Source of the DNA: Candidatus Omnitrophota bacterium
GTDB lineage: Bacteria; Omnitrophota; Gorgyraeia; Duberdicusellales; 4484-171
Direction of reading: 5' to 3'
DNA length: 64,000 bases
Assembly: GCA_016935525.1 (NCBI GenBank)
Contig: JAFGQU010000002.1
Coordinates: 98,560 to 162,559, forward strand
The notes under the pieces were generated by a model. That model had not been told where the DNA came from. It did no database searches and saw nothing but the letters and a program-made list of their open reading frames with translations. How positions within the stretch are numbered: the stretch's first letter is position 1; each line of letters begins with the position of its first letter. The translations under genes and the position numbers were made by a program. Below are positions 1 to 64,000 of the stretch, piece after piece.

Positions 1-208
1 GGACTTTAATCGCTCCTCTGGTATAAGGAGGTACTCTTACCGAATACCTCATATCATCCTTTACAACTCCCTTGCTCAAGCCAATATATTCACCGTTTTT
101 ATCAAAAACCGAAGCGAATACATGTATGGTATCTACAGCGTATTGACAAAGGCCTATCTTTCCGGAAATCAATACCCCATACTCTTTCCGGACACATCCT
201 ATTCCCAC
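1..208 (-). CDS. partial ORF running off window start (C-terminus outside), unknown function
   Basis: Open minus-strand frame from about 208 (possible GTG start) to position 1 without a stop. It is absent from the supplied track because it is incomplete. Confidence 0.2.
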   Translation of the reverse strand, partial: MGIGCVRKEYGVLISGKIGLCQYAVDTIHVFASVFDKNGEYIGLSKGVVKDDMRYSVRVPPYTRGAIKV

Positions 209-268
209 TATACACACTATTAAAAAGCAATAAAAATATTTTTTAGTATGTTTCACGTTATCCTCCTG

Positions 269-2371
269 TTATTCGTGAGTGACGATAAAATCAACCGGTT
301 CGTAAATCTGGGCCTGTCCGTATTCCCAGCTTTCTACCAGATCCTCATGTGCATCAAAAGGGATCCGCAGGCAGGTAAGGCTGAGTGCTGGAAATGTATA
401 CAAAAAGGTACGTGCTCTTTCCGATATTTCCTGCCCGGCTACGGTAATTTCACCCGTGAGTTCTTTACCGTTTTTATTTATCACCATCATTATTATATCA
501 CTATCATTTTGGCACGCATAGATGTTGAATGCCCCGGATAATGACGTCGTTACCTTGAGAATACGGCCGTGAAAATAACGGGAAAAAAGATAAAAAGGGT
601 AATAAAGAGGCGTCTTTTGATCGGTATCATCGATAAGCGCAGCGTATTGGTCAGAAGAATTAAGGCAAAACTGAAGAGCATAATCGACCCCGTGAGTCGC
701 GAATATCCCGTAACAATCGGCAAGGTACAATACTTTAAGAATATACGGGTAAGGAATCATGGAATCCGCTTCAACGTTAAATTCGGTAATTGCTAATTCT
801 AATTGCGGATCGATCTCCTCAATCCATGTTCTAAACGCAGGCACTATTGCATTTACTTCATCGTACGGCAAAGACAGATCATATTTATTAGGGTATTCCT
901 GATCCCACCAGTTTCGTGTCGAACACAGCAACTCTTTCAAAGGAACTTTTTTTATATCTCCAAAATCGGCAAAAAAGTGAAAACTAAACACGTCTAAAAT
1001 ACGTACTCCTTCGGGATTCTCCGTGCTATTCTGTTCATAATCCCGGCATTTCTTTATAAAAGAAAGCGCAGCGTTTTCATTTTGGTCATCCCCGGAAAAG
1101 GTCTTCCAGTCTTGATGTGATGTCGAGATGCCGGGGGCGAAGATCTTTATATCCAAAGAAGGATCTATTTCCTGCTGAACCTTTTTTATCATATACGCGA
1201 TCTTTTTGAATGTATTGAAATACTCTTCGACCGCATACGGTTTATCAACCACATCATAATGCACGTTATGCCAGATAAACGGTTCGTTACCGATTTCAAA
1301 AAACCGTACATTATATTTTTTCTCCTGATTAAGATACCGAATAAACGAGGCGACATCCGAAAGCGAGTTTTCTTTAAATACGGTGTCGCCATTCGTTCCG
1401 GTCGTAAAATAGCCCAAGGCATTTATTTGAATAAGCGGTTCCGCTCCCAAGGACCGGCAATAACGGATAAATTCATCAAGTCCGGTCATCAGCTGAGTCT
1501 GATCTGAACCCGGGAAAGAATATGTATTTTCCCGCCAGTCGTAACGGTCCATAAACGGACCGCCGGCACGGATCATTTTAAGATTGAGCGGAATCACTTC
1601 CTTTTTATCGGGAAGATCAAGCCACACCCCCCAATTCACGCCGTATAGATACGGATGTATCATCGGGCCCGCTGATGATACGGGGGGAAGATGTATTTCT
1701 ATCGACGGAGCTCCACGGGGTTGCATGTGACTGGCTATTTGTGTAAAAATATGACGAGGTGGCTTACTGCGTATATCTTCCAGGCTCACTCTTCCGGTTA
1801 CTTTTTTTAAAAATTTCATGTTTTGCACATACATCGTCCCTTTTTCTTGATCGTATCCTTTTTTATGAAAGCCGATTCCTTTTACTCTATCCCATTCGAT
1901 AGAAGGAGAATATCCGGGGTGACGGGGCGCCCAATCCTTCGCTATTTTGAAATCGGAGAATACAAGGCAAAAAGATTGATAGCCAGGAGTAATCATGAAT
2001 TTCGTCTGATAACGTTTAGACAGGCCTGTATTCTTATCTTCGGTGACGACATAACAGTATATTTCCTGAGGGATATCGCTTTTGGCGACTAATTCAATAC
2101 CCTGGTATCCTTCAATATTTCGAGGGTTTTCATACTCAAGATAAAAATCTATTTCCGGCCAGGGCCATAGCTTAGTCGCCCCTAAAGAATATGTCAGTTG
2201 GATACCGTCTTTTTCTTCGATGACCCCTTGAGAGCCGCCTTGGTGCCCTGAATCGGATATGACTTTCCAGGAAGAAAGTTTCCCCAGAGTTACCGGGATG
2301 TCCTGCCGGCCGCCGCAGCCGGAAAGCAGGACAGCAAGGAAAAAGAAACAAACGAAAATTATCCTTTTCAT
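269..2371 (-). CDS. glycoside hydrolase lipoprotein, clan GH-A-like (GH5/GH39-like catalytic domain) with N-terminal beta-sandwich region
   Basis: N-terminal signal peptide with lipobox LLSGC. 'FEIGNEPFIW' matches the clan GH-A acid/base NEP motif. 'AITEFN' is a candidate nucleophile motif. Long unbroken ORF. Confidence 0.5.
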   Translation of the reverse strand: MKRIIFVCFFFLAVLLSGCGGRQDIPVTLGKLSSWKVISDSGHQGGSQGVIEEKDGIQLTYSLGATKLWPWPEIDFYLEYENPRNIEGYQGIELVAKSDIPQEIYCYVVTEDKNTGLSKRYQTKFMITPGYQSFCLVFSDFKIAKDWAPRHPGYSPSIEWDRVKGIGFHKKGYDQEKGTMYVQNMKFLKKVTGRVSLEDIRSKPPRHIFTQIASHMQPRGAPSIEIHLPPVSSAGPMIHPYLYGVNWGVWLDLPDKKEVIPLNLKMIRAGGPFMDRYDWRENTYSFPGSDQTQLMTGLDEFIRYCRSLGAEPLIQINALGYFTTGTNGDTVFKENSLSDVASFIRYLNQEKKYNVRFFEIGNEPFIWHNVHYDVVDKPYAVEEYFNTFKKIAYMIKKVQQEIDPSLDIKIFAPGISTSHQDWKTFSGDDQNENAALSFIKKCRDYEQNSTENPEGVRILDVFSFHFFADFGDIKKVPLKELLCSTRNWWDQEYPNKYDLSLPYDEVNAIVPAFRTWIEEIDPQLELAITEFNVEADSMIPYPYILKVLYLADCYGIFATHGVDYALQFCLNSSDQYAALIDDTDQKTPLYYPFYLFSRYFHGRILKVTTSLSGAFNIYACQNDSDIIMMVINKNGKELTGEITVAGQEISERARTFLYTFPALSLTCLRIPFDAHEDLVESWEYGQAQIYEPVDFIVTHE

Positions 2372-2383
2372 TATTTTACTTAT

Positions 2384-3394
2384 TTATTTCTTGCATGAAA
2401 TCTTCCGCAGGAACAATACGACGACGATAGGGACGCCTGCGGAGATACCGGTCACACCGAACATGGCCAGGGTTACTACCCATGCGGTAGTAATTACCCA
2501 TAGCGGTACGAAAGATAGCGATAATAAAAGCACCGCGGATAACGGAAACACACTCACGATGGAATCCAGCGCATCGAAACAGCTCGCCTGCGACAGGACC
2601 GACATCAGGATAATGCCTGCCGTCACCAGTAAAGGAGCCGAAAAGACACACCAACCAAAACCTCTTCTTTCCGACATGCTTTCGGTATATCGAGAAGATT
2701 CTACACCTAACCGATACAGAAAACTCAATATTATCAGTATTCCTAAAAAACCGTAATCATACATCTCCCGGGGGATATCCCGGCCGATAAAGAGCATCGT
2801 GTACACTCTTGTGAACGGAAGAAGGAAAAATAAATATTTCCAGCCGGTTTTTTTAAAACGAGAACATTCTATGAGGAAATAAGGCGTAAAAAAAGAGATC
2901 GAGAAATAAAACCAGGCACTGAGCGCGAAAGGATGGACGTGTTCAGTCAAGTAACCGGAACCCAACGGATCAAAAAAATGCCATCGCCACCAGTGGCAGC
3001 CCACCGCAGCCTCTTCAATCCCATAGGCAAACGCGGCGACGATCATCGCCGCGACTAATATGAGCGGGAATATTTCCGGTGATGACTTTCTGATCCGATC
3101 AAAAATCCTCTCAGCAAGATGCCAGGAAAGATAGAATACGATCATCCAGCCTATTGCCGTATTTACTATCGCCAGGGACAACGGCATACCGGAAGTATGT
3201 ATAAAAGGAGCCGGATGGGAAAAAACTCCCGGAATGGATATAAAAGACCCGGTTTCTTTTGCCAATCCGAAAAGGAAAGAAGATACAAAAAAACTCACAG
3301 TAAGCCGGCGCCCCCGGAGGCGCCGGGAATGGACAATAAGCAACGGGATACTCAGATACATAACCAGGAAAACAACAAGAATATGAATCGTCAT
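2384..3394 (-). CDS. polytopic membrane protein, paralog 1 of a three-member uncharacterised family in this window
   Basis: Hydrophobic throughout. Shares motifs with 11291..12358 and 12334..13518: 'GWMIVFYLSWHLAE', 'IEEAAVGCHWWRW' and 'YFLIECSRFKK'. Confidence 0.55.
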   Translation of the reverse strand: MTIHILVVFLVMYLSIPLLIVHSRRLRGRRLTVSFFVSSFLFGLAKETGSFISIPGVFSHPAPFIHTSGMPLSLAIVNTAIGWMIVFYLSWHLAERIFDRIRKSSPEIFPLILVAAMIVAAFAYGIEEAAVGCHWWRWHFFDPLGSGYLTEHVHPFALSAWFYFSISFFTPYFLIECSRFKKTGWKYLFFLLPFTRVYTMLFIGRDIPREMYDYGFLGILIILSFLYRLGVESSRYTESMSERRGFGWCVFSAPLLVTAGIILMSVLSQASCFDALDSIVSVFPLSAVLLLSLSFVPLWVITTAWVVTLAMFGVTGISAGVPIVVVLFLRKISCKK

Positions 3395-3464
3395 AGAATA
3401 GCCATCTTTAAAAAACCGCGCGGCAATACCATGGATTTATTCCGCAAGGACCCTGTTTTTTGCA

Positions 3465-4694
3465 CTATTCAATTATATTTTTACTTTTTAAGGATGGTGT
3501 AAGATAAAAAATATTTCCCGAAACAATACTTTCGAGAAACGCTTCGTAATTGACGATGAGTTCTTTCAACGCGTTCTCATCAGTCACCGTGACGGATTTT
3601 TGAGCCATCTTCTTACAATAGGCACATTCAGAACAAACCCGCTGCGCACCGGCATCGTCGTTTAGAAAATGTTCGATGAATCCGTCTAAGGCGCGATTAT
3701 CGATATAAAGCGGCGGAGAAACCATAAGTTCCTTCATTTTGGAAAATCTCAGGACATCTACCTCCAGGGGACGGAAAAAATGCCGTAAGACATGGACCAG
3801 TTTTTTCACCGGGGAAAGATTTTCAAAGACAAAGGTCCGGCTGGGGTCGGAAAACAGATCCAACAGATTTCCGTCGTATCGTCGCCGGGTATAGGCAGCG
3901 ACAGTGCGGACAATATCCCTGGTCGGCATCGTTCTATTTACCAGTTTAAAATTATCTATCCCTATTTCTTCGTACACACCGGTATCTTCCGGACGGATCC
4001 ATCCGGACCGTATAAATTCTTCCGGGTTTTTCAAACGGATATGATTACACATAAGGAAACAATAGTCGACTACGAACCGGTTCCCGCTTTCGTCGGTCTG
4101 AGAGCTATGAGAACTGCTGTTTCCATGGTAAAGCCAGAAAGGACAATTTTTCAAACACTGGAGATTTACTATTAATTGCACTTCGCAAGATACATGATCC
4201 TTTAGTCTTCTCAATAAAAGAAAATTACGGTTGGCCCGGTGGACCGAAAGAGTGATCCTGTCGGCACCCATATCCTGCCAATGCCGCGCTTCCTGGATTG
4301 TATCGATACCGGTTTGAGTTGAAACATACACTTTGAATCTCGGATATCTTTTTTTGATACGCTGGAGGAGGTAGGGATTGGCGACAGTCAATGCGTCAAC
4401 ACCGATATGGTCAAGCCAACCCAGAAGACGCTCGATCTCATATTGCCCTTTCCTTGACCATTCTCTATTCCCCAAACAGGTACTGTTAAGCAGATAGTTA
4501 AAACGTAAACCATATCGATGCGTTTTTTCTACATAGCGCTTCACGGCACGCCGGGAAATGTCCGGTAACGCAAACGAGACTCGTCCTCCCCCGATGATAT
4601 CTTTCGCTAATTTACCGTATATTTCCGCCGCCGCGGTTTTATCGATTTGATCCAGCAATTGAAGGTCCCAATTAGTAGGAATGCTCAGTTGCAT
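3465..4694 (-). CDS. peptidase U32-family (UbiU/RlhA-type TIM-barrel) protein, divergent paralog
   Basis: Aligns with the canonical U32 gene at 8387..9409. 'GVDALTVANPYLLQRIKKR' matches 'GVDAVIISDIGLLRYVREK', 'VYVSTQ' matches 'VHISSC', and 'EVQLIVNLQCLKNCPF' matches 'EIEVFILNERCFYVDGFC'. Has a C-terminal CxxCxxC cluster. Confidence 0.55.
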   Translation of the reverse strand: MQLSIPTNWDLQLLDQIDKTAAAEIYGKLAKDIIGGGRVSFALPDISRRAVKRYVEKTHRYGLRFNYLLNSTCLGNREWSRKGQYEIERLLGWLDHIGVDALTVANPYLLQRIKKRYPRFKVYVSTQTGIDTIQEARHWQDMGADRITLSVHRANRNFLLLRRLKDHVSCEVQLIVNLQCLKNCPFWLYHGNSSSHSSQTDESGNRFVVDYCFLMCNHIRLKNPEEFIRSGWIRPEDTGVYEEIGIDNFKLVNRTMPTRDIVRTVAAYTRRRYDGNLLDLFSDPSRTFVFENLSPVKKLVHVLRHFFRPLEVDVLRFSKMKELMVSPPLYIDNRALDGFIEHFLNDDAGAQRVCSECAYCKKMAQKSVTVTDENALKELIVNYEAFLESIVSGNIFYLTPSLKSKNIIE

Positions 4695-4750
4695 TATCTT
4701 TTCTTCACACTAAAACGCGCCGACGCGATTCGATACCCCACGGAACTATC

Positions 4751-7543
4751 TTATTCTAATAAACGGTTTTTCACAATTATTTTGCTTATCTGCTGTGCGA
4801 ATAGTTTTTGGCCAAAACTCGTAAGATGCATGAAATCCCACCAGAGCGGATTGTCCACATCCTGTTGATCTAACCCAGCTTGGGGCGAAAGCAAAGGCAC
4901 GCGATAACGATGCGCCAGTCCTTCCAGGACCACATGCATAATGGCGGCATGTTTGATATCCGCCTCCTGAGAATTAGGTTCTTTGACAAATACAATATCG
5001 ATCCCGCGTTGCTGGCAGGGAAGAATGAATTTTTCTATAAGAGTCTGACGGAATTTTTCCCGGATGGTCTCTTTGTCCGGCCGGCTATCGGCGCCATGTA
5101 CGCCGGTGAGTCGAAGCCGGGCGCCTATACGATAGACCATCCGCCGGTACCAGGGAAAAGACTGCTTCTTATATGTCTCTCTCGCGTTCAACCAGAAATA
5201 ATAATCGTTGTTCGAAAGATTTAACACAATAACCTTGGGGTTATATTTGTAGAGAAAATTATTAAAAAAATTGCCAAGAAAAAGAGAATTTGCGCCATTG
5301 ATACCGCAGTTGATCACTTTGATATTTTTTCCCCGGGCCGACTGATTAAGATACTCTTCCACATACGCCGCGATGGTATGAGCCCGGTCCACTGCTCCGG
5401 CGCCCCAGGTCTGCGATGAACCCAAAAGCAACACAATATCTTTCCCTTTTATTTCCTCATCATACCCTTCGCCAAAATCATTATTACGTAAAAACGCGGC
5501 CAACCCTTGAGGCGGACGGCAGAGTTCACTGATGTCTTTTTTGAGACGAAAATAGGAAAATACCGTAGGCTGTAGATCTAAAGGGAGATCCGAAACCGGC
5601 TCACGGCCTATCGCAAGGATAAGTATCGTAGCGGCCAGTATGAATATACCGTTACGGATACGGTGTGCCCGTACAAGAAAGAAAACGATTATTGCCAGGC
5701 AGGCGCAATACAACATAAAATAGAAGAATTTATCGTTACAAAGGATATCCCTGAACACGATAGAGAGGATGAAAAAAGGAAACAGCAGAGAAAAAAACAG
5801 GAATACACCGTAAAAAGAGAACTGCCCTTCTTTTGTCCGATAACGGGGAGCAATGCTCACCGCGAACAACATCGTCAGAAAAAGGATTATCCCCAACACA
5901 AACACCGAAGAAATGATTTTTTTCGTTTTTACCCAATCCAGAATATGTATACCCTCAGGCAATTGCCGGACAGATATGTCCGATAACCGAGGGGTGCCGG
6001 CAACCGGAAATAAATAGAACGGACCATCTTCCTTTTCTTCTTCATCGTACCGTTTCCGGTCGACCACAATACCGTCGATCTTCGCCTCTAACATCCCACC
6101 GCTTTTAAAAATATCCAGCCGATACCGTGTCCCTTTTTGTAACGGATATATGGTACGGGGAGATGTATAGTTAAACGAAAAATCGTTATAGGCACCGAAA
6201 TAAGGGGCTATTTCTTCAAAGCCGGAGGGAACATCCGGGTCTGCGCTTAAAATAAACTTGTTATTCCCCATACCCACAAGCAGTTTTGAATATCCGTCCA
6301 ACATACAGAGAGAAGAAAAATGGTACCCCTCTGCCGGCAGCTCGATGCGTTTAGGCCATACCAATTGTATCGGGCCGCGATAAGATTCCGATCGAGATGA
6401 CCCCGGATTCGGACGGTACCTTTTGAATATATTCAGTGAGGTCCCGTTATATATGAATAAAAACACACAACTTAAAAAAAGTACCATATAGAGAATATTC
6501 CGGGGAGAAAAATCGCCCTGGCGGACAAGGGATTTATACCGACTCCCATATACATACGCTGTCACAAATACCAGGCAATAAAGAGAAAAAAACCACAGAG
6601 AAGGGATCCAGACGGTCCCGAAATAGAACAGAGAAAAAACGGTAAACCGTAACGAAGGCCACAGATAGTTGACGAGTAACAGCGTGCTCCCGGCACACAA
6701 TAATACTCTCAACAAAGGCCGGACTATTTCCTGTACCGCTTCCGCCATACGATCTTCCGGCGATTTCCCTCCTATATATATCGCCAGGGATAAGAACAGG
6801 ACATGGATACCGAAACTGATCAAAACCGAATAAAGGAATACTATCGGCACCGGTAACGGTCCCTGGAAATCGTCATGAAAGACAACGAACTCTTTGCTCT
6901 CACTACCGGCATACCTCCCGATAATCTCGACATTATCGATTACTACCGAATGGAGCCCGCTTCTAAACCCGATCCGCCCCAATTCGACAGAAGGTTCGGC
7001 GATTACACCCGCTGGTTGTCCGTCAATATATAATTCAAATTGCCCTTCACGTAATACCACCGAAACCGCGTACCATCGGCCCACTTCCAGCGGAGAATGT
7101 GCTGCATCGATTTTTTTAATATTTTCCATGAACGGAGAGAACCGGATAAAACTCACATTCCGGCTGAGAGAACTACCCAGACGAAACGCGAAGCTTCCTT
7201 GCTCATTCTTTTTGAACAGAAAATATACATAACTTTGAGGGCTTCCTAAATACACATCAAAATTCACCCTGGTGAATCGCAACTGTTCATCCTCGGGAAT
7301 CTTACATTCGATCTGATTAAAACCGTAGAATTTATTGAGTGCTAAATTGTCGTCGACAAGATAATGCAAATACTTAAAGGAATACGTTCCCATTACCGGG
7401 TACGCCAAATGATCTTTCGCAATATCCCAATGCGTATCATCAAAAGCATTGAAGTAAGAATGTAAAAATATATAGGTATTGAGCGAAAACACCAGGACCG
7501 TAGCGAAAAAAAGGACAGCTGAAGAGGTGAAGTGTTTTTTCAT
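4751..7543 (-). CDS. large multi-pass membrane protein with two concanavalin/LamG-like domains and a C-terminal SGNH (GDSL-like) hydrolase domain
   Basis: C-terminal SGNH blocks: 'LLLGSSQTWGAG' (block I), 'CGINGANS' (II/III) and 'WWDFMHLT' (block V DxxH). Two LamG-like segments ('WYAVSVVLREGQFELYIDGQP' and 'GGMLEAKIDGIVVD') are separated by hydrophobic TM clusters. Confidence 0.55.
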   Translation of the reverse strand: MKKHFTSSAVLFFATVLVFSLNTYIFLHSYFNAFDDTHWDIAKDHLAYPVMGTYSFKYLHYLVDDNLALNKFYGFNQIECKIPEDEQLRFTRVNFDVYLGSPQSYVYFLFKKNEQGSFAFRLGSSLSRNVSFIRFSPFMENIKKIDAAHSPLEVGRWYAVSVVLREGQFELYIDGQPAGVIAEPSVELGRIGFRSGLHSVVIDNVEIIGRYAGSESKEFVVFHDDFQGPLPVPIVFLYSVLISFGIHVLFLSLAIYIGGKSPEDRMAEAVQEIVRPLLRVLLCAGSTLLLVNYLWPSLRFTVFSLFYFGTVWIPSLWFFSLYCLVFVTAYVYGSRYKSLVRQGDFSPRNILYMVLFLSCVFLFIYNGTSLNIFKRYRPNPGSSRSESYRGPIQLVWPKRIELPAEGYHFSSLCMLDGYSKLLVGMGNNKFILSADPDVPSGFEEIAPYFGAYNDFSFNYTSPRTIYPLQKGTRYRLDIFKSGGMLEAKIDGIVVDRKRYDEEEKEDGPFYLFPVAGTPRLSDISVRQLPEGIHILDWVKTKKIISSVFVLGIILFLTMLFAVSIAPRYRTKEGQFSFYGVFLFFSLLFPFFILSIVFRDILCNDKFFYFMLYCACLAIIVFFLVRAHRIRNGIFILAATILILAIGREPVSDLPLDLQPTVFSYFRLKKDISELCRPPQGLAAFLRNNDFGEGYDEEIKGKDIVLLLGSSQTWGAGAVDRAHTIAAYVEEYLNQSARGKNIKVINCGINGANSLFLGNFFNNFLYKYNPKVIVLNLSNNDYYFWLNARETYKKQSFPWYRRMVYRIGARLRLTGVHGADSRPDKETIREKFRQTLIEKFILPCQQRGIDIVFVKEPNSQEADIKHAAIMHVVLEGLAHRYRVPLLSPQAGLDQQDVDNPLWWDFMHLTSFGQKLFAQQISKIIVKNRLLE

Positions 7544-7598
7544 TATGGTCTCCGGTCTTTTTCCGAAATAACTTCCCTATTCTTATCGGACATACCGG

Positions 7599-8369
7599 TC
7601 ATGGGTACAAAGTATAGACAATTCTATCGACCGGATGATCTTCTCCGTCATACGCCTCAAAATGAGGGTTTTTATAAAAAAAAGCGTTCTTTCGAATAAA
7701 AATAGGGGTTTCGATATTTTTTATAGCTATGACGATCTCTTCCGGTAAAGACGCCCCGCTCCCCGAAAAGATTTTAAATCTATCCCGGCCGCTAAACAGC
7801 GGATAGCGGGTAAGAGTAAGATACACATCCGGTACATGCAAGGAAAAAGAGAACGGCATCTCATCCAACTGTTCTTTAGCGACCCCCAAAGCGGTATTAC
7901 TCAATTCAATACGTTCAATATGCTGTTCTTTCATAAAGGCGGTAAAATATGTATTTACGGGAATCCGTTGCCATTTTTCGGAAATATTTTTTCCCGGCCG
8001 GCGATGGGTACCTAGCCTTGGATCCGACGGTTGGTGGGTTAAAAGCCGCCCTAAAGAAATTTTTACCCCGCTCTCCCGGCAGAGAGGGAGAAAACCCCAG
8101 TCGTTAAGCACGACTTCTAGGTCCAATCCTTGACAGCCCGATAACAACCGTACTATCCCTGCGTAGGCGTCAACACCTCTATCGGTAAGGAAAGGGGTCA
8201 CTAAGGTCATTCTCAATGCGTGTTGGCTGCAGAAATCCATCAACCGTTTCGTATCATCGACGGAAGGGATGTTTTCATTACAGAATTCATCGCCAAAATA
8301 AATCCGTTGATACCGGTCATCCCAAAGATCACATTGATCGATATGTTGTATATTTAACGCATATTCCAT
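7599..8369 (-). CDS. U32-family protein, short UbiV-like subunit
   Basis: 'RIYFGDEFCNEN' resembles the UbiV N-terminal 'IYLGEAVCSKR' region. It lies immediately downstream (minus-strand sense) of a canonical U32 gene, as in the ubiU-ubiV pair. Start moved to the internal Met (MEYALN) to avoid overlap. Confidence 0.45.
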   Translation of the reverse strand: MEYALNIQHIDQCDLWDDRYQRIYFGDEFCNENIPSVDDTKRLMDFCSQHALRMTLVTPFLTDRGVDAYAGIVRLLSGCQGLDLEVVLNDWGFLPLCRESGVKISLGRLLTHQPSDPRLGTHRRPGKNISEKWQRIPVNTYFTAFMKEQHIERIELSNTALGVAKEQLDEMPFSFSLHVPDVYLTLTRYPLFSGRDRFKIFSGSGASLPEEIVIAIKNIETPIFIRKNAFFYKNPHFEAYDGEDHPVDRIVYTLYP

Positions 8370-8386
8370 AATAAAAACATCATGAT

Positions 8387-9409
8387 TTATCGATAATAAC
8401 AGTATTGATCGCCGCAATACTTGCGGTATTTTTGAGCAAGACCCCGTACCTCAGCAACAAATTCTCCCTGCGGAATATCCTGTTCCGACAAGGCAATCGC
8501 ATCTTTTACGAACCGTATATTCCGAATCCGTTCGGTAAACATTGACCGCCCGCAAATCTTCACATGACTCACTTTTAATTCTTTCAAATCGCGCAAAGCG
8601 CAGGCTCCACAGGCATATAAAAATGACCGGGGATCATTAAAGTATTTTTGTGGTCGAAAAGCCGGTTCTCCCCCATCCTCAATCCCATAGGGGAAACAAC
8701 ACGCATGGTCATGGTTCACTACATACCTGTGCATTACCTGAAGTATTTTTCTGGGAATAACCGCCGCAGCAGATGCCAGCCACATATTGAAATGCCACAG
8801 AACAGTGGCGGCACCTAATCTTTTTGTAATATTCCCATGCTGGAAACGGCAAAACCCGTCCACATAAAAACAACGTTCGTTGAGGATAAAAACTTCGATC
8901 TCCATGCCGCCACCGGCGCAGATAGACCCTATTTCTTCTCTCGTCAGCTGGCGAGGCAGGATAATCCGCGAAGCCCCCATATTTTTATAAAAAGCGCGTG
9001 TGTGGGAATTGAATACGTTCGCGCAGGAACTGATATGTACAGATACATCGTATCCCTTCTCCCGCACATATCGTAAAAGCCCGATATCGCTTATGATAAC
9101 CGCGTCAACGCCGCAGTCATACGCTTGTTTTACCTGCTCCATTGCCGCACACAGCTTGTCGTCATCGTAAAACTCATTGAGCACCAAGCTCAAGGGAATT
9201 TTTAAATCGTGCGCTTTTTTCACTAACCGTCTTAACTGAGAAAAGTCGTTCAGGTTGGAAAACACCTCCGAACGGTGGTTTACGCATCCGGACCCTCTTG
9301 AATCACACCATTCATCCTTGGTGAACACGCCGCAATACAACTCATCGGCGCCGGCGGCAACGAGACTCTCAGCATCCTGCACTCTGTGGATAGGGACAAC
9401 TATATTCAT
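8387..9409 (-). CDS. peptidase U32-family protein (UbiU/RlhA-like, canonical)
   Basis: N-terminal 'GADELYCGV' and 'EIEVFILNERCFYVDGFCRFQHGN' match the U32 signature (E-x-F-x-H-G-x-x-C-x-x-x-x-G-x-C). TIM-barrel-like alternating pattern. Confidence 0.7.
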   Translation of the reverse strand: MNIVVPIHRVQDAESLVAAGADELYCGVFTKDEWCDSRGSGCVNHRSEVFSNLNDFSQLRRLVKKAHDLKIPLSLVLNEFYDDDKLCAAMEQVKQAYDCGVDAVIISDIGLLRYVREKGYDVSVHISSCANVFNSHTRAFYKNMGASRIILPRQLTREEIGSICAGGGMEIEVFILNERCFYVDGFCRFQHGNITKRLGAATVLWHFNMWLASAAAVIPRKILQVMHRYVVNHDHACCFPYGIEDGGEPAFRPQKYFNDPRSFLYACGACALRDLKELKVSHVKICGRSMFTERIRNIRFVKDAIALSEQDIPQGEFVAEVRGLAQKYRKYCGDQYCYYR

Positions 9410-10950
9410 CTGATCGGCATACGCGGGTCGGATACGTTCATCAAATAGAAATAAAGCGGTATCCGTTGGTCATATCTGATATATTCTACCTTTATATTGC
9501 CGCTCATCGCCTCCGGATCTATACGTTCTAAAGAAAGCAATACCGCTTGTTCATGACGGGGAAAACCGGTCAGGACAGTCATCGTCTGCATATCATATAT
9601 TCCGTTACCGATATATTGCACCACACGATGTTCTCCGCCAACTCCGTACAAACTGGTACTTCCCGGTAAATACATCCATATTCGTCTTATTACTTTGTGG
9701 GTAGTCAGACTTCCCGGCACGCATACTGCGGAAATGTTCTGCTGGCGCATATATACTGAAAGCCACCGGCTCGATTCCTTGATCTGATATTCCTGACTAC
9801 GGCTTAACGAATCCCCTTTCCTTTTTACGTCATACTGTAATGCTCTTATCTGAAAAACACACACCAAAACAAGCAGGGCTATTCCCCCTACGAAATATAT
9901 TTTTTTCATCATGAATCGGGGGAAGAGATACCGCTCGAGAACGGCAGAAGATAAAATAGCCATTAAAGGCACCAATGGGATCAGGATTCGCCCCTCTAAA
10001 CAGAAAAGCCCTTGTGATAAAATCCTCAGGGAATGGAAAAAATGGGTAATCTGGAATCCGGCGAGAAAAGCGACCATAATCAAAAAAAATCGCGTCACAA
10101 ACCAGTAGCGCGGATCCCGCCAGTTCATCTTTGCCCCCCAGAAAGCCATAAGAATAACCGGATGTAAAAACAGTATGCCGCCGAGTATAAGGAACCTATC
10201 GAATGGGCCGGTCGCACTCACCGGGAATACCGACGGATACAGATAAAAAAATATCTGGAAAAAATCATACTTTAAAAAATGAATAATAAAAATACTCCAT
10301 AGGATAAAAGGTATACCCATAAAAATCGCATATCGCTTCTTATATTTCCCCCGGAAAAGGCCCAACCAGATCGCGATACACAAAAGGCCTTCTACCTGCC
10401 GAAATAAAGGCAAAAAGGCAACCAGCATGAATGATACGGTATATTTTCTTTTCAATGTCAGAAAAACCGCAAGAAGGATCATAAAGGCGAACATGATCTC
10501 GGAAAACGTAGAAATAGATCCGAGGAAATAGACCGGAAATGTAATCGCCAAAAATACGGCTATTGACGCGGCCCGGCGGGAAAGCGAAAGCATCCGGGCA
10601 ATCCGATAGACGAGAAAAAGGGTCGCACAGGAAAATAAAATATTCATTATCCGCAGTGAAAATATACCAAAAGGCAGGAGAATATGGAATACGCTCCCCA
10701 TAATGGCGTATCCGACCTTTACATAGGGATTGAGAAAAATAAGCCAGTTATAGGGCGCAGCCTTGATATAGCAATAACGGAATATATCATCGACGTTATA
10801 TAAGATATATTGATCGAGCAAAGCCGCGCGGAGAGGCTCACGGATACACCAGGCAAAAATCATGAGAACCCCACCAATCGCAGAAATAAGAAGGAGAGGA
10901 AGCTGTGTGTCTTTTTCCTCGTGGGAAGGGCGCATTGTCTTATTGAACAA
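9406..10950 (-). CDS. GT-C fold membrane glycosyltransferase, ArnT/PMT_2-like
   Basis: More than 10 predicted TM helices. 'LPFGIFSLRIMNILFSCATLFLVYRIARML' matches the PMT_2/ArnT family pattern. ATGA overlap with the upstream gene. Confidence 0.5.
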   Translation of the reverse strand: MFNKTMRPSHEEKDTQLPLLLISAIGGVLMIFAWCIREPLRAALLDQYILYNVDDIFRYCYIKAAPYNWLIFLNPYVKVGYAIMGSVFHILLPFGIFSLRIMNILFSCATLFLVYRIARMLSLSRRAASIAVFLAITFPVYFLGSISTFSEIMFAFMILLAVFLTLKRKYTVSFMLVAFLPLFRQVEGLLCIAIWLGLFRGKYKKRYAIFMGIPFILWSIFIIHFLKYDFFQIFFYLYPSVFPVSATGPFDRFLILGGILFLHPVILMAFWGAKMNWRDPRYWFVTRFFLIMVAFLAGFQITHFFHSLRILSQGLFCLEGRILIPLVPLMAILSSAVLERYLFPRFMMKKIYFVGGIALLVLVCVFQIRALQYDVKRKGDSLSRSQEYQIKESSRWLSVYMRQQNISAVCVPGSLTTHKVIRRIWMYLPGSTSLYGVGGEHRVVQYIGNGIYDMQTMTVLTGFPRHEQAVLLSLERIDPEAMSGNIKVEYIRYDQRIPLYFYLMNVSDPRMPIR

Positions 10951-11147
10951 TTCTGCCGATTTCTATATGTCGGCGATTATGTGTCAGGGATCCTTGTGAT
11001 CGGTCATTATACCACTCTTGACAAAGGCTGCCCCGGACCTTCGTGAGTATCCTGAAAAAATCAGAAATCATTATATCCAATAAGCTTTATAAGTACAACT
11101 TTAAAATAGTGCCGCCGAGGTCCCCTCGGTGCCTAAAAAACGGTTTT

Positions 11148-11166
11148 TTGACAATACTCTTGTCAA
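11148..11166 (+). promoter_or_regulatory. perfect palindrome TTGACAA-tactc-TTGTCAA in divergent intergenic region (candidate operator or -35 element)
   Basis: Read directly in the sequence, about 125 nt upstream of the likely start of the membrane-paralog gene. Nearby are an AAAAAACgGTTTTTT palindrome and a CCGAGGtcccCTCGG hairpin. Confidence 0.3.
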
Positions 11167-11290
11167 GGGCCCGAGACGATGATATCCTCTTTTTGGAGAG
11201 GCGGAATTGTTTTCCGCGTCTCCTGTTCTACACGGAAATTCTCATGTCTATGTATTGCGATATGCCCTTTCTTTCATTCTCTACACATTA

Positions 11291-12358
11291 ATGGATATCA
11301 ATATATACCCAACTATCCTGGCTATCGGCGAAATGAGTATCTTCGCCCTGCTGATTTTTCATTGTTGGTCACTAAGAGGGAAACGTATTACTTTTACCTT
11401 TTTTATCTTTTCTTTTATCTGCATGGCCTGGAAAGTGATCGGGGTCACGCCTAAACGTCCCCCGAATATCCCTCAGATGGCTTCTCATCATTATCAATTA
11501 CTCTTTTTCCCCCAACAGGCATCTCTTTTAGGGGAATTCATTGCCATCGTGGGGTGGATAATCGTATTTTATTTAAGTTGGCGGTTGGCGGAAAAAATCA
11601 TAGAAAACATTCCCTATTACAAAAACCGGATATTCCCGGTATTATTTTTCAGCGGTCTGGCCGCCATAGGATTCTCTTATGCAATTGAAGCAACCGCTAT
11701 TGCGGCCAAATGGTGGGCCTGGAAATATGAATACAAAGAAATCGCGGCCAGCTCGTTTTTGGTGGGGACGGTACCCTTCTATGCGTTAACCGCATGGTTT
11801 GATACTACCGTGCATTTGTTAGCGGCATATTTTCTTATCGAATGCACCCGATTCAGAAAATATTGGTGGAAGTTCATTTTTCTGTTCATCCCCCAATGTA
11901 GTTACCGATTCGAAATCATGGGATTAAGGGTATATGAAGAATTGGTTATGATAACTTTCCTATCCTTTTTCTCATTTTTCAATAAGTTGCCGTTTATGTA
12001 TGGGAACATAGATCTCGTATCGCCTGTAAGACGGGGAAAGAATATCGCCGGTTATCTACTGAAACGTGAACCCCACATGATACTCATTCTCACCGCAAGC
12101 ATTCTGGCGTATGTGCTGTTCATCGATATGTTCGTAATACAACAACCCGTACTGATTATTTCTAAATTGCCGCTGGGGATCATGCTCCTTCTCGCCGGTA
12201 AAAGGATAAAAACTGCTTACTTTCTTGCCCTCGGGATACTGTTTTTAGCTTTTTTTATCAAAAGCCGGCCGCTTCTGATCACTCTCTTCCCGGCGGCTAT
12301 CTTTCTTGTGTTTGAAGGAAAAGCCCGGTTTACTCAATCCCGCGGTACCAGGCAATAA
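11291..12358 (+). CDS. polytopic membrane protein, paralog 2 of the uncharacterised family
   Basis: Shares 'GWIIVFYLSWRLAEK', 'IEATAIAAKWWAWKY' and 'YFLIECTRFRKYWWKF' with the other two paralogs. Start set at MDINIY to match the paralog N-termini; the track ORF starts at 11207. Confidence 0.5.
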   Translation: MDINIYPTILAIGEMSIFALLIFHCWSLRGKRITFTFFIFSFICMAWKVIGVTPKRPPNIPQMASHHYQLLFFPQQASLLGEFIAIVGWIIVFYLSWRLAEKIIENIPYYKNRIFPVLFFSGLAAIGFSYAIEATAIAAKWWAWKYEYKEIAASSFLVGTVPFYALTAWFDTTVHLLAAYFLIECTRFRKYWWKFIFLFIPQCSYRFEIMGLRVYEELVMITFLSFFSFFNKLPFMYGNIDLVSPVRRGKNIAGYLLKREPHMILILTASILAYVLFIDMFVIQQPVLIISKLPLGIMLLLAGKRIKTAYFLALGILFLAFFIKSRPLLITLFPAAIFLVFEGKARFTQSRGTRQ

Positions 12359-13518
12359 AAGCTAATGGTTGTTTCCCTCCCCTGATTTTTTGGAATATCT
12401 TCATGAAAAAAGCTCAACCCCACAGATTTTGGGCGGGGACTTAATAGATAAAAACTGGCAGCGATCATACACAACGCGCCTATGATATATCCCGCTTTGG
12501 GAGGAAACAGATTGAACCGTATTGGTCCGGACCGGTCCCGGGAGAGAGACGACCGGATATATAACCAGTCCAGCGCATATAAGAGAGAAACGAACAGGAC
12601 CACTACCAAGCCGGGAACAGCCGGCTTACCGAAAAATCCGGCCAAAAGGCCGGCCAACGCCAGCGGGATGACAACAGGGATCCTGCCGATAGTCAGAAGG
12701 ATAATAAAAATGAAAGGTAATTTTGAAAAAATCAATTGCGGTTCTCTGACCACGCACAGATCAACCGCCGTAAAAACCATCACGGTACCGACCGCAAGGA
12801 AAGAAGGCGCCATTTTTAAAAAGCTATTGGCAGATTCTTTTGTTCGCGAAGGCCGGTATACTAATTTTAAATGAGAAAAAAAAGCCAAAACTATCACGCC
12901 ATCAAAAACGATGAATCTGATCAAAGCGAATTCCCGGGAAAAATATATCCACATGTAGCTGGCGGGAATAAGAAAAAACAGCGATTTCCACACATTGTCC
13001 TTGAACGAAGAACTTTCGATTAAAAAGAAAGGCAGCATAAAAAAGATATAAAATTCTATCCATCCGATAACCGCGCCGTAATTATATCCGGCCACAAAAA
13101 ACGATGAAAATTCCGAAGAAACCGCCTGCCATACCCACCATCCGGCACTGATACCGGTAGCTTCAAAGGCATAGGATATCGTCCCGGCAATGAATAACGA
13201 AAGGAATAAGGTGCTGAACAATCTCTCTCTAAAAACCCGGGTCCTCCCGAGTATTAATTCGGAAAGATACCAACTCATATAGAAAGTGAATATCCATCCT
13301 AAAATAACCGCACATATGACGAGAACGGTTGAAACCCCTTCGACGGTAAACCGGTAAGGCGCGACCGGAGAAAACGGCAACGTACTTTCTCTACGGAATC
13401 CCCAGAGTAACATAAAAAGGAAAAAGTGGAAGGTGATCCTCGCTCCTTTAGTCGATGAGGAATGGAATATGAGCACTATAACGCTCACGATGGCTGAAAT
13501 CAAAAGGAAATGAAACAT
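12334..13518 (-). CDS. polytopic membrane protein, paralog 3 of the uncharacterised family
   Basis: Shares 'GWIFTFYMSWYLSE', 'FEATGISAGWWVWQ' and 'FFLIESSSFKDNVWK'. Convergent 3'-end overlap of 25 nt with paralog 2. Confidence 0.5.
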   Translation of the reverse strand: MFHFLLISAIVSVIVLIFHSSSTKGARITFHFFLFMLLWGFRRESTLPFSPVAPYRFTVEGVSTVLVICAVILGWIFTFYMSWYLSELILGRTRVFRERLFSTLFLSLFIAGTISYAFEATGISAGWWVWQAVSSEFSSFFVAGYNYGAVIGWIEFYIFFMLPFFLIESSSFKDNVWKSLFFLIPASYMWIYFSREFALIRFIVFDGVIVLAFFSHLKLVYRPSRTKESANSFLKMAPSFLAVGTVMVFTAVDLCVVREPQLIFSKLPFIFIILLTIGRIPVVIPLALAGLLAGFFGKPAVPGLVVVLFVSLLYALDWLYIRSSLSRDRSGPIRFNLFPPKAGYIIGALCMIAASFYLLSPRPKSVGLSFFHEDIPKNQGRETTISFYCLVPRD

Positions 13519-13547
13519 AGATATTTTTCTCTCCGTTACCCGGCAGC

Positions 13548-14273
13548 TTATTCGATAATCATATCAATATCCGTGAGATCACTATCTCCTATATGTAACG
13601 GATTGTCCTTATAAGAAACCCGGCGGCAGCGCGGATCGTTCCCGCTGCTTGCTCCCGGGGGCACGGTTACCGCCATCAGACATACGTCGCCTACCCCTTG
13701 GGGAACACTAATAGTATACGGCCCGGGAGCCGAAAGAACAATATTGGCGATATCAGGAGGCAACCGGACCTTATGATACCGTTCGACTTCATATACTCCC
13801 ACCTCCACCCTTCCGCCAGTGAACTGAGCGTCATAGACCTGACCGGATATCGTCACCGTCGGGCCGGAATATCGTTCCATCACCAAACGGTTCGCGCGTA
13901 AAGGGATCGTATAATGAGATATATTTTCCTCACCGATAACGATAGGATCGGAGATAAAATACGCAAATGAATATCGCTTCTGGGGAGTGTCGCCGCGGTT
14001 ACGGGAAAGAAGATATATCGGCCCGGAATTCTTAGGGATCTTCAGTGTATACCGGCCGGGGCGGTTTAAATATACTATGCCTTGAGCGGCAGGATTTCCA
14101 TGTTGCAGTTTCTTCGACCATAACACCTCGATATCGCCCTTTTCGAACTCATCATAGACGACTTCCCCTTCAATGACTATATACGACCGTTGTTGATGCC
14201 AGATCTTAATACAAAGAGCCCCTACCACAATACCGATAATAATACCTGCCAATATTTTCCGGACCATGTTCAC
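13548..14273 (-). CDS. membrane-anchored exported protein of unknown function (two beta-rich repeats)
   Basis: N-terminal TM anchor 'ILAGIIIGIVVGALCIKIW'. Internal repeat 'GRYTLKIPKNSGPIYLL' / 'GPYTISVPQGVGDVCLM'. No recognisable catalytic motif. Confidence 0.4.
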   Translation of the reverse strand: MNMVRKILAGIIIGIVVGALCIKIWHQQRSYIVIEGEVVYDEFEKGDIEVLWSKKLQHGNPAAQGIVYLNRPGRYTLKIPKNSGPIYLLSRNRGDTPQKRYSFAYFISDPIVIGEENISHYTIPLRANRLVMERYSGPTVTISGQVYDAQFTGGRVEVGVYEVERYHKVRLPPDIANIVLSAPGPYTISVPQGVGDVCLMAVTVPPGASSGNDPRCRRVSYKDNPLHIGDSDLTDIDMIIE

Positions 14274-15808
14274 CGCTCTTTTATTCTACAATAATATGTC
14301 TCAACGCCGGGTATCTTTTTATCCTGAAAAACTATTTCCTGTTCTCTCAACCATTCCCGTAGCTGCGAGGAAAGATAAGGAACTCCTTCCCAATGAGAAC
14401 ATACGACCCACGCGCCGCGGGCTGAGGAAGCGATCCGATGGATATCGGCTATTTCAAAACCATAGGTACCCTGCAACGCGGAAAAAGAACCATCGTCGGG
14501 AAAATCTGCAGGGTCGATAATTAAATAAATATACTGTCGTAACCGCTGAGGGAAATAATACTGAAATGACGGCCAAATATTCTGAGTCGAGAGGACGATG
14601 ATATCGCCTTCCTTGTATCGTGAGACGATCGACCGGGCGATCTGACGCAGCGGCTTCCGGGGAAATACACTGACGGTCCTGCGAAAATTTTTTTCATCGT
14701 AATAATTCCCTAACGTAAGAACCGTCACCGATAGAAAAAGCGCTCCCATCAGTACCGCAAGGTATTTATATTTAAAAAGCCGTTCCCACCCCAGCACGAG
14801 CACGAGATAGTAACACGGCGACAACGCGATCAACGTACGGGTCAAAAGTATCGGTTTTGCTGAATAAGAGAAAATAATTATAAGCGCCAGAGGAGCCCAT
14901 AGGTAGCTCGCGATGAAACTCCTTTGGCTGAAAGAGTCGTCCTGCCCGGTCTTTCCGGAAACAATGGGATAAAATAGTATCGCCCACAGTAATCCTCCCG
15001 CAGTGATCAGCAATAATAACCATCCGTTGATATTGGCAGTATAATATCCGAACAGGAACTGTTCAAATACCTCAATAAGCCTCTGGATTGAGACCGGAGG
15101 GATCCAAAAATCGTTTCGTATACTCCCCAGATGAGCAAAAAACTTAGCCCCCCAGGGAATGAACAATAAGATGAGTATGCCCTGAGCTGACAGCCAGGAC
15201 GGTATTAATTCCTTATATCTCCTCCAATTGAAAAACAAAAATACATTATGGGAAAGAATAATAAGAAAAGCAAAATAATGAGTGTAAAGAGAAAGGGCAG
15301 TAACAAAGACCGTGATTCCCAGTATTCTACCGTCTCGTGTTTTTAAAAATACCTGAAAAAAATATATCGAACCGAGAGACAATAAAAGAAGAAGAGAATA
15401 CATCCGGATCTCCTGGGCATAATGTATCTGAAAAGGAGAAACCGCGATAAAAAATGCACCGAGCAACGCTATTTTTTTAGAAAAGATCAGTTCAGCGAGT
15501 TTATACAGTAACCAGATGCTGATAATACTGAATACTACCGACGGGATTCTCAGAAAGGCGTCACTTGACCCCAGATGTTTCCACCAATACATGAGAAGCC
15601 GATAGAGCGGAGGATGTGTCCCGACGCTAAAGGTGGTAAAAATACTTTTTAATCCCTGTTCAGCCTGTAATAATGTCTGCGCTTCATCGAACCATACCGA
15701 TTTCACATCCAAACGGAAAAAACGCAACATCGCTCCTACTCCCAGCACACAGATAAGGCCGCTATATCCGCGGGATATCTTTGCGATGAGCTGCGAAATT
15801 ATCGGCAT
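14270..15808 (-). CDS. GT-C fold membrane glycosyltransferase, ArnT/PMT (GT39/GT83)-like
   Basis: 'VWFDEAQT' DE-motif loop after TM1, 'THPPLYRLL', and 'RIPSVVFSIISIWLLYKLAELIF'. Polytopic. Confidence 0.6.
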   Translation of the reverse strand: MPIISQLIAKISRGYSGLICVLGVGAMLRFFRLDVKSVWFDEAQTLLQAEQGLKSIFTTFSVGTHPPLYRLLMYWWKHLGSSDAFLRIPSVVFSIISIWLLYKLAELIFSKKIALLGAFFIAVSPFQIHYAQEIRMYSLLLLLSLGSIYFFQVFLKTRDGRILGITVFVTALSLYTHYFAFLIILSHNVFLFFNWRRYKELIPSWLSAQGILILLFIPWGAKFFAHLGSIRNDFWIPPVSIQRLIEVFEQFLFGYYTANINGWLLLLITAGGLLWAILFYPIVSGKTGQDDSFSQRSFIASYLWAPLALIIIFSYSAKPILLTRTLIALSPCYYLVLVLGWERLFKYKYLAVLMGALFLSVTVLTLGNYYDEKNFRRTVSVFPRKPLRQIARSIVSRYKEGDIIVLSTQNIWPSFQYYFPQRLRQYIYLIIDPADFPDDGSFSALQGTYGFEIADIHRIASSARGAWVVCSHWEGVPYLSSQLREWLREQEIVFQDKKIPGVETYYCRIKER

Positions 15809-17227
15809 TTAATTCGTCCCTCTTGCGCATTCTTTCAATACACTCAATCCGGCGTGCCAGTAGTGGACGATCTGGCGGATATTCCGGACGCCACCGATGA
15901 TATTCACCATTCGTCGAGGATAAAGATAAAAACTAAGGTTTGCTTTCTTTATACATTCCGTGACCTTTTCTGAGCCGAGTTCAGTTTCGACATAAGGCGG
16001 GTCTCTCCTTATAGTATTACCCCGGATATATTCCCGCCAGTAATCGAACCGGTTTTTGGCCAGATACTGTTCATAAAGCGGGGTCGCCTGGATTATGGTC
16101 AACTTGGAAAATTGGGCGAAATCCAATTGTGATTTTTGCGCAAAACGTAACGTAGATCGGATCGTATGAAGCGTCTCCCCGGGAGCGCCTAACATAAAAA
16201 AACCAAAAGGCACTATTCGGTATTTCTTAGTCATCTCGATTTTCCTATTCATCTGCTCGATCGATATCGACGGCCTGTTGAGGTTTTTCTGTATCATCGG
16301 ATCGGCCGATTCGATCCCGTACATGAGCATCCGGCATCCGCTTTGAGCCATTTCTTTCAGTAATTCTTCATCGACCAGGTGGATACGGGTCCGGGCCATC
16401 CAGCTTAAAGAAAGCCGGTTCCTCCGTATCCTTTGGCATAGATCGATCGTTCTTTGCCGGTCGAGAGTAAATACTGTATCATAAAAATCCACATCCCGGA
16501 CGGAAAATCGATCATAACATTCTTTAAGTTCTTCGATCACATCATCGATATCTCTTATCTGTAAAGGATCGGGCCGGGAACAATATGTACATTCGAACGG
16601 GCATCCTTTCATGGTAACTACGGCGGTAAAATTTTTTCTTTGAGAGAACGAAGAAAAATATCTGCCATTAGGAAGCAGTTCCCTGGCCGGATGAGGCATC
16701 TTAAGAAAACTGTCCTGCTGATCCTCGCGGGGATTCACATAGAGCACATCGTCTTTACGGAAACAAAGGCCGCTCACGCTATTAAGATCTCCGCTATTGC
16801 CTAACACCGTTAAGAATTCCGGTAACGCGGAAAGCCCCGATCCCTGCAACGCGTAATCGATCTCGGGATGAGCCATGACTTCATGAGGATATATACTCAC
16901 CAGCGCGCCGCCGATGATTACCGGCAAAGAGACAATTTCTTTTATCTTTTTGATCCAAGCCCGCACATTATGAAAAGTAGCGGTAGTGACCGTAAATCCG
17001 AGGATATCGGGGTCGCTCTTTCTTATTTCTTTTATGACTTCGGCAAAAGACAGCCTCAATATATTCGCGTCAATAATATGTACCTGGTGTCCGGTCTTTT
17101 TAAGGATTGCCGCAAGATACGCGAGAGTTAACGGCGGATATCCGCGCATGTTTTCTTCATATCCGCCGATCTCAAACAGATTGTGCGCGGAAATAGTACT
17201 GTGCGGATATAGTAAGGAAACTCTCAT
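15809..17227 (-). CDS. B12-binding radical SAM protein (class B radical SAM, methyltransferase-like)
   Basis: N-terminal cobalamin-binding Rossmann region ('DILGFTVTTATF'). Radical SAM motif 'KGCPFECTYCS' (CxxxCxxC). Confidence 0.7.
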   Translation of the reverse strand: MRVSLLYPHSTISAHNLFEIGGYEENMRGYPPLTLAYLAAILKKTGHQVHIIDANILRLSFAEVIKEIRKSDPDILGFTVTTATFHNVRAWIKKIKEIVSLPVIIGGALVSIYPHEVMAHPEIDYALQGSGLSALPEFLTVLGNSGDLNSVSGLCFRKDDVLYVNPREDQQDSFLKMPHPARELLPNGRYFSSFSQRKNFTAVVTMKGCPFECTYCSRPDPLQIRDIDDVIEELKECYDRFSVRDVDFYDTVFTLDRQRTIDLCQRIRRNRLSLSWMARTRIHLVDEELLKEMAQSGCRMLMYGIESADPMIQKNLNRPSISIEQMNRKIEMTKKYRIVPFGFFMLGAPGETLHTIRSTLRFAQKSQLDFAQFSKLTIIQATPLYEQYLAKNRFDYWREYIRGNTIRRDPPYVETELGSEKVTECIKKANLSFYLYPRRMVNIIGGVRNIRQIVHYWHAGLSVLKECARGTN

Positions 17228-17293
17228 CTGGCAAGGTTACGTTGAGCCGATCTTTCTTGAAAAAAATCTATCATTTTTTGCCCGAAGGCACCG

Positions 17294-18718
17294 TCAGTTC
17301 TTACAAGTGACATGCTTCCATATATCCAAAGCGAAGGAAGCTTTCTGAACCATGCTTTTCAAAGAAAAAGCATCTCCCAGGTGCCGCATGATATAAAGGG
17401 GACGGAAATAAAAAGATTTGTAGGCATATTTTAATAATCCATTCAATTCCTGCTCGCTCAGATCCCCTGTCCAAAAAGGCAATTTAAAACCCGCCGTCGG
17501 GTGCTGGGCATAGGTTTTCCAACAATCTCCATAGATACCCTGTTCTAATCCCCTGGTGTACAACTCTGTTCCCGGAAAAGGAGCGACGATGGCAAACATC
17601 GCGTAATTCGGATCGAGTTCAATCGCGAATCGGATCGTGTTCATAATATCTTCTTTTGTCTCAGTCGGCGCACCGATCAAAAAATATAAAAGCATCTGTA
17701 TACCCGCCTCTTTTGTATCAGCAACAACTCTTCGGGCCTGTTCAACGGTAATCCCTTTTTTAAGCACTTTTAACATCCGGTCGGTACCGGCTTCAATACC
17801 GTACTGGATACGGGTACACCCGGCCGCGTTTAATCGTTCCAGCATTTTCCGATTCATCAGATCTACCCGAGCCCGGATATTCCATTTAAAATCCAATCGG
17901 GCAGCGATAATCCGGTCACATATCTCATATACCCGTTGTTCATCAAAATTAAAGAGATCATCGTAGAAAAATATCTCCTGAATGCCATTGGCCACACATT
18001 CGGAGATTTCACTCACGATATTCTCGGGGCTGCGGCTGCGGATCTTATACCCTTGATGTTGGCGAGAGCAAAAAATACACTGATAAGGACAGCCCCGGGA
18101 AGTAATCATTACCGTATAGGGGACATTTCTCCCCAGCAGGGTACGATAGCTGTACTTATCGACTAAATGCCTGGCCGGAAACGGCAATACATCCAAATTA
18201 TCCAGAAAAGGCCTCAGAGGAGTCTCAACGATCTTCCCCTCGTTCTTGTACAATATCCCTTTCACCGCAGAAAAATCACCGTCATGTTCAATTGTGTCGA
18301 CTAATTCGGCAAGGGTTATTTCGCCATCGCCGCGGACAACGAAATCGACCTCAGCAAACTCGATGGTTTGAAAAGGATAGACTGAACAATGGGGACCGCC
18401 GATACAGACTGTGATTTTCTCGTCTACCGCTTTTACTATTTTCGCAATTGCCAAAACATTTGCTAAATTAAACGTGACGGCATATATTCCTACGATACGC
18501 GGAGAAGTATCGCGAAGGTATTTTTCTATCGAGTCTATTCCTCCCGGTTCCCGCTGGCAATCAATAAGATTGACTTCATGAGAGCCGTAGCGAGCCATAT
18601 AGGAAGCAAGATACAATAATCCTAACGGGGGATATATCGAAAGTGACGCCGCAATGTTTTCCAGTAATCCCCTGCTGGTGACCATATTATTCGCAGGATT
18701 AATAAGGGTTATCTTCAT
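17294..18718 (-). CDS. B12-binding radical SAM protein
   Basis: 'RIVGIYAVTFNLANV' B12 domain. 'SRGCPYQCIFCS' CxxxCxxC. Confidence 0.7.
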   Translation of the reverse strand: MKITLINPANNMVTSRGLLENIAASLSIYPPLGLLYLASYMARYGSHEVNLIDCQREPGGIDSIEKYLRDTSPRIVGIYAVTFNLANVLAIAKIVKAVDEKITVCIGGPHCSVYPFQTIEFAEVDFVVRGDGEITLAELVDTIEHDGDFSAVKGILYKNEGKIVETPLRPFLDNLDVLPFPARHLVDKYSYRTLLGRNVPYTVMITSRGCPYQCIFCSRQHQGYKIRSRSPENIVSEISECVANGIQEIFFYDDLFNFDEQRVYEICDRIIAARLDFKWNIRARVDLMNRKMLERLNAAGCTRIQYGIEAGTDRMLKVLKKGITVEQARRVVADTKEAGIQMLLYFLIGAPTETKEDIMNTIRFAIELDPNYAMFAIVAPFPGTELYTRGLEQGIYGDCWKTYAQHPTAGFKLPFWTGDLSEQELNGLLKYAYKSFYFRPLYIMRHLGDAFSLKSMVQKASFALDIWKHVTCKN

Positions 18719-18759
18719 CGCCTTTATTATACCTTAATAACCTTACAATGAATCGATAT

Positions 18760-20280
18760 TTAACCGGGATGCCCCGCTTCTTTAGGACGAGTGGCGGTCT
18801 CTTTATAATGGTTCGTCCATTTTCCGATCGTATTACGGACTTTAAGTGACCATAATTTAACATAGTCGTTCATTAAAAAATAACCTCCATACACCATATC
18901 GGCAAGAGAGAAAGTCCTCCGCCACAATGTCCGCACGATAAACCAGGGCCGCAGATAAAAAGAAGCCATTGCTTTCCGCTGCAGAGCGCTCAATTCCGGT
19001 TTGGTCATCTTTTCGGGGCTATAGAGGATCTCTCCTTCGGTATCCGACCAATCATACCAGCTGGTATATCTATCGGGATCGTCTTCCCCTTTGGCCGGTT
19101 CCCATTGGTCTTCATAAAATTTCGACCCCGGGAAGGGAGTCGCGATATTGAATTTAACGATGTCCGGATTTACCTTTTTCGCGAATCGGATCGTTTCTTC
19201 GCAGGTAGAGGCATCTTCTTGCGGCAACCCCAATACAAATAATCCTAAAGAAAGGACTCCGGCTTTCCTGGTATATTCCATCGCCTGATACCCTTGCTCA
19301 AGGGTGGCGCATTTATTTACCGAATCAAGGATCCTCTGATTTCCCACCTCAAATCCATACATGATCAAATACAGGTTAGCTTCTTTCATCCTGCGCAGCA
19401 AATCGAGATTTACCTTATCTACTCTAGTCTCAGTAAACCAGCGTATCTTTTTATGCAGTTTGCGTTTTATAAACTCATCACAAAATGCTAAGCCGGATTC
19501 TATCGAAACCGGAAAATAGGCGTCGGTAAAACCGACATACTCTATTCCGAACCGCTCATAAAGATATTCTATCTCATCGATAACTTTATAGATATTCCGG
19601 CAGCGGAACGTATCGTACATCTTATCCTGGGAACAGAAAGTACAACGATAAGGACATCCCCGGGAAGCTTGTATCGGCAAAACAAGTTTATTATAAATAC
19701 CCAGCATAGGATATCTCCGATAGTACCGAAGCTGACACAGATCCCAGGCCGGAACAGGAAGCTGATCCAGATCCGCGATGCATCCCCGTCCTTTATTATG
19801 ATATACTCCCCCGGCGTACCGATAACTGATCCCCTCGATTTCATTCAACATCCGGTCATCCCGTAACGCGGTGAGCGCCTCCAGAAAACTCTCTTCGCCT
19901 TCGCCGCGGACAACAATATCCGCGACATCATCTTTCAGGAGTTCATCGGCAAAAAGGGTCGGATGGATATTACCCAGTATGCAGGTACATGATCTTTTCG
20001 CCGACCGGATCTGGCTTACTAAAGATATCACGTTGCCCATGACCGCGGTCAAACAGGAAATACCGACGACATCAAAATCCTCATCCACGATCATTCTGGC
20101 GATATCCTGGTTGCTTCGGCGGGTAGCATACTGATCTTCGATGGAAACCTCAAATCCCCCGTCCCGAGCGATAGCGGCCAAATAGGCTAGTCCTAACGGT
20201 GGCAGAGGGCTTACCGAACGATAATACCGCGCACTTTTTTGGGCTACATGCGATATGGGGTTAATTATTAAGATTTTCAT
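18760..20280 (-). CDS. B12-binding radical SAM protein
   Basis: 'DVVGISCLTAVMGNV' B12 domain. 'SRGCPYRCTFCS' CxxxCxxC. Confidence 0.7.
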   Translation of the reverse strand: MKILIINPISHVAQKSARYYRSVSPLPPLGLAYLAAIARDGGFEVSIEDQYATRRSNQDIARMIVDEDFDVVGISCLTAVMGNVISLVSQIRSAKRSCTCILGNIHPTLFADELLKDDVADIVVRGEGEESFLEALTALRDDRMLNEIEGISYRYAGGVYHNKGRGCIADLDQLPVPAWDLCQLRYYRRYPMLGIYNKLVLPIQASRGCPYRCTFCSQDKMYDTFRCRNIYKVIDEIEYLYERFGIEYVGFTDAYFPVSIESGLAFCDEFIKRKLHKKIRWFTETRVDKVNLDLLRRMKEANLYLIMYGFEVGNQRILDSVNKCATLEQGYQAMEYTRKAGVLSLGLFVLGLPQEDASTCEETIRFAKKVNPDIVKFNIATPFPGSKFYEDQWEPAKGEDDPDRYTSWYDWSDTEGEILYSPEKMTKPELSALQRKAMASFYLRPWFIVRTLWRRTFSLADMVYGGYFLMNDYVKLWSLKVRNTIGKWTNHYKETATRPKEAGHPG

Positions 20281-20300
20281 CGTTATGTTCCGAAAGTGAA

Positions 20301-20435
20301 TCTCCTCGGACTAAAAGTCCGAGGCTTCTTCACGTCCCGCCAGACTTCGTTCGGCGGGACATCCGCCTCAGGCGGATAATTTCTCTCATTCATCCCCGAT
20401 CTGAAGCCCGGGGACTTCTGCGTAGAAATTAAAAA
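20301..20435. repeat. ~135 nt four-hairpin intergenic repeat, copy 1 (REP-like or structured RNA element)
   Basis: Near-identical to 22993..23127. Hairpins CCTCGGAC-taaaa-GTCCGAGG, GTCCCGCC-(11 nt)-GGCGGGAC, CCGCCT-c-AGGCGG and CCCCG..CGGGG, with the shared tail TTCTGCGTAGAAATTAAAAA. Confidence 0.7.
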
Positions 20436-20542
20436 GCAGGTCGGGATTACCCGTTCGACAACAACACACGGTGTTTATTATAAATCCATATCCTCACCTG
20501 TCAAATACCTCAAACAATCGGATTGGTTCGTGCTTGCATGCC

Positions 20543-22105
20543 TTATTGCCGGTTTTTACGAGAGGCATATATCTTAATCATCGGATGGTACTGGGTGTTT
20601 ATAAAGGAACGGTGGACCGTAGGGATCCGGGGGATAAATTCCTTTATCAATAAAAAACGTTGATCGATATAATCATAAAAACCTTTTACATATCCCTGGG
20701 GATATCTCTCTTTCAAAATAATAAAATCAAATTCGTTATTCCTAAACAAATTCTCATATTGCCTCAGTTGTTCTTCTCCAATAACCTGGACATCATAAGG
20801 ATCTTCCCGACGAAAAACAAAAGACATTCCTCCGCCGTAGCTGTCGCTAAGAATACGGGCGCCATGGGGGACCTCGCGAGAAGCCCACTGCCTCACCATG
20901 ATCCGCGTATCTTTTTGATTCATCCAACGGACATAATATCCGGCCCAAAAAATACTATTGCCCAGAAAAACCGCGCAGGCCAATAAAAGGATCCAATTGA
21001 CACCTCTGTTGAGAAGAAATTTTTTCTTAAAAAAGCACATAACATCCATTAAGAACCACCCGGCAAACAACACCATCCACGGCAACAAAGGGAGCATATA
21101 TCGGGCGCGGTTCAGCATGAAAAATCCCATAATAAAATAATAAGCAAAAGGGAAAGAGAGCATAAAAATGTCTTTTTTTGAGTGACGCCAGACAGCTGCC
21201 GCCATACCGCCTATCGCGCATATGAAAACCGGGAATGTCAATATATCGATGAGTATCCCCGGATAATTCCACCACCCCCGTCGCAGGGGCACCAGATACG
21301 AAGGAAATCCCTGCAGGCCGGCATTCAACTGAAAGAACACATCATTTAAAAAACTTCTGATATCAAAAAACAGAGAAAAATTGCAAAGGAAAAAAATCCC
21401 GGCGGCGATACTACCTGAAAGCAAAAAGTATTTGCTGCTGGAAAATTTGTTTTTCGCCTTTAATAGACCCGCCGCATAAAGGGAAATACTCCCTATAAAA
21501 GCATGGTATTTTGCCGCTATTGCCAACCCCAGCCATAACCCGCTCAATACATAAGCCTTCCGCATCGGACTTTCTCCCAAAAAAATATCGCACATATAAT
21601 AAAAAGCGATAAGTAACAATACTACCATTACCATATCCGCTTTCATCTCGCAGGAATACATCACATGGAACGGGTTGACCGACAAAAACGCTGCGGCAAT
21701 CAATCCTACCTGTGGTGTAAATAATTTCTTTCCGATTCTATACACCATACCTATCTGAAAAATCGAACATACGGCTATCCATGCTCTTCCGCTTAAAATA
21801 ATGATGCTTTCCAGATCCCACGAGAACCATTGCGTAAGAAGCGGGAGCACGGTGATCTTAAGTACGCAAAATGTCCCCCATAACAGGTAGTAAAAAAGAT
21901 GGGGTATAATAAAATTGTGAGGGTTAAGATCGTTGAGATTCAATTCGAGAACGATTCCGGCAATAATGTTTTCATCGATTGCCGGCAACGCCGGGAGATG
22001 ATGCAGAAGGCATTGTATTCGTATCAGAGCGCCGATGAAAACGATCAGGGAGAGTATGTATCGCGGCCAGATTTCTGATAGAACGGTTATTTTCGGTTTA
22101 CACAC
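20543..22105 (-). CDS. GT-C fold membrane glycosyltransferase, ArnT/PMT_2-like
   Basis: Polytopic. 'GRAWIAVCSIFQIGMVYRIGKKLF...FLSVNPFHVMYS' fits the PMT_2 pattern. 'AIDEN' candidate DE loop. Confidence 0.5.
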   Translation of the reverse strand: MCKPKITVLSEIWPRYILSLIVFIGALIRIQCLLHHLPALPAIDENIIAGIVLELNLNDLNPHNFIIPHLFYYLLWGTFCVLKITVLPLLTQWFSWDLESIIILSGRAWIAVCSIFQIGMVYRIGKKLFTPQVGLIAAAFLSVNPFHVMYSCEMKADMVMVVLLLIAFYYMCDIFLGESPMRKAYVLSGLWLGLAIAAKYHAFIGSISLYAAGLLKAKNKFSSSKYFLLSGSIAAGIFFLCNFSLFFDIRSFLNDVFFQLNAGLQGFPSYLVPLRRGWWNYPGILIDILTFPVFICAIGGMAAAVWRHSKKDIFMLSFPFAYYFIMGFFMLNRARYMLPLLPWMVLFAGWFLMDVMCFFKKKFLLNRGVNWILLLACAVFLGNSIFWAGYYVRWMNQKDTRIMVRQWASREVPHGARILSDSYGGGMSFVFRREDPYDVQVIGEEQLRQYENLFRNNEFDFIILKERYPQGYVKGFYDYIDQRFLLIKEFIPRIPTVHRSFINTQYHPMIKIYASRKNRQ

Positions 22106-22850
22106 GTTTTTTTGATTTTAATCTGCCGGGGATAAAACGCGGGACACGAGACATATAATCGGCGTACGCCTGCGGGTATTCACCCAATAATTCTTTCTCT
22201 TCCTGTAACGCCAGCCGCCAGTAAGTAAACAATAGTATCGGCAATAACAATAACGTAGGGAACGTCGGCCAGGAAATACACCATCCCACGAGGATAAGGG
22301 AAATCCCTACATACTGGGGGTGGCGGATGAAACGATAGATACCGTCGGTAACCAGCCCTTCGCCCTTGTATATTTTACGCCAGGCCGCGATGATTAAAAA
22401 AATGCCGAATGCCACCGGAATCCTCCCCAATAAAAGGACCCAGCGGATAATCAGTTCCTGGTGGACAATGAACCGTCGGAAATCGGGGTATTGAAAAAAC
22501 GGGGAAAACATATACATCCCGAGCGCAAACCCGAACATCTCGGTAAATAAAGAGATCCAGAATGCCGTCAACATGCCTTTTGATTTCCAGCTTCTTATAC
22601 GGGTATGTTCCGGCCTCTTACGATAGAGCAAAAAAGGGAACAATAGACAAAAAATAAATACATTGAGGAAAAACATCCCTTTGGGACCGATATATTTTAA
22701 TAAAAAAGCGCTGGTGGGAGGAGGGGCCTTTAATCCCCATAACCCGAGGGCACTTCCACTGTATAAATAGAGAAACCCTGCCACATGGATGATACCGCAT
22801 AGTATCAATATCTTTTCATACAGCCGGCTTTTTACCTTCTCTTTACGCAT
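22098..22850 (-). CDS. isoprenylcysteine carboxyl methyltransferase (ICMT)/phospholipid methyltransferase family membrane protein
   Basis: 'RHPQYVGISLILVGWCI' followed by 'EEKELLGEYPQAYADYMSRVPRFIP' matches the ICMT/PEMT signature. Confidence 0.7.
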   Translation of the reverse strand: MRKEKVKSRLYEKILILCGIIHVAGFLYLYSGSALGLWGLKAPPPTSAFLLKYIGPKGMFFLNVFIFCLLFPFLLYRKRPEHTRIRSWKSKGMLTAFWISLFTEMFGFALGMYMFSPFFQYPDFRRFIVHQELIIRWVLLLGRIPVAFGIFLIIAAWRKIYKGEGLVTDGIYRFIRHPQYVGISLILVGWCISWPTFPTLLLLPILLFTYWRLALQEEKELLGEYPQAYADYMSRVPRFIPGRLKSKKRV

Positions 22851-22992
22851 TGTATTTTCTTGATAAGGAATACAAAATAACTCGTCATTATTCTATAAAA
22901 AACCTCATATACCGATTTATTTTAGCAAAAGGAAGTGCCAAAAACAATCTTTGCTCTCTGGCCAAAAGCAGTTACTCCTCACTTTAGTGAAT

Positions 22993-23127
22993 CGCCTCGG
23001 ACTAAAAGTCCGAGGCTTCTTCACGTCCCGCCGAACGAAGTTTGGCGGGACATCCGCCTGAGGCGGATAATTTCTCGCATTCATCCCCGGTCTAAAGCCC
23101 GGGGATTTCTGCGTAGAAATTAAAAAT
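22993..23127. repeat. ~135 nt four-hairpin intergenic repeat, copy 2
   Basis: Same order of the four hairpins and the same tail as copy 1. The loops of hairpins 2 and 3 are reverse-complemented relative to copy 1. Confidence 0.7.
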
Positions 23128-24301
23128 ACCGGTAAAGTTTTCCGGAAATCATTTCGTCCACACAACGTCTGTATTTCATTTTCAAATCGGCAAGACGTTC
23201 ATCATCAATTTCTCCGACTTTCGCCATAACCTCGAAACAATATCCGCAGTCCTCACACACCTGCTTGCTGCATTGTTTTTCGATGATGCCGGCAAGAAAA
23301 CCGTCGAGTTTTTTGTTCTCAATATACACCGGATTCCCGATGAGCCCTTTAAATTTTTTCAGCTTAAAGATATTTACCGATCCCGGCCGTAAAAAATATT
23401 TCAATGTACGAAATACATTCATTTTTTTGAAAAGAATGCTTTTTGACGGGTCGGGAAATAAATCCAACAAATTGCCGTCGTAAGTCCTCTTCACATACGC
23501 ATCCACAATGGATAGGATTGTAGAGGTAGTCATCCCCCTATCGATAATCTTGAACCAATCGATCCCGATTGTTTCGTAATACCCGGTATCTTCCGGACGG
23601 ATCCACGTGCTACGGATAAAATTGACCGGTTCGGCAAGCTGCTGATAACGGCACCTGATCCGGCAATAATCAATGACAAACCCCCGTGATACATGTCCAC
23701 TTTGAGAAGCATGGGAAGCTATATTCGCATGGTAGATATAGAAAGGGCAATTATGTAAACAGTTTACGTTTACAATAAGCTTCAACTCACAACGGACATC
23801 TTTACGGATCTGCTTAAGAGTCGAAAAATCTCTATTCAAATCGACATTAAAAAGAGTAATACGCCCAGCTCCCAGATCCTGCCAGTATTTCGCCCGGCGG
23901 GCGGTATTCACATAGGCTAAATCCGAAACGCATATGTTCAAGTGAGGGTATCTCTTTTTTATCAATTCTAAAAGATAGGGAGTTGCCACTGTCACCGAGT
24001 CGACTTTGATCCCGACCAACCAGTCAAGAAGACGGGTAATCCGTTTTTGCCCCCGACGGGTCCACTCCGCATTATCCAGACACGTGCTATTTAAAAGATA
24101 GTTAAACTCGATCCCGCAGCCGTGGGCCTGGGTGACGGCGTGAGCCAATCTTTTCTTTGATATGAAAGGCAACTGAAACGAATGTTTTCCTCCGCCGATA
24201 TCATCGGCAGGAAGTTTTCCATAAAGCTCTTTTACCTCAGAGAACTCCGCCACCGAAGCGATCAGGCTACAATCCCCATTAAAAGGAACCGTGAGTTTCA
24301 T
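23120..24301 (-). CDS. U32-family-like protein, divergent paralog
   Basis: 'FNYLLNSTCLDNAEW', 'GVDSVTVATPYLLELIKKRYP' and 'ELKLIVNVNCLHNCPF' parallel 3465..4694 and the canonical U32 gene. Start trimmed to MKLTVPFNGD; the track ORF starts with TTG at 24478. Confidence 0.5.
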   Translation of the reverse strand: MKLTVPFNGDCSLIASVAEFSEVKELYGKLPADDIGGGKHSFQLPFISKKRLAHAVTQAHGCGIEFNYLLNSTCLDNAEWTRRGQKRITRLLDWLVGIKVDSVTVATPYLLELIKKRYPHLNICVSDLAYVNTARRAKYWQDLGAGRITLFNVDLNRDFSTLKQIRKDVRCELKLIVNVNCLHNCPFYIYHANIASHASQSGHVSRGFVIDYCRIRCRYQQLAEPVNFIRSTWIRPEDTGYYETIGIDWFKIIDRGMTTSTILSIVDAYVKRTYDGNLLDLFPDPSKSILFKKMNVFRTLKYFLRPGSVNIFKLKKFKGLIGNPVYIENKKLDGFLAGIIEKQCSKQVCEDCGYCFEVMAKVGEIDDERLADLKMKYRRCVDEMISGKLYRYF

Positions 24302-25500
24302 CTTTTCTCTTTCCTGTAGGAGAACATATCCCCCGAGACAATACTTTGGAGATATCGAGCATAGCAGTCTAACATTTTTTTTCTCTGGGCCTGGTCTATA
24401 CGAAGCGCGCGCGCGATAAAATTTTGGCAGTCCGGACAATGTTCCCCGCTTAGCCCCTGAGGATGAACCATCAGCCAATGCGCTAAAAAGCCGTCTAATG
24501 ATGCATTGTCAACGGAAATACCGGAAGCATCCCGTAGCGACTGCATCGTGGCGAATTTAAATATATTCACCGCCTGAGGACGGAAAAAGTAACGGAATGT
24601 CTGCAAAAAAGGTGTTTTTCCTCGAGAAATTTTACCCTCAGAAGTACGTTCCTGAAAAAGGGCCAAGAGATTCCCTTCATACTGTCTTTGGGAATAACTT
24701 ACGAGCATTTTCTCTACATGGGACGTACTTAACGGACGATTGGCGAATTTAATGCTGTCGATCCCTATTTCTTCATAGTAACCCACATCTTCCGGCCGGA
24801 TCCAGGCCGAATAGATGAATTCACCGGGATCGCATAATTTTATATAGTTACAGCGCAAGAAACAATAATCGATCAGGAATCCTCCCGAAGGATGACCGGA
24901 TTGAGAGGCGTGAGCATGCGACACGGCATGGTATTGCCAGAAGGGGCATTCGGAAAGACAGGTAAGATTGGCGATAAGCTGGATTTCGCAGCGCAGCTGT
25001 TTTTTCAAAAGCCGTAAGAGAGGAAAATTGCGGATAACACTCGATGTCGTCGCCAAAGTTATTTTATCGGCACCTAACGATTCCCAATAACGGGCCCGCA
25101 CAAGAGAATCTACGCCGGCCATGGTCGATACCGACACCGTAAGCGTCGGATAATTATGTTTGATAAGTTCCAACAAATAAGGGATCGATACGGTTACCGA
25201 TTCGACGCCGCTATCAATAAGCCATTGCAGAAAATGCCGGATCTTCCGCTGGCCGGCGCGGGTGAATTCACGATTATCCAGACACACCGCATTGAGCAGA
25301 TAGTTAAACCGATATCCTTTATCCCGTACTTCTTTTACATGGCGTTTGAATCGGCCGCGCGAGATGTGCGGTAACATAAAAGACGGTCTCCCTCCGCCGA
25401 CCGGGTCATAGGCTAAAGCTCCGTACAATTCCTCTACGGTATCGTGAGGGATCGCGTCTAAAAGAGCGTTCTCCCAATTCGTAGGAATAACAAATTTCAT
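24298..25500 (-). CDS. U32-family-like protein, divergent paralog
   Basis: 'FNYLLNAVCLDNREF', 'GVESVTVSIPYLLELIKHNYP' and 'EIQLIANLTCLSECPF'. Start set to MKFVIPTNW, adjacent to the upstream stop. Confidence 0.5.
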   Translation of the reverse strand: MKFVIPTNWENALLDAIPHDTVEELYGALAYDPVGGGRPSFMLPHISRGRFKRHVKEVRDKGYRFNYLLNAVCLDNREFTRAGQRKIRHFLQWLIDSGVESVTVSIPYLLELIKHNYPTLTVSVSTMAGVDSLVRARYWESLGADKITLATTSSVIRNFPLLRLLKKQLRCEIQLIANLTCLSECPFWQYHAVSHAHASQSGHPSGGFLIDYCFLRCNYIKLCDPGEFIYSAWIRPEDVGYYEEIGIDSIKFANRPLSTSHVEKMLVSYSQRQYEGNLLALFQERTSEGKISRGKTPFLQTFRYFFRPQAVNIFKFATMQSLRDASGISVDNASLDGFLAHWLMVHPQGLSGEHCPDCQNFIARALRIDQAQRKKMLDCYARYLQSIVSGDMFSYRKEKR

Positions 25501-25504
25501 GTGT

Positions 25505-26920
25505 TTATCTTCTTTTCGGGTACAATTTAGAATAGCTTTTAGGGGAATAATATCGATCAGAGATCTTAAGGATAATCGGCAGCGTATCAACGAGATGACC
25601 CCGGTCGTCCAATAACACTTTATCTGGGGGAACGACTGTTTCCAGAAATTCTTTAAGTACTTTCTCCCGGTTGTTACTCGCTTTCAACAGAGGACCGCGG
25701 AATATCTTAAGAACCGGAGATGAGATTAACACTAAAATTATCCCTATAAATATAATAGATGTTGCCGGGCGTAACGGAAAATAACTCTTCATGCGCCCGA
25801 GAAAGGAAGCTCCGATAAAAGCGATAAAAGGAAGCATATAAAGGGTATAGTAAGGCATCAGTATCCGCATACCGCATAAACAAATATAGATACAGAGAAC
25901 GTATCCCGTCACTACTATCATTTTTCGGTCTTTTCTCCACACGCTATATACCGCCCCGGCTACGAACGGGATAAGAAAACTCAAACCGACACTTTCATAG
26001 AGGATACGCACATACCCCGACCACGAAGGAGAATCCGGAAAAGACCAAGGCAACTCGGTAGTTAACGTTACCGAATAATGTTTAAAAGCAAATAGAATTG
26101 CATCCAGATTTTTAAAAAATAACGGATAACCGGCAAAAAAGCCAAGCGCTATGAAAACGATGCCCGCGAATAATGGCTTGAGCGATGTTTTCTTAAAAGC
26201 CTCAGAAACAGTAGTAAACCTTAGTACATGGGCCAAAAGGAAAGGCGCAACCGTTACAAAAGAACTTGGTTTGATCGCGCCTCCCAATCCGATAAGGAAT
26301 CCCGTGAGCAGATAATATTTCCTTTTCCCTTCGAACATACGCAACAGAAAAAGAAAAGCCAGTGTCACAAAAAAAACCAGAGGGATCCTATAGGCAATAA
26401 ACCGTGATTCCCGCACATGCAGATACATCACTGATAAAAATAAAGCGCTCAACAATCCCGTATTTTCATCCTCATTCTGTTTCCCGATAAGATATGCCAC
26501 ATATACAGTAGCTATCCCGAACAACGCGTTGACCATTCTTCCGGTAAAAAGGAACATCCATACATCGGTGAGCCGTCTGGAATCAAAATCAACTACTGAC
26601 TTAAAAAAACCGAACATATACCCCAACGCATAGAGGAACCACTCTGCGATAAAGTGAATTAAATTATGAAAAGGCCACTTATCTAATATAAGCGTACATT
26701 GCGGCGGTAAATAGTTCAATCGCCGTGACCAGACCCAGCCAAGCTCACTGAATAAATTCGGGGATTGTGAATAAAGATTAACTAACCGCAGGAATGCCGC
26801 TATAAGAAGAATCGCCAACAGCAGCAATTTCTTCGTAGAAATCTTCTTTTTCCATCTTTCCCAGACAGGCCGGGCACACTCACACATAGGTAACCTTTTC
26901 ATACATTTTCGGGATCGCAT
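25505..26920 (-). CDS. GT-C fold membrane glycosyltransferase, ArnT/PMT_2-like
   Basis: Polytopic. 'GRMVNALFGIATVYVAYLIGKQ...LSALFLSVMYLHVRESRF' fits the PMT_2 pattern. Confidence 0.45.
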   Translation of the reverse strand: MRSRKCMKRLPMCECARPVWERWKKKISTKKLLLLAILLIAAFLRLVNLYSQSPNLFSELGWVWSRRLNYLPPQCTLILDKWPFHNLIHFIAEWFLYALGYMFGFFKSVVDFDSRRLTDVWMFLFTGRMVNALFGIATVYVAYLIGKQNEDENTGLLSALFLSVMYLHVRESRFIAYRIPLVFFVTLAFLFLLRMFEGKRKYYLLTGFLIGLGGAIKPSSFVTVAPFLLAHVLRFTTVSEAFKKTSLKPLFAGIVFIALGFFAGYPLFFKNLDAILFAFKHYSVTLTTELPWSFPDSPSWSGYVRILYESVGLSFLIPFVAGAVYSVWRKDRKMIVVTGYVLCIYICLCGMRILMPYYTLYMLPFIAFIGASFLGRMKSYFPLRPATSIIFIGIILVLISSPVLKIFRGPLLKASNNREKVLKEFLETVVPPDKVLLDDRGHLVDTLPIILKISDRYYSPKSYSKLYPKRR

Positions 26921-27974
26921 CGATCTTGGCCATCACCGGTTCATAGTCAAGGCCTACTTTTTGTAAATAAGCCCGGATCTCATCGTACCTCGGTCGGTTT
27001 TCTTCCCTCACGATCCTCAAGGCATCATCCCGGGTAAGCATGCCTTCACGTATCTGGTTACTGCGGAACACATCGTTTTCGGTAAACCCGGCTACGGTAC
27101 AATAGATATAATTATAAAAAGGAGAAGTCCCATCATCGGTCCTCCACGTAAGGATTGTATCATTTTCTGTTTTCCAATTATACTCTTCTTTCAACGTGCG
27201 GACAATTGTCTCTTCATCCCATTTCAGATAATGCCAAAGGTATATAAAATTAAAACGGATCATATAGGTGCTCCAATAAGCAAATAACGTTTCCCATAGC
27301 GACCTATTGAAATACACCGGATTAAGCAGATGTTGCCATCCGGCAGATAAAGCGAGCTTTATTCTCCCCCCCAGAGCTAAATCATGCATAACTCCGTGCG
27401 GCTCACTGTGTTTTACTCCTAAAAATCCAAACTTATACTCGGATGTTTCCAGTTCATTGCCCCGGCAAAGGAAAATCAATTTAATACCGCGGGCTCGGGC
27501 GACTTTAGTCACATAATATTCTACCGGTTTATCTCCGGCCATAAAAAGCGGCACCATTCCCAAATGAGGCCGGTTAAGCCAGGCGGTGATATACTGTTTT
27601 ATGTACCTCCTTTTTCTCGGGATATCTCCTGAAATAATTACATGTTCTATTCCCAATGTGCCTACCATACGAGCCTGGTTTCTTCGTCCCACATCCGCGA
27701 CCATTCCCCAATCATAGGTAAAGGCGATCGGATTCATCTTCAGGATACGCTTTACATAATGAAGACCATATGAACTGTCGCGGCCTCCGCTAAAGGCTAC
27801 CACACAATCGGGCTCACCGGATTTACTGCGATATCGCTCTGTGAGCTCTTTGAGTGTTTCTTCTCCTTTCACCTGGATCTTCTTATACTCACCACAATAA
27901 TTGCACACCCCGCTTCCATTGAATCGGATAAAAGGCATCGTGTCCGGAAGAATGCATTGTACACACCGTCTCAT
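26880..27974 (-). CDS. N-acetyl sugar amidotransferase (WbuX/WbpG-like PP-loop ATP pyrophosphatase)
   Basis: N-terminal zinc ribbon 'CVQCILPDT...FNGSGVCNYC' followed by the PP-loop 'VAFSGGRDSS'. Architecture of the TIGR03573-type LPS sugar amidotransferases. Confidence 0.6.
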   Translation of the reverse strand: MRRCVQCILPDTMPFIRFNGSGVCNYCGEYKKIQVKGEETLKELTERYRSKSGEPDCVVAFSGGRDSSYGLHYVKRILKMNPIAFTYDWGMVADVGRRNQARMVGTLGIEHVIISGDIPRKRRYIKQYITAWLNRPHLGMVPLFMAGDKPVEYYVTKVARARGIKLIFLCRGNELETSEYKFGFLGVKHSEPHGVMHDLALGGRIKLALSAGWQHLLNPVYFNRSLWETLFAYWSTYMIRFNFIYLWHYLKWDEETIVRTLKEEYNWKTENDTILTWRTDDGTSPFYNYIYCTVAGFTENDVFRSNQIREGMLTRDDALRIVREENRPRYDEIRAYLQKVGLDYEPVMAKIDAIPKMYEKVTYV

Positions 27975-28789
27975 GAGAATTTTTCCTCAAAAGCACATTC
28001 TTTTTGAACGGATTGTGAAGGATTTAGAAAAAGAAAAGATTGGACATTGTGCTTTATATCAAACAAATAGGCCTGACTCGGTTTTAATTGGAACATCGCA
28101 AACTCCCCGGGATGCCGTTCTAACCGCTGTTTTCTTAACACGGCACGCAGAGTAGTCGATTCCGATGCACACAGAAAAATATCTTTTTCACGGTTACTGC
28201 ACAGATAAAGAGAGCCGGTATTGGTGGCAAATACGGTTTCCTGCCGGTTCATCAAGAGAGCGGCGATTGAAGCCGACCCCTCAATATGACTAAATATCCA
28301 ACTCAATGATTCTTGGGGAGAAAAACCTTTTTGAGTGAGGTCATCGAGTAACGCAAATAATACTTCACTATCTACCTGGGATGTGCGTCCAACAGAAAAA
28401 TAATGTTCCCAAAGCGCATCCGCATTCACCACAATGCCGTTATGAACCCCTATGATTTCATGGGTTTTAATCGGATTGTTATTATCATTTTCCCTCTGGG
28501 GCCCATTCGTCGCAAGGCGGGTATGGCCTAACACGACGATCGGCACGTTATGCCTAAGGCATTGCGCCGCATCATCAAGAATTGTGTTATATATCCGGCA
28601 ACGGATGAAGTCCCTGGAACGAAACGGCTCTTTATAAATTCTTGTCTTTTTTTGATAATACAGTCCGATCCCTGAAGCTTCTTTTCCCCGCGATTCAGAA
28701 AGAAGAAAAAGTTGATTAACTGTATTCTTGAATCTATTCGGTGAGAATTTTGCGCTCGGGGCAGCAATAACACCAAAAATACCGCACAT
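27971..28789 (-). CDS. class II (Ntn) glutamine amidotransferase domain protein
   Basis: 'MCGIFGV' N-terminal nucleophile Cys after Met, 'LGHTRLATNG'. Start trimmed to place the Cys at position 2. ATGA overlap with the WbuX-like gene. Confidence 0.55.
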   Translation of the reverse strand: MCGIFGVIAAPSAKFSPNRFKNTVNQLFLLSESRGKEASGIGLYYQKKTRIYKEPFRSRDFIRCRIYNTILDDAAQCLRHNVPIVVLGHTRLATNGPQRENDNNNPIKTHEIIGVHNGIVVNADALWEHYFSVGRTSQVDSEVLFALLDDLTQKGFSPQESLSWIFSHIEGSASIAALLMNRQETVFATNTGSLYLCSNREKDIFLCASESTTLRAVLRKQRLERHPGEFAMFQLKPSQAYLFDIKHNVQSFLFLNPSQSVQKECAFEEKFS

Positions 28790-28953
28790 AATTATATTCT
28801 TCGAAAAAACCTGCCGGAATTCCGGCACCAAGAAGACTGTTTATTATACCATTGTGCCCTTTTTTTTCAAGATAACCGCAATGAGCCTATTCAAAATCAT
28901 TGCGCCTTAAGATATTTTACCCTATAATAATTTTCCCTACTACCGATAGCACA

Positions 28954-29799
28954 ATGGACAATCTGTTACATGCGTTAAGCATTGACCTTGAAGAATGGTA
29001 CCATCCTGCGCTCGTAAAAGGCTCTATAAAAACCCCGAAAGAAAGTCAAATATGGGATTCTAGTAATGAGTTACTCACACTGCTCAACGACTATGATATA
29101 AAAGCCACTTTCTTTATTGTAGGGGAAATCGCTCAAGAACATCCTCAATTAATACACACAATTTTTCATGCCGGCCATGAGGTCGCTTTTCACGGATTTT
29201 CTCATACTCCTCTTTACAAACTCACCCCAGTTTCTTTTCAAGACGAACTGGTAAAAGCAAAAAACCTGTTTGGATCCATCTTGGGAAGTGCGGCAATAAA
29301 AGGGTTCCGGGCCCCTAATTTTTCGCTTACTCAAAAAACCGCGTGGGCTGTCGATATTTTAAAATCCTGCGGGTTTACATATGATTCAAGCGTGTTTCCG
29401 GTCACATTTCCTTATTTCTACGAGTGCGCCGGCGCGCCGCTTTCGGCATATGGAATAAACGCCTCCGATATTACTATTGCCGATGCGACCAGCACATTAA
29501 AAGAATTCCCGGTAACCGTATCTCAATTCGGAAGAATACGCCTCCCTATTACCGGCGGGACTTATTTACGAATATATCCGTTTTGGCTGCAGAAAAGGAT
29601 ATTGACGCACATCAGCCGACACCGTCCTTTACTGCTCTACATTCACCCCTGGGAATGTTTTGAACACACCCCCAGGATCAGGATTAATCCGATCGGACGG
29701 TTTTTATCTTATCATAATATACATTCGACCGTTGCCCGGTTAAAAATTCTTTTTCGGGCTTTCCGTTTCACGCGTATCGATACTGTGTTAGGAGTGTAA
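28954..29799 (+). CDS. polysaccharide deacetylase (CE4-like, PEP-CTERM-locus type)
   Basis: 'SIDLEEWYHP' and 'TFFIVGEIAQEHPQLIHTIFHAGHEVAFHGFSH'. Start set at MDNLLHA; the track ORF starts at 28900. Confidence 0.55.
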   Translation: MDNLLHALSIDLEEWYHPALVKGSIKTPKESQIWDSSNELLTLLNDYDIKATFFIVGEIAQEHPQLIHTIFHAGHEVAFHGFSHTPLYKLTPVSFQDELVKAKNLFGSILGSAAIKGFRAPNFSLTQKTAWAVDILKSCGFTYDSSVFPVTFPYFYECAGAPLSAYGINASDITIADATSTLKEFPVTVSQFGRIRLPITGGTYLRIYPFWLQKRILTHISRHRPLLLYIHPWECFEHTPRIRINPIGRFLSYHNIHSTVARLKILFRAFRFTRIDTVLGV

Positions 29800-29801
29800 A
29801 A

Positions 29802-31526
29802 ATGAATATCCTTGGGATCAATGGGTTAGGGATTGCTCCTGCTGCCTGCCTGGTTCAAGACGGAAGATTAACCGCAATGGCTGAAGAAGAACGGTTTACT
29901 CGAATAAAAGGCTCTTTCGGAATAATGCCCGCACACGCAGCCGGGTTTTGTCTTGATTTCGCACACATACGCACTCTAGACGAAATTGATTATATTGCCT
30001 TTCCTTGGGATACGCATAAATATCTTTTTTTTATGCCATATTTTTTCCTACGCACCTACCTTTTATATGCAAAAAAAACCGGCAGCGGATCGTTGATCCC
30101 TGCAATAAAAGAATTATATAAGTATCAAAGGGGCAACGTAATACGGTGCATTGAGGTAATGCTGCGGACTGCAGGGTTTTCAGGGAAAATCCCTCCAGTT
30201 ATTTTTATTCCTCATCATCTTGCCCATGCTGCCTGTGCATTTTACACTTCGGGTTTTGAAGAAGCCGACATTCTTATCATAGACGGAAGTGGCGAAGAAA
30301 AATGCACCTCGGTATTTTTGGGAAAAAACTTCGCATTACACCAGGCACATTCTTTCTCTATCCCCCATTCTCTGGGATGGTTTTACCAGAGCCTTACTGA
30401 ATTTTTAGGGTTCACTCCGAATCAAGGAGAAGGGAAACTGATGGGGCTGGCCGGATACGGGAATTATGATCCCTCTATCCATTCGTTACTGAAAAAGATG
30501 ATTTCTTTTGATGCTGACGGAAACTACCGTTACGACGCTACCTATAGTTTTTTAGGCAGCCACTCTCAAGGCACTGTCTATAGCGACCGGATGGTTTCCC
30601 TGCTGGGTCCTGCGCGTATTGAGCCGGATACCTTTACTCAGAAATATAAAAATATCGCGTTTTCAGCTCAATATATATTGGAAGAGATTACCGGTCGACT
30701 TGTACGTATTCTTTCTTCTCGAGGTGGATTTTCCGGAAAATTATGTCTGGCCGGAGGGGTAACATTAAACTGTAAAATGAACGGGGAAATAGCGACACAA
30801 GAATATATTGATGACTTATTTGTCCCTCCCGTACCGCATGATGCCGGAGCTGCTCTCGGTGCGGCATTATATGCGGCGAAAGAAAAAGGAGATCGGCCGG
30901 ACACCGTTTTTGAACATCCCTATTATGGCCCTGAATTTTCCGATCATCAGATTTATTCGGCATTAAAAGAGCATTCTTTAACATTTCAGCACGAACCGGA
31001 TATTGCCGGAAAAGTCGCGCATCTGCTTTTTCAGGAAAAAATTGTAGCCTGGTTCCAGGGGAGAATGGAAATCGGGCCGCGCGCGCTGGGCGCCCGTTCA
31101 ATAGTAGCGAATCCGGCAAAGGTTTCGACAAGAGACCTGGTGAACGCGATCAAAAAACGTGAACCTTGGCGGCCGCTGGCGCCTTCTCTTCTGGATCGGG
31201 AAAAAGATGCGTATCTCGTAACCAGCCGACAATCCCCGTTTATGGCAATTGCGTGTGAGATGTCCGCGCAGGGTAAAATCAAAACTCCCGCAGTAGTCCA
31301 TGTCGACGGGACAACTCGTCCTCACCTTGTCAGTGAAAAGAACAATCCCCGTTATTGGAAGCTGATCTCGGAATTTGAAAAACTGTCCGGGATACCGCTT
31401 ATTCTCAACACATCATTCAATATCGGGAAAGAACCTATCGTCTGCACTCCCACCGATGCGATCCGGACATTTATCCGTTCCGACTTACACTATCTTGCGA
31501 TAGGCGATTATCTTGTTCGGAAATAA
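29802..31526 (+). CDS. carbamoyltransferase, NodU/CmcH/TobZ family
   Basis: 'MNILGINGLGIAPAACLVQDGRLTAMAEEERFTRIKG' is the conserved N-terminus of the family. Length about 570 aa. Confidence 0.65.
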   Translation: MNILGINGLGIAPAACLVQDGRLTAMAEEERFTRIKGSFGIMPAHAAGFCLDFAHIRTLDEIDYIAFPWDTHKYLFFMPYFFLRTYLLYAKKTGSGSLIPAIKELYKYQRGNVIRCIEVMLRTAGFSGKIPPVIFIPHHLAHAACAFYTSGFEEADILIIDGSGEEKCTSVFLGKNFALHQAHSFSIPHSLGWFYQSLTEFLGFTPNQGEGKLMGLAGYGNYDPSIHSLLKKMISFDADGNYRYDATYSFLGSHSQGTVYSDRMVSLLGPARIEPDTFTQKYKNIAFSAQYILEEITGRLVRILSSRGGFSGKLCLAGGVTLNCKMNGEIATQEYIDDLFVPPVPHDAGAALGAALYAAKEKGDRPDTVFEHPYYGPEFSDHQIYSALKEHSLTFQHEPDIAGKVAHLLFQEKIVAWFQGRMEIGPRALGARSIVANPAKVSTRDLVNAIKKREPWRPLAPSLLDREKDAYLVTSRQSPFMAIACEMSAQGKIKTPAVVHVDGTTRPHLVSEKNNPRYWKLISEFEKLSGIPLILNTSFNIGKEPIVCTPTDAIRTFIRSDLHYLAIGDYLVRK

Positions 31527-31598
31527 CCAGCCGGGAACCTCCGCCGCTTAAGCTTATTCCCGCAGGACGGGTCGAAAAGACAGGGCTAAAAAACTACA

Positions 31599-32411
31599 TT
31601 ATTTGTTCGGCAGATTTATATTGAGCTCGTGATCTTTCATGCCAGGAAACTCAAAAGAATTGTCGGGAAGAAAATGGCGGATTCGATACATACTTTTTCC
31701 GAATACCCGTTTCAAGCGGATTTTCAAAGAGACCAACAGTGAACACATACTATTCAGAAACAAGTCGAAAAAGATCGGGCCGCGGCGGCGATAACGCGCC
31801 ACTTTCACATCATAAGAATTATCTATGCGATAACCGAGTAATCCGGCGATAACGCCGATCTCGTTCGCACAGGAATAACGGAATCCGATATAATAATCTA
31901 TCAGATCTTCAAGAAAACTCATGCTCAATATCTTAAATCCACATTCAACATCCTGAAAGCGATAGCCTCCTATCAATGACGCAAAAAGAGAAAGGATTTT
32001 ATTGCCTATCACGCGATGATAAGGATAACATGTAAAGTCGCGGCGGCCGATAAGGACGTCCAGATTATTTCTTTTAAAAAACTCGTGCATCGGGGGGATA
32101 TCCTGAGGGTCATGCTGACCATCGGCATCGATTGTGACTACTGCATCAGAGAGAGAAAATACCTGCCTCTCTACTTGCCGCAGAAAGAACTTAAAACCAG
32201 AAAGCAATGCGGTCGACATCCCTTTATTTACGGGAAGAAACAAGTAAAAAACGTTCGGTTTATCTGCCCGCCAGCGAGTGATCAAAGAATGAGAAGAATC
32301 ACTGGAACCGTCATTCACCACGATTAAAGCATCGACATATTGGATTAATCGTTCAAGCACGTGAATGATATCTATTTCCTCATTATATACCGGGACAAGA
32401 GCGACGATCAT
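31599..32411 (-). CDS. GT2 polyprenol-phosphate sugar synthase (DPM1/ArnC/GtrB-like)
   Basis: 'IVVNDGSSDSS' and 'TIDADGQHDP' are GT2 DXD-type motifs. Size and organisation match the ArnC/DPM1 family. Confidence 0.6.
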   Translation of the reverse strand: MIVALVPVYNEEIDIIHVLERLIQYVDALIVVNDGSSDSSHSLITRWRADKPNVFYLFLPVNKGMSTALLSGFKFFLRQVERQVFSLSDAVVTIDADGQHDPQDIPPMHEFFKRNNLDVLIGRRDFTCYPYHRVIGNKILSLFASLIGGYRFQDVECGFKILSMSFLEDLIDYYIGFRYSCANEIGVIAGLLGYRIDNSYDVKVARYRRRGPIFFDLFLNSMCSLLVSLKIRLKRVFGKSMYRIRHFLPDNSFEFPGMKDHELNINLPNK

Positions 32412-32435
32412 ATTGGCACAGGCAATTTCATATAT

Positions 32436-33875
32436 TTAATGATAGAGATAGTTAAACAGAGCCCAGCCCATTTCAATCTTTCTCATAAAATTTCTTAACA
32501 ATCCTGGCTGCCCCATGTGTTTAAATATATTCCTCACAATAAAATCGGGACGCATATAAAAACGCCGGTACGCGTATTTGAACATCTCTTCGATTTCTTT
32601 TTCCGATATATGCTTATCCCAGAGATGGGGCGAGAAATTCGGACGCGGACAAAGAGCGAATTCTTTCCAAAAATCTTTTTCATAAATTTTTTCCTTTAAT
32701 CCAAGTTCATATAATTCGGTCCCGGGAAAAGGGGTAGTAATCGAAAAATGCGCATAATCCGGGTCCAATCTGATCGCAAGATCTATAGTGCTCAAAATAT
32801 CTGCTCTCTGTTCTTCGGGAGAGCCGATCATAAAATACGCGACGGTTTCCAGACCGGCACGTTTTACTTTTTCAAAAGCGCGCTCAACCTGAGTAAGACT
32901 AAACCTTTTCTTCAGCACCTCAAGCGTCCTTTCCGTTCCCGCTTCAACACCAAGCTGGATCCTCTTGCACCCTGCCTGTTTTAACCTTTTTAATACATCA
33001 AAACTCTTGACGGTATCGACGCGGGTACGGATCCCCCACCGTAGGTTCAATCCCTGAGCAATGATCCTATTACAAATGTCCTCCGCCCGGGATTGATCTA
33101 ATAAAAATACTTCATCGACAAAAAATATCTCTTTTATTCCCAACCGGGAACACTGTTTCATCTCTTCTACGATATGGTCGCTCCTGCGAAACCGCACCTT
33201 TCTATTAGAAGGGGGATTATAGCAAAACATGCACTGATAAGGACAGCCCAGGCTTGAGATCATTGTCGTCGAGGGAGAGTCTTCGGAAAGGACATTATAA
33301 TATTCGGATATGGGAAGTAGCGTCCGGTCGGGAAAAGGTAATGAGTCTAAATCATACCCCTCATCGGGAGGCTGGGTCTTGATTATTGTGCCGTTTTCCT
33401 TATATAACAATCCCCGTACCGGATACAGATCGGCTTTTTTCTCCAAAAGAGAAACCAACTGGGTAAAAGGGATCTCGCCGTGTCCCAGGATAATCGAATC
33501 AATCGCCGGACTGGAAAGTGTTTCTTCAGGATAAATGTTCACATGAGGGCCGCCTAAACTTATATGCGCAGAAGGAGCATACCGCTTTATCGACTCGGCA
33601 ATACAATACACATCAAAAAGCGTAAATGATGTGGTGTACATCCCCACCACATCCGGCTTGAATTGATGGATAACACTTTCTATTTTTAAGGATCGAGCAC
33701 TCCTCAACTGTAAATCGATTACTTTCACCTGATGCTGAGTAGAATGCTTAAGATAAGTCGCTACATAAAGCAGCCCCAGAGGAGGAGAAGCCATCGCTGC
33801 CTCATCAATAATGGTAGGAAAATTTGATTTCGCTATATACGTGTTCGCTGGGTTAATCAACAAAACGTTCATCAC
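32436..33875 (-). CDS. B12-binding radical SAM protein
   Basis: 'DVVGMYTTSFTLFDV' B12 domain. 'SLGCPYQCMFCYN' CxxxCxxC. Confidence 0.7.
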   Translation of the reverse strand: MMNVLLINPANTYIAKSNFPTIIDEAAMASPPLGLLYVATYLKHSTQHQVKVIDLQLRSARSLKIESVIHQFKPDVVGMYTTSFTLFDVYCIAESIKRYAPSAHISLGGPHVNIYPEETLSSPAIDSIILGHGEIPFTQLVSLLEKKADLYPVRGLLYKENGTIIKTQPPDEGYDLDSLPFPDRTLLPISEYYNVLSEDSPSTTMISSLGCPYQCMFCYNPPSNRKVRFRRSDHIVEEMKQCSRLGIKEIFFVDEVFLLDQSRAEDICNRIIAQGLNLRWGIRTRVDTVKSFDVLKRLKQAGCKRIQLGVEAGTERTLEVLKKRFSLTQVERAFEKVKRAGLETVAYFMIGSPEEQRADILSTIDLAIRLDPDYAHFSITTPFPGTELYELGLKEKIYEKDFWKEFALCPRPNFSPHLWDKHISEKEIEEMFKYAYRRFYMRPDFIVRNIFKHMGQPGLLRNFMRKIEMGWALFNYLYH

Positions 33876-33894
33876 GATATATTTCTTTTAGCCC

Positions 33895-35460
33895 CTAGGT
33901 ATCGTACCAGTCCGGTTTCCTAAGACGCATAAATCCGGTAAGCCCTTCGAAATCTTTCTTTCTCAACATCACATCTTTTAATTCTAAAAAGAGCATCCGT
34001 ATCGTATTTGTAAAAAACCACCAGTAAAGTCCCCGTTTATGCCGGTAGGGCGAGAAAAGTCCTCGGATGAGCCAGTGCGGACGGTACAGCACATAACGTT
34101 TATTCAACTCCATATTCAATTTTGCCAGCTCTTTTCGGGAAAAACCTTGTTCGGAACGCAGTATCGGGGTAGACCAGTCATAATGGGTAAAATCGGGGTC
34201 ATCGATAAGACCGTCTTCTTTTGCCTGTTGATAGAGGTAAGTCCCAGGAACCGGAGCAACGGGATGGAAGGCGGGATAATCGATATCGATTTCAACCGCA
34301 TACTTGACCAGATCGAACATGGAACATTCGGTTTCGAAAGGGAGACAGGTGACAAAAGTCCCCTGACGGAACACCTGGGGATATTTTCTCTTAAAAAGAG
34401 TAAATACTTCTTTCACCATATCCCGGGTATATTCGGATTTATTCACCAGCCGTAGATGTTCGGTACAACCCCGTTCAATTCCGATCAGAGGGTGGACCAG
34501 CCCGGCCCGGACCATTTTCTTTAAAACGCCCATCCGCTCATCCCGCAAGGCGAAATCGGCCCGGATAAACGCCCACCATTTAAGGTCTTTATAATTCCGT
34601 TTTAAAAGCCCTTCGCAAAAAGCGTCAGTCCAACGCGGATCGACATTAAACGTAGGATCAGCCCAAATAATATATTTACGGTTATATTTTTTATAGACAA
34701 TGTCTATTTCTTCTAATGTCCGTTCAACACTTTTTGAACGATAATGCGGCATCACTTCCAGTTCGCCTTTTTCTATCTCAGTCTTTTCCTGTCTGCCCCA
34801 GAACGTCCATAACGAACAGAAAGTACATTTGTCGATACAGCCGCGGGAATGTTCCAATGTCGCACTTACTGGCCAGAGATACCCGAAAGGGGAGTATTTC
34901 CCCATAGGCATCAGATCATACGCGGGAAGAGGCAGATCATCGAGATTTTTGACTAACGGGCGTAGAGCCGTAGTGACAGGCTTTCCGTTCCGTTTATACG
35001 CGATCCCCGGGACCGCGTCCAGGCTTTTCCCTTCGCGTAACGTCTGGATGAGATCGACGACGGTACGTTCTCCTTCAAACCGCACGATAACATCGATAGG
35101 GAATTTAGTTAATGAATAGTCGACCATCCAGGAAAAGAAATGCCCGCCGGCGAACGTGACGGTATCGGGATTGATCTCTTTTACCAGCTTGTATAATCGA
35201 ACCGCTTCATGATGATATAACGCCTCTTCTCCCGCACCGACGATGTCCGGACGTTCGCGGCGGACGATATCGGCAAGGGCCTTCCAGCCGATCTTAAGCG
35301 GCGGACAGTCGATTATTTTCAACTCGATATCCGGAAAACTTTCCCGGATAGCGGCAGCAATACAGGGAAGCCCTAAAGGAAGAAGGAAATTGTCGGACTC
35401 GTTTATAAACGGCCAGAGATATCGCGGCGGCCTTATTAAAAGGATCTTCTTTGTCTTCAT
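33895..35460 (-). CDS. B12-binding radical SAM protein
   Basis: 'DIVGAGEEALYHHEAV' B12-like N-terminal domain. 'SRGCIDKCTFCS' CxxxCxxC. Confidence 0.65.
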   Translation of the reverse strand: MKTKKILLIRPPRYLWPFINESDNFLLPLGLPCIAAAIRESFPDIELKIIDCPPLKIGWKALADIVRRERPDIVGAGEEALYHHEAVRLYKLVKEINPDTVTFAGGHFFSWMVDYSLTKFPIDVIVRFEGERTVVDLIQTLREGKSLDAVPGIAYKRNGKPVTTALRPLVKNLDDLPLPAYDLMPMGKYSPFGYLWPVSATLEHSRGCIDKCTFCSLWTFWGRQEKTEIEKGELEVMPHYRSKSVERTLEEIDIVYKKYNRKYIIWADPTFNVDPRWTDAFCEGLLKRNYKDLKWWAFIRADFALRDERMGVLKKMVRAGLVHPLIGIERGCTEHLRLVNKSEYTRDMVKEVFTLFKRKYPQVFRQGTFVTCLPFETECSMFDLVKYAVEIDIDYPAFHPVAPVPGTYLYQQAKEDGLIDDPDFTHYDWSTPILRSEQGFSRKELAKLNMELNKRYVLYRPHWLIRGLFSPYRHKRGLYWWFFTNTIRMLFLELKDVMLRKKDFEGLTGFMRLRKPDWYDT

Positions 35461-36644
35461 AGGAATATCTTACGCAATTTTAAATAAAACCGGTAAAGTA
35501 TTTTCAATACGGTAAACTGCAATTTGACAAAAACGAACCGACGAAAATCCTTGTCCACAAAATATCTGCCTTCTTCCGGTAACAACACCAGACTCACTTT
35601 AATCCTCGGAGCAATACCGATGGGGATCTTATTCTCCATACACACTTCATACATCCGTCGGAATACGGGGATCAATTCGTCAGGTTGCGGTGGATCAAGA
35701 TGGGCAAAATCAGTACCTAGGCAAGGACGGAACACGCATACCGTAGATACGACGCCTCTCTTTGCGAAATATTCAATAGCCGCGATCGTACTTGAAACCG
35801 GTTCTAATCCGGCAATGATTTCGCCGGCAACCCTCCCTTTACCGAACATCTTTGAACAATATTCGATCGTATCCAGATATGTTTCCTGCGTGAGATACCG
35901 ATGTTTACCCGGACAGATCTCCTTAAATTTTTCTTTATCGAATACCTCTACGCAGAACGAAAGATGGTCCACTCCGAGCTTTTTAAGATTTTTATAATAT
36001 TCCCGTTCGGCGACCGGCGGGCATTGTACTCCCACCATAAGCTTTCTTTTTTTGACGGCTTTAATATACGGGCCCAATATCTTCAACTCGTCACCCCAAA
36101 GAAATCCCGTATTAAAATGGACAAAAGTGATATGTTCTTCCTGTTGAGCCGCAGTCACGGTTTCCATCACGTCTTCGACCGTTTTTTCAGTTTCCTCGGT
36201 ACTGCCGACATTGAGGCCTATTGAACAGAACCGGCAGTTCATCCGGGGATCCATTTGCCAGAACTCACATATGTTCGTGGGGTATATCCCCAAATAGGTA
36301 CCTTGCATCATTCCTATGCGCGACATTGGCTTACCGGCTTTTGTCTTCTGAGCATAAAACCGGGGACGGGGAGGGATTTTTACCGTACAAAGCTTTACGT
36401 TTTCTTTCTCGATAAAATAAGTATCCTTTTTTTTGTAAAGCACATACGGACTCTTAGCAACAAAATGTTCCTCTATCGGCACGTTTGCATAGAGGCCGTC
36501 CGGAAGTATTATTTCCAACCCGCTGCCTAATCCACCCCGCGTCCGGGAAACCGAACGGGCATCATCGTTTAATCTACAGCTGGCATCGATTCTTATCCCT
36601 CTGCAGAAAAGGTCTAGTTTGAGGAACCCCGGATTGAGCTTCAT
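35457..36644 (-). CDS. putative radical SAM-like protein with non-canonical cysteine spacing
   Basis: 'NICEFWQMDPRMNCRFCS' (Cx12CxxC) and a glycine-rich 'GEIIAGLE' segment. No B12 domain. 4 nt overlaps with both neighbours. Confidence 0.35.
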   Translation of the reverse strand: MKLNPGFLKLDLFCRGIRIDASCRLNDDARSVSRTRGGLGSGLEIILPDGLYANVPIEEHFVAKSPYVLYKKKDTYFIEKENVKLCTVKIPPRPRFYAQKTKAGKPMSRIGMMQGTYLGIYPTNICEFWQMDPRMNCRFCSIGLNVGSTEETEKTVEDVMETVTAAQQEEHITFVHFNTGFLWGDELKILGPYIKAVKKRKLMVGVQCPPVAEREYYKNLKKLGVDHLSFCVEVFDKEKFKEICPGKHRYLTQETYLDTIEYCSKMFGKGRVAGEIIAGLEPVSSTIAAIEYFAKRGVVSTVCVFRPCLGTDFAHLDPPQPDELIPVFRRMYEVCMENKIPIGIAPRIKVSLVLLPEEGRYFVDKDFRRFVFVKLQFTVLKILYRFYLKLRKIFL

Positions 36645-37507
36645 AAAGAGACCAAATAGGCGATGCTAAGGCCGATATGGCCGGTAATCAGTATACAATA
36701 CATATGCCACCAAGAAATATGGTTTTCGTTACCGGCTACACGACAGGGATATTTCCTGATAAGATATACGACATACCTTCCCCACACACTTAATAAAAGA
36801 AGCGGGAATACGCTCACGGGCAATATGTTCCATAGTATCCCTAACGGTATCATGAAAAAAGGGATATAAAAAAATGGGGCGATGAGCTTAATCGTTTTCT
36901 CCCGTCCATAAAGGACCGGGAGTGTTTTGACCCCTTCGCACTCATCACCGGCAATATCATTAAAGTCTTTTGTCGTGACCGCCCCCCAAAGGTAGAGTGT
37001 AAACATGAATCCGATAAACCATGGCTCCCACGTAAAAATCGTCTTTTTTATACTCCATCCGGCAAGGATTACACCCGCCCCGCGAGGAAATGCGATCGCG
37101 AGATTGTTTAAAAAAGGCTTCTTTTTACTCCGCAACGGAGGAGCTGAATAGAAAAAGGTAAATAGCGATCCGCATATAATAAGCAAAAAGAATCTTAACC
37201 CCACGCTCCCGGCAAGGGAAAAACTTACGATATAAAGGGTTATGGCAAATATCAACGCCTGAGACCGTAAGATCCTTTTGGAAGGGATAGGCCTTTGCGG
37301 CTTATTAATTGCATCCGCTTCGTAGTCAAAATACTGGTTAATGACATTAGAGGCGGCATTAAGAAACATCCCGGCACATGCCCCTATAATTACCTTCACA
37401 TCAGGGAAATTTCTCGATGCGATTATTCCTCCGGCGATTACCCCGCTCACCGGAGCCAGAAGGGTAAAAGGGCGGACAAGTTCTACATAAATTTTATATA
37501 TGCCCAC
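36641..37507 (-). CDS. UbiA-family prenyltransferase, DGGGPS/chlorophyll-synthase-like
   Basis: 'NQYFDYEADAINKPQRPIPS' matches the NDxxDxxxD motif, with the RPIPS extension typical of DGGGP synthase and chlorophyll synthase. Second DxxxD in 'FNDIAGDE'. Eight to nine TM helices. Confidence 0.75.
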   Translation of the reverse strand: MGIYKIYVELVRPFTLLAPVSGVIAGGIIASRNFPDVKVIIGACAGMFLNAASNVINQYFDYEADAINKPQRPIPSKRILRSQALIFAITLYIVSFSLAGSVGLRFFLLIICGSLFTFFYSAPPLRSKKKPFLNNLAIAFPRGAGVILAGWSIKKTIFTWEPWFIGFMFTLYLWGAVTTKDFNDIAGDECEGVKTLPVLYGREKTIKLIAPFFYIPFFMIPLGILWNILPVSVFPLLLLSVWGRYVVYLIRKYPCRVAGNENHISWWHMYCILITGHIGLSIAYLVSL

Positions 37508-37794
37508 TTTTTTAGATGTACTTTATCTCAACGTATACGCTAAGCCTTAAAAATATATTTAAAATCATTGTACTGGGTTCGATTTGAGTGTCAAGCCAGC
37601 TATTGCCTCAGGATCGACCGGCAGATCATCTGTCCGCTGCTCTTCGGTGTGGTTTCTATCTCCCTGCCGGACATAGACAATCTCTTGCATACAATATCCC
37701 AAATATGATACTATGATGACAATGTTTTATTACACGCATCGTCATTACCGGAGGAACCATATTTCTACTTAATCCTTATTCCTATCGGAGAAAT

Positions 37795-38670
37795 ATGTCG
37801 ATCTCAATCGTAATGCCTACCTATAATTGCCGGGACCTCATCGCCGACACGTTACATCCCCTCCTGGCCGCACCCGGTTATTTCCAGGAATTGATCATTA
37901 TTGATAACGGATCAAACGACGGGACCAAAGAATTTATCCAAAACCGATACCCCGATATCACCCTTATCGCAAACTCCCACAATCGCGGAGCAAGCGCCGC
38001 TCGTAATCAGGGAATCGACCGGGCCCAGGAAGAATATATTTTATGTATGGATTGTGACGTGATGTTAAGTAAAGGATTTTTTAAAAACCTCAAGAGGATC
38101 CTGAAAAAACTGCCTGAAAGTGTCGCCGCCATCTCGCCAAAAACCATCCAGTCCGGCACCGACAAAATATTCTCTTGCGGACTAGCCGTCTCCTCTCTAT
38201 TAAGAACCCATGATATCGGCAAAAATAAGGATACCGCCTCATTGGGGAAAAGAAAACCTATCGACGGCCCCAACACCTGCTGTGCGATCTACCGTAAAAA
38301 GTATCTCGATTTGGTAAAAGAGCATTCTTATTTTGACGAAGACTTCTTTTTTATCGGAGAAGATGCCGACCTGGCCTTACGGTTTAAGGAGAAAGGATTC
38401 CTTTGCCTTATGTTTCCGCAATTAACCTGCAGCCACCGGGGAAAAAGTTCCGGGTTTTCAGACCAACGCCGGCGTTATTTCTCATTCCGTAACCGTCTTT
38501 ACATGATCCTCAAACATTATCGGGGAAAAAATATGGCTTCCTTTTTTATAAGAAGTTTTTTCTATGATGTTATCCGTACCGTTCATTTTTTCTTAACCAA
38601 CAAGTACGCTTTTAACATATTTTCCGACCTCTATGAAAAATGGCAAAAAGAAAAAAATAATCATATTTAA
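37795..38670 (+). CDS. glycosyltransferase family 2
   Basis: 'SIVMPTYNC', 'IIIDNGSNDGT' and 'CMDCD' are GT2 motifs. Confidence 0.65.
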   Translation: MSISIVMPTYNCRDLIADTLHPLLAAPGYFQELIIIDNGSNDGTKEFIQNRYPDITLIANSHNRGASAARNQGIDRAQEEYILCMDCDVMLSKGFFKNLKRILKKLPESVAAISPKTIQSGTDKIFSCGLAVSSLLRTHDIGKNKDTASLGKRKPIDGPNTCCAIYRKKYLDLVKEHSYFDEDFFFIGEDADLALRFKEKGFLCLMFPQLTCSHRGKSSGFSDQRRRYFSFRNRLYMILKHYRGKNMASFFIRSFFYDVIRTVHFFLTNKYAFNIFSDLYEKWQKEKNNHI

Positions 38671-39757
38671 TCCGGCCGCGAACCTTTATGGGACCGAACG
38701 CGGGCTTATGAATTTTATCAAAGCTATTGGCGATAGGTTCGAGGTTACCGTAATCCTTCCCGAAACCGGGCCGCTCGTCGAACAATTGAGAAGGTTACCC
38801 TTTTCTTGCCGGATAAAAATATTTCCTCTTGCGATACTCGTCAATTCGTATTCTCCCCTCTATTATCTGTTCTTTTTGATGTATTCTCTGCTCAATGTAG
38901 GGTACTTCACTCTCTATATTGCCGTAAAAAAAATAGATATCGTCTGTACGAACAGCTTATTGATCCCGACCCCTGCGCTTATCGCCTGGATTTTGAAACG
39001 CACACACATCTGGTATATCTGGGAGATGAGCCCGCGGGTGGCGTTAAACCGGTTATGTTCCCGGTATATCCAGACTTTCTCTTCTGCGATCATCTGCGCT
39101 TCACACACGATTAAAACATATCTTGCTCTTCCGGATTCGACTAAAGTGGTGTATAATCCGATCGATCCGGCGCAATATCGAATCTATGCCCCGGCCCGGG
39201 CCCGAAGAGATCTGGCGTTACCTCAAGCAGCTATCGTCCTTACGATAATCGCGCGCATCCACCCTTCAAAAGGTCAGTTGGAGTTTCTTCGTTCTTACCA
39301 TACAATACTGAAAAAATATCCTGAGGTAATTCTCCTTATCGTAGGCGATATCGGCGTGAAAACATTACGGAATAGTATGTACAAAAAAAACCTGTTACAT
39401 TTCATCCGCACCCACTGTCCGAATAACATCCGCTATGTAGGTGCCCGTAACGATATCGATAAGCTACTCTCGGCCAGTGACATATGTATCTTCCCTTTTT
39501 GCCGGATCGAACCGTTCGGGATAGCGCTCGCCGAGGCCCTCAGCTTTCAGAAACGGTGTCTTTTCCCCGGCTCCGGGGGATTTAAAGAAATCGGCACGCT
39601 GTTCTCGCAAGGTGAAGAGTTACGCCAGGACACACTCGAGGAAGCCATACTCCAATGCCGGACATCAAAAAAAGAAACCGTTAAAGAATTATTCGTTCCT
39701 TTTGCTCTCTCGGTCGATTATTATACACAAGCTATTGAAAACATTCTTGCACGATGA
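38633..39757 (+). CDS. glycosyltransferase family 4
   Basis: 'CRIEPFGIALAEALSF' is the GT4 E-x7-E region. N-terminal 'KKIIIFNPAANLYGTERG'. Confidence 0.6.
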   Translation: MKNGKKKKIIIFNPAANLYGTERGLMNFIKAIGDRFEVTVILPETGPLVEQLRRLPFSCRIKIFPLAILVNSYSPLYYLFFLMYSLLNVGYFTLYIAVKKIDIVCTNSLLIPTPALIAWILKRTHIWYIWEMSPRVALNRLCSRYIQTFSSAIICASHTIKTYLALPDSTKVVYNPIDPAQYRIYAPARARRDLALPQAAIVLTIIARIHPSKGQLEFLRSYHTILKKYPEVILLIVGDIGVKTLRNSMYKKNLLHFIRTHCPNNIRYVGARNDIDKLLSASDICIFPFCRIEPFGIALAEALSFQKRCLFPGSGGFKEIGTLFSQGEELRQDTLEEAILQCRTSKKETVKELFVPFALSVDYYTQAIENILAR

Positions 39758-40890
39758 AAAATCCGGAAAAGAAAATCCTCTTTATCATTACCCATTTAAA
39801 GTTAGGCGGCGCCCAGAAACACCTGTTTTCTCTTATAGACCATTGCCTGGCATCCGGATATACCGTACACCTTATCACCGGAAGAGACGGCTTTTTCTTG
39901 CAAAAGCTGATCAAATTTCCTCAATTAAAGGTTATATGCATCCCGGCTCTGGTCAGACACATCAATTTATTTAATGATATCGCAAGTTTTTTCACGATCT
40001 ATTTTTATATAAAAAAACATACATTCTCGCTCGTCCACACTCATTCTCCCAAAGGCTCTTTTCTGGGACGATGGGCGGCATATGCATCCGGCGTAAAAAA
40101 TATCGTCTATACGGTCCATGGCTGGCCGTTTCACTATCCGATGAATATTCTTACGTATGGGTTTTATGCATTTCTGGAAAGGATCAGCGCGCGGATCACT
40201 CGAAAGATCATCATCGTTTCCTCTGCCGATTTGAATACCGCGTTACAAAAGAAAATCGCGCCCCCTGAGAAGATGGAACTTATCCACTGCGGCGTACACG
40301 TAGAATACTGCGAAAAAATATACCGTCACCGGTCCCCTCCGTTAAAAAATAACCCCATGATCATTACGGTTTCTGCGCTGAAACCACAAAAAGGACTGAT
40401 GCATTTTCTCTCCATGGCTGCCTATGTCACCGAAACATTCAAAAATGCTCAGTTCTACATTATCGGCGAAGGCCCGTTAAGAAAACAATTAGAAAAAAGA
40501 ATAAAAAATCTTGGCCTCAAAGAAAACGTGCATTTGATTGATTGGCATGAAGATCTTTCTTTTTTCTATACGCACGCCTCGCTGTTTGTACTTTCTTCAC
40601 TCTGGGAAGGATTGCCGATGGCGCTTATCGAAGCGGTGCTTTCGGGAATACCGGTTTTAGTCAGCGACACGCAAGGCATACACGATATCGTTTCGCAAAA
40701 CGAACAAGGCCGGATCGTGAGACTTGACTCGCTTGATTCTTTAGGAAAAGTATGCCGAGAGTTATTGCAGAATATCGAGTATTGGAATATAATAGTCTCA
40801 CACGCCAGGAAAAATATTCTTCGCGATTACTGGTCCGAACAAAGGGCCTTAAGAGAAATAGATTCGTTATATTCTCGATTGTGTATATGA
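39754..40890 (+). CDS. glycosyltransferase family 4
   Basis: 'WEGLPMALIEAVLSGIPVLVSD' E-x7-E motif. ATGA overlaps on both sides. Confidence 0.65.
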   Translation: MKNPEKKILFIITHLKLGGAQKHLFSLIDHCLASGYTVHLITGRDGFFLQKLIKFPQLKVICIPALVRHINLFNDIASFFTIYFYIKKHTFSLVHTHSPKGSFLGRWAAYASGVKNIVYTVHGWPFHYPMNILTYGFYAFLERISARITRKIIIVSSADLNTALQKKIAPPEKMELIHCGVHVEYCEKIYRHRSPPLKNNPMIITVSALKPQKGLMHFLSMAAYVTETFKNAQFYIIGEGPLRKQLEKRIKNLGLKENVHLIDWHEDLSFFYTHASLFVLSSLWEGLPMALIEAVLSGIPVLVSDTQGIHDIVSQNEQGRIVRLDSLDSLGKVCRELLQNIEYWNIIVSHARKNILRDYWSEQRALREIDSLYSRLCI

Positions 40891-41852
40891 CATATGCATT
40901 AAATTTTTTCCTGACGCTCACCATTTCTTTTGTTTTCTTTTCATTCCTGCTCAAAATCTCATCCCGGATCAAGCAGTTTCAGGACCAGGGAGTCTCGGTC
41001 CTGGGCGGGACCGGCATACTGTTTTCCGGTACTCTGTTTCTCGCCTATATTCATTTTTACCGTTCTCCGTTACCGCCGGAGCTGCTCAACATCTGTCTTT
41101 TTGCCTCTATTATTTTCTTCGTAGGATTACTGGACGATATCCGCGAGCTTTCGCTTCTTTTAAAACTGATAATCCAGATTGTCGTATTCGCCCTGTTTCT
41201 TTTGACTGCCAAAGGGGTACACATATATTTTTTGCCGGGATACCTTAACTATCTTATTTCCTTTTTGTGGCTGGTGGGTATCACCAATGCCTTTAATTTA
41301 CTCGATATCAATGACGGCCTCTGCAGCGGAGTGAGCCTGCTGACCGGACTTTCCTTTGCGATCGCTGCATTCCTTTGCAACGATATCATCATCACTCATC
41401 TTTTTATCTGTATTTCGGCGACGTTATTCGCGTTTTACGTCCTTAATGTCCCCCCAGCCAGGATGTATTTAGGAAATTCAGGAAGTCACTTCCTGGGATT
41501 CCTTTTTGCGTCCTTAAGTATGCACATAGATTATACGGCCATCGCACGGACCTATACCGTTTTGATTCCTCTCCTTTTTCTGGCCTTCCCCATTCTCGAC
41601 ACTTTCTTCCTCATCTTCGCCCGGGCTAAAAGGGGGATCCTTCCGTTACATAAAAGTAATGACCATATTTTTATGCGGCTGACAAAAAAGGGTATCCGTT
41701 ATCACCGCGCTCTGCTTATTATTTATATGGTGACGATAAACTGGTGCGCAACCGGTATCTTTATGCTGTTAGGAAAAGAAATTGCCGCCATATGCTGTCT
41801 GATTATTGCCGGTATCTTAACCTTACTTACGATAAAAAAAGCCCGCCGATAG
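40887..41852 (+). CDS. polyprenyl-phosphate sugar-1-phosphate transferase (WecA/MraY family)
   Basis: 'VGLLDDIRELS' and 'TNAFNLLDINDGLCSG' are MraY/WecA signature motifs. Start placed at MTYALN, which overlaps the upstream stop as ATGA; the track ORF starts at 40752. Confidence 0.65.
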   Translation: MTYALNFFLTLTISFVFFSFLLKISSRIKQFQDQGVSVLGGTGILFSGTLFLAYIHFYRSPLPPELLNICLFASIIFFVGLLDDIRELSLLLKLIIQIVVFALFLLTAKGVHIYFLPGYLNYLISFLWLVGITNAFNLLDINDGLCSGVSLLTGLSFAIAAFLCNDIIITHLFICISATLFAFYVLNVPPARMYLGNSGSHFLGFLFASLSMHIDYTAIARTYTVLIPLLFLAFPILDTFFLIFARAKRGILPLHKSNDHIFMRLTKKGIRYHRALLIIYMVTINWCATGIFMLLGKEIAAICCLIIAGILTLLTIKKARR

Positions 41853-41853
41853 A

Positions 41854-42618
41854 ATGGCAAAACTTATTTTTCTGGGAACATCTTCCAGTATCCCCTCGGT
41901 TCGACGCGATAATACCGCCTTACTCTTACGCTATGGAAATACCTCTTTATTAATCGATTGCCCCGGCTCACTCGTCCAGAAACTCTCTAAAGCCCATATC
42001 GATTTCAAAAAAATCCGCCGGGTAATCATCACTCATCACCATATCGATCATTATTACGGACTGTTCCACCTCATCCACGCTCAAGCTTATATAAACACAA
42101 AAGTAACGATATACAGCAACCTTGCGGTGATCGGTTTATTGAAAACGCTTCTTAAAAAAATGGACCTTACCCGCCCGCGGTATCCCAAAATAGAATTTAA
42201 GGATGTCTTTTCAAAAAAATATTTCTATTCTCATGGCGGTCTTACCATACGCGCGGTAAAGAATTGTCACGTCGATGATTCTTTCGGAACGAAAATATCG
42301 TTTCGAAAAAAGAATATATTATACAGTTCAGATACTGCCCTTTGCTCATCCGTAATCGCCCAGGCCGCAGATTGCGATTATCTTATTCATGACTGTACCG
42401 CGTCGTCTTCTTATTTCCGCAGGCATCCCCGGTTGGATGAAGTCCATACCAACGCTAAAGACCTTACCGTGACGTTTATTCGTTCGAAAATAAAAAAAAT
42501 AATCCCGGTACATTTTTTATTACTGCGTAAAGACGAAGAACAAAAGATAAAAAAAGAATTAAAACCTTTCGGTAAAAGGCTGTTTTTCCCTTCGGATTTT
42601 GACGTAATTGAATTTTAA
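41854..42618 (+). CDS. MBL-fold metallo-hydrolase
   Basis: 'ITHHHIDHYYGL' matches the HxHxDH motif. Confidence 0.55.
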   Translation: MAKLIFLGTSSSIPSVRRDNTALLLRYGNTSLLIDCPGSLVQKLSKAHIDFKKIRRVIITHHHIDHYYGLFHLIHAQAYINTKVTIYSNLAVIGLLKTLLKKMDLTRPRYPKIEFKDVFSKKYFYSHGGLTIRAVKNCHVDDSFGTKISFRKKNILYSSDTALCSSVIAQAADCDYLIHDCTASSSYFRRHPRLDEVHTNAKDLTVTFIRSKIKKIIPVHFLLLRKDEEQKIKKELKPFGKRLFFPSDFDVIEF

Positions 42619-42636
42619 GAAAGGGCGGGCATGGGT

Positions 42637-43305
42637 TCAGGTGCTCTTTAAGAGACGGCGGGCAGCATCCATATAATCTGCCTGCTGGATAATCGGCCGG
42701 CCGACCACAAAATAATCCACTTGAGCGCGCAGGGCATCGGCAACCGTTGCGATCCTCCTCTGGTCATCGCCGCCTTGGGCGCGGATCCCCGGAGTAATGG
42801 TTATAAGTGAAAGGTCCGTTTTGATTTGTCGGGCTTCCCATACACTGCAAACAACAGCTTCTAATCCGGCGATCGAAGCATCCTGAGCCAGAGAAAACAC
42901 CTTATCAATACTGGAGACCTGAGAGGTAAGTTCAGTCACTCCGACAAGGAGCGGTTTACGAAGCTTCTTTTTGTCCGCATGCTCCCGTAATGAATCCGCG
43001 AGTATTTTGAGCGATTCTCCTCCGGACTTAGCATGGACCGTGATCCCCCACACACCCATATCGGTCATCACTTTTACCGCTTCCGTCATAGTGTGAGGGA
43101 TATCAAACAGTTTTAAATCAAGAAATACGTCGACTTTTTTCTTCGTCAACCATTGGATGATGTTCGGCCCTAAGAGAGTATAGGCAATAAGGCCTACTTT
43201 GAACTTTTTTACCCGGGGAGAAAGCTCATCTACAATACGTTTGATCTCTTTTTCCCGGTTGAGATCTAAGGCAACGATCAATTTATCCCAAGCCAGTTTA
43301 TTCAT
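42637..43305 (-). CDS. pyrF: orotidine 5'-phosphate decarboxylase
   Basis: 'LIVALDL' and 'KFKVGL' match OMPDC motifs. About 220 aa. Confidence 0.75.
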   Translation of the reverse strand: MNKLAWDKLIVALDLNREKEIKRIVDELSPRVKKFKVGLIAYTLLGPNIIQWLTKKKVDVFLDLKLFDIPHTMTEAVKVMTDMGVWGITVHAKSGGESLKILADSLREHADKKKLRKPLLVGVTELTSQVSSIDKVFSLAQDASIAGLEAVVCSVWEARQIKTDLSLITITPGIRAQGGDDQRRIATVADALRAQVDYFVVGRPIIQQADYMDAARRLLKST

Positions 43306-44215
43306 GCGCCCTCCCGGTCAATTCGTTTATCTTTTTTATTTTATGAGCCCGCATATACGCGATGATCCCCCCGGTAATATCTGCGCAGGCGTTCGGATAA
43401 AGAAAATTGAGCGTACCGATACTTACCACGTGCGCGCCGGCAAGGAAAAATTCTATCGCGTCGGCCGCGTTCATTACGCCGCCGCCGCCGATAAGCGGGA
43501 TATCCACTGCCTGAGCCGCGTTCCATACCCGATACACGCTTAACGGTTTGATTCCTTTTCCGGAATATCCTCCATAGCCTTTGCCTAAATAAGGTTTTTG
43601 CCGGACGATATCGATGGCCATGCCGAAAAAAGTGTTGACCAGAGACACCGCGTCAGCCCCGCCGCTCTTTGCCGCACCGACTATTTTCGCGATATCTTCT
43701 GTCTCCCCGGTCACCTTCACAATCAGGGGCCTTGCGGTCTTTGCCCGCAACGTCTTGACTACTTTATAGGTAGCGTGGGGATCCTGGGAAATCATCCGTT
43801 TTAACTGCAGGTTAGGACAGGATAAATTTATTTCATAGGCTCTGATACCTTTTACCGATTCAAGTTTTTTTAACACTTCCTTGTATTCTTCAAAGGTATG
43901 CCCGCCGATACTTACAATACATTCACACGGTATCTTTTTTATGTGCGGCACATAGTCTTGAATAAATATATCGACACCGGGATTTTCCAGCCCGATAGAA
44001 TTCAAAACGCCGGTTTCTACCTCAATGATCCGGGGCGGTAGATTGCCCACGCGGGGCTCACCCGTGATGGTTTTGGTAATAAACGCCCCCAATCGCGAAA
44101 AGTCGGTAAGCCCCTTCATCTCTAATCCGTAACCGAACGTCCCGGAAGCGCATACGATAGGTGACTTTAAAGTAAGTGTGCCTAATTTTACTTTTATATC
44201 GACTGGTTTTGACAT
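43298..44215 (-). CDS. pyrD: dihydroorotate dehydrogenase class 1B, catalytic subunit
   Basis: 'LKSPIVCASGTFGYG', 'NLSCPN' and 'IGGGGV'. Paired with a pyrK-like gene. Confidence 0.75.
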   Translation of the reverse strand: MSKPVDIKVKLGTLTLKSPIVCASGTFGYGLEMKGLTDFSRLGAFITKTITGEPRVGNLPPRIIEVETGVLNSIGLENPGVDIFIQDYVPHIKKIPCECIVSIGGHTFEEYKEVLKKLESVKGIRAYEINLSCPNLQLKRMISQDPHATYKVVKTLRAKTARPLIVKVTGETEDIAKIVGAAKSGGADAVSLVNTFFGMAIDIVRQKPYLGKGYGGYSGKGIKPLSVYRVWNAAQAVDIPLIGGGGVMNAADAIEFFLAGAHVVSIGTLNFLYPNACADITGGIIAYMRAHKIKKINELTGRAHE

Positions 44216-44223
44216 AAAAAGAA

Positions 44224-44583
44224 TTATTTGCCCAGGATCATTTTAAGAGCGACCCCTAATAAAAATACTCCAAAGACTTTCTTCAACAACGGCTCGCTTA
44301 TTCTATGAGCTATTTCGGCCCCCAGATATCCTCCGATAAAAAAACCGATACACACAAAGATCGCAAGCGATACTTTGACGTTCCCTTCGGAATAGTAGCG
44401 CATGGCCGCCAATAGCCCTATCGGCGGGACCATTAACGCCAGAGTCGTACCTTGAGCTTGATGTTGAGTCAATCCGAAAAGGAAGATGAATGCCGGAATA
44501 AGAATGGTGCCGCCGCCGATTCCGAATATGCCGCTGGCGACTCCCGCGAGCAACCCTAACAATATATACACGGCTATATTCAT
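44224..44583 (-). CDS. TauE/SafE (DUF81)-like small membrane protein, half-size
   Basis: 'FGIGGGTILIPAFIF' glycine-rich TM motif. Only 119 aa with 4 TM helices. Confidence 0.4.
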   Translation of the reverse strand: MNIAVYILLGLLAGVASGIFGIGGGTILIPAFIFLFGLTQHQAQGTTLALMVPPIGLLAAMRYYSEGNVKVSLAIFVCIGFFIGGYLGAEIAHRISEPLLKKVFGVFLLGVALKMILGK

Positions 44584-44595
44584 GAGTCCTCCTTA

Positions 44596-45411
44596 TTAAA
44601 AAATACTCTTTAAATCAAAAACCGGCCCGTCTTTACAGACCCGTTTATACCCGTCGTGTGTATCGATGACACAGCCCAGGCACACCCCTATTCCGCACCC
44701 CATGAACTGCTCAAAAGAGACTTCGCAATCACAAAAAGGATATTGTTTTAACAAACGCGCGCATTCGGCGAACATCGGTTTAGGACCGCAGGCATATATT
44801 TTTATCCGGGGATTCTTATCTTTCACCTGGATAAGTTTTTTCTCCAACGCATCGATTACCGAGCCTTTGATCCCTATAGTCCCGTCATCGCTCGCCGTAT
44901 ATATTTTGAACTGGCGGGGAAAATCACTTTTAGCAATGAGGTCTTTTTTTGTTTTTACGCCTACACACACATGTGCATCTACTAATGACCGGCCCGTACC
45001 CTGGGCTATTTTTTGTGAAAGAAATACCAAAGGAGCGACCCCCATCCCTCCGGCAACGAGAAACACATGAGAATATTTATGTGCCTCATGAAAACGAAAC
45101 CCATTCCCCAGCGGCCCCAGTATGTCGAGCGTATCGCCGCGGTGATATTCTTTCAATCGCCTTGTTCCCCGGCCGACCACCCGGAATAATAAAAAGACTT
45201 CATTCCCTTTTATCTTATGGATACTGAACGGCCTTCGTAACGATAATCCACCTCCCACATTCACATGGACAAATTGCCCGGGGCGGGCGCATCGCGCAAG
45301 ATGCTCCGAGACAAAGCTTAACCGGTAGGTCTGATAAGCGACTTTTTCTATCGTGCGCAGACTACACTGGATATGTTTTATCGCATCCCTATTTTCTGTT
45401 TTTTTCTTCAT
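44596..45411 (-). CDS. pyrK: dihydroorotate dehydrogenase electron transfer subunit
   Basis: FAD/NAD-binding ferredoxin reductase-like fold. C-terminal 'MGCGIGVCLGCV' 2Fe-2S ligands. Confidence 0.7.
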   Translation of the reverse strand: MKKKTENRDAIKHIQCSLRTIEKVAYQTYRLSFVSEHLARCARPGQFVHVNVGGGLSLRRPFSIHKIKGNEVFLLFRVVGRGTRRLKEYHRGDTLDILGPLGNGFRFHEAHKYSHVFLVAGGMGVAPLVFLSQKIAQGTGRSLVDAHVCVGVKTKKDLIAKSDFPRQFKIYTASDDGTIGIKGSVIDALEKKLIQVKDKNPRIKIYACGPKPMFAECARLLKQYPFCDCEVSFEQFMGCGIGVCLGCVIDTHDGYKRVCKDGPVFDLKSIF

Positions 45412-45458
45412 CGTATTTCATTGATCCGATATTATTGTAACGGAGCCTTTCTTCCTTC

Positions 45459-47321
45459 TCAAACGGTTTTTTGTAAAGACCGGACAAGGCCTTCTATCTC
45501 TTCTACCGCCAATAATCCCCGGACGGAATTCCCCACATATATCTTATCGGCACCGACGATGTCCTCTCTATACATGATCTTCTCCTGCGCTTTTCCCTGC
45601 CGCAACAACTCTTCGCGTAATACCCCCGGAAGGACTCCGCAGGAAAGCGGGGGAGTGAAAAGATTCTGATCTTTTTCTATATACACATTGGTCACCGCCC
45701 CTTCGGTAAGCTGACCATAGCGGTTGAAAAACAACACATCAAAAAACCCTTCAGACAGGGCTTTGTTGCGTTCACTATCGTACAAGAGCCGCTCGGTGGT
45801 TTTATGATAAAGAAAACATGAGCCCGGATCGATAATTTTATCACTGATCTTTACTCTTATCGCCGGCGCAATCTCATCGATGATTTCAAAAGTCGAGGTA
45901 ATTTTGCCGGTACGATCTACTTCAACTTTTATCTTATACATAACCCCTTCCTCAAAAAATCTTTTTAGTCTCTTTACATGACGTTTAATTTTATTCTCAT
46001 TATATTCAAACCCAAAATAGGCACAAGATTTTTTAAGACGGGCCAGATGGCCGTCGAGAAGATAACACCCGTTATGCCAACGGATCGTTTCGATAAGCGA
46101 AAAATCAGGCGGTATTTTAAGAAAAAAATCGGCTTTAAGCAACGCTTCTTTAAATTCCTGGGTATCGACCGAATCATAGACGATACCGCCGCCGATACCT
46201 ATCTCACAGTTCTTTTTAAAAGGATCCACTACCAGCGTCCGTATGGCGACGTTAAAACACCCCTGTCCCTGCGGCCCCAGATATCCGATCGCGCCGGTAT
46301 ATATCCCCCGCGCCTCGCGTTCCAGGTCACGGATGAGCTGCATGGTGCGGATCTTAGGCGCGCCGGTAACCGATCCCGACGGAAACAGAGCGGTGAATAT
46401 ATCTTTTAAAGCATACTGCCGGGGAACCCGGGCGCTCACCGTTGAGGTCATCTGGTAGAGAGTCTGATATTTCTCAATAGTAAACAGATCTTCTACCTTT
46501 ACCGTACCTTTTTGAGCGATTTTCCCCAGATCGTTACGGAGAAGGTCAACGATCATAAGATTTTCTGCTTTAATTTTAGTGTCACGTAAAAATTCGTCTT
46601 CGTAACGGACATCCTCCTCGAGATACCGGCCGCGCTGAATAGTCCCTTTCATCGGCCGGGTGATTATCCGCCGTCGATCGGTGCGGAAAAACAGTTCCGG
46701 AGAAAAAGAGAGAAAATCCCTGTCTTCGGTATGGATAAAGGCGCTGTAGGAAGTAGGCTGAGCTTTACGCAAAGACAGATAAAGAGGCACACTCTCGTAA
46801 TCAAAACATTCCGATTTTAATTTAAACGTGTAATTTACCTGATACGTCTCGCCCTGTTCTAAATAATCTTTGATCATCGCGATGCTATCGATATACTCTT
46901 TTTGAGTGATGTTAGGATGAACATCAAAATCGAGCGGATGAGTAAAATCTTCTTTGCTATCGTCCTGCCTCAACGGGTGGGTATACCGGACCGGCCGGCG
47001 GCACACGCCGATCCAGGCCAGAGGATAGCCGAGAAAAATGTCCCGGCAAGGCGCAAGTTTTCTTTCTAAAAAATAACCGAGCTCATAACTGAAAAATCCG
47101 CATATCCAGTATCCTTGACGTAAACGATCTTCTATTTTTTTAAAAAACGTATCGACACAATCGCCGGGATGAAACTTTAGGATATCGACAAAAGAACCGA
47201 AAAAGAACGACCGGGAATTTTCCCGGGAAAAAATTCCGGTCTCCAAAAACACGAACGGTTCTCCCAAGGAAGCATTAAGGATCCGGTTGACCTTTTCCGC
47301 AGGAAATGTTCTTGATCTCAT
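45459..47321 (-). CDS. pabB: aminodeoxychorismate synthase component I fused to class IV aminotransferase/aminodeoxychorismate lyase (PabB-PabC fusion)
   Basis: Chorismate-binding domain 'TRPMKGT...ENLMIVDLLRNDLG'. C-terminal class IV aminotransferase fold. Start trimmed to the internal Met so that it does not overlap mutM. Confidence 0.6.
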   Translation of the reverse strand: MRSRTFPAEKVNRILNASLGEPFVFLETGIFSRENSRSFFFGSFVDILKFHPGDCVDTFFKKIEDRLRQGYWICGFFSYELGYFLERKLAPCRDIFLGYPLAWIGVCRRPVRYTHPLRQDDSKEDFTHPLDFDVHPNITQKEYIDSIAMIKDYLEQGETYQVNYTFKLKSECFDYESVPLYLSLRKAQPTSYSAFIHTEDRDFLSFSPELFFRTDRRRIITRPMKGTIQRGRYLEEDVRYEDEFLRDTKIKAENLMIVDLLRNDLGKIAQKGTVKVEDLFTIEKYQTLYQMTSTVSARVPRQYALKDIFTALFPSGSVTGAPKIRTMQLIRDLEREARGIYTGAIGYLGPQGQGCFNVAIRTLVVDPFKKNCEIGIGGGIVYDSVDTQEFKEALLKADFFLKIPPDFSLIETIRWHNGCYLLDGHLARLKKSCAYFGFEYNENKIKRHVKRLKRFFEEGVMYKIKVEVDRTGKITSTFEIIDEIAPAIRVKISDKIIDPGSCFLYHKTTERLLYDSERNKALSEGFFDVLFFNRYGQLTEGAVTNVYIEKDQNLFTPPLSCGVLPGVLREELLRQGKAQEKIMYREDIVGADKIYVGNSVRGLLAVEEIEGLVRSLQKTV

Positions 47322-47332
47322 CCAACGCCTTT

Positions 47333-48136
47333 TTAATTCTGACAGACCGGGCAGAAACAAGTCCCCCGGCCGCCTACGGTTTTCTTCACTATTTCGTTTT
47401 GACACCGCCGGCACGGTTCTCCCTGCCGCTGATATACGCAGAGAAACCTCACAAATTCTCCTTGCGCCCCGTCGGGCTGTGTATAAGTATCGGTTGATGT
47501 CCCGCACTTTTTTATCGCTTTTCGTAATATCTTTCTAAGACAACGATACAGATTCCCTAATTCTTCTTTCGTGATCATATGGACATGCCGTTCGGGATGA
47601 ATACCGGCACAGAACAAAGCTTCTTGAGCGTAAATGTTCCCCAATCCCGCGATAAAAAATTGGTCCATCAATAACGGTTTTATCTTCGCCGTTTTCCCTT
47701 CAAACAATCGTATAAACTTTTTCTCTGAAAGCGTAAGCGGCTCCGGCCCCATACGCTCAAGAAACCGGACGGTACCGAGTTGACGTACCAGACGGATCTC
47801 TCCCAAAACCCGGGAATCGCAAAACTGGATAGATCGGCCGTCGGGGAGCCGAAACAATACCCGTACGCAAGGTTGAGGCGACTCATCCAGTATCAACCAG
47901 CCGCTGATCCGTAAATGGATCAAAAGATAATACTCTCCGGATAACCCGCAAATGATCATCTTCCCGCGGCGGGTGACCGAACGGATAGTTTTTCCGCACA
48001 CAACGGTTCTTAGTTTCTTCACGGTGATCTCTTTAATGACCCGCTTATCTTTGACGTCGACTCCGACAATACGTCTACCCGTCACTTCTTGAGAAAGCTG
48101 CCTACAGATGGTTTCTACCTCCGGCAATTCCGGCAT
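47333..48136 (-). CDS. mutM: formamidopyrimidine-DNA glycosylase
   Basis: 'MPELPEVE' N-terminus and a C-terminal zinc finger 'CRRCQ...CFCPVCQ'. Confidence 0.8.
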   Translation of the reverse strand: MPELPEVETICRQLSQEVTGRRIVGVDVKDKRVIKEITVKKLRTVVCGKTIRSVTRRGKMIICGLSGEYYLLIHLRISGWLILDESPQPCVRVLFRLPDGRSIQFCDSRVLGEIRLVRQLGTVRFLERMGPEPLTLSEKKFIRLFEGKTAKIKPLLMDQFFIAGLGNIYAQEALFCAGIHPERHVHMITKEELGNLYRCLRKILRKAIKKCGTSTDTYTQPDGAQGEFVRFLCVYQRQGEPCRRCQNEIVKKTVGGRGTCFCPVCQN

Positions 48137-48153
48137 GGGTTCAGACTCCGTTT

Positions 48154-48552
48154 CTATTCCTTACTCATGATTTCAACATATACTTTCCGCGTGCGCGGCC
48201 CGTCAAATTCGCAGAAATATATACCCTGCCACGTCCCCAGTTGAAGCGTTGAGGTATCGATAATAACCGATACAGAACTGCCTATACATGATGCCTTGAT
48301 ATGGGCATCGGAATTCCCTTCGAGATGGCTGTAATCTTCCCGGAAAGGGATACGGGTATTCAAATACTGGAGTATATCCCGGCATACCGAAGGGTCCGCA
48401 TTTTCATTGATGGTAAGAGCCGCAGTGGTATGAGGACAAAAAATAAAACAGATCCCCGAGGAAACACGCTGTTTTTTGATTATCGTGCTCACCGCAGCGG
48501 TAATATCGATAAACTCTTCTCTTTTTTTTGTTGATAAAGAAAAAATTTCCAT
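48154..48552 (-). CDS. YjbQ/UPF0047 family protein
   Basis: 'CPHTTAALTINENADP' and 'GNSDAHIKAS' match family motifs. 132 aa. Confidence 0.6.
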   Translation of the reverse strand: MEIFSLSTKKREEFIDITAAVSTIIKKQRVSSGICFIFCPHTTAALTINENADPSVCRDILQYLNTRIPFREDYSHLEGNSDAHIKASCIGSSVSVIIDTSTLQLGTWQGIYFCEFDGPRTRKVYVEIMSKE

Positions 48553-48559
48553 TTCGACA

Positions 48560-48811
48560 TCATCTCCTCAACAACCCGGTCAGACCGATAATAAACCGCA
48601 CAAGGAAAATACCGGCTATGGCCGCGAATGCCCAGACTACCCACTTTTTACCGGGCGACAGGCTCCTGCCGCAATAATAACAGCTGACCGCATCAGCCGG
48701 AATCGGGTTTTGACAATGAGGACAGGGTTTCGTACGATTAAAATCGAGTTGTTCGGATTGTTCGGTTACTTCCTGGAATTCAGAATATTCATTGTTCATT
48801 ACGGTCGCCAA
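48560..48811 (-). CDS. small zinc-ribbon membrane protein
   Basis: 'CPHCQNPIPADAVSCYYCG' followed by one TM helix. Confidence 0.35.
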   Translation of the reverse strand: MATVMNNEYSEFQEVTEQSEQLDFNRTKPCPHCQNPIPADAVSCYYCGRSLSPGKKWVVWAFAAIAGIFLVRFIIGLTGLLRR

Positions 48812-49316
48812 AATTCTGATATATACCGTTATATTGTTCGGTCTCGGCTATCGGCAGGAATATCAACTGGATGAGACGCGCATTTTCCTTTAAAGAAATG
48901 CCGTGCTCATTTTCAACTACGAGGATGAATTCGCTTTTGCCTTTAAACCCGGCATCCCACACCCCGTTCTGGGTAAACGCTCCCATCCGCAAAAGTGATG
49001 TCCGGGAAAAAGCTAATGCCGTAAGGGTAGCAGGCATATTCACTTTTTCATTAGTACGCACTTTATATACCCCTTTTTGCAAATACCACCATCCGAACCT
49101 ATCCTGAGGATCTTTTTTTTGCGGAGCAATTTCCTGTCCTTGAGGGACTATTCTTTCCGAATTAGAAAAATCAAGTGACCCGCCTTCGGTCCACACAAAG
49201 ATCTCTCCGGCAGTAAGGTCAAACCCGTTAGGGGTAAGCTGCACATCAAGGTCGACATATCCGGTGATGAGGCCATCTTCCCGGATCAGCTTTTTGATCT
49301 GTTCTTTATTCAGCAT
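48789..49316 (-). CDS. dCTP deaminase/dUTPase superfamily protein
   Basis: 'AFSRTSLLRMGAF' and 'DAGFKGKSEFILVVENEH' parallel the Dcd motifs RSSLARLG and DPGWSG..LE. Confidence 0.5.
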   Translation of the reverse strand: MLNKEQIKKLIREDGLITGYVDLDVQLTPNGFDLTAGEIFVWTEGGSLDFSNSERIVPQGQEIAPQKKDPQDRFGWWYLQKGVYKVRTNEKVNMPATLTALAFSRTSLLRMGAFTQNGVWDAGFKGKSEFILVVENEHGISLKENARLIQLIFLPIAETEQYNGIYQNFGDRNEQ

Positions 49317-49319
49317 ATT

Positions 49320-52300
49320 TTATTTTTTGATCTCCCGATGATAATCCTGGATGCTCTTTACCTGTAATTCTTCTTTATGCAACATCTCGATCGCCGTGGC
49401 GGATGCCACCGCGCCGGCAACGGTAGTCACTACCGGGATATTATACAGTACGGCTGCGCTGCGTATAGTCACCTCGTCTTTACGCGGGATCCTTCCCGAA
49501 GGAGTATTGATGATCAGTTGCACATCGCGGTTCTTTATGTAATCCAGGATATTCGGCCGGGTTTCCGCCAATTTAGGCAGTACCGTTACTTTTAATCCTT
49601 CTTCGTTAAGCTTTGCGCTGGTACCTTCAGTACTTAAAATTTCGAACCCTAACTTTTCGAGCCTTTTAGCGATAGCGACTATCGCGGGTTTATCTTTATC
49701 TTTTACCGAAATAAACACTTTACCCTGTTTAGGAAGTAATTGCGAAGCTGCGATCTGACTCTTCAAATAAGCTCGGCCAAAGTCGCTGTCGATCCCCATC
49801 ACCTCACCGGTCGACCGCATTTCCGGCCCCAGAATGATATCGACACCATGAAACCGGTTGAAAGGGAATACCGACTCTTTAATGCAGCGGTACGGCGGGA
49901 TTACCTCTTTTACAAATCCGATTTCTTCCAAGGTCTTACCCGACATCACTTTTGCCGCAAGTTTCGCCAAAGGAACCCCTACTGCCTTGGAAATAAACGG
50001 TACGGTGCGTGAGGCCCGGGGATTCACTTCGATCACATAAAGATTATTATCCTTTACGGCAAACTGGATATTCATCAACCCTACGATATACAACTCCCGG
50101 GCAAGCGCGTAACTTGCCTCTTTGATCTGGTGAAGCATTTCTTCGGAAAGACTGAACGTAGGCAGACACATCGCGCTGTCTCCGGAATGGATCCCAGCCT
50201 CTTCGATATGTTCAAGGATCCCGCCGATCACAAACGCATGGCCATCCCCGATAACGTCTACGTCGACTTCAATCGCATCTTCCAGGAACCGGTCGATCAA
50301 GATCGTCTGGTTCATCGACGAGACCAATGCGTTATGCACGAAACGTTCTAACGATTCTGAGTCATAGACGATTTCCATGGCTCTCCCGCCTAAGACATAA
50401 GACGGCCGGACCAGGACCGGATAGCCCAGTTTGGCGGCAAGGCCGCGCGCATCTTTTATGGTACGGGCAATCGCGCTGGGCGGCTGTTTTAATCCCAATT
50501 TATCAAGCATGGTCCGGAATTTGTCCCGATCTTCGGCCCGGTCGATATGTTTTGCTTTCGTTCCCAGGATATTGACCCCTTCCTGTTCAAGACCTAATGC
50601 CAGATTAAGCGGAGTCTGCCCTCCGAACTGCAGGATAACTCCCCACGGTTTCTCTTTCCGGACAATATTCATCACATCTTCTAACGTGATCGGCTCAAAA
50701 TACAGTTTATCGGAAGTATCATAATCGGTAGACACCGTTTCCGGATTACAATTCACCATGATTACTTCAATATCTTCTTCCCGTAAAGAAAAAGCCGCGT
50801 GCACACAACAATAATCAAATTCAATCCCCTGACCGATACGGTTGGGCCCTCCCCCGAGAATCATGACTTTTCTCTTTTTAGACGGCCTTACTTCGCATTC
50901 CGTTTCGTACGTAGAATAATAGTATGGGGTACGGGCATAAAATTCGGCCGCGCAGGTATCGACAAGTTTATAGGTTGCCTGCACCTTATACTTTTTCCTC
51001 AAATCATTTATCTTTTTCTCTGGTACCGAACGGAGTCCCGCTAGATATTTATCGGAAAATCCGTATTGTTTCGCTTTACCTAACAGATCCGCAGAAAGTT
51101 TTTTAGCGTGGACCAGCGTTTTTTCAAGATCGACGATATCTTTGATATTCTGTAAAAACCAGGCGTCTATTTTGGTCAATTCACATATTTCATCAAGCAT
51201 AAATCCTCCCCGGAAGGCATCGGCGATATAAAACAACCTCTTTTCATTGGGGACGATCAGGTATTCTTTTATTTTATCCCTTGTCTCGGCACTAACCGGA
51301 TACGGTTCCTGCCGAGATAACGATGAATACAACCCGCAGGCACCGATCTCCAGCGCCCGGATCCCTTTTTGAAGCGCTTCCTTAAAAGTCCTCCCGATAG
51401 CCATTACCTCGCCTACCGATTTCATCGAAGTAGTGAGGGTAGGATCAGCTCCGGGAAACTTTTCGAAAGTAAACCGGGGGATTTTTACCACACAATAATC
51501 CAGGGCCGGTTCAAACGATGCCGGCGTTTCCCCGGTAATATCGTTAGGGATCTCATCCAACGTGTAACCGATAGCCAATTTCGCGGCGATCTTGGCAATA
51601 GGAAATCCGGTCGCCTTTGATGCCAGAGCCGACGAACGCGAGACCCGGGGATTCATCTCGATGATCACCATCCGGCCGTCTTTAGGGTTTATTGCAAACT
51701 GGACATTACTCCCACCGGTCTCGACGCCTATCGCGCGCATCGTTTTGATCGTTGCCGTTCTCATTTTCTGGTATTGCACGTCGGTCAATGTCTGCGCCGG
51801 AGCAACCGTAATCGAATCGCCGGTATGAATACCCATGGGATCGAAATTCTCTATAGAACAGATTATTACTACATTATCATTTTTATCCCGCATTACTTCC
51901 AGTTCGAATTCTTTCCACCCCAGAAGGCTTTCCTCGATAAGCACCTCACGGATGAGGCTTAAATCCAATCCCCGCGTCACCAGTTCGCGGAATTCCTCTT
52001 TGTTATACGCGATTCCGCCGCCGGTACCGCCTAAAGTAAACGCCGGACGGATCACACAGGGTAATCCGATATCTTCCAGAATATCTTCGGCTTCCTTAAG
52101 GGTATACACCGTTTTTGAACGCGGCAGTTCGATCCCCGCTTTATGCATGGTCTCTTTAAACAATTCCCGGTCCTCAGCCCGGGCGATCACTTCTTCGCTG
52201 GCGCCGATGAGTTGGACATTATGCTTCTTAAACACTCCTTTTTTTGACGCTTCAAACGCGACGTTTAACGCGGTCTGTCCGCCGAGAGTAGGAAGGCACG

Positions 52301-52553
52301 CCTGAGGTTTTTCCCGAATAATGATCTTTTCAAGTATTTCCACCGTGATCGGTTCGATATACGTGGCATCGGCAAATTCCGGATCGGTCATGATCGTTGC
52401 CGGGTTGGAATTAAGCAGTACGACTTTATATCCTTCCTGTGTAAGCGCTTTACAGGCCTGAGCTCCGGAATAATCAAACTCACAAGCCTGACTGATGATG
52501 ATCGGACCGGCGCCGATAATTAAAATCTTTTCTAGATCATCGCGTTTAGGCAT
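49320..52553 (-). CDS. carB: carbamoyl-phosphate synthase large subunit
   Basis: 1077 aa with duplicated ATP-grasp halves. N-terminal '[25 protein letters not shown]'. Confidence 0.9.
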
Positions 52554-52572
52554 AAATCGTTTTTTTCCTTTC

Positions 52573-53706
52573 TTATCCTAATGAATCCACCATCTTCTTG
52601 AATTTTTCAAAAATATACCGGGCATCAAACGGACCGGGGCCGGCTTCGGGATGGAATTGAACGCTCACAATAGGAAGGGTTTTGTGCCGTAACCCTTCCA
52701 GGGTACGGTCATAAAGATTTACATGGGTAGGGACGAGCTCGTCCTGGGGGAGCGTATATTCCGGAACGATAAAATTGTGATTTTGAGAAGTGATGTCTAT
52801 CTGTCCGGTCGCATGATCTTTCACCGGATGGTTTCCTCCGTGATGACCGAACTTTAACTTCTCGGCCCTGCCTCCGAAAGCCAAACCGATGATCTGATGC
52901 CCCAAACATATCCCCATAAGTCCTACAGATAATTCTTTTCTTCTTAACTTTTCTATTATTTCCCTGGCCAGAGAAATCACATACCGAACCGGTTCGGGAT
53001 CCCCGGGCCCGTTAGAGATCACAACGGCATCCGGCTTCAGTGTAATAAGTTCCGGGAAAGAAATCCGGGCCGGCGCCACGATTACCCGGTTAAATTGTTC
53101 TTTTAAATTCCGTAAAATACTGAACTTGACCCCGCAATCGATAACGACCACGGTCTTTGTTTTTTCCGAAACTTCGCTGGCGCCGCGATATTCTAATCCT
53201 TCGGTCCACTCATACATCTCGGTACAGGTAACGGTCTTGACGAGATCACGGCCGATAATCGAAGGGGAAGCTTTTAGTTTTTCTTTTAATCGTTTCAGTT
53301 TATACTCGCCGGTAGCGATGACCCCTTTCATAGCCCCTTTTTCCCGTAACCGTTTGGTGATCATACGCGTATCGATATTCTCTATACCCACGACCTTGTG
53401 TTCTTTCAGATATTCGTCGAGGCCCTGCTGGGCTTGCCAATTAGATACTATCCTGCTGCGTTCTTTGACGATAAACCCTTCTACCTGAACACACCCGGAT
53501 TCCTTATCGTGCGCGGTTATCCCGTAATTGCCGATAAGCGGATAGGTCATACAGACGATCTGCCCGCGGTAAGACGGGTCGGTAAGGATCTCCTGATACC
53601 CGCTCATCGCCGTATTGAACACGACCTCTCCGATGGTCTCTACCTCTGCTCCGAACGCGGCCCCTTCTACACACAATCCGTCTTCTAAAAGAAGCACTGC
53701 CTTCAT
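52573..53706 (-). CDS. carA: carbamoyl-phosphate synthase small subunit (glutamine amidotransferase)
   Basis: '[18 protein letters not shown]' N-terminal domain and class I GATase 'GICLGHQ'. Confidence 0.85.
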
Positions 53707-53707
53707 C

Positions 53708-54160
53708 TTAGACTCCTATTCTTTTTCTTATATATTCAATTGCGGCCTGAGGGGTTTTCACCTTAAACACTCCTTTTATATCCCAGGTATCAATACCGAC
53801 AACGGGTTTTTCTTCATTACACCCAAACGCTATTTCCGAAAGGGTTCCGTATTTTCCATCGATAGCGATCAGGGCCAAAGATGCCCGTACGACTAAAATA
53901 TTTCGGGCATATCCGAATCCGGTAGGAATTTTCACGTCGACATACGCATTTGCCGAACGTTCATCATCCGTCGGCAAAATCCCTACGGTAAGCCCTCCGG
54001 CTTCTTTCGCTCCCCGGCAGGCGGCCTCCATTACTCCGCTCCCGCCGCCGCAAACCAGCGTCCACCGTTCTTGGGCAATAAGCGTACCCACGGTATACGC
54101 GGTTTTATACACACTCTTCGAACATTTATATCCACCGATCACTCCGATATTCATAACCAC
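53708..54160 (-). CDS. TIGR00725/LOG-like Rossmann-fold protein
   Basis: 'IGVIGG' and 'LVCGGGSGVMEAACRGAKEAGG' match the LOG/SLOG family pattern. Confidence 0.5.
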   Translation of the reverse strand: MVMNIGVIGGYKCSKSVYKTAYTVGTLIAQERWTLVCGGGSGVMEAACRGAKEAGGLTVGILPTDDERSANAYVDVKIPTGFGYARNILVVRASLALIAIDGKYGTLSEIAFGCNEEKPVVGIDTWDIKGVFKVKTPQAAIEYIRKRIGV

Positions 54161-54269
54161 GTCACGCGTTGCATAGACACATAGTCACACGTATTCAATG
54201 AATTATTTCTCCCTATTTATTTGCCAAAACCACATGTGTCCTTGTGACATGTGACTTGTGACCTGAATA

Positions 54270-54341
54270 TGTCCCTGGGCAGAATCGAACTGCCATGCCA
54301 GGCTCCGGAGGCCTGTGCCTTATCCTTTAGGCCACAGGGAC
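54270..54341 (-). tRNA. tRNA-Arg (anticodon CCG)
   Basis: Folded by hand as a cloverleaf. Acceptor GUCCCUG/CAGGGAC, D-stem GCCU/AGGC, anticodon stem CAGGC/GCCUG with loop CUCCGGA, T-stem GGCAG/CUGCC with loop UUCGAUU. CCA is not encoded. Confidence 0.8.
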
Positions 54342-54442
54342 AATATGAATACAGTAGTTTATTATCGGTCCGCCCGTACTCGCGTTGTTCTGCCTCCGGC
54401 AGAATCATCCGTACTCCCGTTTTGAACGGGCGAACGCGCTTG

Positions 54443-55675
54443 TCAAAAGAGAGTCATTTGCGGTTTTTCTGAATCTTTTTCTTTATCAAAAATTTTAATA
54501 GTCCCATATTCGCCGTCAAAACCCGGCAGGATATCAACTTGTCGGGCCCGGACTCTTTTTATGCCTTCGGCGATCTTATAATCGAGATGTGAAGAGAAAT
54601 CCTTTTCGTCCACATTCACCAGAAGATTGAACTCTGAATCGAATTCTCTTACCAGGCCGATATATTCTTTCTCGACGGCCTTGCTTGTACGGCTTACCCC
54701 TTTGGCTTCGGCAATGATCTCATCGAGCGGGATGAGGCTTTTAAAACCGATCGCACCGGGAGGGGCGACCCCTTCTTCCCGGTCAGCCAGTTCGTCCACC
54801 CGATAGAGCACACCGCGAGTCAACGGCCGCTTACAGACCGGACAGATGTTCTTATGTTCTTTGGTCTGGGACGGATGGAACCGTATGTGACAATTACGGT
54901 GCCCGTCATAATGGTATTTCCCTTCTTCGGGAAAAAATTCTATCGTGTATAAAAACTTGTTTTTATCTTTGGTCTTGAGCGCCCTCTTTATCTCCCAATA
55001 ATCCAAGGCGCATTCGAACACATTTGCCTCTCGGCCGATACGTTGAGGAGAATGGGAATCGGAATTCGAGATCAGACTGAACTTATCTAAATGCGACAGG
55101 CGCCAATTCATCGCCGGGTCACTGGACAGGCCCGTTTCCAGCGCGGTGATAAAATCAAGATGCCCCCCAAAAGCGTCCTCCAGAGAATTAAACCCGGAAT
55201 TAGACCCAAACACGCTGAACCATGGCGTCCAGATATGCGCGGGTACCAGCATGATATCTTCGGATATCCGGGCGAGTTCACCGGCTAACGCTTCACAACT
55301 CATCCCCAGTATCGGCCGGCCGTCGCTGGCCAGATTCCCATAGTGGCTGAGGCATTTATTCACCTCATAGGCCAGCGCAAATGAAGGGACCATGATAATA
55401 TTATGTACCCGGTACCCTTTTCCATGTTGAGAAAAAATATTGGACACCTCTCCGGAAAGGATAAAATGAATACCCTGCGAATATAATAATCCTTTATCTT
55501 CCCGCACCTCAAGGTCTTGTTTTAACTCTTGAAGCCAGAGATGGTGAGTAAAATCGCCCGTACCGAGAAGCTGAATACCTTTATAGTGAGCCCATTGAAT
55601 AAGGCCGGGGATATTCATATTCCTGGAAGTAGCCCTTGAGTATTTAGAATGGATATGAAAATCAGCTACAAACAT
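54443..55675 (-). CDS. endonuclease Q-like PHP-domain protein
   Basis: 'DFHIHSKYSRATS', 'LLGTGDFTHHLW', 'PAHIWTPW', 'SNSDSHSP..IGREANVF', a zinc-finger region 'GKYHYDGHRNC...CPVCKRP', and C-terminal 'ILPGFDGEYGTI'. These match the EndoQ family layout as I recall it. Confidence 0.5.
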   Translation of the reverse strand: MFVADFHIHSKYSRATSRNMNIPGLIQWAHYKGIQLLGTGDFTHHLWLQELKQDLEVREDKGLLYSQGIHFILSGEVSNIFSQHGKGYRVHNIIMVPSFALAYEVNKCLSHYGNLASDGRPILGMSCEALAGELARISEDIMLVPAHIWTPWFSVFGSNSGFNSLEDAFGGHLDFITALETGLSSDPAMNWRLSHLDKFSLISNSDSHSPQRIGREANVFECALDYWEIKRALKTKDKNKFLYTIEFFPEEGKYHYDGHRNCHIRFHPSQTKEHKNICPVCKRPLTRGVLYRVDELADREEGVAPPGAIGFKSLIPLDEIIAEAKGVSRTSKAVEKEYIGLVREFDSEFNLLVNVDEKDFSSHLDYKIAEGIKRVRARQVDILPGFDGEYGTIKIFDKEKDSEKPQMTLF

Positions 55676-55793
55676 GGTTCCGATACGGTTGCGTTGACGG
55701 ATTACGCTCTAGGCGTCCTGTTAAATCTTCTTATTATACTGCAATATTTCTTTATTGCCATGGGAAATCGCTATCCCTTCATATACCTGCCGT

Positions 55794-57071
55794 TCATCCG
55801 GCACGATAGACGACTTTACCCTGATGGATCGTACAGACCACTTTGGCCTGCACTTCCCGGCCCAGGAAAGGAGAGTTCTTTGATTTAGAGACTATATCGG
55901 TCCGTTCGATCTTCTCCGGACAATCAAGATCGACAATGACCATATCCGCGGTATTTTCTGGACGGATATACCCTTTATCGGAAAACCCGGCTATCCGGGC
56001 CGGATTGTACGACATCTTTTCGACAAGTTGCCCAAGAGTCAGCACTTTCTTTTTCACCAGACCGGTATACGATAACGCAAATGCCCATTCCAGGCCGATA
56101 AATCCGCAGGGAGCTTCTTCGAAAGGAAGATTTTTCTCTTCTTCGGAATGAGGAGCATGATCGGTAGCGATACAATCGATCACTCCTTCGGCAAGCGCGC
56201 GCGTGAGGGCAGCGCGGTCTTCATGAGATCCCAGCGGAGGATTTACTTTCCAATTTCCGTGAAAATTATTGGCCTCGACATCGTGATCGGTAAGGATCAT
56301 ATAGTGGGGAGCGGTCTCACAGGTCACGTTTACTCCTTGCGCTTTCGCTGCCCGGATGATTTCCACGCTTCTTTGCGTACTGATATGGGCAATATGGATC
56401 CGGGCGTTGAGATACCGGGTGAGTTCAATATCACGAAACACCATTATAGCTTCACTGGCACACGGTATTCCCCGAATACCGTATTTTGAAGATATTGCTC
56501 CTTCTCTCATGACCCCTCCGGCCGAAAGAGTCTTGTCTTCGCAATGAGAAATGATCAAAAGACCGAACATTTTGGCATACTCTATTGCCCGGCGCATGAG
56601 CGAAGAATTCTTCAAAGAATCCCCGTCATCGCTTAGGCTGAGACATCCGGCTTTTTTAAGCCCGCCGAATTCGGTCAATTCTTTACCTTGCCGGCCTTTA
56701 CTGATCGCGCCTACCGGATAGATATCGACAAGACCTATACTCCGGGCCTGCTCGGTGATCCATTGCGCAAGCCCTTCATTATCTAATGCCGGAGTAGTAT
56801 TGGGCATACAGAAAATCGTAGTAAACCCGCCTTTGGCGGCAGCCCGGCTCCCACTGTAGAGGTCTTCGGTATCTTCCCGGCCCGGACTGCGCAGGTGGGT
56901 ATGCAGGTCGATAAAACCGGGCAACACATATTTACCCTGAGCATCGATCTCTTTATCGACTTTTTCTCTTACCTCACCTACCGTTTCAATACGGTTATTA
57001 TGGATAAGAATATCTCCTCTTATCTTTTTGTCATGGTTTACAATATGAGCGTTCCTAATCGCTAATTTCAT
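55794..57071 (-). CDS. pyrC: dihydroorotase
   Basis: 'DLHTHLRSPG' metal-binding motif and 'DHAPH'. Start set at MKLAIRN. Confidence 0.8.
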   Translation of the reverse strand: MKLAIRNAHIVNHDKKIRGDILIHNNRIETVGEVREKVDKEIDAQGKYVLPGFIDLHTHLRSPGREDTEDLYSGSRAAAKGGFTTIFCMPNTTPALDNEGLAQWITEQARSIGLVDIYPVGAISKGRQGKELTEFGGLKKAGCLSLSDDGDSLKNSSLMRRAIEYAKMFGLLIISHCEDKTLSAGGVMREGAISSKYGIRGIPCASEAIMVFRDIELTRYLNARIHIAHISTQRSVEIIRAAKAQGVNVTCETAPHYMILTDHDVEANNFHGNWKVNPPLGSHEDRAALTRALAEGVIDCIATDHAPHSEEEKNLPFEEAPCGFIGLEWAFALSYTGLVKKKVLTLGQLVEKMSYNPARIAGFSDKGYIRPENTADMVIVDLDCPEKIERTDIVSKSKNSPFLGREVQAKVVCTIHQGKVVYRAG

Positions 57072-57999
57072 ATTCCCGCTTTCTGGTTCCGACAAGATAT
57101 AATACCGCCATCCGGACGGCAAGCCCGTTTTCTACCTGTTTAAGAATCAACGGATGCACGATTTCTTTTAATTGCGAAGAGATCTCTACATCCCAGTTCA
57201 CCGGACCGGGATGAAGGATAAGACAATCTTTTTTTGCCTTTTTTAATCTTTCGGGAGTAAGTGAGAAATTCTCTACATATTCGCGGATACTGGGAAAAAA
57301 AGATTCCTGCTGACGTTCTTTCTGGATCCTTAACATGATGACGACATCCGCCTCTTTGAGCGCCTGATCCAGGTCATCATGTATTTCCACTCCTAATTTT
57401 TCAAAATCATAAGGGATAAGCGTCGGCGGCGCGCACACGCTTACCCGGGAATTGAATTTCTGAAATCCGAAAATATTCGACCGGGCGACCCGGGAATGCA
57501 TGATATCGCCGACAATAAGTACCCGTAGATCTTCCAGGGCACCTTTCTCCTGCTGCACCGTAAACATATCCAGCAGACATTGAGTGGGGTGCTCGTTGCT
57601 TCCGTCGCCGGCATTGACAATACTTGCCGAAGTATACTGGGAAAGGTTGATGAGTGAATGAGAATATCCGATACGGATCACCAGTATATCGGGATGATAG
57701 GATTCAAGGTTCTTAATCGTATCGACGATCGTCTCTCCCTTATTTAAACTGCTCATGTTCGATGAAAAATTCAATACGTCTGCGCTTAACCGTTTCCCGG
57801 CCAGTTCAAATGATATCTTAGTACGGGTCGAGTTTTCAAAAAACAGGTTCACGATGGTCTTGCCCCGTAATGCCGGGGCTTTTTTTACTTCGCGTTGAGA
57901 CAGCTCCCGGAACGAATGGGCGATTTTGAATATCGTTTCCATTTCTTCGCGAGTGAGGTCTTTAATCCCTAAAATATGCTTTTTCTGCCAAGGCTCCAT
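57055..57999 (-). CDS. pyrB: aspartate carbamoyltransferase catalytic subunit
   Basis: 'STRTKISFE' carbamoyl-phosphate binding motif and 'HPTQ'. Confidence 0.85.
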   Translation of the reverse strand: MEPWQKKHILGIKDLTREEMETIFKIAHSFRELSQREVKKAPALRGKTIVNLFFENSTRTKISFELAGKRLSADVLNFSSNMSSLNKGETIVDTIKNLESYHPDILVIRIGYSHSLINLSQYTSASIVNAGDGSNEHPTQCLLDMFTVQQEKGALEDLRVLIVGDIMHSRVARSNIFGFQKFNSRVSVCAPPTLIPYDFEKLGVEIHDDLDQALKEADVVIMLRIQKERQQESFFPSIREYVENFSLTPERLKKAKKDCLILHPGPVNWDVEISSQLKEIVHPLILKQVENGLAVRMAVLYLVGTRKREYEISD

Positions 58000-58550
58000 T
58001 ATCGTTTCTTCCGGAGGATCACCGCTTCGTCTTTCCCATCGATCTCTTTAAGCCGTATTTCCACCAATTCGTTCTTTGCCGTAGGGATATTTTTACCGAC
58101 AAAATCGGCCCGGATCGGCAATTCCCGATGCCCGCGGTCGATAAGGACAAGTAATTCAATCCGGTGCGGCCGGCCAAAATCCATGATTTCGTCTAATGCC
58201 GCCCGGATAGTCCTTCCGGTAAACAATACATCATCGATAAGGATGACTATCCTGTTCTTCAGGTCACACGGGATCTTGGTCTCTTTTACCAGGGGGACTT
58301 CCGAAACAGTGGTTAAATCGTCGCGGTAAAGCGTAATATCAAGGATCCCCAAAGGGATCTCGATGCCTTCTAATTCTTTCACTATTTTTTGTAACCGTTG
58401 GGCCAAATAGACACCCCGGGTCTGGATCCCGATAAATACCAGCTGTTCGGCATGAGTATTTTTTTCCAGAACCTGGTGGGCAAGACGCAGAAGGATACGT
58501 TTTATGTCGGCATCCGAAAGGAGAGGGGTTTTTTCTTTATAGGTATCCAT
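57999..58550 (-). CDS. pyrR: bifunctional pyrimidine operon regulator/uracil phosphoribosyltransferase PyrR
   Basis: PRTase motif 'VILIDDVLFTGRT'. About 180 aa. First gene after the PyrR attenuator. Confidence 0.8.
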   Translation of the reverse strand: MDTYKEKTPLLSDADIKRILLRLAHQVLEKNTHAEQLVFIGIQTRGVYLAQRLQKIVKELEGIEIPLGILDITLYRDDLTTVSEVPLVKETKIPCDLKNRIVILIDDVLFTGRTIRAALDEIMDFGRPHRIELLVLIDRGHRELPIRADFVGKNIPTAKNELVEIRLKEIDGKDEAVILRKKR

Positions 58551-58574
58551 ATAACCTCCCGTAACCAGGGGTAT

Positions 58575-58606
58575 AAAAAGAAAAAACCCACTTGATAAGT
58601 GGGTCG
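58575..58606 (-). terminator. intrinsic terminator of the pyr leader attenuator
   Basis: Minus-strand hairpin ACCCACUU-auca-AAGUGGGU followed by UUUUUUCUUUUU, about 25 nt upstream of the pyrR start. Confidence 0.65.
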
Positions 58607-58639
58607 CATATTGTAAGATATAGGTTATTTTTCATACAG

Positions 58640-58670
58640 GTTCCTTGCCAGCCTCACAGGACCGGCTTAA
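58640..58670 (-). promoter_or_regulatory. PyrR-binding anti-antiterminator loop
   Basis: Minus-strand GGUCCUGUGAGGCUGG matches the PyrR consensus RNUCCNGNGAGGYU. It sits in the loop of a GCCGG/CUGGC stem between the promoter and the terminator. Confidence 0.6.
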
Positions 58671-58680
58671 AGGTTATTTG

Positions 58681-58709
58681 AGTATACCGTATGCCGAACG
58701 CTTTGTCAA
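58681..58709 (-). promoter_or_regulatory. sigma70-type promoter of the pyrR-pyrB-pyrC operon
   Basis: Minus strand TTGACA, a 17 nt spacer, then TATACT, upstream of the PyrR-binding loop. Confidence 0.5.
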
Positions 58710-58724
58710 TACATAATCATCGTT

Positions 58725-59861
58725 TTATTTTCGTTCTAAAAAGGTCAGGCATTCCACATGGGGGGTATGGGGGAAAAAGTCAAAAGGCTCAATAAAATCA
58801 ACCCGATAAAGGCTGGCAAGGTCGGAAATGTCCTCACAAAGGGTCTGAGGGTTGCAGGAAGAATAGACGATCCGGGGCGGATGGGCCCGGAGGATCTTAC
58901 GTTTTATCTTTTTCGATAACCCGCTCCGGGGAGGATTTAAGACCATGATATCTATCCCGGATGTGTCCGAATCGGACAGGAACCGCCGGACATCCGTACA
59001 GACAAAAGAGATATTCTCAATATTGTTCAGTTGAGCGTTTACTTTGGCGTTCTGGACTATCTCTTCCCGCAATTCCACGCCCCAGACATACTGCACATCT
59101 CTGGCCAGGAATAAACCTATGGAACCTACTCCGCAATAGAGGTCCAATATCTTCTCTTTCCCGGTCACATGCGCGTACTGACGGATCTTTTCATAAAGGG
59201 TCTTGATCCCCCGGGAATTGATCTGGAAAAAAGAATCGATATAAATACGGAACTGCAGATCACCTAATATCTCGGTCACAAACGGCTCCCCCAAAAGCAG
59301 TTCTTTCTTTTGGAAAGTGACCGCATCGCCGAAAGAATCATTGGTGATCCAGTATAACGATTTTATCGGGATCTGTTCATTTAATGAGACGATCTTTTTC
59401 TTGAGACCTTCAGTATCCATCGTCCCCTGGCTGGAAGTCACTATTCCCAACATAAACTGCCCGGTAAACTTTGTATTCCGGATGATCAAGTGCCTTAGGA
59501 ACCCTTCATGAGTAAATGTATTGTAAGGGGCTTGCGTACTGAAGAACTCACGCAGACAATCAAGGATCATCCCTGCATGTTCCGAGAAGATCACACATTC
59601 TTTTGCATTAAAGACTTTCCGTTTTTCCGCTTTACGATGGAGGCCGCAGACCAGCTCTCCTTCTTCTTGAGAAAAAGTAAACTCCATTTTGTTACGATAA
59701 TACCAGGGATCAAAACTATTGATCGGTTTAAGTTCGGTTTCGATCCCAAATTCCTCAAGAAGCCCTTTGATCCGGTCTTCTTTACCGGCGAGCTGTTCGG
59801 GATAAGGGGTATCCTGGAATCGACACCCGCCGCAATCAGGAAAATGCTGGCATATATTCAT
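58725..59861 (-). CDS. RNA (uracil-5)-methyltransferase, RlmD/RumA/TrmA family
   Basis: N-terminal Fe-S motif 'CQHFPDCGGC' and a class I SAM-MTase fold ('LDLYCGVGSIG'). Start trimmed to MNICQHF. Confidence 0.55.
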   Translation of the reverse strand: MNICQHFPDCGGCRFQDTPYPEQLAGKEDRIKGLLEEFGIETELKPINSFDPWYYRNKMEFTFSQEEGELVCGLHRKAEKRKVFNAKECVIFSEHAGMILDCLREFFSTQAPYNTFTHEGFLRHLIIRNTKFTGQFMLGIVTSSQGTMDTEGLKKKIVSLNEQIPIKSLYWITNDSFGDAVTFQKKELLLGEPFVTEILGDLQFRIYIDSFFQINSRGIKTLYEKIRQYAHVTGKEKILDLYCGVGSIGLFLARDVQYVWGVELREEIVQNAKVNAQLNNIENISFVCTDVRRFLSDSDTSGIDIMVLNPPRSGLSKKIKRKILRAHPPRIVYSSCNPQTLCEDISDLASLYRVDFIEPFDFFPHTPHVECLTFLERK

Positions 59862-60367
59862 ATCTTCACAATGAGTTTTTTCAAAGGGAAACGGCGGCCT
59901 CCTCCCGGCCTCTTTGCGGGAACCCCCAGGGCGATACATCCCCAGAGTTCCAGGGTATGCGCGCAGTTGAGAGCCTTTTGAATCGCTTTTTTCTGATTAA
60001 GGATCTCGCCTAACCAACAGGCTCCCAGCTTGACCGCCGAGGCGGCAAGAAGCATATTCTGAATACACGCTCCCAACGCCATCAGATCTTTTTCGCGGTG
60101 ATAACTCTTCTTTTTATCCAGAAATACTAACACCACCTTATCGGCGGCTTTCACGACATGCCCGTAATGGGTATACGGCACCAACCGGTCTTTGTCGCTT
60201 TTTTCTAACACCATAAATCTCCAAGGCTGATTATTTAGTCCCGAAGGAGCCCATCGGCCGGCTTCGAGTATTTTTTCAACGGTTTTTAAAGAAAGCGATT
60301 TTTCTTTAAACGAACGGACCGATCTCCGGTTCTTAATTAAATCCATACCTATTTTTTCTTTGTTCAT
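59858..60367 (-). CDS. nitroreductase family protein
   Basis: 'RRSVRSFK' and 'ILEAGRWAPSGLNNQPWRF' are nitroreductase N-terminal motifs. Confidence 0.6.
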   Translation of the reverse strand: MNKEKIGMDLIKNRRSVRSFKEKSLSLKTVEKILEAGRWAPSGLNNQPWRFMVLEKSDKDRLVPYTHYGHVVKAADKVVLVFLDKKKSYHREKDLMALGACIQNMLLAASAVKLGACWLGEILNQKKAIQKALNCAHTLELWGCIALGVPAKRPGGGRRFPLKKLIVKI

Positions 60368-60419
60368 TTTTCTTTTTATTTTTGGTTTTTTAATATTTAC
60401 TTTTTTATTTTTAATTTTT

Positions 60420-61337
60420 CTAGCAGTATCCCAGTTCCTGCAGGATCCGGGGTTGAGTCTGCCAATCTTTTACTACCCGCACCCGCAGTTGAAGATAGAC
60501 TTTCTTCTTAAAGATAGTTTCGATCTCGCCGCGGGCGGCGATCCCGACGTCTTTTATAAATCCGCCTTTTTTTCCGATCACGATCTGTTTTTGAGAATCC
60601 CGGTTCACATACACCGCCGCATAAATACACACCAGTTTTTCTTTATCCTCTATCTCTTCTACTTCTACCGCGAGCGAATGGGGTATTTCCTCAGACAATT
60701 TTTCGAAGATCTTTTCTCTGATGATATCGGCGACCCTGAAAGATAACGGAAAATCAGTCACCGTGCCCGGCTCATAAAAAGGGGGCCCCTCCGGTAACAG
60801 CGAGATGACCGCTTCTTTTAATTCTTCTATATTTTTCCCGGTTTTCGCCGAAACCGGCACATAATAACGGACCGGATCGGTTTTATTTCTTCCCAGCATC
60901 GCTTTCCAGGCGTCAATGTAAAGAGTGATATTCTTTTTCTGCATATCCAGCTTATTTAATACCATGATAATCGGGATCTTCTGTTTTATTAATGAACGCA
61001 TAATATGCGTTTCTTCTACTCCCGGACGCCGGGTAAGATCGACGACATAAAGGATCACCTCGATATCTTCAAGGCTCTTAAACGCCAGAGAATTCAGATG
61101 GTTGGCCAGTTTATGCCGAAACCGATGAATACCGGGAGTATCGACAAAAATGATCTGAGCGTTTTTCAAATTGGCAATCCCGCGGATCTGGTGCCGAGTA
61201 GTCTGGGGGATACTTGAGACAATGCTTATTTTATCCTGTAAAAATGTGTTTAACAGCGTTGATTTGCCGGCATTGGGCCGGCCGATGAATACCACAAATC
61301 CCGATTTAAATGAAGGTTTCTTCTCAATGTTCATCAA
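60420..61337 (-). CDS. era: GTPase Era
   Basis: G1 'GRPNAGKST', G3 'DTPG', G4 'NKLD', and a C-terminal KH domain. About 300 aa. Confidence 0.8.
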   Translation of the reverse strand: MMNIEKKPSFKSGFVVFIGRPNAGKSTLLNTFLQDKISIVSSIPQTTRHQIRGIANLKNAQIIFVDTPGIHRFRHKLANHLNSLAFKSLEDIEVILYVVDLTRRPGVEETHIMRSLIKQKIPIIMVLNKLDMQKKNITLYIDAWKAMLGRNKTDPVRYYVPVSAKTGKNIEELKEAVISLLPEGPPFYEPGTVTDFPLSFRVADIIREKIFEKLSEEIPHSLAVEVEEIEDKEKLVCIYAAVYVNRDSQKQIVIGKKGGFIKDVGIAARGEIETIFKKKVYLQLRVRVVKDWQTQPRILQELGYC

Positions 61338-62457
61338 AATACCTATCTAGTTTTTCAAGATATTCATATAATACTTTAGTCCCTTTGATAAGGTTAGATA
61401 CTTTTACATATTCATTTACCGTATGAGCACACCCCCGGGACCCGAATCCGAACGCAAAAGATTCGATTCCCCGTGCTTCTAAAAAGGTCAGCACGGTCGC
61501 GCCAAAACTGGGTTTACAGTGTGCCGGTATGTTATGTTGAACGAGGATCTTTCTCATTAACCCGACCAGAAAATGATCGTGATCGATCTCTACCGGCCCC
61601 TGATTGGCTAATATCTTCAACGTATATGTCCCGGTATGGATCTTGATGATCTTCTCTATTCTCTCTAAAATCACCGTTTCTTTCAAGGGAGGTACATAAC
61701 GGATATCCAGTTCGCACGCGCAATATCCGGCCACAATATTGACTTTTTCTCCTCCTTCGATTTTCCCGACATTAAGGGTAGGCGATTTAAGCAAAGGATG
61801 TACTTTTTTAAATAACGGTTCTTTTTTGATATCGCCGATAATATTCATCGTTTTTTCGATCGCATTTTTCCCCCGCCAGGGATAGGCGCCATGGGCTTCT
61901 TTTCCGTAGACCTCTACACGCAGATGAAGGAGCCCTTTCTGCGCGACAATCATATCAAACTCATTACTGTCCAGCACGATCCCGTAATCTATATTTTTTA
62001 GGCGCCGGATGAGCGGCCGGATCCCATAATCACTGCCGGTCTCCTCATCCGCGGTGAATGCGCATATCAAATCGATATTATCCAGAACCCGGTTTTTTGA
62101 TTTAAATTCTTTCAAGGTCGCAAGGGTCACCGCGACATTGGCTTTATCATCGGTCGCGCCCCGGCCATAGATCTTTCCTTTTACATAGGTACCGGAAAAC
62201 GGAGGATATTTCCATTTCCCGGTAGGCGGGACCACATCGATATGCGGCGTCAACAACACTTTCTTTTTCCGTGTGCGTGAAGGAAGTTCACATACGATAT
62301 TAGGCCGGTTTTTTTTAAACTCATACCGTTTCGATTTTATATCGATCCCTTGAAGATACTTCTGTATGAACAAAGCGACCCCTTTTTCTTTTCCCGGGGG
62401 GTTAGAAGAATCCTGCCTAATGAGTTTCTGTGTAAGATCTATTATCTCTTTCTTCAT
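61324..62457 (-). CDS. M20 family metallopeptidase (ArgE/DapE-like)
   Basis: 'HIDVVP' and 'GRGATDDK' metal-binding motifs. Confidence 0.55.
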   Translation of the reverse strand: MKKEIIDLTQKLIRQDSSNPPGKEKGVALFIQKYLQGIDIKSKRYEFKKNRPNIVCELPSRTRKKKVLLTPHIDVVPPTGKWKYPPFSGTYVKGKIYGRGATDDKANVAVTLATLKEFKSKNRVLDNIDLICAFTADEETGSDYGIRPLIRRLKNIDYGIVLDSNEFDMIVAQKGLLHLRVEVYGKEAHGAYPWRGKNAIEKTMNIIGDIKKEPLFKKVHPLLKSPTLNVGKIEGGEKVNIVAGYCACELDIRYVPPLKETVILERIEKIIKIHTGTYTLKILANQGPVEIDHDHFLVGLMRKILVQHNIPAHCKPSFGATVLTFLEARGIESFAFGFGSRGCAHTVNEYVKVSNLIKGTKVLYEYLEKLDRYFDEH

Positions 62458-63982
62458 ACACACTCCTGATCGGAACCGCAAGGGCCTCTCCGGTTAACGG
62501 ATTGAAACCTTGATAAGAAATTAAAAAATAAGCGGTCGCCGCCAGCGACCCCACCTGGTCCCCTTTAGGCGTACGCCACCCATGGCCGGTATCAATAAAA
62601 CTCTGAGAAGCATAGGGTAACGTAGGGTACGCTTTCCCTACGGGTGAAGGGGAATTAATCACCATTTTTTGCAATTCTTCGAAATAAAACAGAGCTTTTT
62701 CGAAATAATAACGGGATTTTTCCGCATCACGAGTGCGATAATAATCCGCCAATATTTCCAGAGCAAGGACCATCTGGGAAGTCCATTCGCAGGAAATGAC
62801 TCCGCCGCGCGGGATATGTTGCGCCTTGGCAAAATCGAATCCGGTCACCTGGACCAGGAGATCATGCCGGCGTAAATCCACGTTCACCTCACAATTCTTT
62901 ATCGCGAACTCTACGATCTGATCCGGGTCCATATCGTATTGGAGAAGCACCTGCGGCCCCAAGGCCGTAATCGACCAGGTATAGGTGTCGGTCGCGATAG
63001 TCGCATCGCCGCGGCCGCGGTTAATCGGAACGGCTTTCTGAGTATACGCGTACCGATCAAGCCACTCATCGATCTTTTTCGCATAGGTACTGCATATCGG
63101 ATGCGCGCTTACCCGGGAGAACAATTTAAAGAATGCCGAAGAATCGAGATTATGTTCGGTAGAGTACCACTGCACTTTCGGCCCGCCTTTAATTCCTCCT
63201 TCATCATCCATCATCTCAAGGAGGAAATCGGAAACTTTTTCGGCAATTTTCAGATAGGTACGGTCTTTGGTCATATCGACATAATGTAACGCGGCAAGCC
63301 CGATCCAGGCATTCGGGCCGGCATGCACGACATATTCAAATACCCCCCCGCTCGTGTAATACGCATTATAGATATCCTGATCATGTTCGACCGCGTTAAG
63401 GTAGAAATCCAGGATCTTTTTTGCCCGATCGGGTCTCTGGTACAGGCAGAACACAATTGCGGCCAGTGCCTGGTCATAACTAAAGGCGACTCTCTTTAAA
63501 TCGTCATCCCCCTCATAACTTAACACCAGACCGGTGTGTAAGTCCTGACGGGAAGAAATCCATTGATACATCCCCGCGGTGATCCGGGCGGCATATTCCC
63601 GTTTTTCTTTCTCTTTCACCCGGGACCCTTGAGCCAATATATCGGTAAGCTCTTTCTTTTCGGCAAGTTGAGCCTGGAGGATCTGGTTCTTGCGAGAAAG
63701 TTCGCGGATATCGTTTTGAAGCCGGCTGATGTTATTGTGCAGCTCTGCGGCACTCACATCCGCAGCGGCAGACACCTCATCGGCGCCAGAAGAGACTTGA
63801 GCGTATTTTTCCTGCCAGATGAGGAGTTCTTCATTAAGCTCCTGTAATTGTTTTTCCAGCGTTTTTTGTTGTCCGCGGAAATACGCAAGAAGTTTCTGTT
63901 CGCTTTCCAATCCTGAATTTAACATGTTCGTTTCCTGTATCGTCTGAAAATACCGGGCAACCAGCGTTTTATTCTCCCGCAC
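62417..63982 (-). CDS. hypothetical protein with N-terminal coiled-coil and large C-terminal domain
   Basis: Long ORF with heptad-like N-terminal 100 aa. No confident motif. Confidence 0.3.
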   Translation of the reverse strand: MRENKTLVARYFQTIQETNMLNSGLESEQKLLAYFRGQQKTLEKQLQELNEELLIWQEKYAQVSSGADEVSAAADVSAAELHNNISRLQNDIRELSRKNQILQAQLAEKKELTDILAQGSRVKEKEKREYAARITAGMYQWISSRQDLHTGLVLSYEGDDDLKRVAFSYDQALAAIVFCLYQRPDRAKKILDFYLNAVEHDQDIYNAYYTSGGVFEYVVHAGPNAWIGLAALHYVDMTKDRTYLKIAEKVSDFLLEMMDDEGGIKGGPKVQWYSTEHNLDSSAFFKLFSRVSAHPICSTYAKKIDEWLDRYAYTQKAVPINRGRGDATIATDTYTWSITALGPQVLLQYDMDPDQIVEFAIKNCEVNVDLRRHDLLVQVTGFDFAKAQHIPRGGVISCEWTSQMVLALEILADYYRTRDAEKSRYYFEKALFYFEELQKMVINSPSPVGKAYPTLPYASQSFIDTGHGWRTPKGDQVGSLAATAYFLISYQGFNPLTGEALAVPIRSVYEERDNRSYTETH

Positions 63983-64000
63983 AAGACGAGCCTGTTCAAA

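Follow-up and report, generated by a model that had tools for sequence, protein, structure and literature searches.

A 141-nt four-hairpin intergenic repeat with one hairpin inverted between its two copies in a gene cluster of Candidatus Omnitrophota

In a minus-strand gene cluster of a Candidatus Omnitrophota metagenome-assembled genome, two near-identical stretches of hairpin-rich DNA stand in the same orientation between genes, and the loop of one of their hairpins reads in one stretch almost as the reverse complement of the other. The locus thereby raises the questions of what kind of element this is, how it came to occupy two places, and by what event one hairpin was turned round. They are taken up here for the window, i.e. 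the whole stretch of 64,000 nucleotides that was analysed (GCA_016935525.1 JAFGQU010000002.1:98560-162559), in which an earlier note, made from the sequence alone, had described a structured repeat of 135 nt with four hairpins.

The repeat search and the alignment of the window gave a direct repeat family of 141 nt with two copies, 91% identical and gapless, so that the near-identity and the common orientation described in the earlier note were borne out, while its limits had to be moved: the unit is real, and the 135 nt counted from 20301 fell 6 nt short at the left, and the second copy is present, its interval having been shifted by +1 (22986-23126 instead). The identity drops to the background directly beyond the unit limits on both sides, and the flanks of the two copies are unrelated on either side according to the alignment and blastn-short; the drop at the limits indicates that the block stands by itself and is not the central part of some longer duplicated segment. 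The ends of the unit, AGTGAATC... and ...GAAATTAAAAA, do not form an inverted repeat, and the flanking bases, CCGAA and GCAGG at copy 1, ACTTT and TACCG at copy 2, hold no target-site duplication. A blastn-short search with the unit found no further match in the 64-kb window. The positions of the repeat, its hairpins and its neighbours are collected in Table 1.

Table 1. The repeat, its hairpin domains and its surroundings (hairpins read on the plus strand; rows from the U32-like genes to the radical SAM start codon follow the order of transcription)
Feature	Unit position	Window position	Strand	Basis or remark
Two U32-like genes			(-)	first in the order of transcription
TAA stop of U32-like gene		23120-23122	(-)	from the first bases of copy 2
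Copy 2 of the 141-nt unit		22986-23126	(-)	repeat search, alignment, folding; all four stems perfectly paired
Spacer, 135 nt				between copy 2 and the next gene
PEMT-like methyltransferase		22850-22098	(-)	
GT39/PMT_2 glycosyltransferase		22105-20543	(-)	
Spacer, 107 nt				between the preceding gene and copy 1
Sigma-70 consensus TTGACA-16-TATAAT, perfect		20477-20504	(-)	motif scan; 42 nt upstream of copy 1
Copy 1 of the 141-nt unit		20295-20435	(-)	repeat search, alignment; present in Logan contigs L001 and L008
Spacer, 14 nt				between copy 1 and the next gene
Radical SAM gene, ATG		20280	(-)	
H1	2-39	20296-20333 (copy 1); 22987-23024 (copy 2)	(-)	alignment, folding
H2, copy 1: GTCCCGCC-AGACTTCGTTC-GGCGGGAC	40-66	20334-20360	(-)	inverted match between the copies
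H2, copy 2: GTCCCGCC-GAACGAAGTTT-GGCGGGAC, flipped		23025-23051	(-)	inverted match between the copies
H3: ATCCGCCT-N-AGGCGGAT	67-83	20361-20377 (copy 1); 23052-23068 (copy 2)	(-)	alignment
H4	84-136	20378-20430 (copy 1); 23069-23121 (copy 2)	(-)	folding, comparison of the copies
Coding repeats D2-D5		3936-4019, 23540-23623, 24739-24822; 18067-18121, 19632-19686, 33221-33275		repeat search

In plus-strand unit coordinates, the unit consists of four directly abutting hairpin domains, H1 to H4, followed by a run of five A. H1 has an outer stem GTGAA/TTCAC and an inner stem (G)CCTCGGAC-TAAAA-GTCCGAGG(C), the latter being the hairpin that had been reported as identical in the two copies, as the alignment indeed has it, with no flip; H2 has an 8-bp stem, GTCCCGCC with GGCGGGAC, and an 11-nt loop, AGACTTCGTTC in copy 1 and GAACGAAGTTT in copy 2; H3 is a perfect 8-1-8 palindrome apart from its centre, which is C in copy 1 and G in copy 2; and H4, reading AATTTCT..GCA..ATCCCCG, an 8-nt loop, and CGGGGAT..TGC..AGAAATT, is built of outer, middle and inner stems. 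The arms of H1 and H2 are perfect over 8-10 bp, and about 70-77% of the unit positions are paired. No hairpin arm matches another hairpin in either orientation, only the self-complements being returned when the unit was compared with itself by blastn-short. As minus-strand RNA the copies fold with z = -6.8 (copy 1) and -10.9 (copy 2), as compared with -5.9 for copy 1 as plus-strand RNA and -11 for copy 2 as plus-strand DNA, and in the shuffle test no shuffle folded as well as the copies. Five of the 19 perfect hairpins of at least 8 bp in the 64 kb fall within the 282 nt of the two copies.

The copies differ at 12 positions, six of them in H2, one at the centre of H3 and five elsewhere. Within the 27 nt of H2 there are six mismatches in the direct comparison and a single one after reverse complementing, which makes the domain 96% reverse-complementary between the copies; at six of its seven asymmetric positions copy 2 is the reverse complement of copy 1. 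Given the background divergence of 5% in the rest of the unit, the probability of at least six differences among the 11 loop positions is 8e-6, so that one inversion plus one substitution is the economical account of this cluster, and the proposal that the loop was inverted across its own stem, as opposed to having diverged by point changes, is sustained: five of the six differences vanish on reverse complementing, and the residual one sits in a stem. H2 shows what is expected of loop inversion by template switching, namely a perfect inverted repeat, a loop whose length of 11 nt is kept, and unchanged stems. The same flip had been suggested for H3, and the C/G exchange at its centre does fit it, with weak support, a single transversion explaining it equally well; the two are inseparable because the palindrome has only one asymmetric position. 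H1 and H4 have asymmetric loops too, and neither is flipped between the copies.

The remaining substitutions, at unit positions 9, 92, 105, 109 and 121, are all single, and four of them sit in stems; the H4 domain carries four of the differences, each a single substitution. Every stem difference is one-sided, copy 2 having the Watson-Crick pair and copy 1 a mismatch or a wobble. RNAalifold found no true compensatory change or covariation between the copies, a comparison of two sequences that has little power; the double change that it reported (columns 84/93) lies inside the flipped H2 loop and was rejected as a by-product of the inversion. Five of the six substitutions that do not belong to the flip are in stems, about the neutral expectation when 70-77% of the positions are paired, and the stem substitutions at the neutral rate thus give no sign of selection on the structure, again with the little power of two sequences. 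At two of its stem changes copy 1 has a G-U wobble if the minus strand is read and an A-C mismatch if the plus strand is, an asymmetry that hints weakly, and not significantly, at the transcribed strand.

A further view of both copies comes from the Logan contigs (k=31) of SRR13394437, which carry identical proteins and may share reads with the metagenome-assembled genome. One of them, L001 (2713 nt), runs from unit position 39 of copy 2 to unit position 18 of copy 1, and L008 (57 kb) begins at position 39 of copy 1. The copies share a 38-nt block, unit 10-47, and differ at positions 9 and 48. A graph with k=31 must break there because two sequences with the common block 10-47 differ at 9 and 48, and the break points of L001 and L008 thus confirm two copies with differences at these positions. 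Copy 1, including the orientation of its H2 and its unique flank, is reproduced on one uninterrupted contig, L001. A third contig, L011 (25 kb, with U32-like genes), ends at window 23097, its positions 14848-14878 being window 23127-23097. Its last 31-mer holds exactly one non-repeat base (23127), and the next 31-mer past its end (TTTTTAATTTCTACGCAGAAATCCCCGGGCT) lies wholly in the repeat; at unit 121 it has the base specific to copy 2, and copy 1 does not contain it. The break at the repeat boundary therefore implies that copy-2-type sequence occurs also in another context in sample SRR13394437; in the contig sequence this hints at a third copy as the simplest reading, a strain variant or a coverage gap being the alternatives.

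All the genes adjoining the copies are on the minus strand, and the placement of the copies in gaps of a minus-strand gene cluster, as previously noted, was confirmed, no other gap in the run of genes from 28831 to 15809 being about 260-270 nt long. Copy 1 lies between the stop of the GT39/PMT_2 gene (20543) and the ATG, at 20280, that opens a set of three B12-binding radical SAM genes, whereas copy 2 begins inside the end of a U32-like gene, whose stop codon is within the unit, and precedes the ATG of the PEMT-like gene (22850) by 135 nt; the two insertion sites thus differ in neighbours and geometry. The U32-like gene (23120-24301) ends in ...SGKLYRYF*, its stop and its last one or two codons (the final Phe) being repeat sequence (23120-23126), and its protein stops right after the conserved SG..Y motif, where the paralogues carry 5-12 more residues. 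The comparison of these protein ends suggests that the repeat may have replaced the original C-terminal tail, which looks like an insertion at a gene end. In the 107-nt spacer upstream of copy 1 stands the only 12/12 match to the sigma-70 consensus in the window (20504-20477; shuffles expect 0.05), so positioned that the radical SAM genes probably have a leader of about 190 nt with copy 1 inside it. Copy 2 is intercistronic, and the motif scan gave no promoter match after it. That the copies differ in their placement with respect to promoter, stop codon and start codon speaks against a dedicated riboswitch- or attenuator-like design.

As regards promoters in the window generally, four matches of at least 11/12 to the sigma-70 consensus were found (58681-58709, 37567-37594, 28843-28870 and 20477-20504), all on the minus strand, all intergenic and directly upstream of the pyrR, UbiA, GATase and radical SAM runs, as against 1.3 in shuffles; near-consensus -35/-10 promoters appear, from these motif positions, to be used at the operon starts of this Omnitrophota genome. 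The contig L010 stops at its positions 11660-11721 (window about 58650-58710) in the pyrR leader, after a TTGACA-17-TATACT promoter and at a hairpin, GGTCCTGTGAGGCTGGC, that resembles the PyrR-binding loop; no PyrR element from Rfam was found there at the gathering score.

The genes around the repeat belong to a paralogue-rich cluster on the minus strand (270-37500) with five B12-binding radical SAM genes and one further radical SAM gene, four GT39/PMT_2 glycosyltransferases, four or five peptidase-U32-like genes, and genes for a UbiA prenyltransferase, a PEMT-like methyltransferase, a GT2, a carbamoyltransferase and a polysaccharide deacetylase, several members being without a Pfam match; judged by this gene content, the cluster probably modifies an envelope lipid or glycan. 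The direct-repeat families D2-D5 of the window are coding motifs of its U32-like and B12-radical-SAM paralogues and not non-coding repeats. A small protein encoded by the unit itself was considered and rejected: one frame is open in both copies, with no homologue and no consistent start codon, and such a frame is an expected by-product of GC-rich palindromes.

Relatives and further copies were sought in several ways. A loop-tolerant pattern of H2 and H3, GTCCCGCC-N8-14-GGCGGGACATCCGCC, exact in the stems (a less stem-dependent pattern might have suited better), gave only chance GC-rich matches in the GTDB species genomes and the JGI metagenomes (L002-L007, in GC-rich genomes) and no match in IMG/VR, where two more patterns, one of hairpin 1 plus the linker and one of the 3' side of hairpin 4, gave no match as well. 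BLASTN returned only 45-nt chance matches in haloarchaea from plasmids and nothing from phages. The concatenated translated open frames of the unit, meant to catch spurious ORFs called over other copies, matched none of 5.8 billion proteins. A profile of the open minus-strand frame, run against 1.84 billion representatives, gave one lone weak match (P0007). The covariance model made from copies 1 and 2 scored it at only 4-6 bits, and it was rejected as a relative: what had matched is a spurious ORF called across a 177-nt tandem repeat of a JGI metagenome, unrelated to the unit. That tandem repeat (L014 4648-5686, in metagenome 3300001815, contig JGI12109J20283_10131936; 5.9 copies, 96% matches) is GC-rich and hairpin-rich, lies between aminotransferase (hemL-like) and coproporphyrinogen oxidase genes and was called as a 230-aa ORF. 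Blastn-short and the covariance model found no third copy in about 85 kb of the organism's DNA, that is, in the window and about 16-20 kb of Logan contigs (L009 and L010). The GT39 protein between the copies is MBN2482684.1 of a Candidatus Omnitrophota metagenome-assembled genome, and its nearest other homologue is only 36% identical, which means that the collections hold no close relative. The earlier note had named a restriction to two copies without structural covariation as the outcome that would speak against its reading; for the roughly 85 kb of accessible DNA this is nearly what was found, with the end of L011 hinting at a third copy.

The account to which about an even chance is given here is that of a lineage-specific repeat of four palindromes which was copied as a block to two intergenic sites, had its H2 flipped by template switching, and forms hairpins in mRNA. 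In a long cluster of minus-strand genes, two unrelated intergenic sites would each have received the non-coding 141-nt unit as one discrete block, copy 2 being closer to the original and better preserved, and copy 1 having decayed through one-sided substitutions. After the copies had separated, H2, and possibly H3, would have been reverse-complemented in one of them, the likely cause being a double template switch of the replicating polymerase across the 8-bp inverted repeat of H2 itself. The flip is thus likely to belong to a known class of mutation and not to a programmed switch; since template switching homogenises stems, it may also help to keep copy 2 perfect. Both copies being on the transcribed strand of operons, the messages would carry four stacked GC-rich hairpins, which might act as a passive structural barrier that shields the upstream message from 3' exonucleases, or as a processing or pausing site; by analogy with the REP/BIME sequences of enterobacterial operons, we infer a role in mRNA stability or processing. 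A dispersed family is not demonstrated, since only two copies were seen and the scans of about 85 kb and with patterns gave no other, and two direct copies flanking a two-gene block fit a local origin also.

A local origin, by which the pair is all there is and arose when the block of the PEMT and GT39 genes was placed between the U32-like and the radical SAM genes, is judged unlikely, and yet is a serious rival, as only two copies were actually seen. The block could have come in on a circular intermediate, of Campbell type or cassette-like, by one crossover with a copy already in place, or there could have been a local duplication of which the parts other than the repeat were later replaced. 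There are exactly two direct copies, 2.7 kb apart, which bracket exactly two genes with their spacers, the downstream edge of the bracketed block carries the perfect, outward-facing promoter, and no other copy turned up in the approximately 85 kb or in the collections searched. However, the window holds no integrase or recombinase, the Pfam scans of its 49 ORFs having found no integrase, transposase, Y1_Tnp or RAYT domain; attC-like R''/R' core sites are missing at consistent offsets; the bracketed block is composed like its neighbours, a foreign origin of its genes being rejected on a composition profile that shows no distinct block; and the end of L011 at the repeat boundary points to another context of the copy-2-type sequence.

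Quite improbable, in our estimation, is a cis-regulatory RNA under selection, for instance a leader or attenuator, a site of processing by RNase or an RNA bound by a protein, which would serve the envelope-modification genes and of which the four hairpins would be the functional architecture. The very stable fold on the transcribed strand, the position of copy 1, which has a consensus promoter before it and the leading gene of a run after it, and the two stem changes of copy 1 that remain G-U pairs on the minus strand and become A-C on the plus strand would all suit such an RNA. Against it, only a tRNA passes the Rfam gathering thresholds in the window, and a permissive search of 20200-23300 gave at best 14-22 bits, as compared with thresholds of 43-80, i.e. 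noise with E > 1; the copies are placed differently relative to promoter, stop codon and start codon; the stems show no compensatory change and are substituted at the neutral rate; the flip swaps the RNA triloop of H2 from GAA to UUC, which a sequence-specific loop contact would not tolerate; and beside distant homologues of the flanking genes (loci L012 and L013) the covariance model found no related element.

Only a slim chance is left to the palindromes as double-stranded DNA sites of dimeric proteins, i.e. operators or sites of nucleoid proteins, for which the orientation of a spacer would be irrelevant and flips neutral because such sites are symmetric. The perfect 8-1-8 palindrome of H3, the perfect 8-10 bp arms of H1 and H2 and the strong promoter match directly upstream of copy 1 would accord with it, but no promoter match stands near copy 2, the neighbouring genes include no regulator, and four unlike palindromes with GC-rich arms, outer closing stems and wobble-type changes look more like folded single strands. 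Similarly slight is the prospect that the array is a mobile or switchable unit, either copied in the form of folded single-stranded DNA by an enzyme whose gene lies elsewhere, a route that would account for the sharp ends in the absence of terminal inverted repeats or target duplications, or flip-flopping at H2 and H3 in the population, in which event the RNA triloop would alternate between GAA and UUC and might modulate the paralogue-rich envelope-modification operons on either side. An assembly artefact by mis-joining between the copies, or a population mixture of both H2 orientations, is barely credible in spite of the metagenomic source, the Logan breaks in both copies and a copy 2 interior (23025-23096) without independent recovery, for an 8-bp stem is far below the assembly k-mers and the reverse-complemented loop must exist in reads, L001 carries copy 1 with its H2 orientation and unique flank uninterrupted, and the Logan branch points demand another sequence with differences at unit 9 and 48, such as copy 2 has.

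If the reading of a block-copied repeat with a template-switched hairpin is right, no structured intergenic repeat would have been described before this one in Omnitrophota, a phylum of which almost all knowledge comes from metagenomes. The paralogous copies would also be a clean bacterial case in which an 8-bp stem has had its 11-nt loop inverted, and would add one more instance of a multi-base change that arose by template switching. Hairpin flips mimic clustered substitutions and inflate divergence estimates, a useful caution. A new biological question would arise only if the element proved to be numerous, mobile or actively flipping.

Among the known systems, the nearest in its workings are the repetitive extragenic palindromes (REPs) of enterobacteria and pseudomonads and their composites, the BIMEs. 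The REPs are imperfect palindromes of one type, 20-35 nt (20-40 nt) long, with a GTAG/CTAC head next to the stem, and occur usually in more than 100 copies per genome, in alternating orientation in BIMEs and linked to RAYT, a Y1 transposase of the IS200/IS605 type (PMC2817692). The Omnitrophota element shares with them its extragenic position, its GC-richness, its composition from palindromes, its placement inside operons on the transcribed strand with no U-tract, the occurrence of individual palindromes in either orientation and, by analogy, a plausible protection of the upstream mRNA. It differs from them in that its four palindromes are unrelated and of fixed order, with the arms CCTCGGAC, GTCCCGCC, ATCCGCCT and ATCCCCG; its sole GTAG (unit 128-131) lies inside the outer stem of H4 and heads no palindrome; the 64 kb hold two copies and the additional 16-20 kb or so none, the L011 break hinting at a third; and the 49 ORFs of the window include no RAYT. 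The label of a REP- or MITE-like element that had been offered for the repeat is therefore not established, since terminal inverted repeats, a target-site duplication, a palindrome-adjacent GTAG head and a RAYT, transposase or integrase in the window were all missing; a MITE in particular was rejected because neither copy has the terminal inverted repeats or the target-site duplication.

The attC sites of integrons, e.g. the Vibrio cholerae repeats, resemble the element in being structured direct repeats, 60-140 nt long and about 90% identical, which stand after cassette genes and enclose small blocks of genes. However, an attC site consists of a single long, imperfect hairpin, carries R''/L''-L'/R' core sites (RYYYAAC / GTTRRRY) and adjoins an intI gene, whereas the hairpins of the element are four and separate, its borders lack core sites and the 64 kb encode no tyrosine recombinase, so that this assignment was rejected. 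Nor are the copies canonical terminators, in agreement with the first description, for no U-run follows the last hairpin on the transcribed strand; the minus strand reads there GAUUCACUUUCGG in copy 1 and GAUUCACUAAAGU in copy 2, which removed the intrinsic terminator from consideration, and the terminator scan gave only a plus-strand match at H3 and a weak flank hairpin.

The inversion of a loop or spacer by template switching at short inverted repeats has been documented, including in bacteria (PMC8794818; PMC8604942; PMC5941160), and chloroplast hairpins undergo it as 'minute inversions' (PMC7393888); taken together, these sources cover bacteria, yeast, animals and chloroplasts. H2 agrees with the footprint given there (PMC8794818, PMC8604942, PMC7393888) in its perfect 8-bp inverted repeat, whose stem is untouched, and in its asymmetric 11-nt spacer, reverse-complemented with the length kept. 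The bacterial loop inversions reported are mostly of 4-8 nt and in rRNA, while here 11 nt are concerned, in a repeated intergenic element. Template switching is moreover a mutational mechanism and not a family of elements, and it explains the difference between the copies but not the existence of the repeat.

The pneumococcal BOX, the enterobacterial ERIC/IRU and the Bacillus cereus bcr1 elements are intergenic, co-transcribed units of about 100-150 nt with several stem-loop modules, present in tens to hundreds of copies and with a varying number of sub-units. The likeness of the element to them lies in its size, its several stem-loop modules and its place in intergenic regions of operons; in sequence and by covariance model it is without similarity to any Rfam family. 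The element of this cluster is thus an ordinary-looking, previously undescribed structured intergenic repeat, which works most like REP and BIME sequences and is a member of neither family.

Follow-up and report, generated by a model that had tools for sequence, protein, structure and literature searches.

In an uncultured Omnitrophota bacterium, the genes for a UbiA-superfamily prenyltransferase, a variant radical SAM enzyme and a class B (B12-binding) radical SAM enzyme overlap in series on the minus strand. This arrangement raises the questions of (i) which prenyltransferase family the UbiA protein belongs to; (ii) whether its pairing with the radical SAM gene is conserved; and (iii) whether, as an earlier sequence-only reading had proposed, the genes form a module for ether-linked or membrane-spanning lipids.

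Explanations of the isoprenoid-lipid class are the most reasonable for the UbiA/radical SAM pair, which probably makes a modified isoprenoid membrane lipid, and to this extent the proposal stands; its archaeal-type ether or tetraether part is not supported, as nothing specific to such lipids was found. A membrane-spanning or ether lipid is a possible product to which nothing here points specifically, and the genes around the pair, which encode GT2, GT-C, deacetylase and carbamoyltransferase enzymes, suggest that the chemistry is that of envelope glycoconjugates. The best overall explanation, with a probability of about 0.4, is that the pair is the core, at the promoter-proximal end, of a large cell-envelope lipid/glycoconjugate cluster of Omnitrophota and acts through the four steps set out below. 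The new point is the pairing itself, which recurs in anammox bacteria and Asgard archaea.

Organization of the locus

The window, i.e., the whole 64,000-nt stretch of DNA that was analyzed, contains the features listed in Table 1. The ORF positions previously given were all exact, the 4-nt overlap of UbiA with the radical SAM gene and the overlap of the latter with the first B12-radical SAM gene both proved to be 4-nt ATGA junctions, and Pfam finds B12-binding and Radical_SAM domains in each of the two genes that had been called B12-radical SAM. The pair heads an envelope cluster of ~35 kb that includes GT2, GT-C, deacetylase and carbamoyltransferase genes, five B12-radical SAM genes and four U32 genes; the downstream run probably belongs to it, and to the same pathway, judging only by co-orientation. 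The probable operon start is a promoter-like site ahead of UbiA, which is a consensus match only, of a kind not enriched across the region.

Table 1. Features of the UbiA/radical SAM locus (window coordinates)
Feature	Position	Strand	Size and matches
UbiA-superfamily prenyltransferase	36641..37507	-	288 aa; Pfam UbiA E 4e-44
Variant radical SAM enzyme	35457..36644	-	395 aa; Pfam Radical_SAM E 3.5e-10
Class B (B12-binding) radical SAM enzyme	33895..35460	-	521 aa; Pfam B12-binding + Radical_SAM
Class B radical SAM enzyme	32436..33875	-	479 aa; Pfam B12-binding + Radical_SAM
Short GT2 glycosyltransferase, polyprenyl-phosphate sugar synthase type	31599..32411	-	270 aa; weak PpgS, ArnC, AglJ matches
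NodU/CmcH-type carbamoyltransferase	29802..31526	+	574 aa; conserved in cluster
Polysaccharide deacetylase with DUF3473 domain	28900..29799	+	299 aa; conserved in cluster
Class II glutamine amidotransferase domain protein	27971-28831	-	
Conserved partner of amidotransferase gene	26880-27974	-	364 aa; faint PP-loop-like matches only
Downstream run, probably of the envelope cluster	14270..26920	-	
PMT_2 GT-C genes (three)	25505-26920, 20543-22105, 14270-15808	-	
U32-family genes (two)	23120-25590	-	
PEMT/ICMT methyltransferase	22098-22850	-	
Three further B12-radical SAM genes	15809-20280	-	
Divergent GT2, two GT4 glycosyltransferases and Glycos_transf_4 (WecA/MraY-type) polyprenyl-phosphate sugar-phosphate transferase	37795..41852	+	
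Promoter-like site	37567..37594	-	TTGACA-16-TACAAT; 11/12 consensus matches; 60 nt upstream of UbiA start codon

The UbiA protein is related to chlorophyll synthase and DGGGPS

The UbiA protein contains NQYFDYEADAINKPQRPIPS and has the motifs N57-Q-x2-D61-x3-D65, Y120-SAPPLR-x-K and K180-DFxDxxGD. That its signature lies nearer to DGGGPS and chlorophyll synthase than to UbiA or MenA, as had been suggested, is upheld by the closest solved structures, MjDGGGPS (6m31, E 1.6e-22) and chlorophyll synthase (9sau, E 3e-17), and by the NCBIfam scores (ChlG 127 bits, DGGGPS 109, MenA 62, UbiA 36). However, the protein reached less than 60% of every curated NCBIfam family cut-off (ChlG 127 of 313 bits, BchG 110 of 212). 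Because it scored 109 and 104 bits with the DGGGPS models, against cut-offs of 296 and 353, we ruled it out as a DGGGPS orthologue; the eight UbiA-family members tested all missed these cut-offs widely, the archaeal ones scoring equally low.

In a neighbour-joining tree (284 columns; two reference sequences partial; DPPR synthase and HPT references not included), the UbiA family grouped with ChlG/BchG at 100% bootstrap and with DGGGPS as sister (69%), although monophyly of the family relative to ChlG had only 33% support. MenA, UbiA, EboC and heme O synthase all fell outside. The protein belongs to the DGGGPS/chlorophyll-synthase super-clade and clusters with ChlG/BchG to the exclusion of DGGGPS. 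MenA is distant, and no similarity to DPPR synthase was detected, this family being absent among the best 25 NCBIfam matches (where ChlG has E 5e-37) and from the annotations of the plasmid matches. By sequence, the protein is placed in an uncharacterised sister subfamily of (bacterio)chlorophyll synthase, far from MenA, UbiA and heme O synthase.

The nearest clade, ChlG/BchG, resembles the UbiA family in motif 2, YSAPP(L/F)(R/K)xK, and in the xDAINxPxRPIPSG setting of motif 1; a probable further likeness is the use of C20 prenyl diphosphates. In contrast, family members score only 110–150 bits (cut-offs 212–313), have an invariant N-Q rather than N-D at motif 1, and occur in non-phototrophs with a radical SAM partner instead of nearby bch/chl genes. 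BchG-like UbiA genes are known from other non-phototrophs, on an MCG/Bathyarchaeota fosmid (Meng et al. 2009) and as Heimdallarchaeia 'BCS' homologues (PMC11193907); these UbiA homologues fall between the branches of DGGGPS and chlorophyll synthase and come from lineages of dark, anoxic settings, Asgard archaea among them, and the reports describe no linked radical SAM gene.

It is quite unlikely that the UbiA protein esterifies a tetrapyrrole or other carboxylate cofactor in a ChlG-like manner, with BchE-like class B enzymes modifying the macrocycle. The tree and motif 2 would fit this, ChlG/BchG are the best annotated plasmid matches (34% identity, E 1e-19), BchE is the top NCBIfam match of several B12-radical SAM genes, and the BchG-like gene of an uncultivated MCG archaeon reportedly has BChl a synthase activity (Meng et al. 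2009, cited in PMC3930316 and PMC8262859). However, the ChlG and BchG cut-offs were missed, the BchE matches reflect generic class B similarity well under the cut-off, the window has no bch, chl or other tetrapyrrole genes in its glycan and envelope context, and the host lineages are dark-anoxic.

Archaeal-type ether lipids as a possible product

The residues on which MjDGGGPS activity depends (PMC9385802), N, D and D in motif 1 and the D residues in motif 3, are conserved in the UbiA protein, but DGGGPS lacks the SAPP insertion in motif 2. A search for its partner enzymes, proposed earlier for GGGP synthase and G1P dehydrogenase, was negative: no GGGPS/PcrB, G1P dehydrogenase (G1PDH), CarS or Tes/Mss-type gene was seen among the scanned window ORFs of at least 150 aa, or in those flanking regions of relatives to which Pfam annotation or clustering was applied.

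We consider it unlikely that the locus makes archaeal-type isoprenoid glycerol ethers, with UbiA as DGGGPS and the radical SAM enzymes joining or tailoring the products into membrane-spanning, cyclised or methylated lipids. Such lipid reactions are known for the radical SAM enzymes Tes, Mss, Grs, Hbs and Hgm, and Hbs/Mss homologues have been reported from Omnitrophota (bioRxiv 10.1101/2023.10.20.563219; PMC11868695). Furthermore, the best match among solved structures is DGGGPS, which is also the next clade in the tree, the synthases beside UbiA in relatives resemble C15–C20 enzymes, and in one locus (L004) the pair is surrounded by two SPASM radical SAM genes and four B12-radical SAM genes. 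Against this stand the DGGGPS cut-offs missed by 8/8 family members, the grouping with ChlG and the ChlG-type motif 2, the failure to find GGGPS, G1PDH and CarS in the window or the annotated flanks of relatives, and the separate canonical DGGGPS that, we infer, archaea with the pair must own.

The variant radical SAM enzyme

The cluster motif of the radical SAM enzyme is C126-x10-C137-x2-C140 (ICEFWQMDPRMNCRFC), i.e., Cx10CxxC and not Cx12CxxC as previously read; across homologues the spacer has 8 to 10 residues. The protein scored 223 bits with NF045502 (cut-off 125). Its nearest named relative is the MSMEG_0568 family (TIGR04043, Nit1C nitrilase clusters), with 26–30% identity over ~80% of the length, including the N-terminal domain; however, it scored only 120 bits of the required 304, and the gene context of that family is nitrilase, GNAT and AIR synthase-like.

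An AlphaFold2 model (mean pLDDT 88.9) has a LipA/BioB-like TIM barrel, the LipS2 HMM matches with E 2e-8, and seven cysteines are invariant, including the extra Cys14, Cys231, Cys244 and Cys303. This fold, together with the extra cysteines, suggests a second Fe-S cluster, such as LipA, LipS2 and BioB have for modifying unactivated carbon, so that sulfur insertion or C-C/C-X bond formation would be possible. The enzyme differs from these three in its low identity (12–16%), its cysteine pattern with the non-canonical Cx10CxxC motif, an extra N-terminal domain of 110 residues and an amphipathic tail. This tail, a cationic C-terminal helix with 6–10 Lys/Arg in all 20 homologues examined, may dock the enzyme on the membrane.

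Conservation of the UbiA/radical SAM pair

UbiA is indeed coupled to radical SAM genes, as proposed, and the coupling is conserved. In all eight non-redundant loci with a UbiA protein at least 47% identical (seven from a genome scan, L090 from a metagenome scan), the variant radical SAM gene comes immediately after UbiA, as it does in about ten more distant loci, and the pairing is therefore not due to chance. The pair is found in Omnitrophota, 'Planctomycetia', Elusimicrobia, Bdellovibrio-labelled and 'Clostridia' MAGs, in Brocadiales, Hermodarchaeota and Helarchaeota, and in MAGs labelled, doubtfully, CPR and DPANN. The radical SAM gene is the better conserved (52–65% identity, compared to 42–56% for UbiA). 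Starting from the radical SAM gene, however, the linkage is weak: only 4 of 80 metagenomic radical SAM homologues have this UbiA within 10 kb, and the radical SAM family may therefore have a broader or different role.

In many relatives a PF01663 phosphodiesterase gene adjoins UbiA, reminiscent of the ebo operon, which combines the UbiA-like prenyltransferase EboC with the nucleotide pyrophosphatase/phosphodiesterase EboF. However, the UbiA protein scored only 65 bits with EboC (cut-off 250), and the window lacks a phosphodiesterase gene as well as EboA, B, D and E. Brocadiales have the order UbiA, phosphodiesterase, radical SAM, and in a branch without the radical SAM gene UbiA is accompanied by SDR epimerase, phosphodiesterase, CTP_transf_1-like (dolichol-kinase-like), Bac_transf and PMT_2 genes. 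Both arrangements could be expected if UbiA joined a polyprenyl phosphate to a sugar diphosphate such as PRPP, the phosphodiesterase removed the phosphate, the radical SAM enzyme (elsewhere the SDR epimerase) epimerised or modified the sugar and GT-C enzymes passed it to the envelope, in a pathway resembling that of decaprenyl-phospho-arabinose: the Brocadiales order mirrors DPPR synthase, phosphatase and epimerase, and the window encodes other polytopic membrane proteins besides three PMT_2 GT-C enzymes. Such a lipid-linked sugar donor is nevertheless improbable, given no detectable affinity to DPPR synthase in the comparisons above, the trans-type, short-chain rather than cis-polyprenyl synthases beside UbiA, and the DPM1-like GT2 genes of the cluster, which can already provide donors for GT-C enzymes.

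Prenyl donor and proposed pathway

Although none lies beside UbiA in the window, a trans-prenyl diphosphate synthase gene adjoins the pair in at least nine loci. These synthases are of the FPPS/GGPPS type (C15–C20-like), and in the copies from Omnitrophota the residue at position -5 before a DDxxxxD motif is Phe, a mark of short-chain products. In the branch without the radical SAM gene, DUF92 (VTE6-like prenyl-phosphate kinase) and CTP_transf_1-like genes adjoin UbiA.

Since relatives carry such a synthase or kinase beside UbiA, the donor in step 1 of the preferred envelope-lipid pathway would be a short-chain all-trans prenyl diphosphate, FPP or GGPP. In step 2, going by family chemistry and the intact motifs, the Asp-rich motifs of UbiA would ionise the diphosphate, and the prenyl group would be transferred to an oxygen nucleophile of a membrane-associated acceptor, probably neither GGGP nor chlorophyllide, giving an ester (as with ChlG/BchG) or an ether (as with DGGGPS). 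In step 3, the translationally coupled radical SAM enzyme, docked through its C-terminal helix, would cleave SAM on the Cx10CxxC cluster and modify an unactivated carbon of the prenylated lipid. In step 4, class B radical SAM enzymes may methylate or rearrange this lipid, and GT2, deacetylase, carbamoyltransferase, amidotransferase and GT-C enzymes may build and transfer a modified amino-sugar head group. The most likely product is a radical-tailored C15–C20 prenyl ester or ether glycolipid.

The envelope cluster and its class B radical SAM genes

L009, L010, L011, L036 and L090 share the order GT-C, GT2, (synthase), UbiA, radical SAM, B12-radical SAM, GT2, carbamoyltransferase, deacetylase, and all of them also keep the position of the 270-aa GT2 gene. 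The amidotransferase gene and its 364-aa partner, possibly a split AsnB-like amidotransferase, are kept in L010 and L011. The 521-aa B12-radical SAM gene is the best conserved of the Omnitrophota-type cluster; in L090 and L091 it keeps its place with 74–75% identity, and L009, L010, L011 and L036 have a member of its family there. This enzyme is BchE-like (176 bits, cut-off 481) and the 479-aa enzyme HpnJ/BchE-like (178 and 177 bits, under the cut-offs).

Two B12-radical SAM genes in the window have HpnJ as their top match, and the cluster resembles the hopanoid side-chain pathway (radical SAM HpnH, glycosyltransferase HpnI, deacetylase HpnK, class B radical SAM HpnJ, HpnP and HpnR), in which a radical SAM enzyme tailors an isoprenoid lipid before glycosylation, de-N-acetylation and B12-radical SAM rearrangement or methylation. 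However, all Hpn cut-offs were missed, the window ORFs covered by the Pfam scan include no squalene-hopene cyclase, and the lipid would here come from a UbiA transferase rather than a cyclase.

The strand run with four U32 genes, a PEMT/ICMT methyltransferase gene and five class B radical SAM genes might instead serve an oxygen-independent prenylated redox or aromatic (quinone-like) compound, whose ring UbiA would prenylate and UbiU/UbiV-type U32 proteins hydroxylate, with the radical SAM, B12-radical SAM and PEMT/ICMT enzymes building or methylating it. Several UbiA-family members score ~100 bits with the HPT model, and the radical SAM enzyme is weakly similar to ThiH, CofH and MqnE, which act on aromatic substrates. 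We regard this as very unlikely: no references are more distant than MenA and UbiA, more than 11 kb separates the U32 genes from the pair (L090 is the only relative with one within 10 kb), the neighbours that are conserved modify sugars, and the pair also occurs in the doubtfully labelled CPR and DPANN MAGs. CPR and DPANN lineages mostly lack respiratory chains.

Finally, the class B genes, and the SPASM genes of relatives, could tailor peptides (RiPPs) or polysaccharides and owe their closeness to the pair to cluster mosaicism. The number of B12-radical SAM genes ranges from 0 to 5 between loci, the archaeal and Brocadiales pairs having none, and the SPASM enzymes of L004 are nearest to the peptide maturases SCIFF, PapB and QhpD. 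Mosaicism is nonetheless highly improbable in view of the ATGA overlap between the variant and 521-aa radical SAM genes, the kept position and high identity of the latter, and the search for a precursor peptide ORF, which found no convincing one. Class B radical SAM and SPASM enzymes occur in RiPP clusters as well, which counts against the envelope-lipid explanation.

Translational coupling of the UbiA and radical SAM genes

The gene for the window UbiA overlaps the following radical SAM gene by an ATGA, and a second ATGA overlap joins the radical SAM gene to that of the 521-aa B12-radical SAM enzyme. The UbiA gene is preceded, at a distance of 60 nt, by a strong sigma-70-like site, TTGACA-16-TACAAT. 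Both overlaps had been described from the sequence alone, in an account (hereafter, the sequence-only reading) that proposed an ether or membrane-spanning lipid module; Pfam confirmed the domains of the genes involved, and the peptide quoted there, NQYFDYEADAINKPQRPIPS, was found in the window UbiA. Together with the conserved neighbors reported below, these overlaps show that translation of the UbiA gene is coupled to that of the radical SAM gene and that the coupling has been kept in evolution.

Genes of the UbiA-led run and tailoring genes further downstream, with positions in the window
Feature	Position	Strand	Remarks
UbiA	37507..36641	minus	288 aa, GTG start; UbiA domain by Pfam
Radical SAM	36644..35457	minus	395 aa; domain by Pfam
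B12-radical SAM	35460..33895	minus	521 aa; PF02310 + PF04055
B12-radical SAM	33875..32436	minus	479 aa; PF02310 + PF04055
GT2 glycosyltransferase	32411..31599	minus	270 aa; domain by Pfam
Peptidase_U32-family genes (four)	3465-4694, 8387-9409, 23120-24478, 24298-25590	minus	
PEMT/ICMT methyltransferase	22098-22850	minus	
B12-radical SAM genes (three)	18760-20280, 17294-18718, 15809-17227	minus	PF02310 + PF04055

Subfamily assignment of the UbiA protein

Membership of PF01040 was assigned to polytopic membrane proteins that exceed the Pfam gathering score and carry the motifs NxxxDxxxD and DxxDxxxD. The window UbiA scores 151 bits (cut-off 34), has at least six hydrophobic segments in a crude scan, and contains both Asp-rich motifs (N57..D61..D65 and D181..D184..D188), which are conserved throughout the uncharacterised subfamily to which it belongs (the family). 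The catalytic Asp residues required in MjDGGGPS (PMC9385802) are retained.

Among solved structures, the best match was M. jannaschii DGGGPS (6m31, E 1.6e-22), followed by chlorophyll a synthase (9sau, E 3e-17), while AfUbiA matched with an E value of merely 7e-7. On annotated plasmids, chlG/bchG genes matched best (no more than 34% identity, E 1e-19), ahead of haloarchaeal DGGGPS (E ~1e-10), with MenA and EboC behind these. The highest NCBIfam score was obtained with PRK12884 'prenyltransferase' (150 bits, cut-off 269), and the window UbiA reached no NCBIfam cut-off, be it that of the ChlG/BchG models (PRK07566, 127 of 313 bits; TIGR01476, 110 of 212; TIGR02056, 82 of 436) or of the DGGGPS equivalogs (PRK12882, 109 of 296; PRK12883, 104 of 353). 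Scores were lower for EboC (65 bits), HPT (63), MenA (62), heme O synthase (54) and UbiA (36). The same pattern was seen in seven other family members, from Helarchaeota, Hermodarchaeota, Brocadiales, Latescibacterota and elsewhere: their ChlG/BchG scores resemble those of the window UbiA, and their DGGGPS scores are only 83-114 bits even in the archaeal members, which are therefore not canonical archaeal DGGGPS.

In a bootstrapped neighbor-joining tree (33 sequences, 284 columns, annotated references), a simple method with few references, the family and ChlG/BchG grouped together with 100% bootstrap support, although monophyly of the family relative to ChlG received only 33%. DGGGPS was the next clade out (69%), its references forming a clade of their own (73-92%), and the EboC, MenA, UbiA and heme O synthase references fell outside the clade of the family and ChlG/BchG. 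Given this placement and the missed cut-offs, we rejected a position of the family inside DGGGPS. Membership of the MenA, UbiA, heme O synthase, EboC or DPPR synthase groups was likewise rejected on the low scores and the outlying references; for DPPR synthase, which was not part of the tree, the assignment refers to the NCBIfam comparison, where it was absent from the 25 best matches. Scores, tree and motifs thus place the protein neither with DPPR synthase or MenA, a clustering that would have spoken against the sequence-only reading, nor within DGGGPS, and the likeness to DGGGPS and chlorophyll synthase over UbiA and MenA that was proposed there is borne out by the structure matches, the order of NCBIfam scores and the tree. 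These results also bear on two alternative products: a DPA-like lipid-linked sugar donor, for which glycosyltransferase genes are at hand in the cluster and a DPPR synthase-like score is not, seems improbable to us, and a prenylated quinone-like compound very improbable.

Two sequence features further define the family. Motif 2 is of the ChlG type, YSAPP(L/F)RxK, common to the family and ChlG but missing from DGGGPS. In addition, the first Asp-rich motif opens with N-Q in 20 of 20 aligned family members (residues 57-58, window about 37334-37339), whereas N-D or N-E is found in the ChlG, DGGGPS, EboC, UbiA and MenA references, and N-C and N-N in two heme O synthases; N-Q is a signature of the subfamily. 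Taken together, the data identify the window UbiA as an intact member of the ChlG/DGGGPS super-clade of prenyltransferases. Esterification of a tetrapyrrole or cofactor, as the ChlG likeness might imply, is nevertheless decidedly improbable; there are no bch or chl genes in the window.

The variant radical SAM enzyme

Assignment to NF045502 'variant_rSAM', an NCBIfam model without assigned function, required a score above its curated cut-off, a SAM cluster motif with three cysteines and at least part of a TIM-barrel fold; the window protein scores 223 bits (cut-off 125) and is a member of the radical SAM superfamily. The MSMEG_0568 radical SAM protein of Nit1C nitrilase clusters is a distant relative (120 bits, cut-off 304; 26-30% identity on plasmids). 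The radical SAM family comprises 2952 clusters at E <=1e-5, with invariant cysteines at C14, C126, C137, C140, C231, C244 and C303, and C23 conserved in 90%. The Cx12CxxC spacing previously ascribed to this protein needs correction to C126-x10-C137-x2-C140, the first spacer being 8-10 residues long in 20 homologues.

In an AlphaFold2 model (mean pLDDT 88.9), a beta-rich domain of 110 residues at the N-terminus is followed by a TIM-barrel core and a long C-terminal helix. The enzyme has a LipA/BioB-class fold and extra conserved cysteines. A PDB sequence search returned no significant match, and aligning the radical SAM family profile with E. coli BioB and LipA by hhalign, for cysteine mapping, gave no meaningful alignment. 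Specific similarity to Tes/GDGT-MAS or Mss was not found either, in a comparison that included no Tes/Mss, GrsA/B or Hbs references. Candidate Rosetta-stone fusions were discarded, as the long ORFs proved to be spurious upstream extensions. The last 30 residues contain 6-10 Lys/Arg and 0-2 acidic residues in 20 of 20 homologues and hold the most amphipathic 18-residue stretch of the window protein, a composition suggesting in-plane membrane binding and, hence, possibly a lipid substrate.

Conservation of the gene pair

Scanning one genome per GTDB species yielded 277 loci with relatives of the window UbiA, the best 80 of which were analyzed by tblastn and ORF clustering. Where UbiA identity is 47% or more, the non-redundant loci (L004, L005, L007 to L012) have, without exception, the radical SAM gene immediately after the UbiA gene, the two overlapping or standing a few bases apart. 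It also adjoins the UbiA gene in 'Clostridia' MAGs (L015, L022), Elusimicrobia (L036), Planctomycetota (L039), a Bdellovibrio-labelled MAG (L067) and three Hermodarchaeota MAGs (L017, L021, L069). Searching from the radical SAM side, we found the order UbiA, 724-aa PF01663 phosphodiesterase, radical SAM in Brocadiales, and radical SAM, UbiA in Helarchaeota. The radical SAM protein is more conserved (52-65% identity) than the UbiA protein (42-56%). We found no published report of this pairing.

Genes for prenyl supply were shown to be recurrent neighbors of the UbiA family: a PF00348 trans-prenyl diphosphate synthase is adjacent in at least nine loci. In Omnitrophota and Elusimicrobia these synthases have Phe at -5 before the DDxxxxD first Asp-rich motif, a short-chain FPP-type signature, and those of 'Clostridia' look GGPPS-like. 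Distant UbiA relatives (39-46% identity) have no radical SAM partner; they sit with DUF92, a CTP_transf_1-like gene, SDR epimerase, Bac_transf and PMT_2, and with the same ~690-aa phosphodiesterase. DUF92 is the family of the plant phytyl-phosphate kinase VTE6, and the ebo operon provides a precedent for pairing a UbiA gene with a PF01663 phosphodiesterase.

Viewed from the radical SAM gene, the link is weak: only 4 of 80 metagenomic loci matching its profile have a gene of this UbiA family within 10 kb, a PF01663-type phosphodiesterase lies within 10 kb in 5 of the 80, and most radical SAM genes occur in variable contexts.

Some loci depart from the common arrangement. In Latescibacterota (L037 9974-11829 and ten further loci) it is a membrane FA_desaturase-family gene, not a radical SAM gene, that the UbiA gene overlaps. 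By analogy with AcsF and BchE, a known pair of aerobic and anaerobic enzymes, this desaturase might carry out an oxygen-dependent version of the radical SAM step. In Hermodarchaeota (L017 1820-6840; also L021 and L069) the pair lies between genes for MCH (methenyl-H4MPT cyclohydrolase) plus a GXGXG (FwdC-like) protein and FTR (formylmethanofuran:H4MPT formyltransferase). This context may be coincidence or hint at a cofactor link, a clue that we set aside because the three loci represent one lineage and no mch, fwdC-like or ftr genes surround the pair in Helarchaeota. L010, L012, L009 and L007 are near-syntenic with the Omnitrophota cluster but derive from MAGs labelled Paceibacterota, Roizmanbacteria, Planctomycetia or Planctomycetales, which suggests mis-binning or horizontal transfer of the cluster. 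In L004, a 26-aa ORF (MKKIILVRPPRYLWPS..., 4937-5017) has a start codon that overlaps the stop codon of the radical SAM gene as ATGA, and its sequence resembles the 521-aa B12-radical SAM enzyme at the N-terminus. The intact gene for that enzyme lies 1.9 kb beyond, behind a SPASM radical SAM gene; the ORF looks like the scar of an insertion into an ancestral radical SAM/B12 junction.

Proposed function

Neither GGGPS/PcrB, G1P dehydrogenase, CDP-archaeol synthase (CarS) nor a prenyl diphosphate synthase was detected among the scanned window ORFs of at least 150 aa, and the first three were not seen in the Pfam-annotated or clustered flanks of relatives, compared without reference sequences. 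The coupling of the UbiA and radical SAM genes stands; the ether-lipid module of the sequence-only reading was not demonstrated. We consider an archaeal-type ether or tetraether lipid improbable, the DGGGPS-like structure match notwithstanding.

Bacterial 'DGGGPS-like' (PMC6431249) and archaeal 'BchG-like' UbiA homologues (PMC3930316, PMC8262859, PMC11193907) are known, their function being debated. Since the variant radical SAM family has no assigned function and no report of the pairing was found, we conclude that the window encodes a real, uncharacterised system of an isoprenoid transferase with radical SAM tailoring, the function of which we infer, rather than a demonstrated ether-lipid module. 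The explanation we favor, at a probability of about 40%, is that UbiA would O-prenylate a membrane acceptor, as an ester or ether, from FPP or GGPP; the radical SAM enzyme would then modify that lipid at an unactivated carbon, possibly with a putative second cluster; and in Omnitrophota, class B radical SAM and sugar-handling enzymes would build the product up into a glycolipid or a modification of the envelope, a logic resembling that of the Hpn hopanoid side-chain pathway.

A bolder version, which we hold to be rather unlikely, is that the pair marks a so far undescribed pathway shared widely among anaerobes (Omnitrophota, anammox bacteria, Asgard archaea and DPANN-labelled MAGs), in which a C15-C20 isoprenoid is attached to a non-tetrapyrrole acceptor and undergoes LipA/BioB-like radical modification (e.g., sulfur insertion or cross-linking), yielding isoprenoid membrane lipids or lipid anchors of a new class. 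If true, this would explain the long-puzzling 'bacteriochlorophyll-synthase-like' genes of dark-living archaea. ChlG/DGGGPS-like UbiA genes of non-phototrophs have been over-interpreted in the literature as evidence of archaeal lipids in bacteria and of bacteriochlorophyll in archaea, and we advise against naming the present genes DGGGPS or BchG. The conserved radical SAM partner and the prenyl-supply genes offer a concrete handle on their real product, making the pair a tractable lead to a possibly new anaerobe lipid class and to the puzzle of the BchG-like genes. A radical-tailored isoprenoid (glyco)lipid of anaerobes, if that is the product, would be a possible new biomarker class and would bear on the debate about the bacterial/archaeal 'lipid divide'.

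The surrounding envelope cluster

The pair heads an envelope cluster much larger than previously described. A PMT_2 GT-C gene, flanking DPM1/PpgS-like GT2 genes on either side, and genes for the 521-aa B12-radical SAM enzyme, a NodU-type carbamoyltransferase, a polysaccharide deacetylase, a GATase-domain protein and its 364-aa partner are co-conserved with it in L009, L010, L011, L036 and L090, the last from a metagenome scan; the 521-aa enzyme is 74-75% identical in L090 and L091. Upstream, and divergent, are a GT2 gene, two GT4 genes and a WecA/MraY-type transferase. In the minus-strand downstream run, three further genes are of the PMT_2 GT-C type, and several encode polytopic membrane proteins. 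A search of the window for the partners seen in relatives (Phosphodiest, DUF92, sulfatase) showed them to be absent, and no convincing RiPP precursor peptides were found.

Five window genes combine an N-terminal B12-binding domain with a radical SAM domain and belong to class B; their top matches are BchE and HpnJ (130-240 bits), and none reaches an equivalog cut-off (BchE, HpnJ, HpnR, ladderane B12). That the tailoring genes form a mosaic or are unrelated to the pair is, in our view, very improbable. Peptidase_U32 is the family of the oxygen-independent hydroxylases UbiU/UbiV/RlhA. The minus strand at 3465-26920 holds an unusual concentration of anaerobic 'oxygen-free' tailoring enzymes for one envelope cluster. 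Two SPASM radical SAM genes of L004 resemble peptide maturases; they could equally encode Hbs-type lipid enzymes, which have been reported in Omnitrophota (bioRxiv 10.1101/2023.10.20.563219).

The GATase_6 domain protein and the 364-aa protein, the latter only faintly similar to PP-loop proteins (argininosuccinate synthase/QueC), are encoded at 26880-28831. L010 and L011 have the two as a conserved pair, which may be an asparagine-synthetase-like amidotransferase split in two and serving to amidate sugars. Two more genes lie at the distal end of this strand run (269-7543), one for a protein with a GH44 domain (269-2371), the other for a 930-aa protein that combines Laminin_G_3 and GDSL lipase domains (4751-7543). 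From 42 to 64 kb the window contains housekeeping genes (e.g., pyrimidine synthesis, Fpg, Era). A 682-aa ORF at 45459-47507 (620 aa on a Logan contig), in which a chorismate-binding domain is fused to an aminotransferase class IV domain, is a PabB-PabC-like aminodeoxychorismate synthase/lyase and adjoins the pyrimidine biosynthesis genes.
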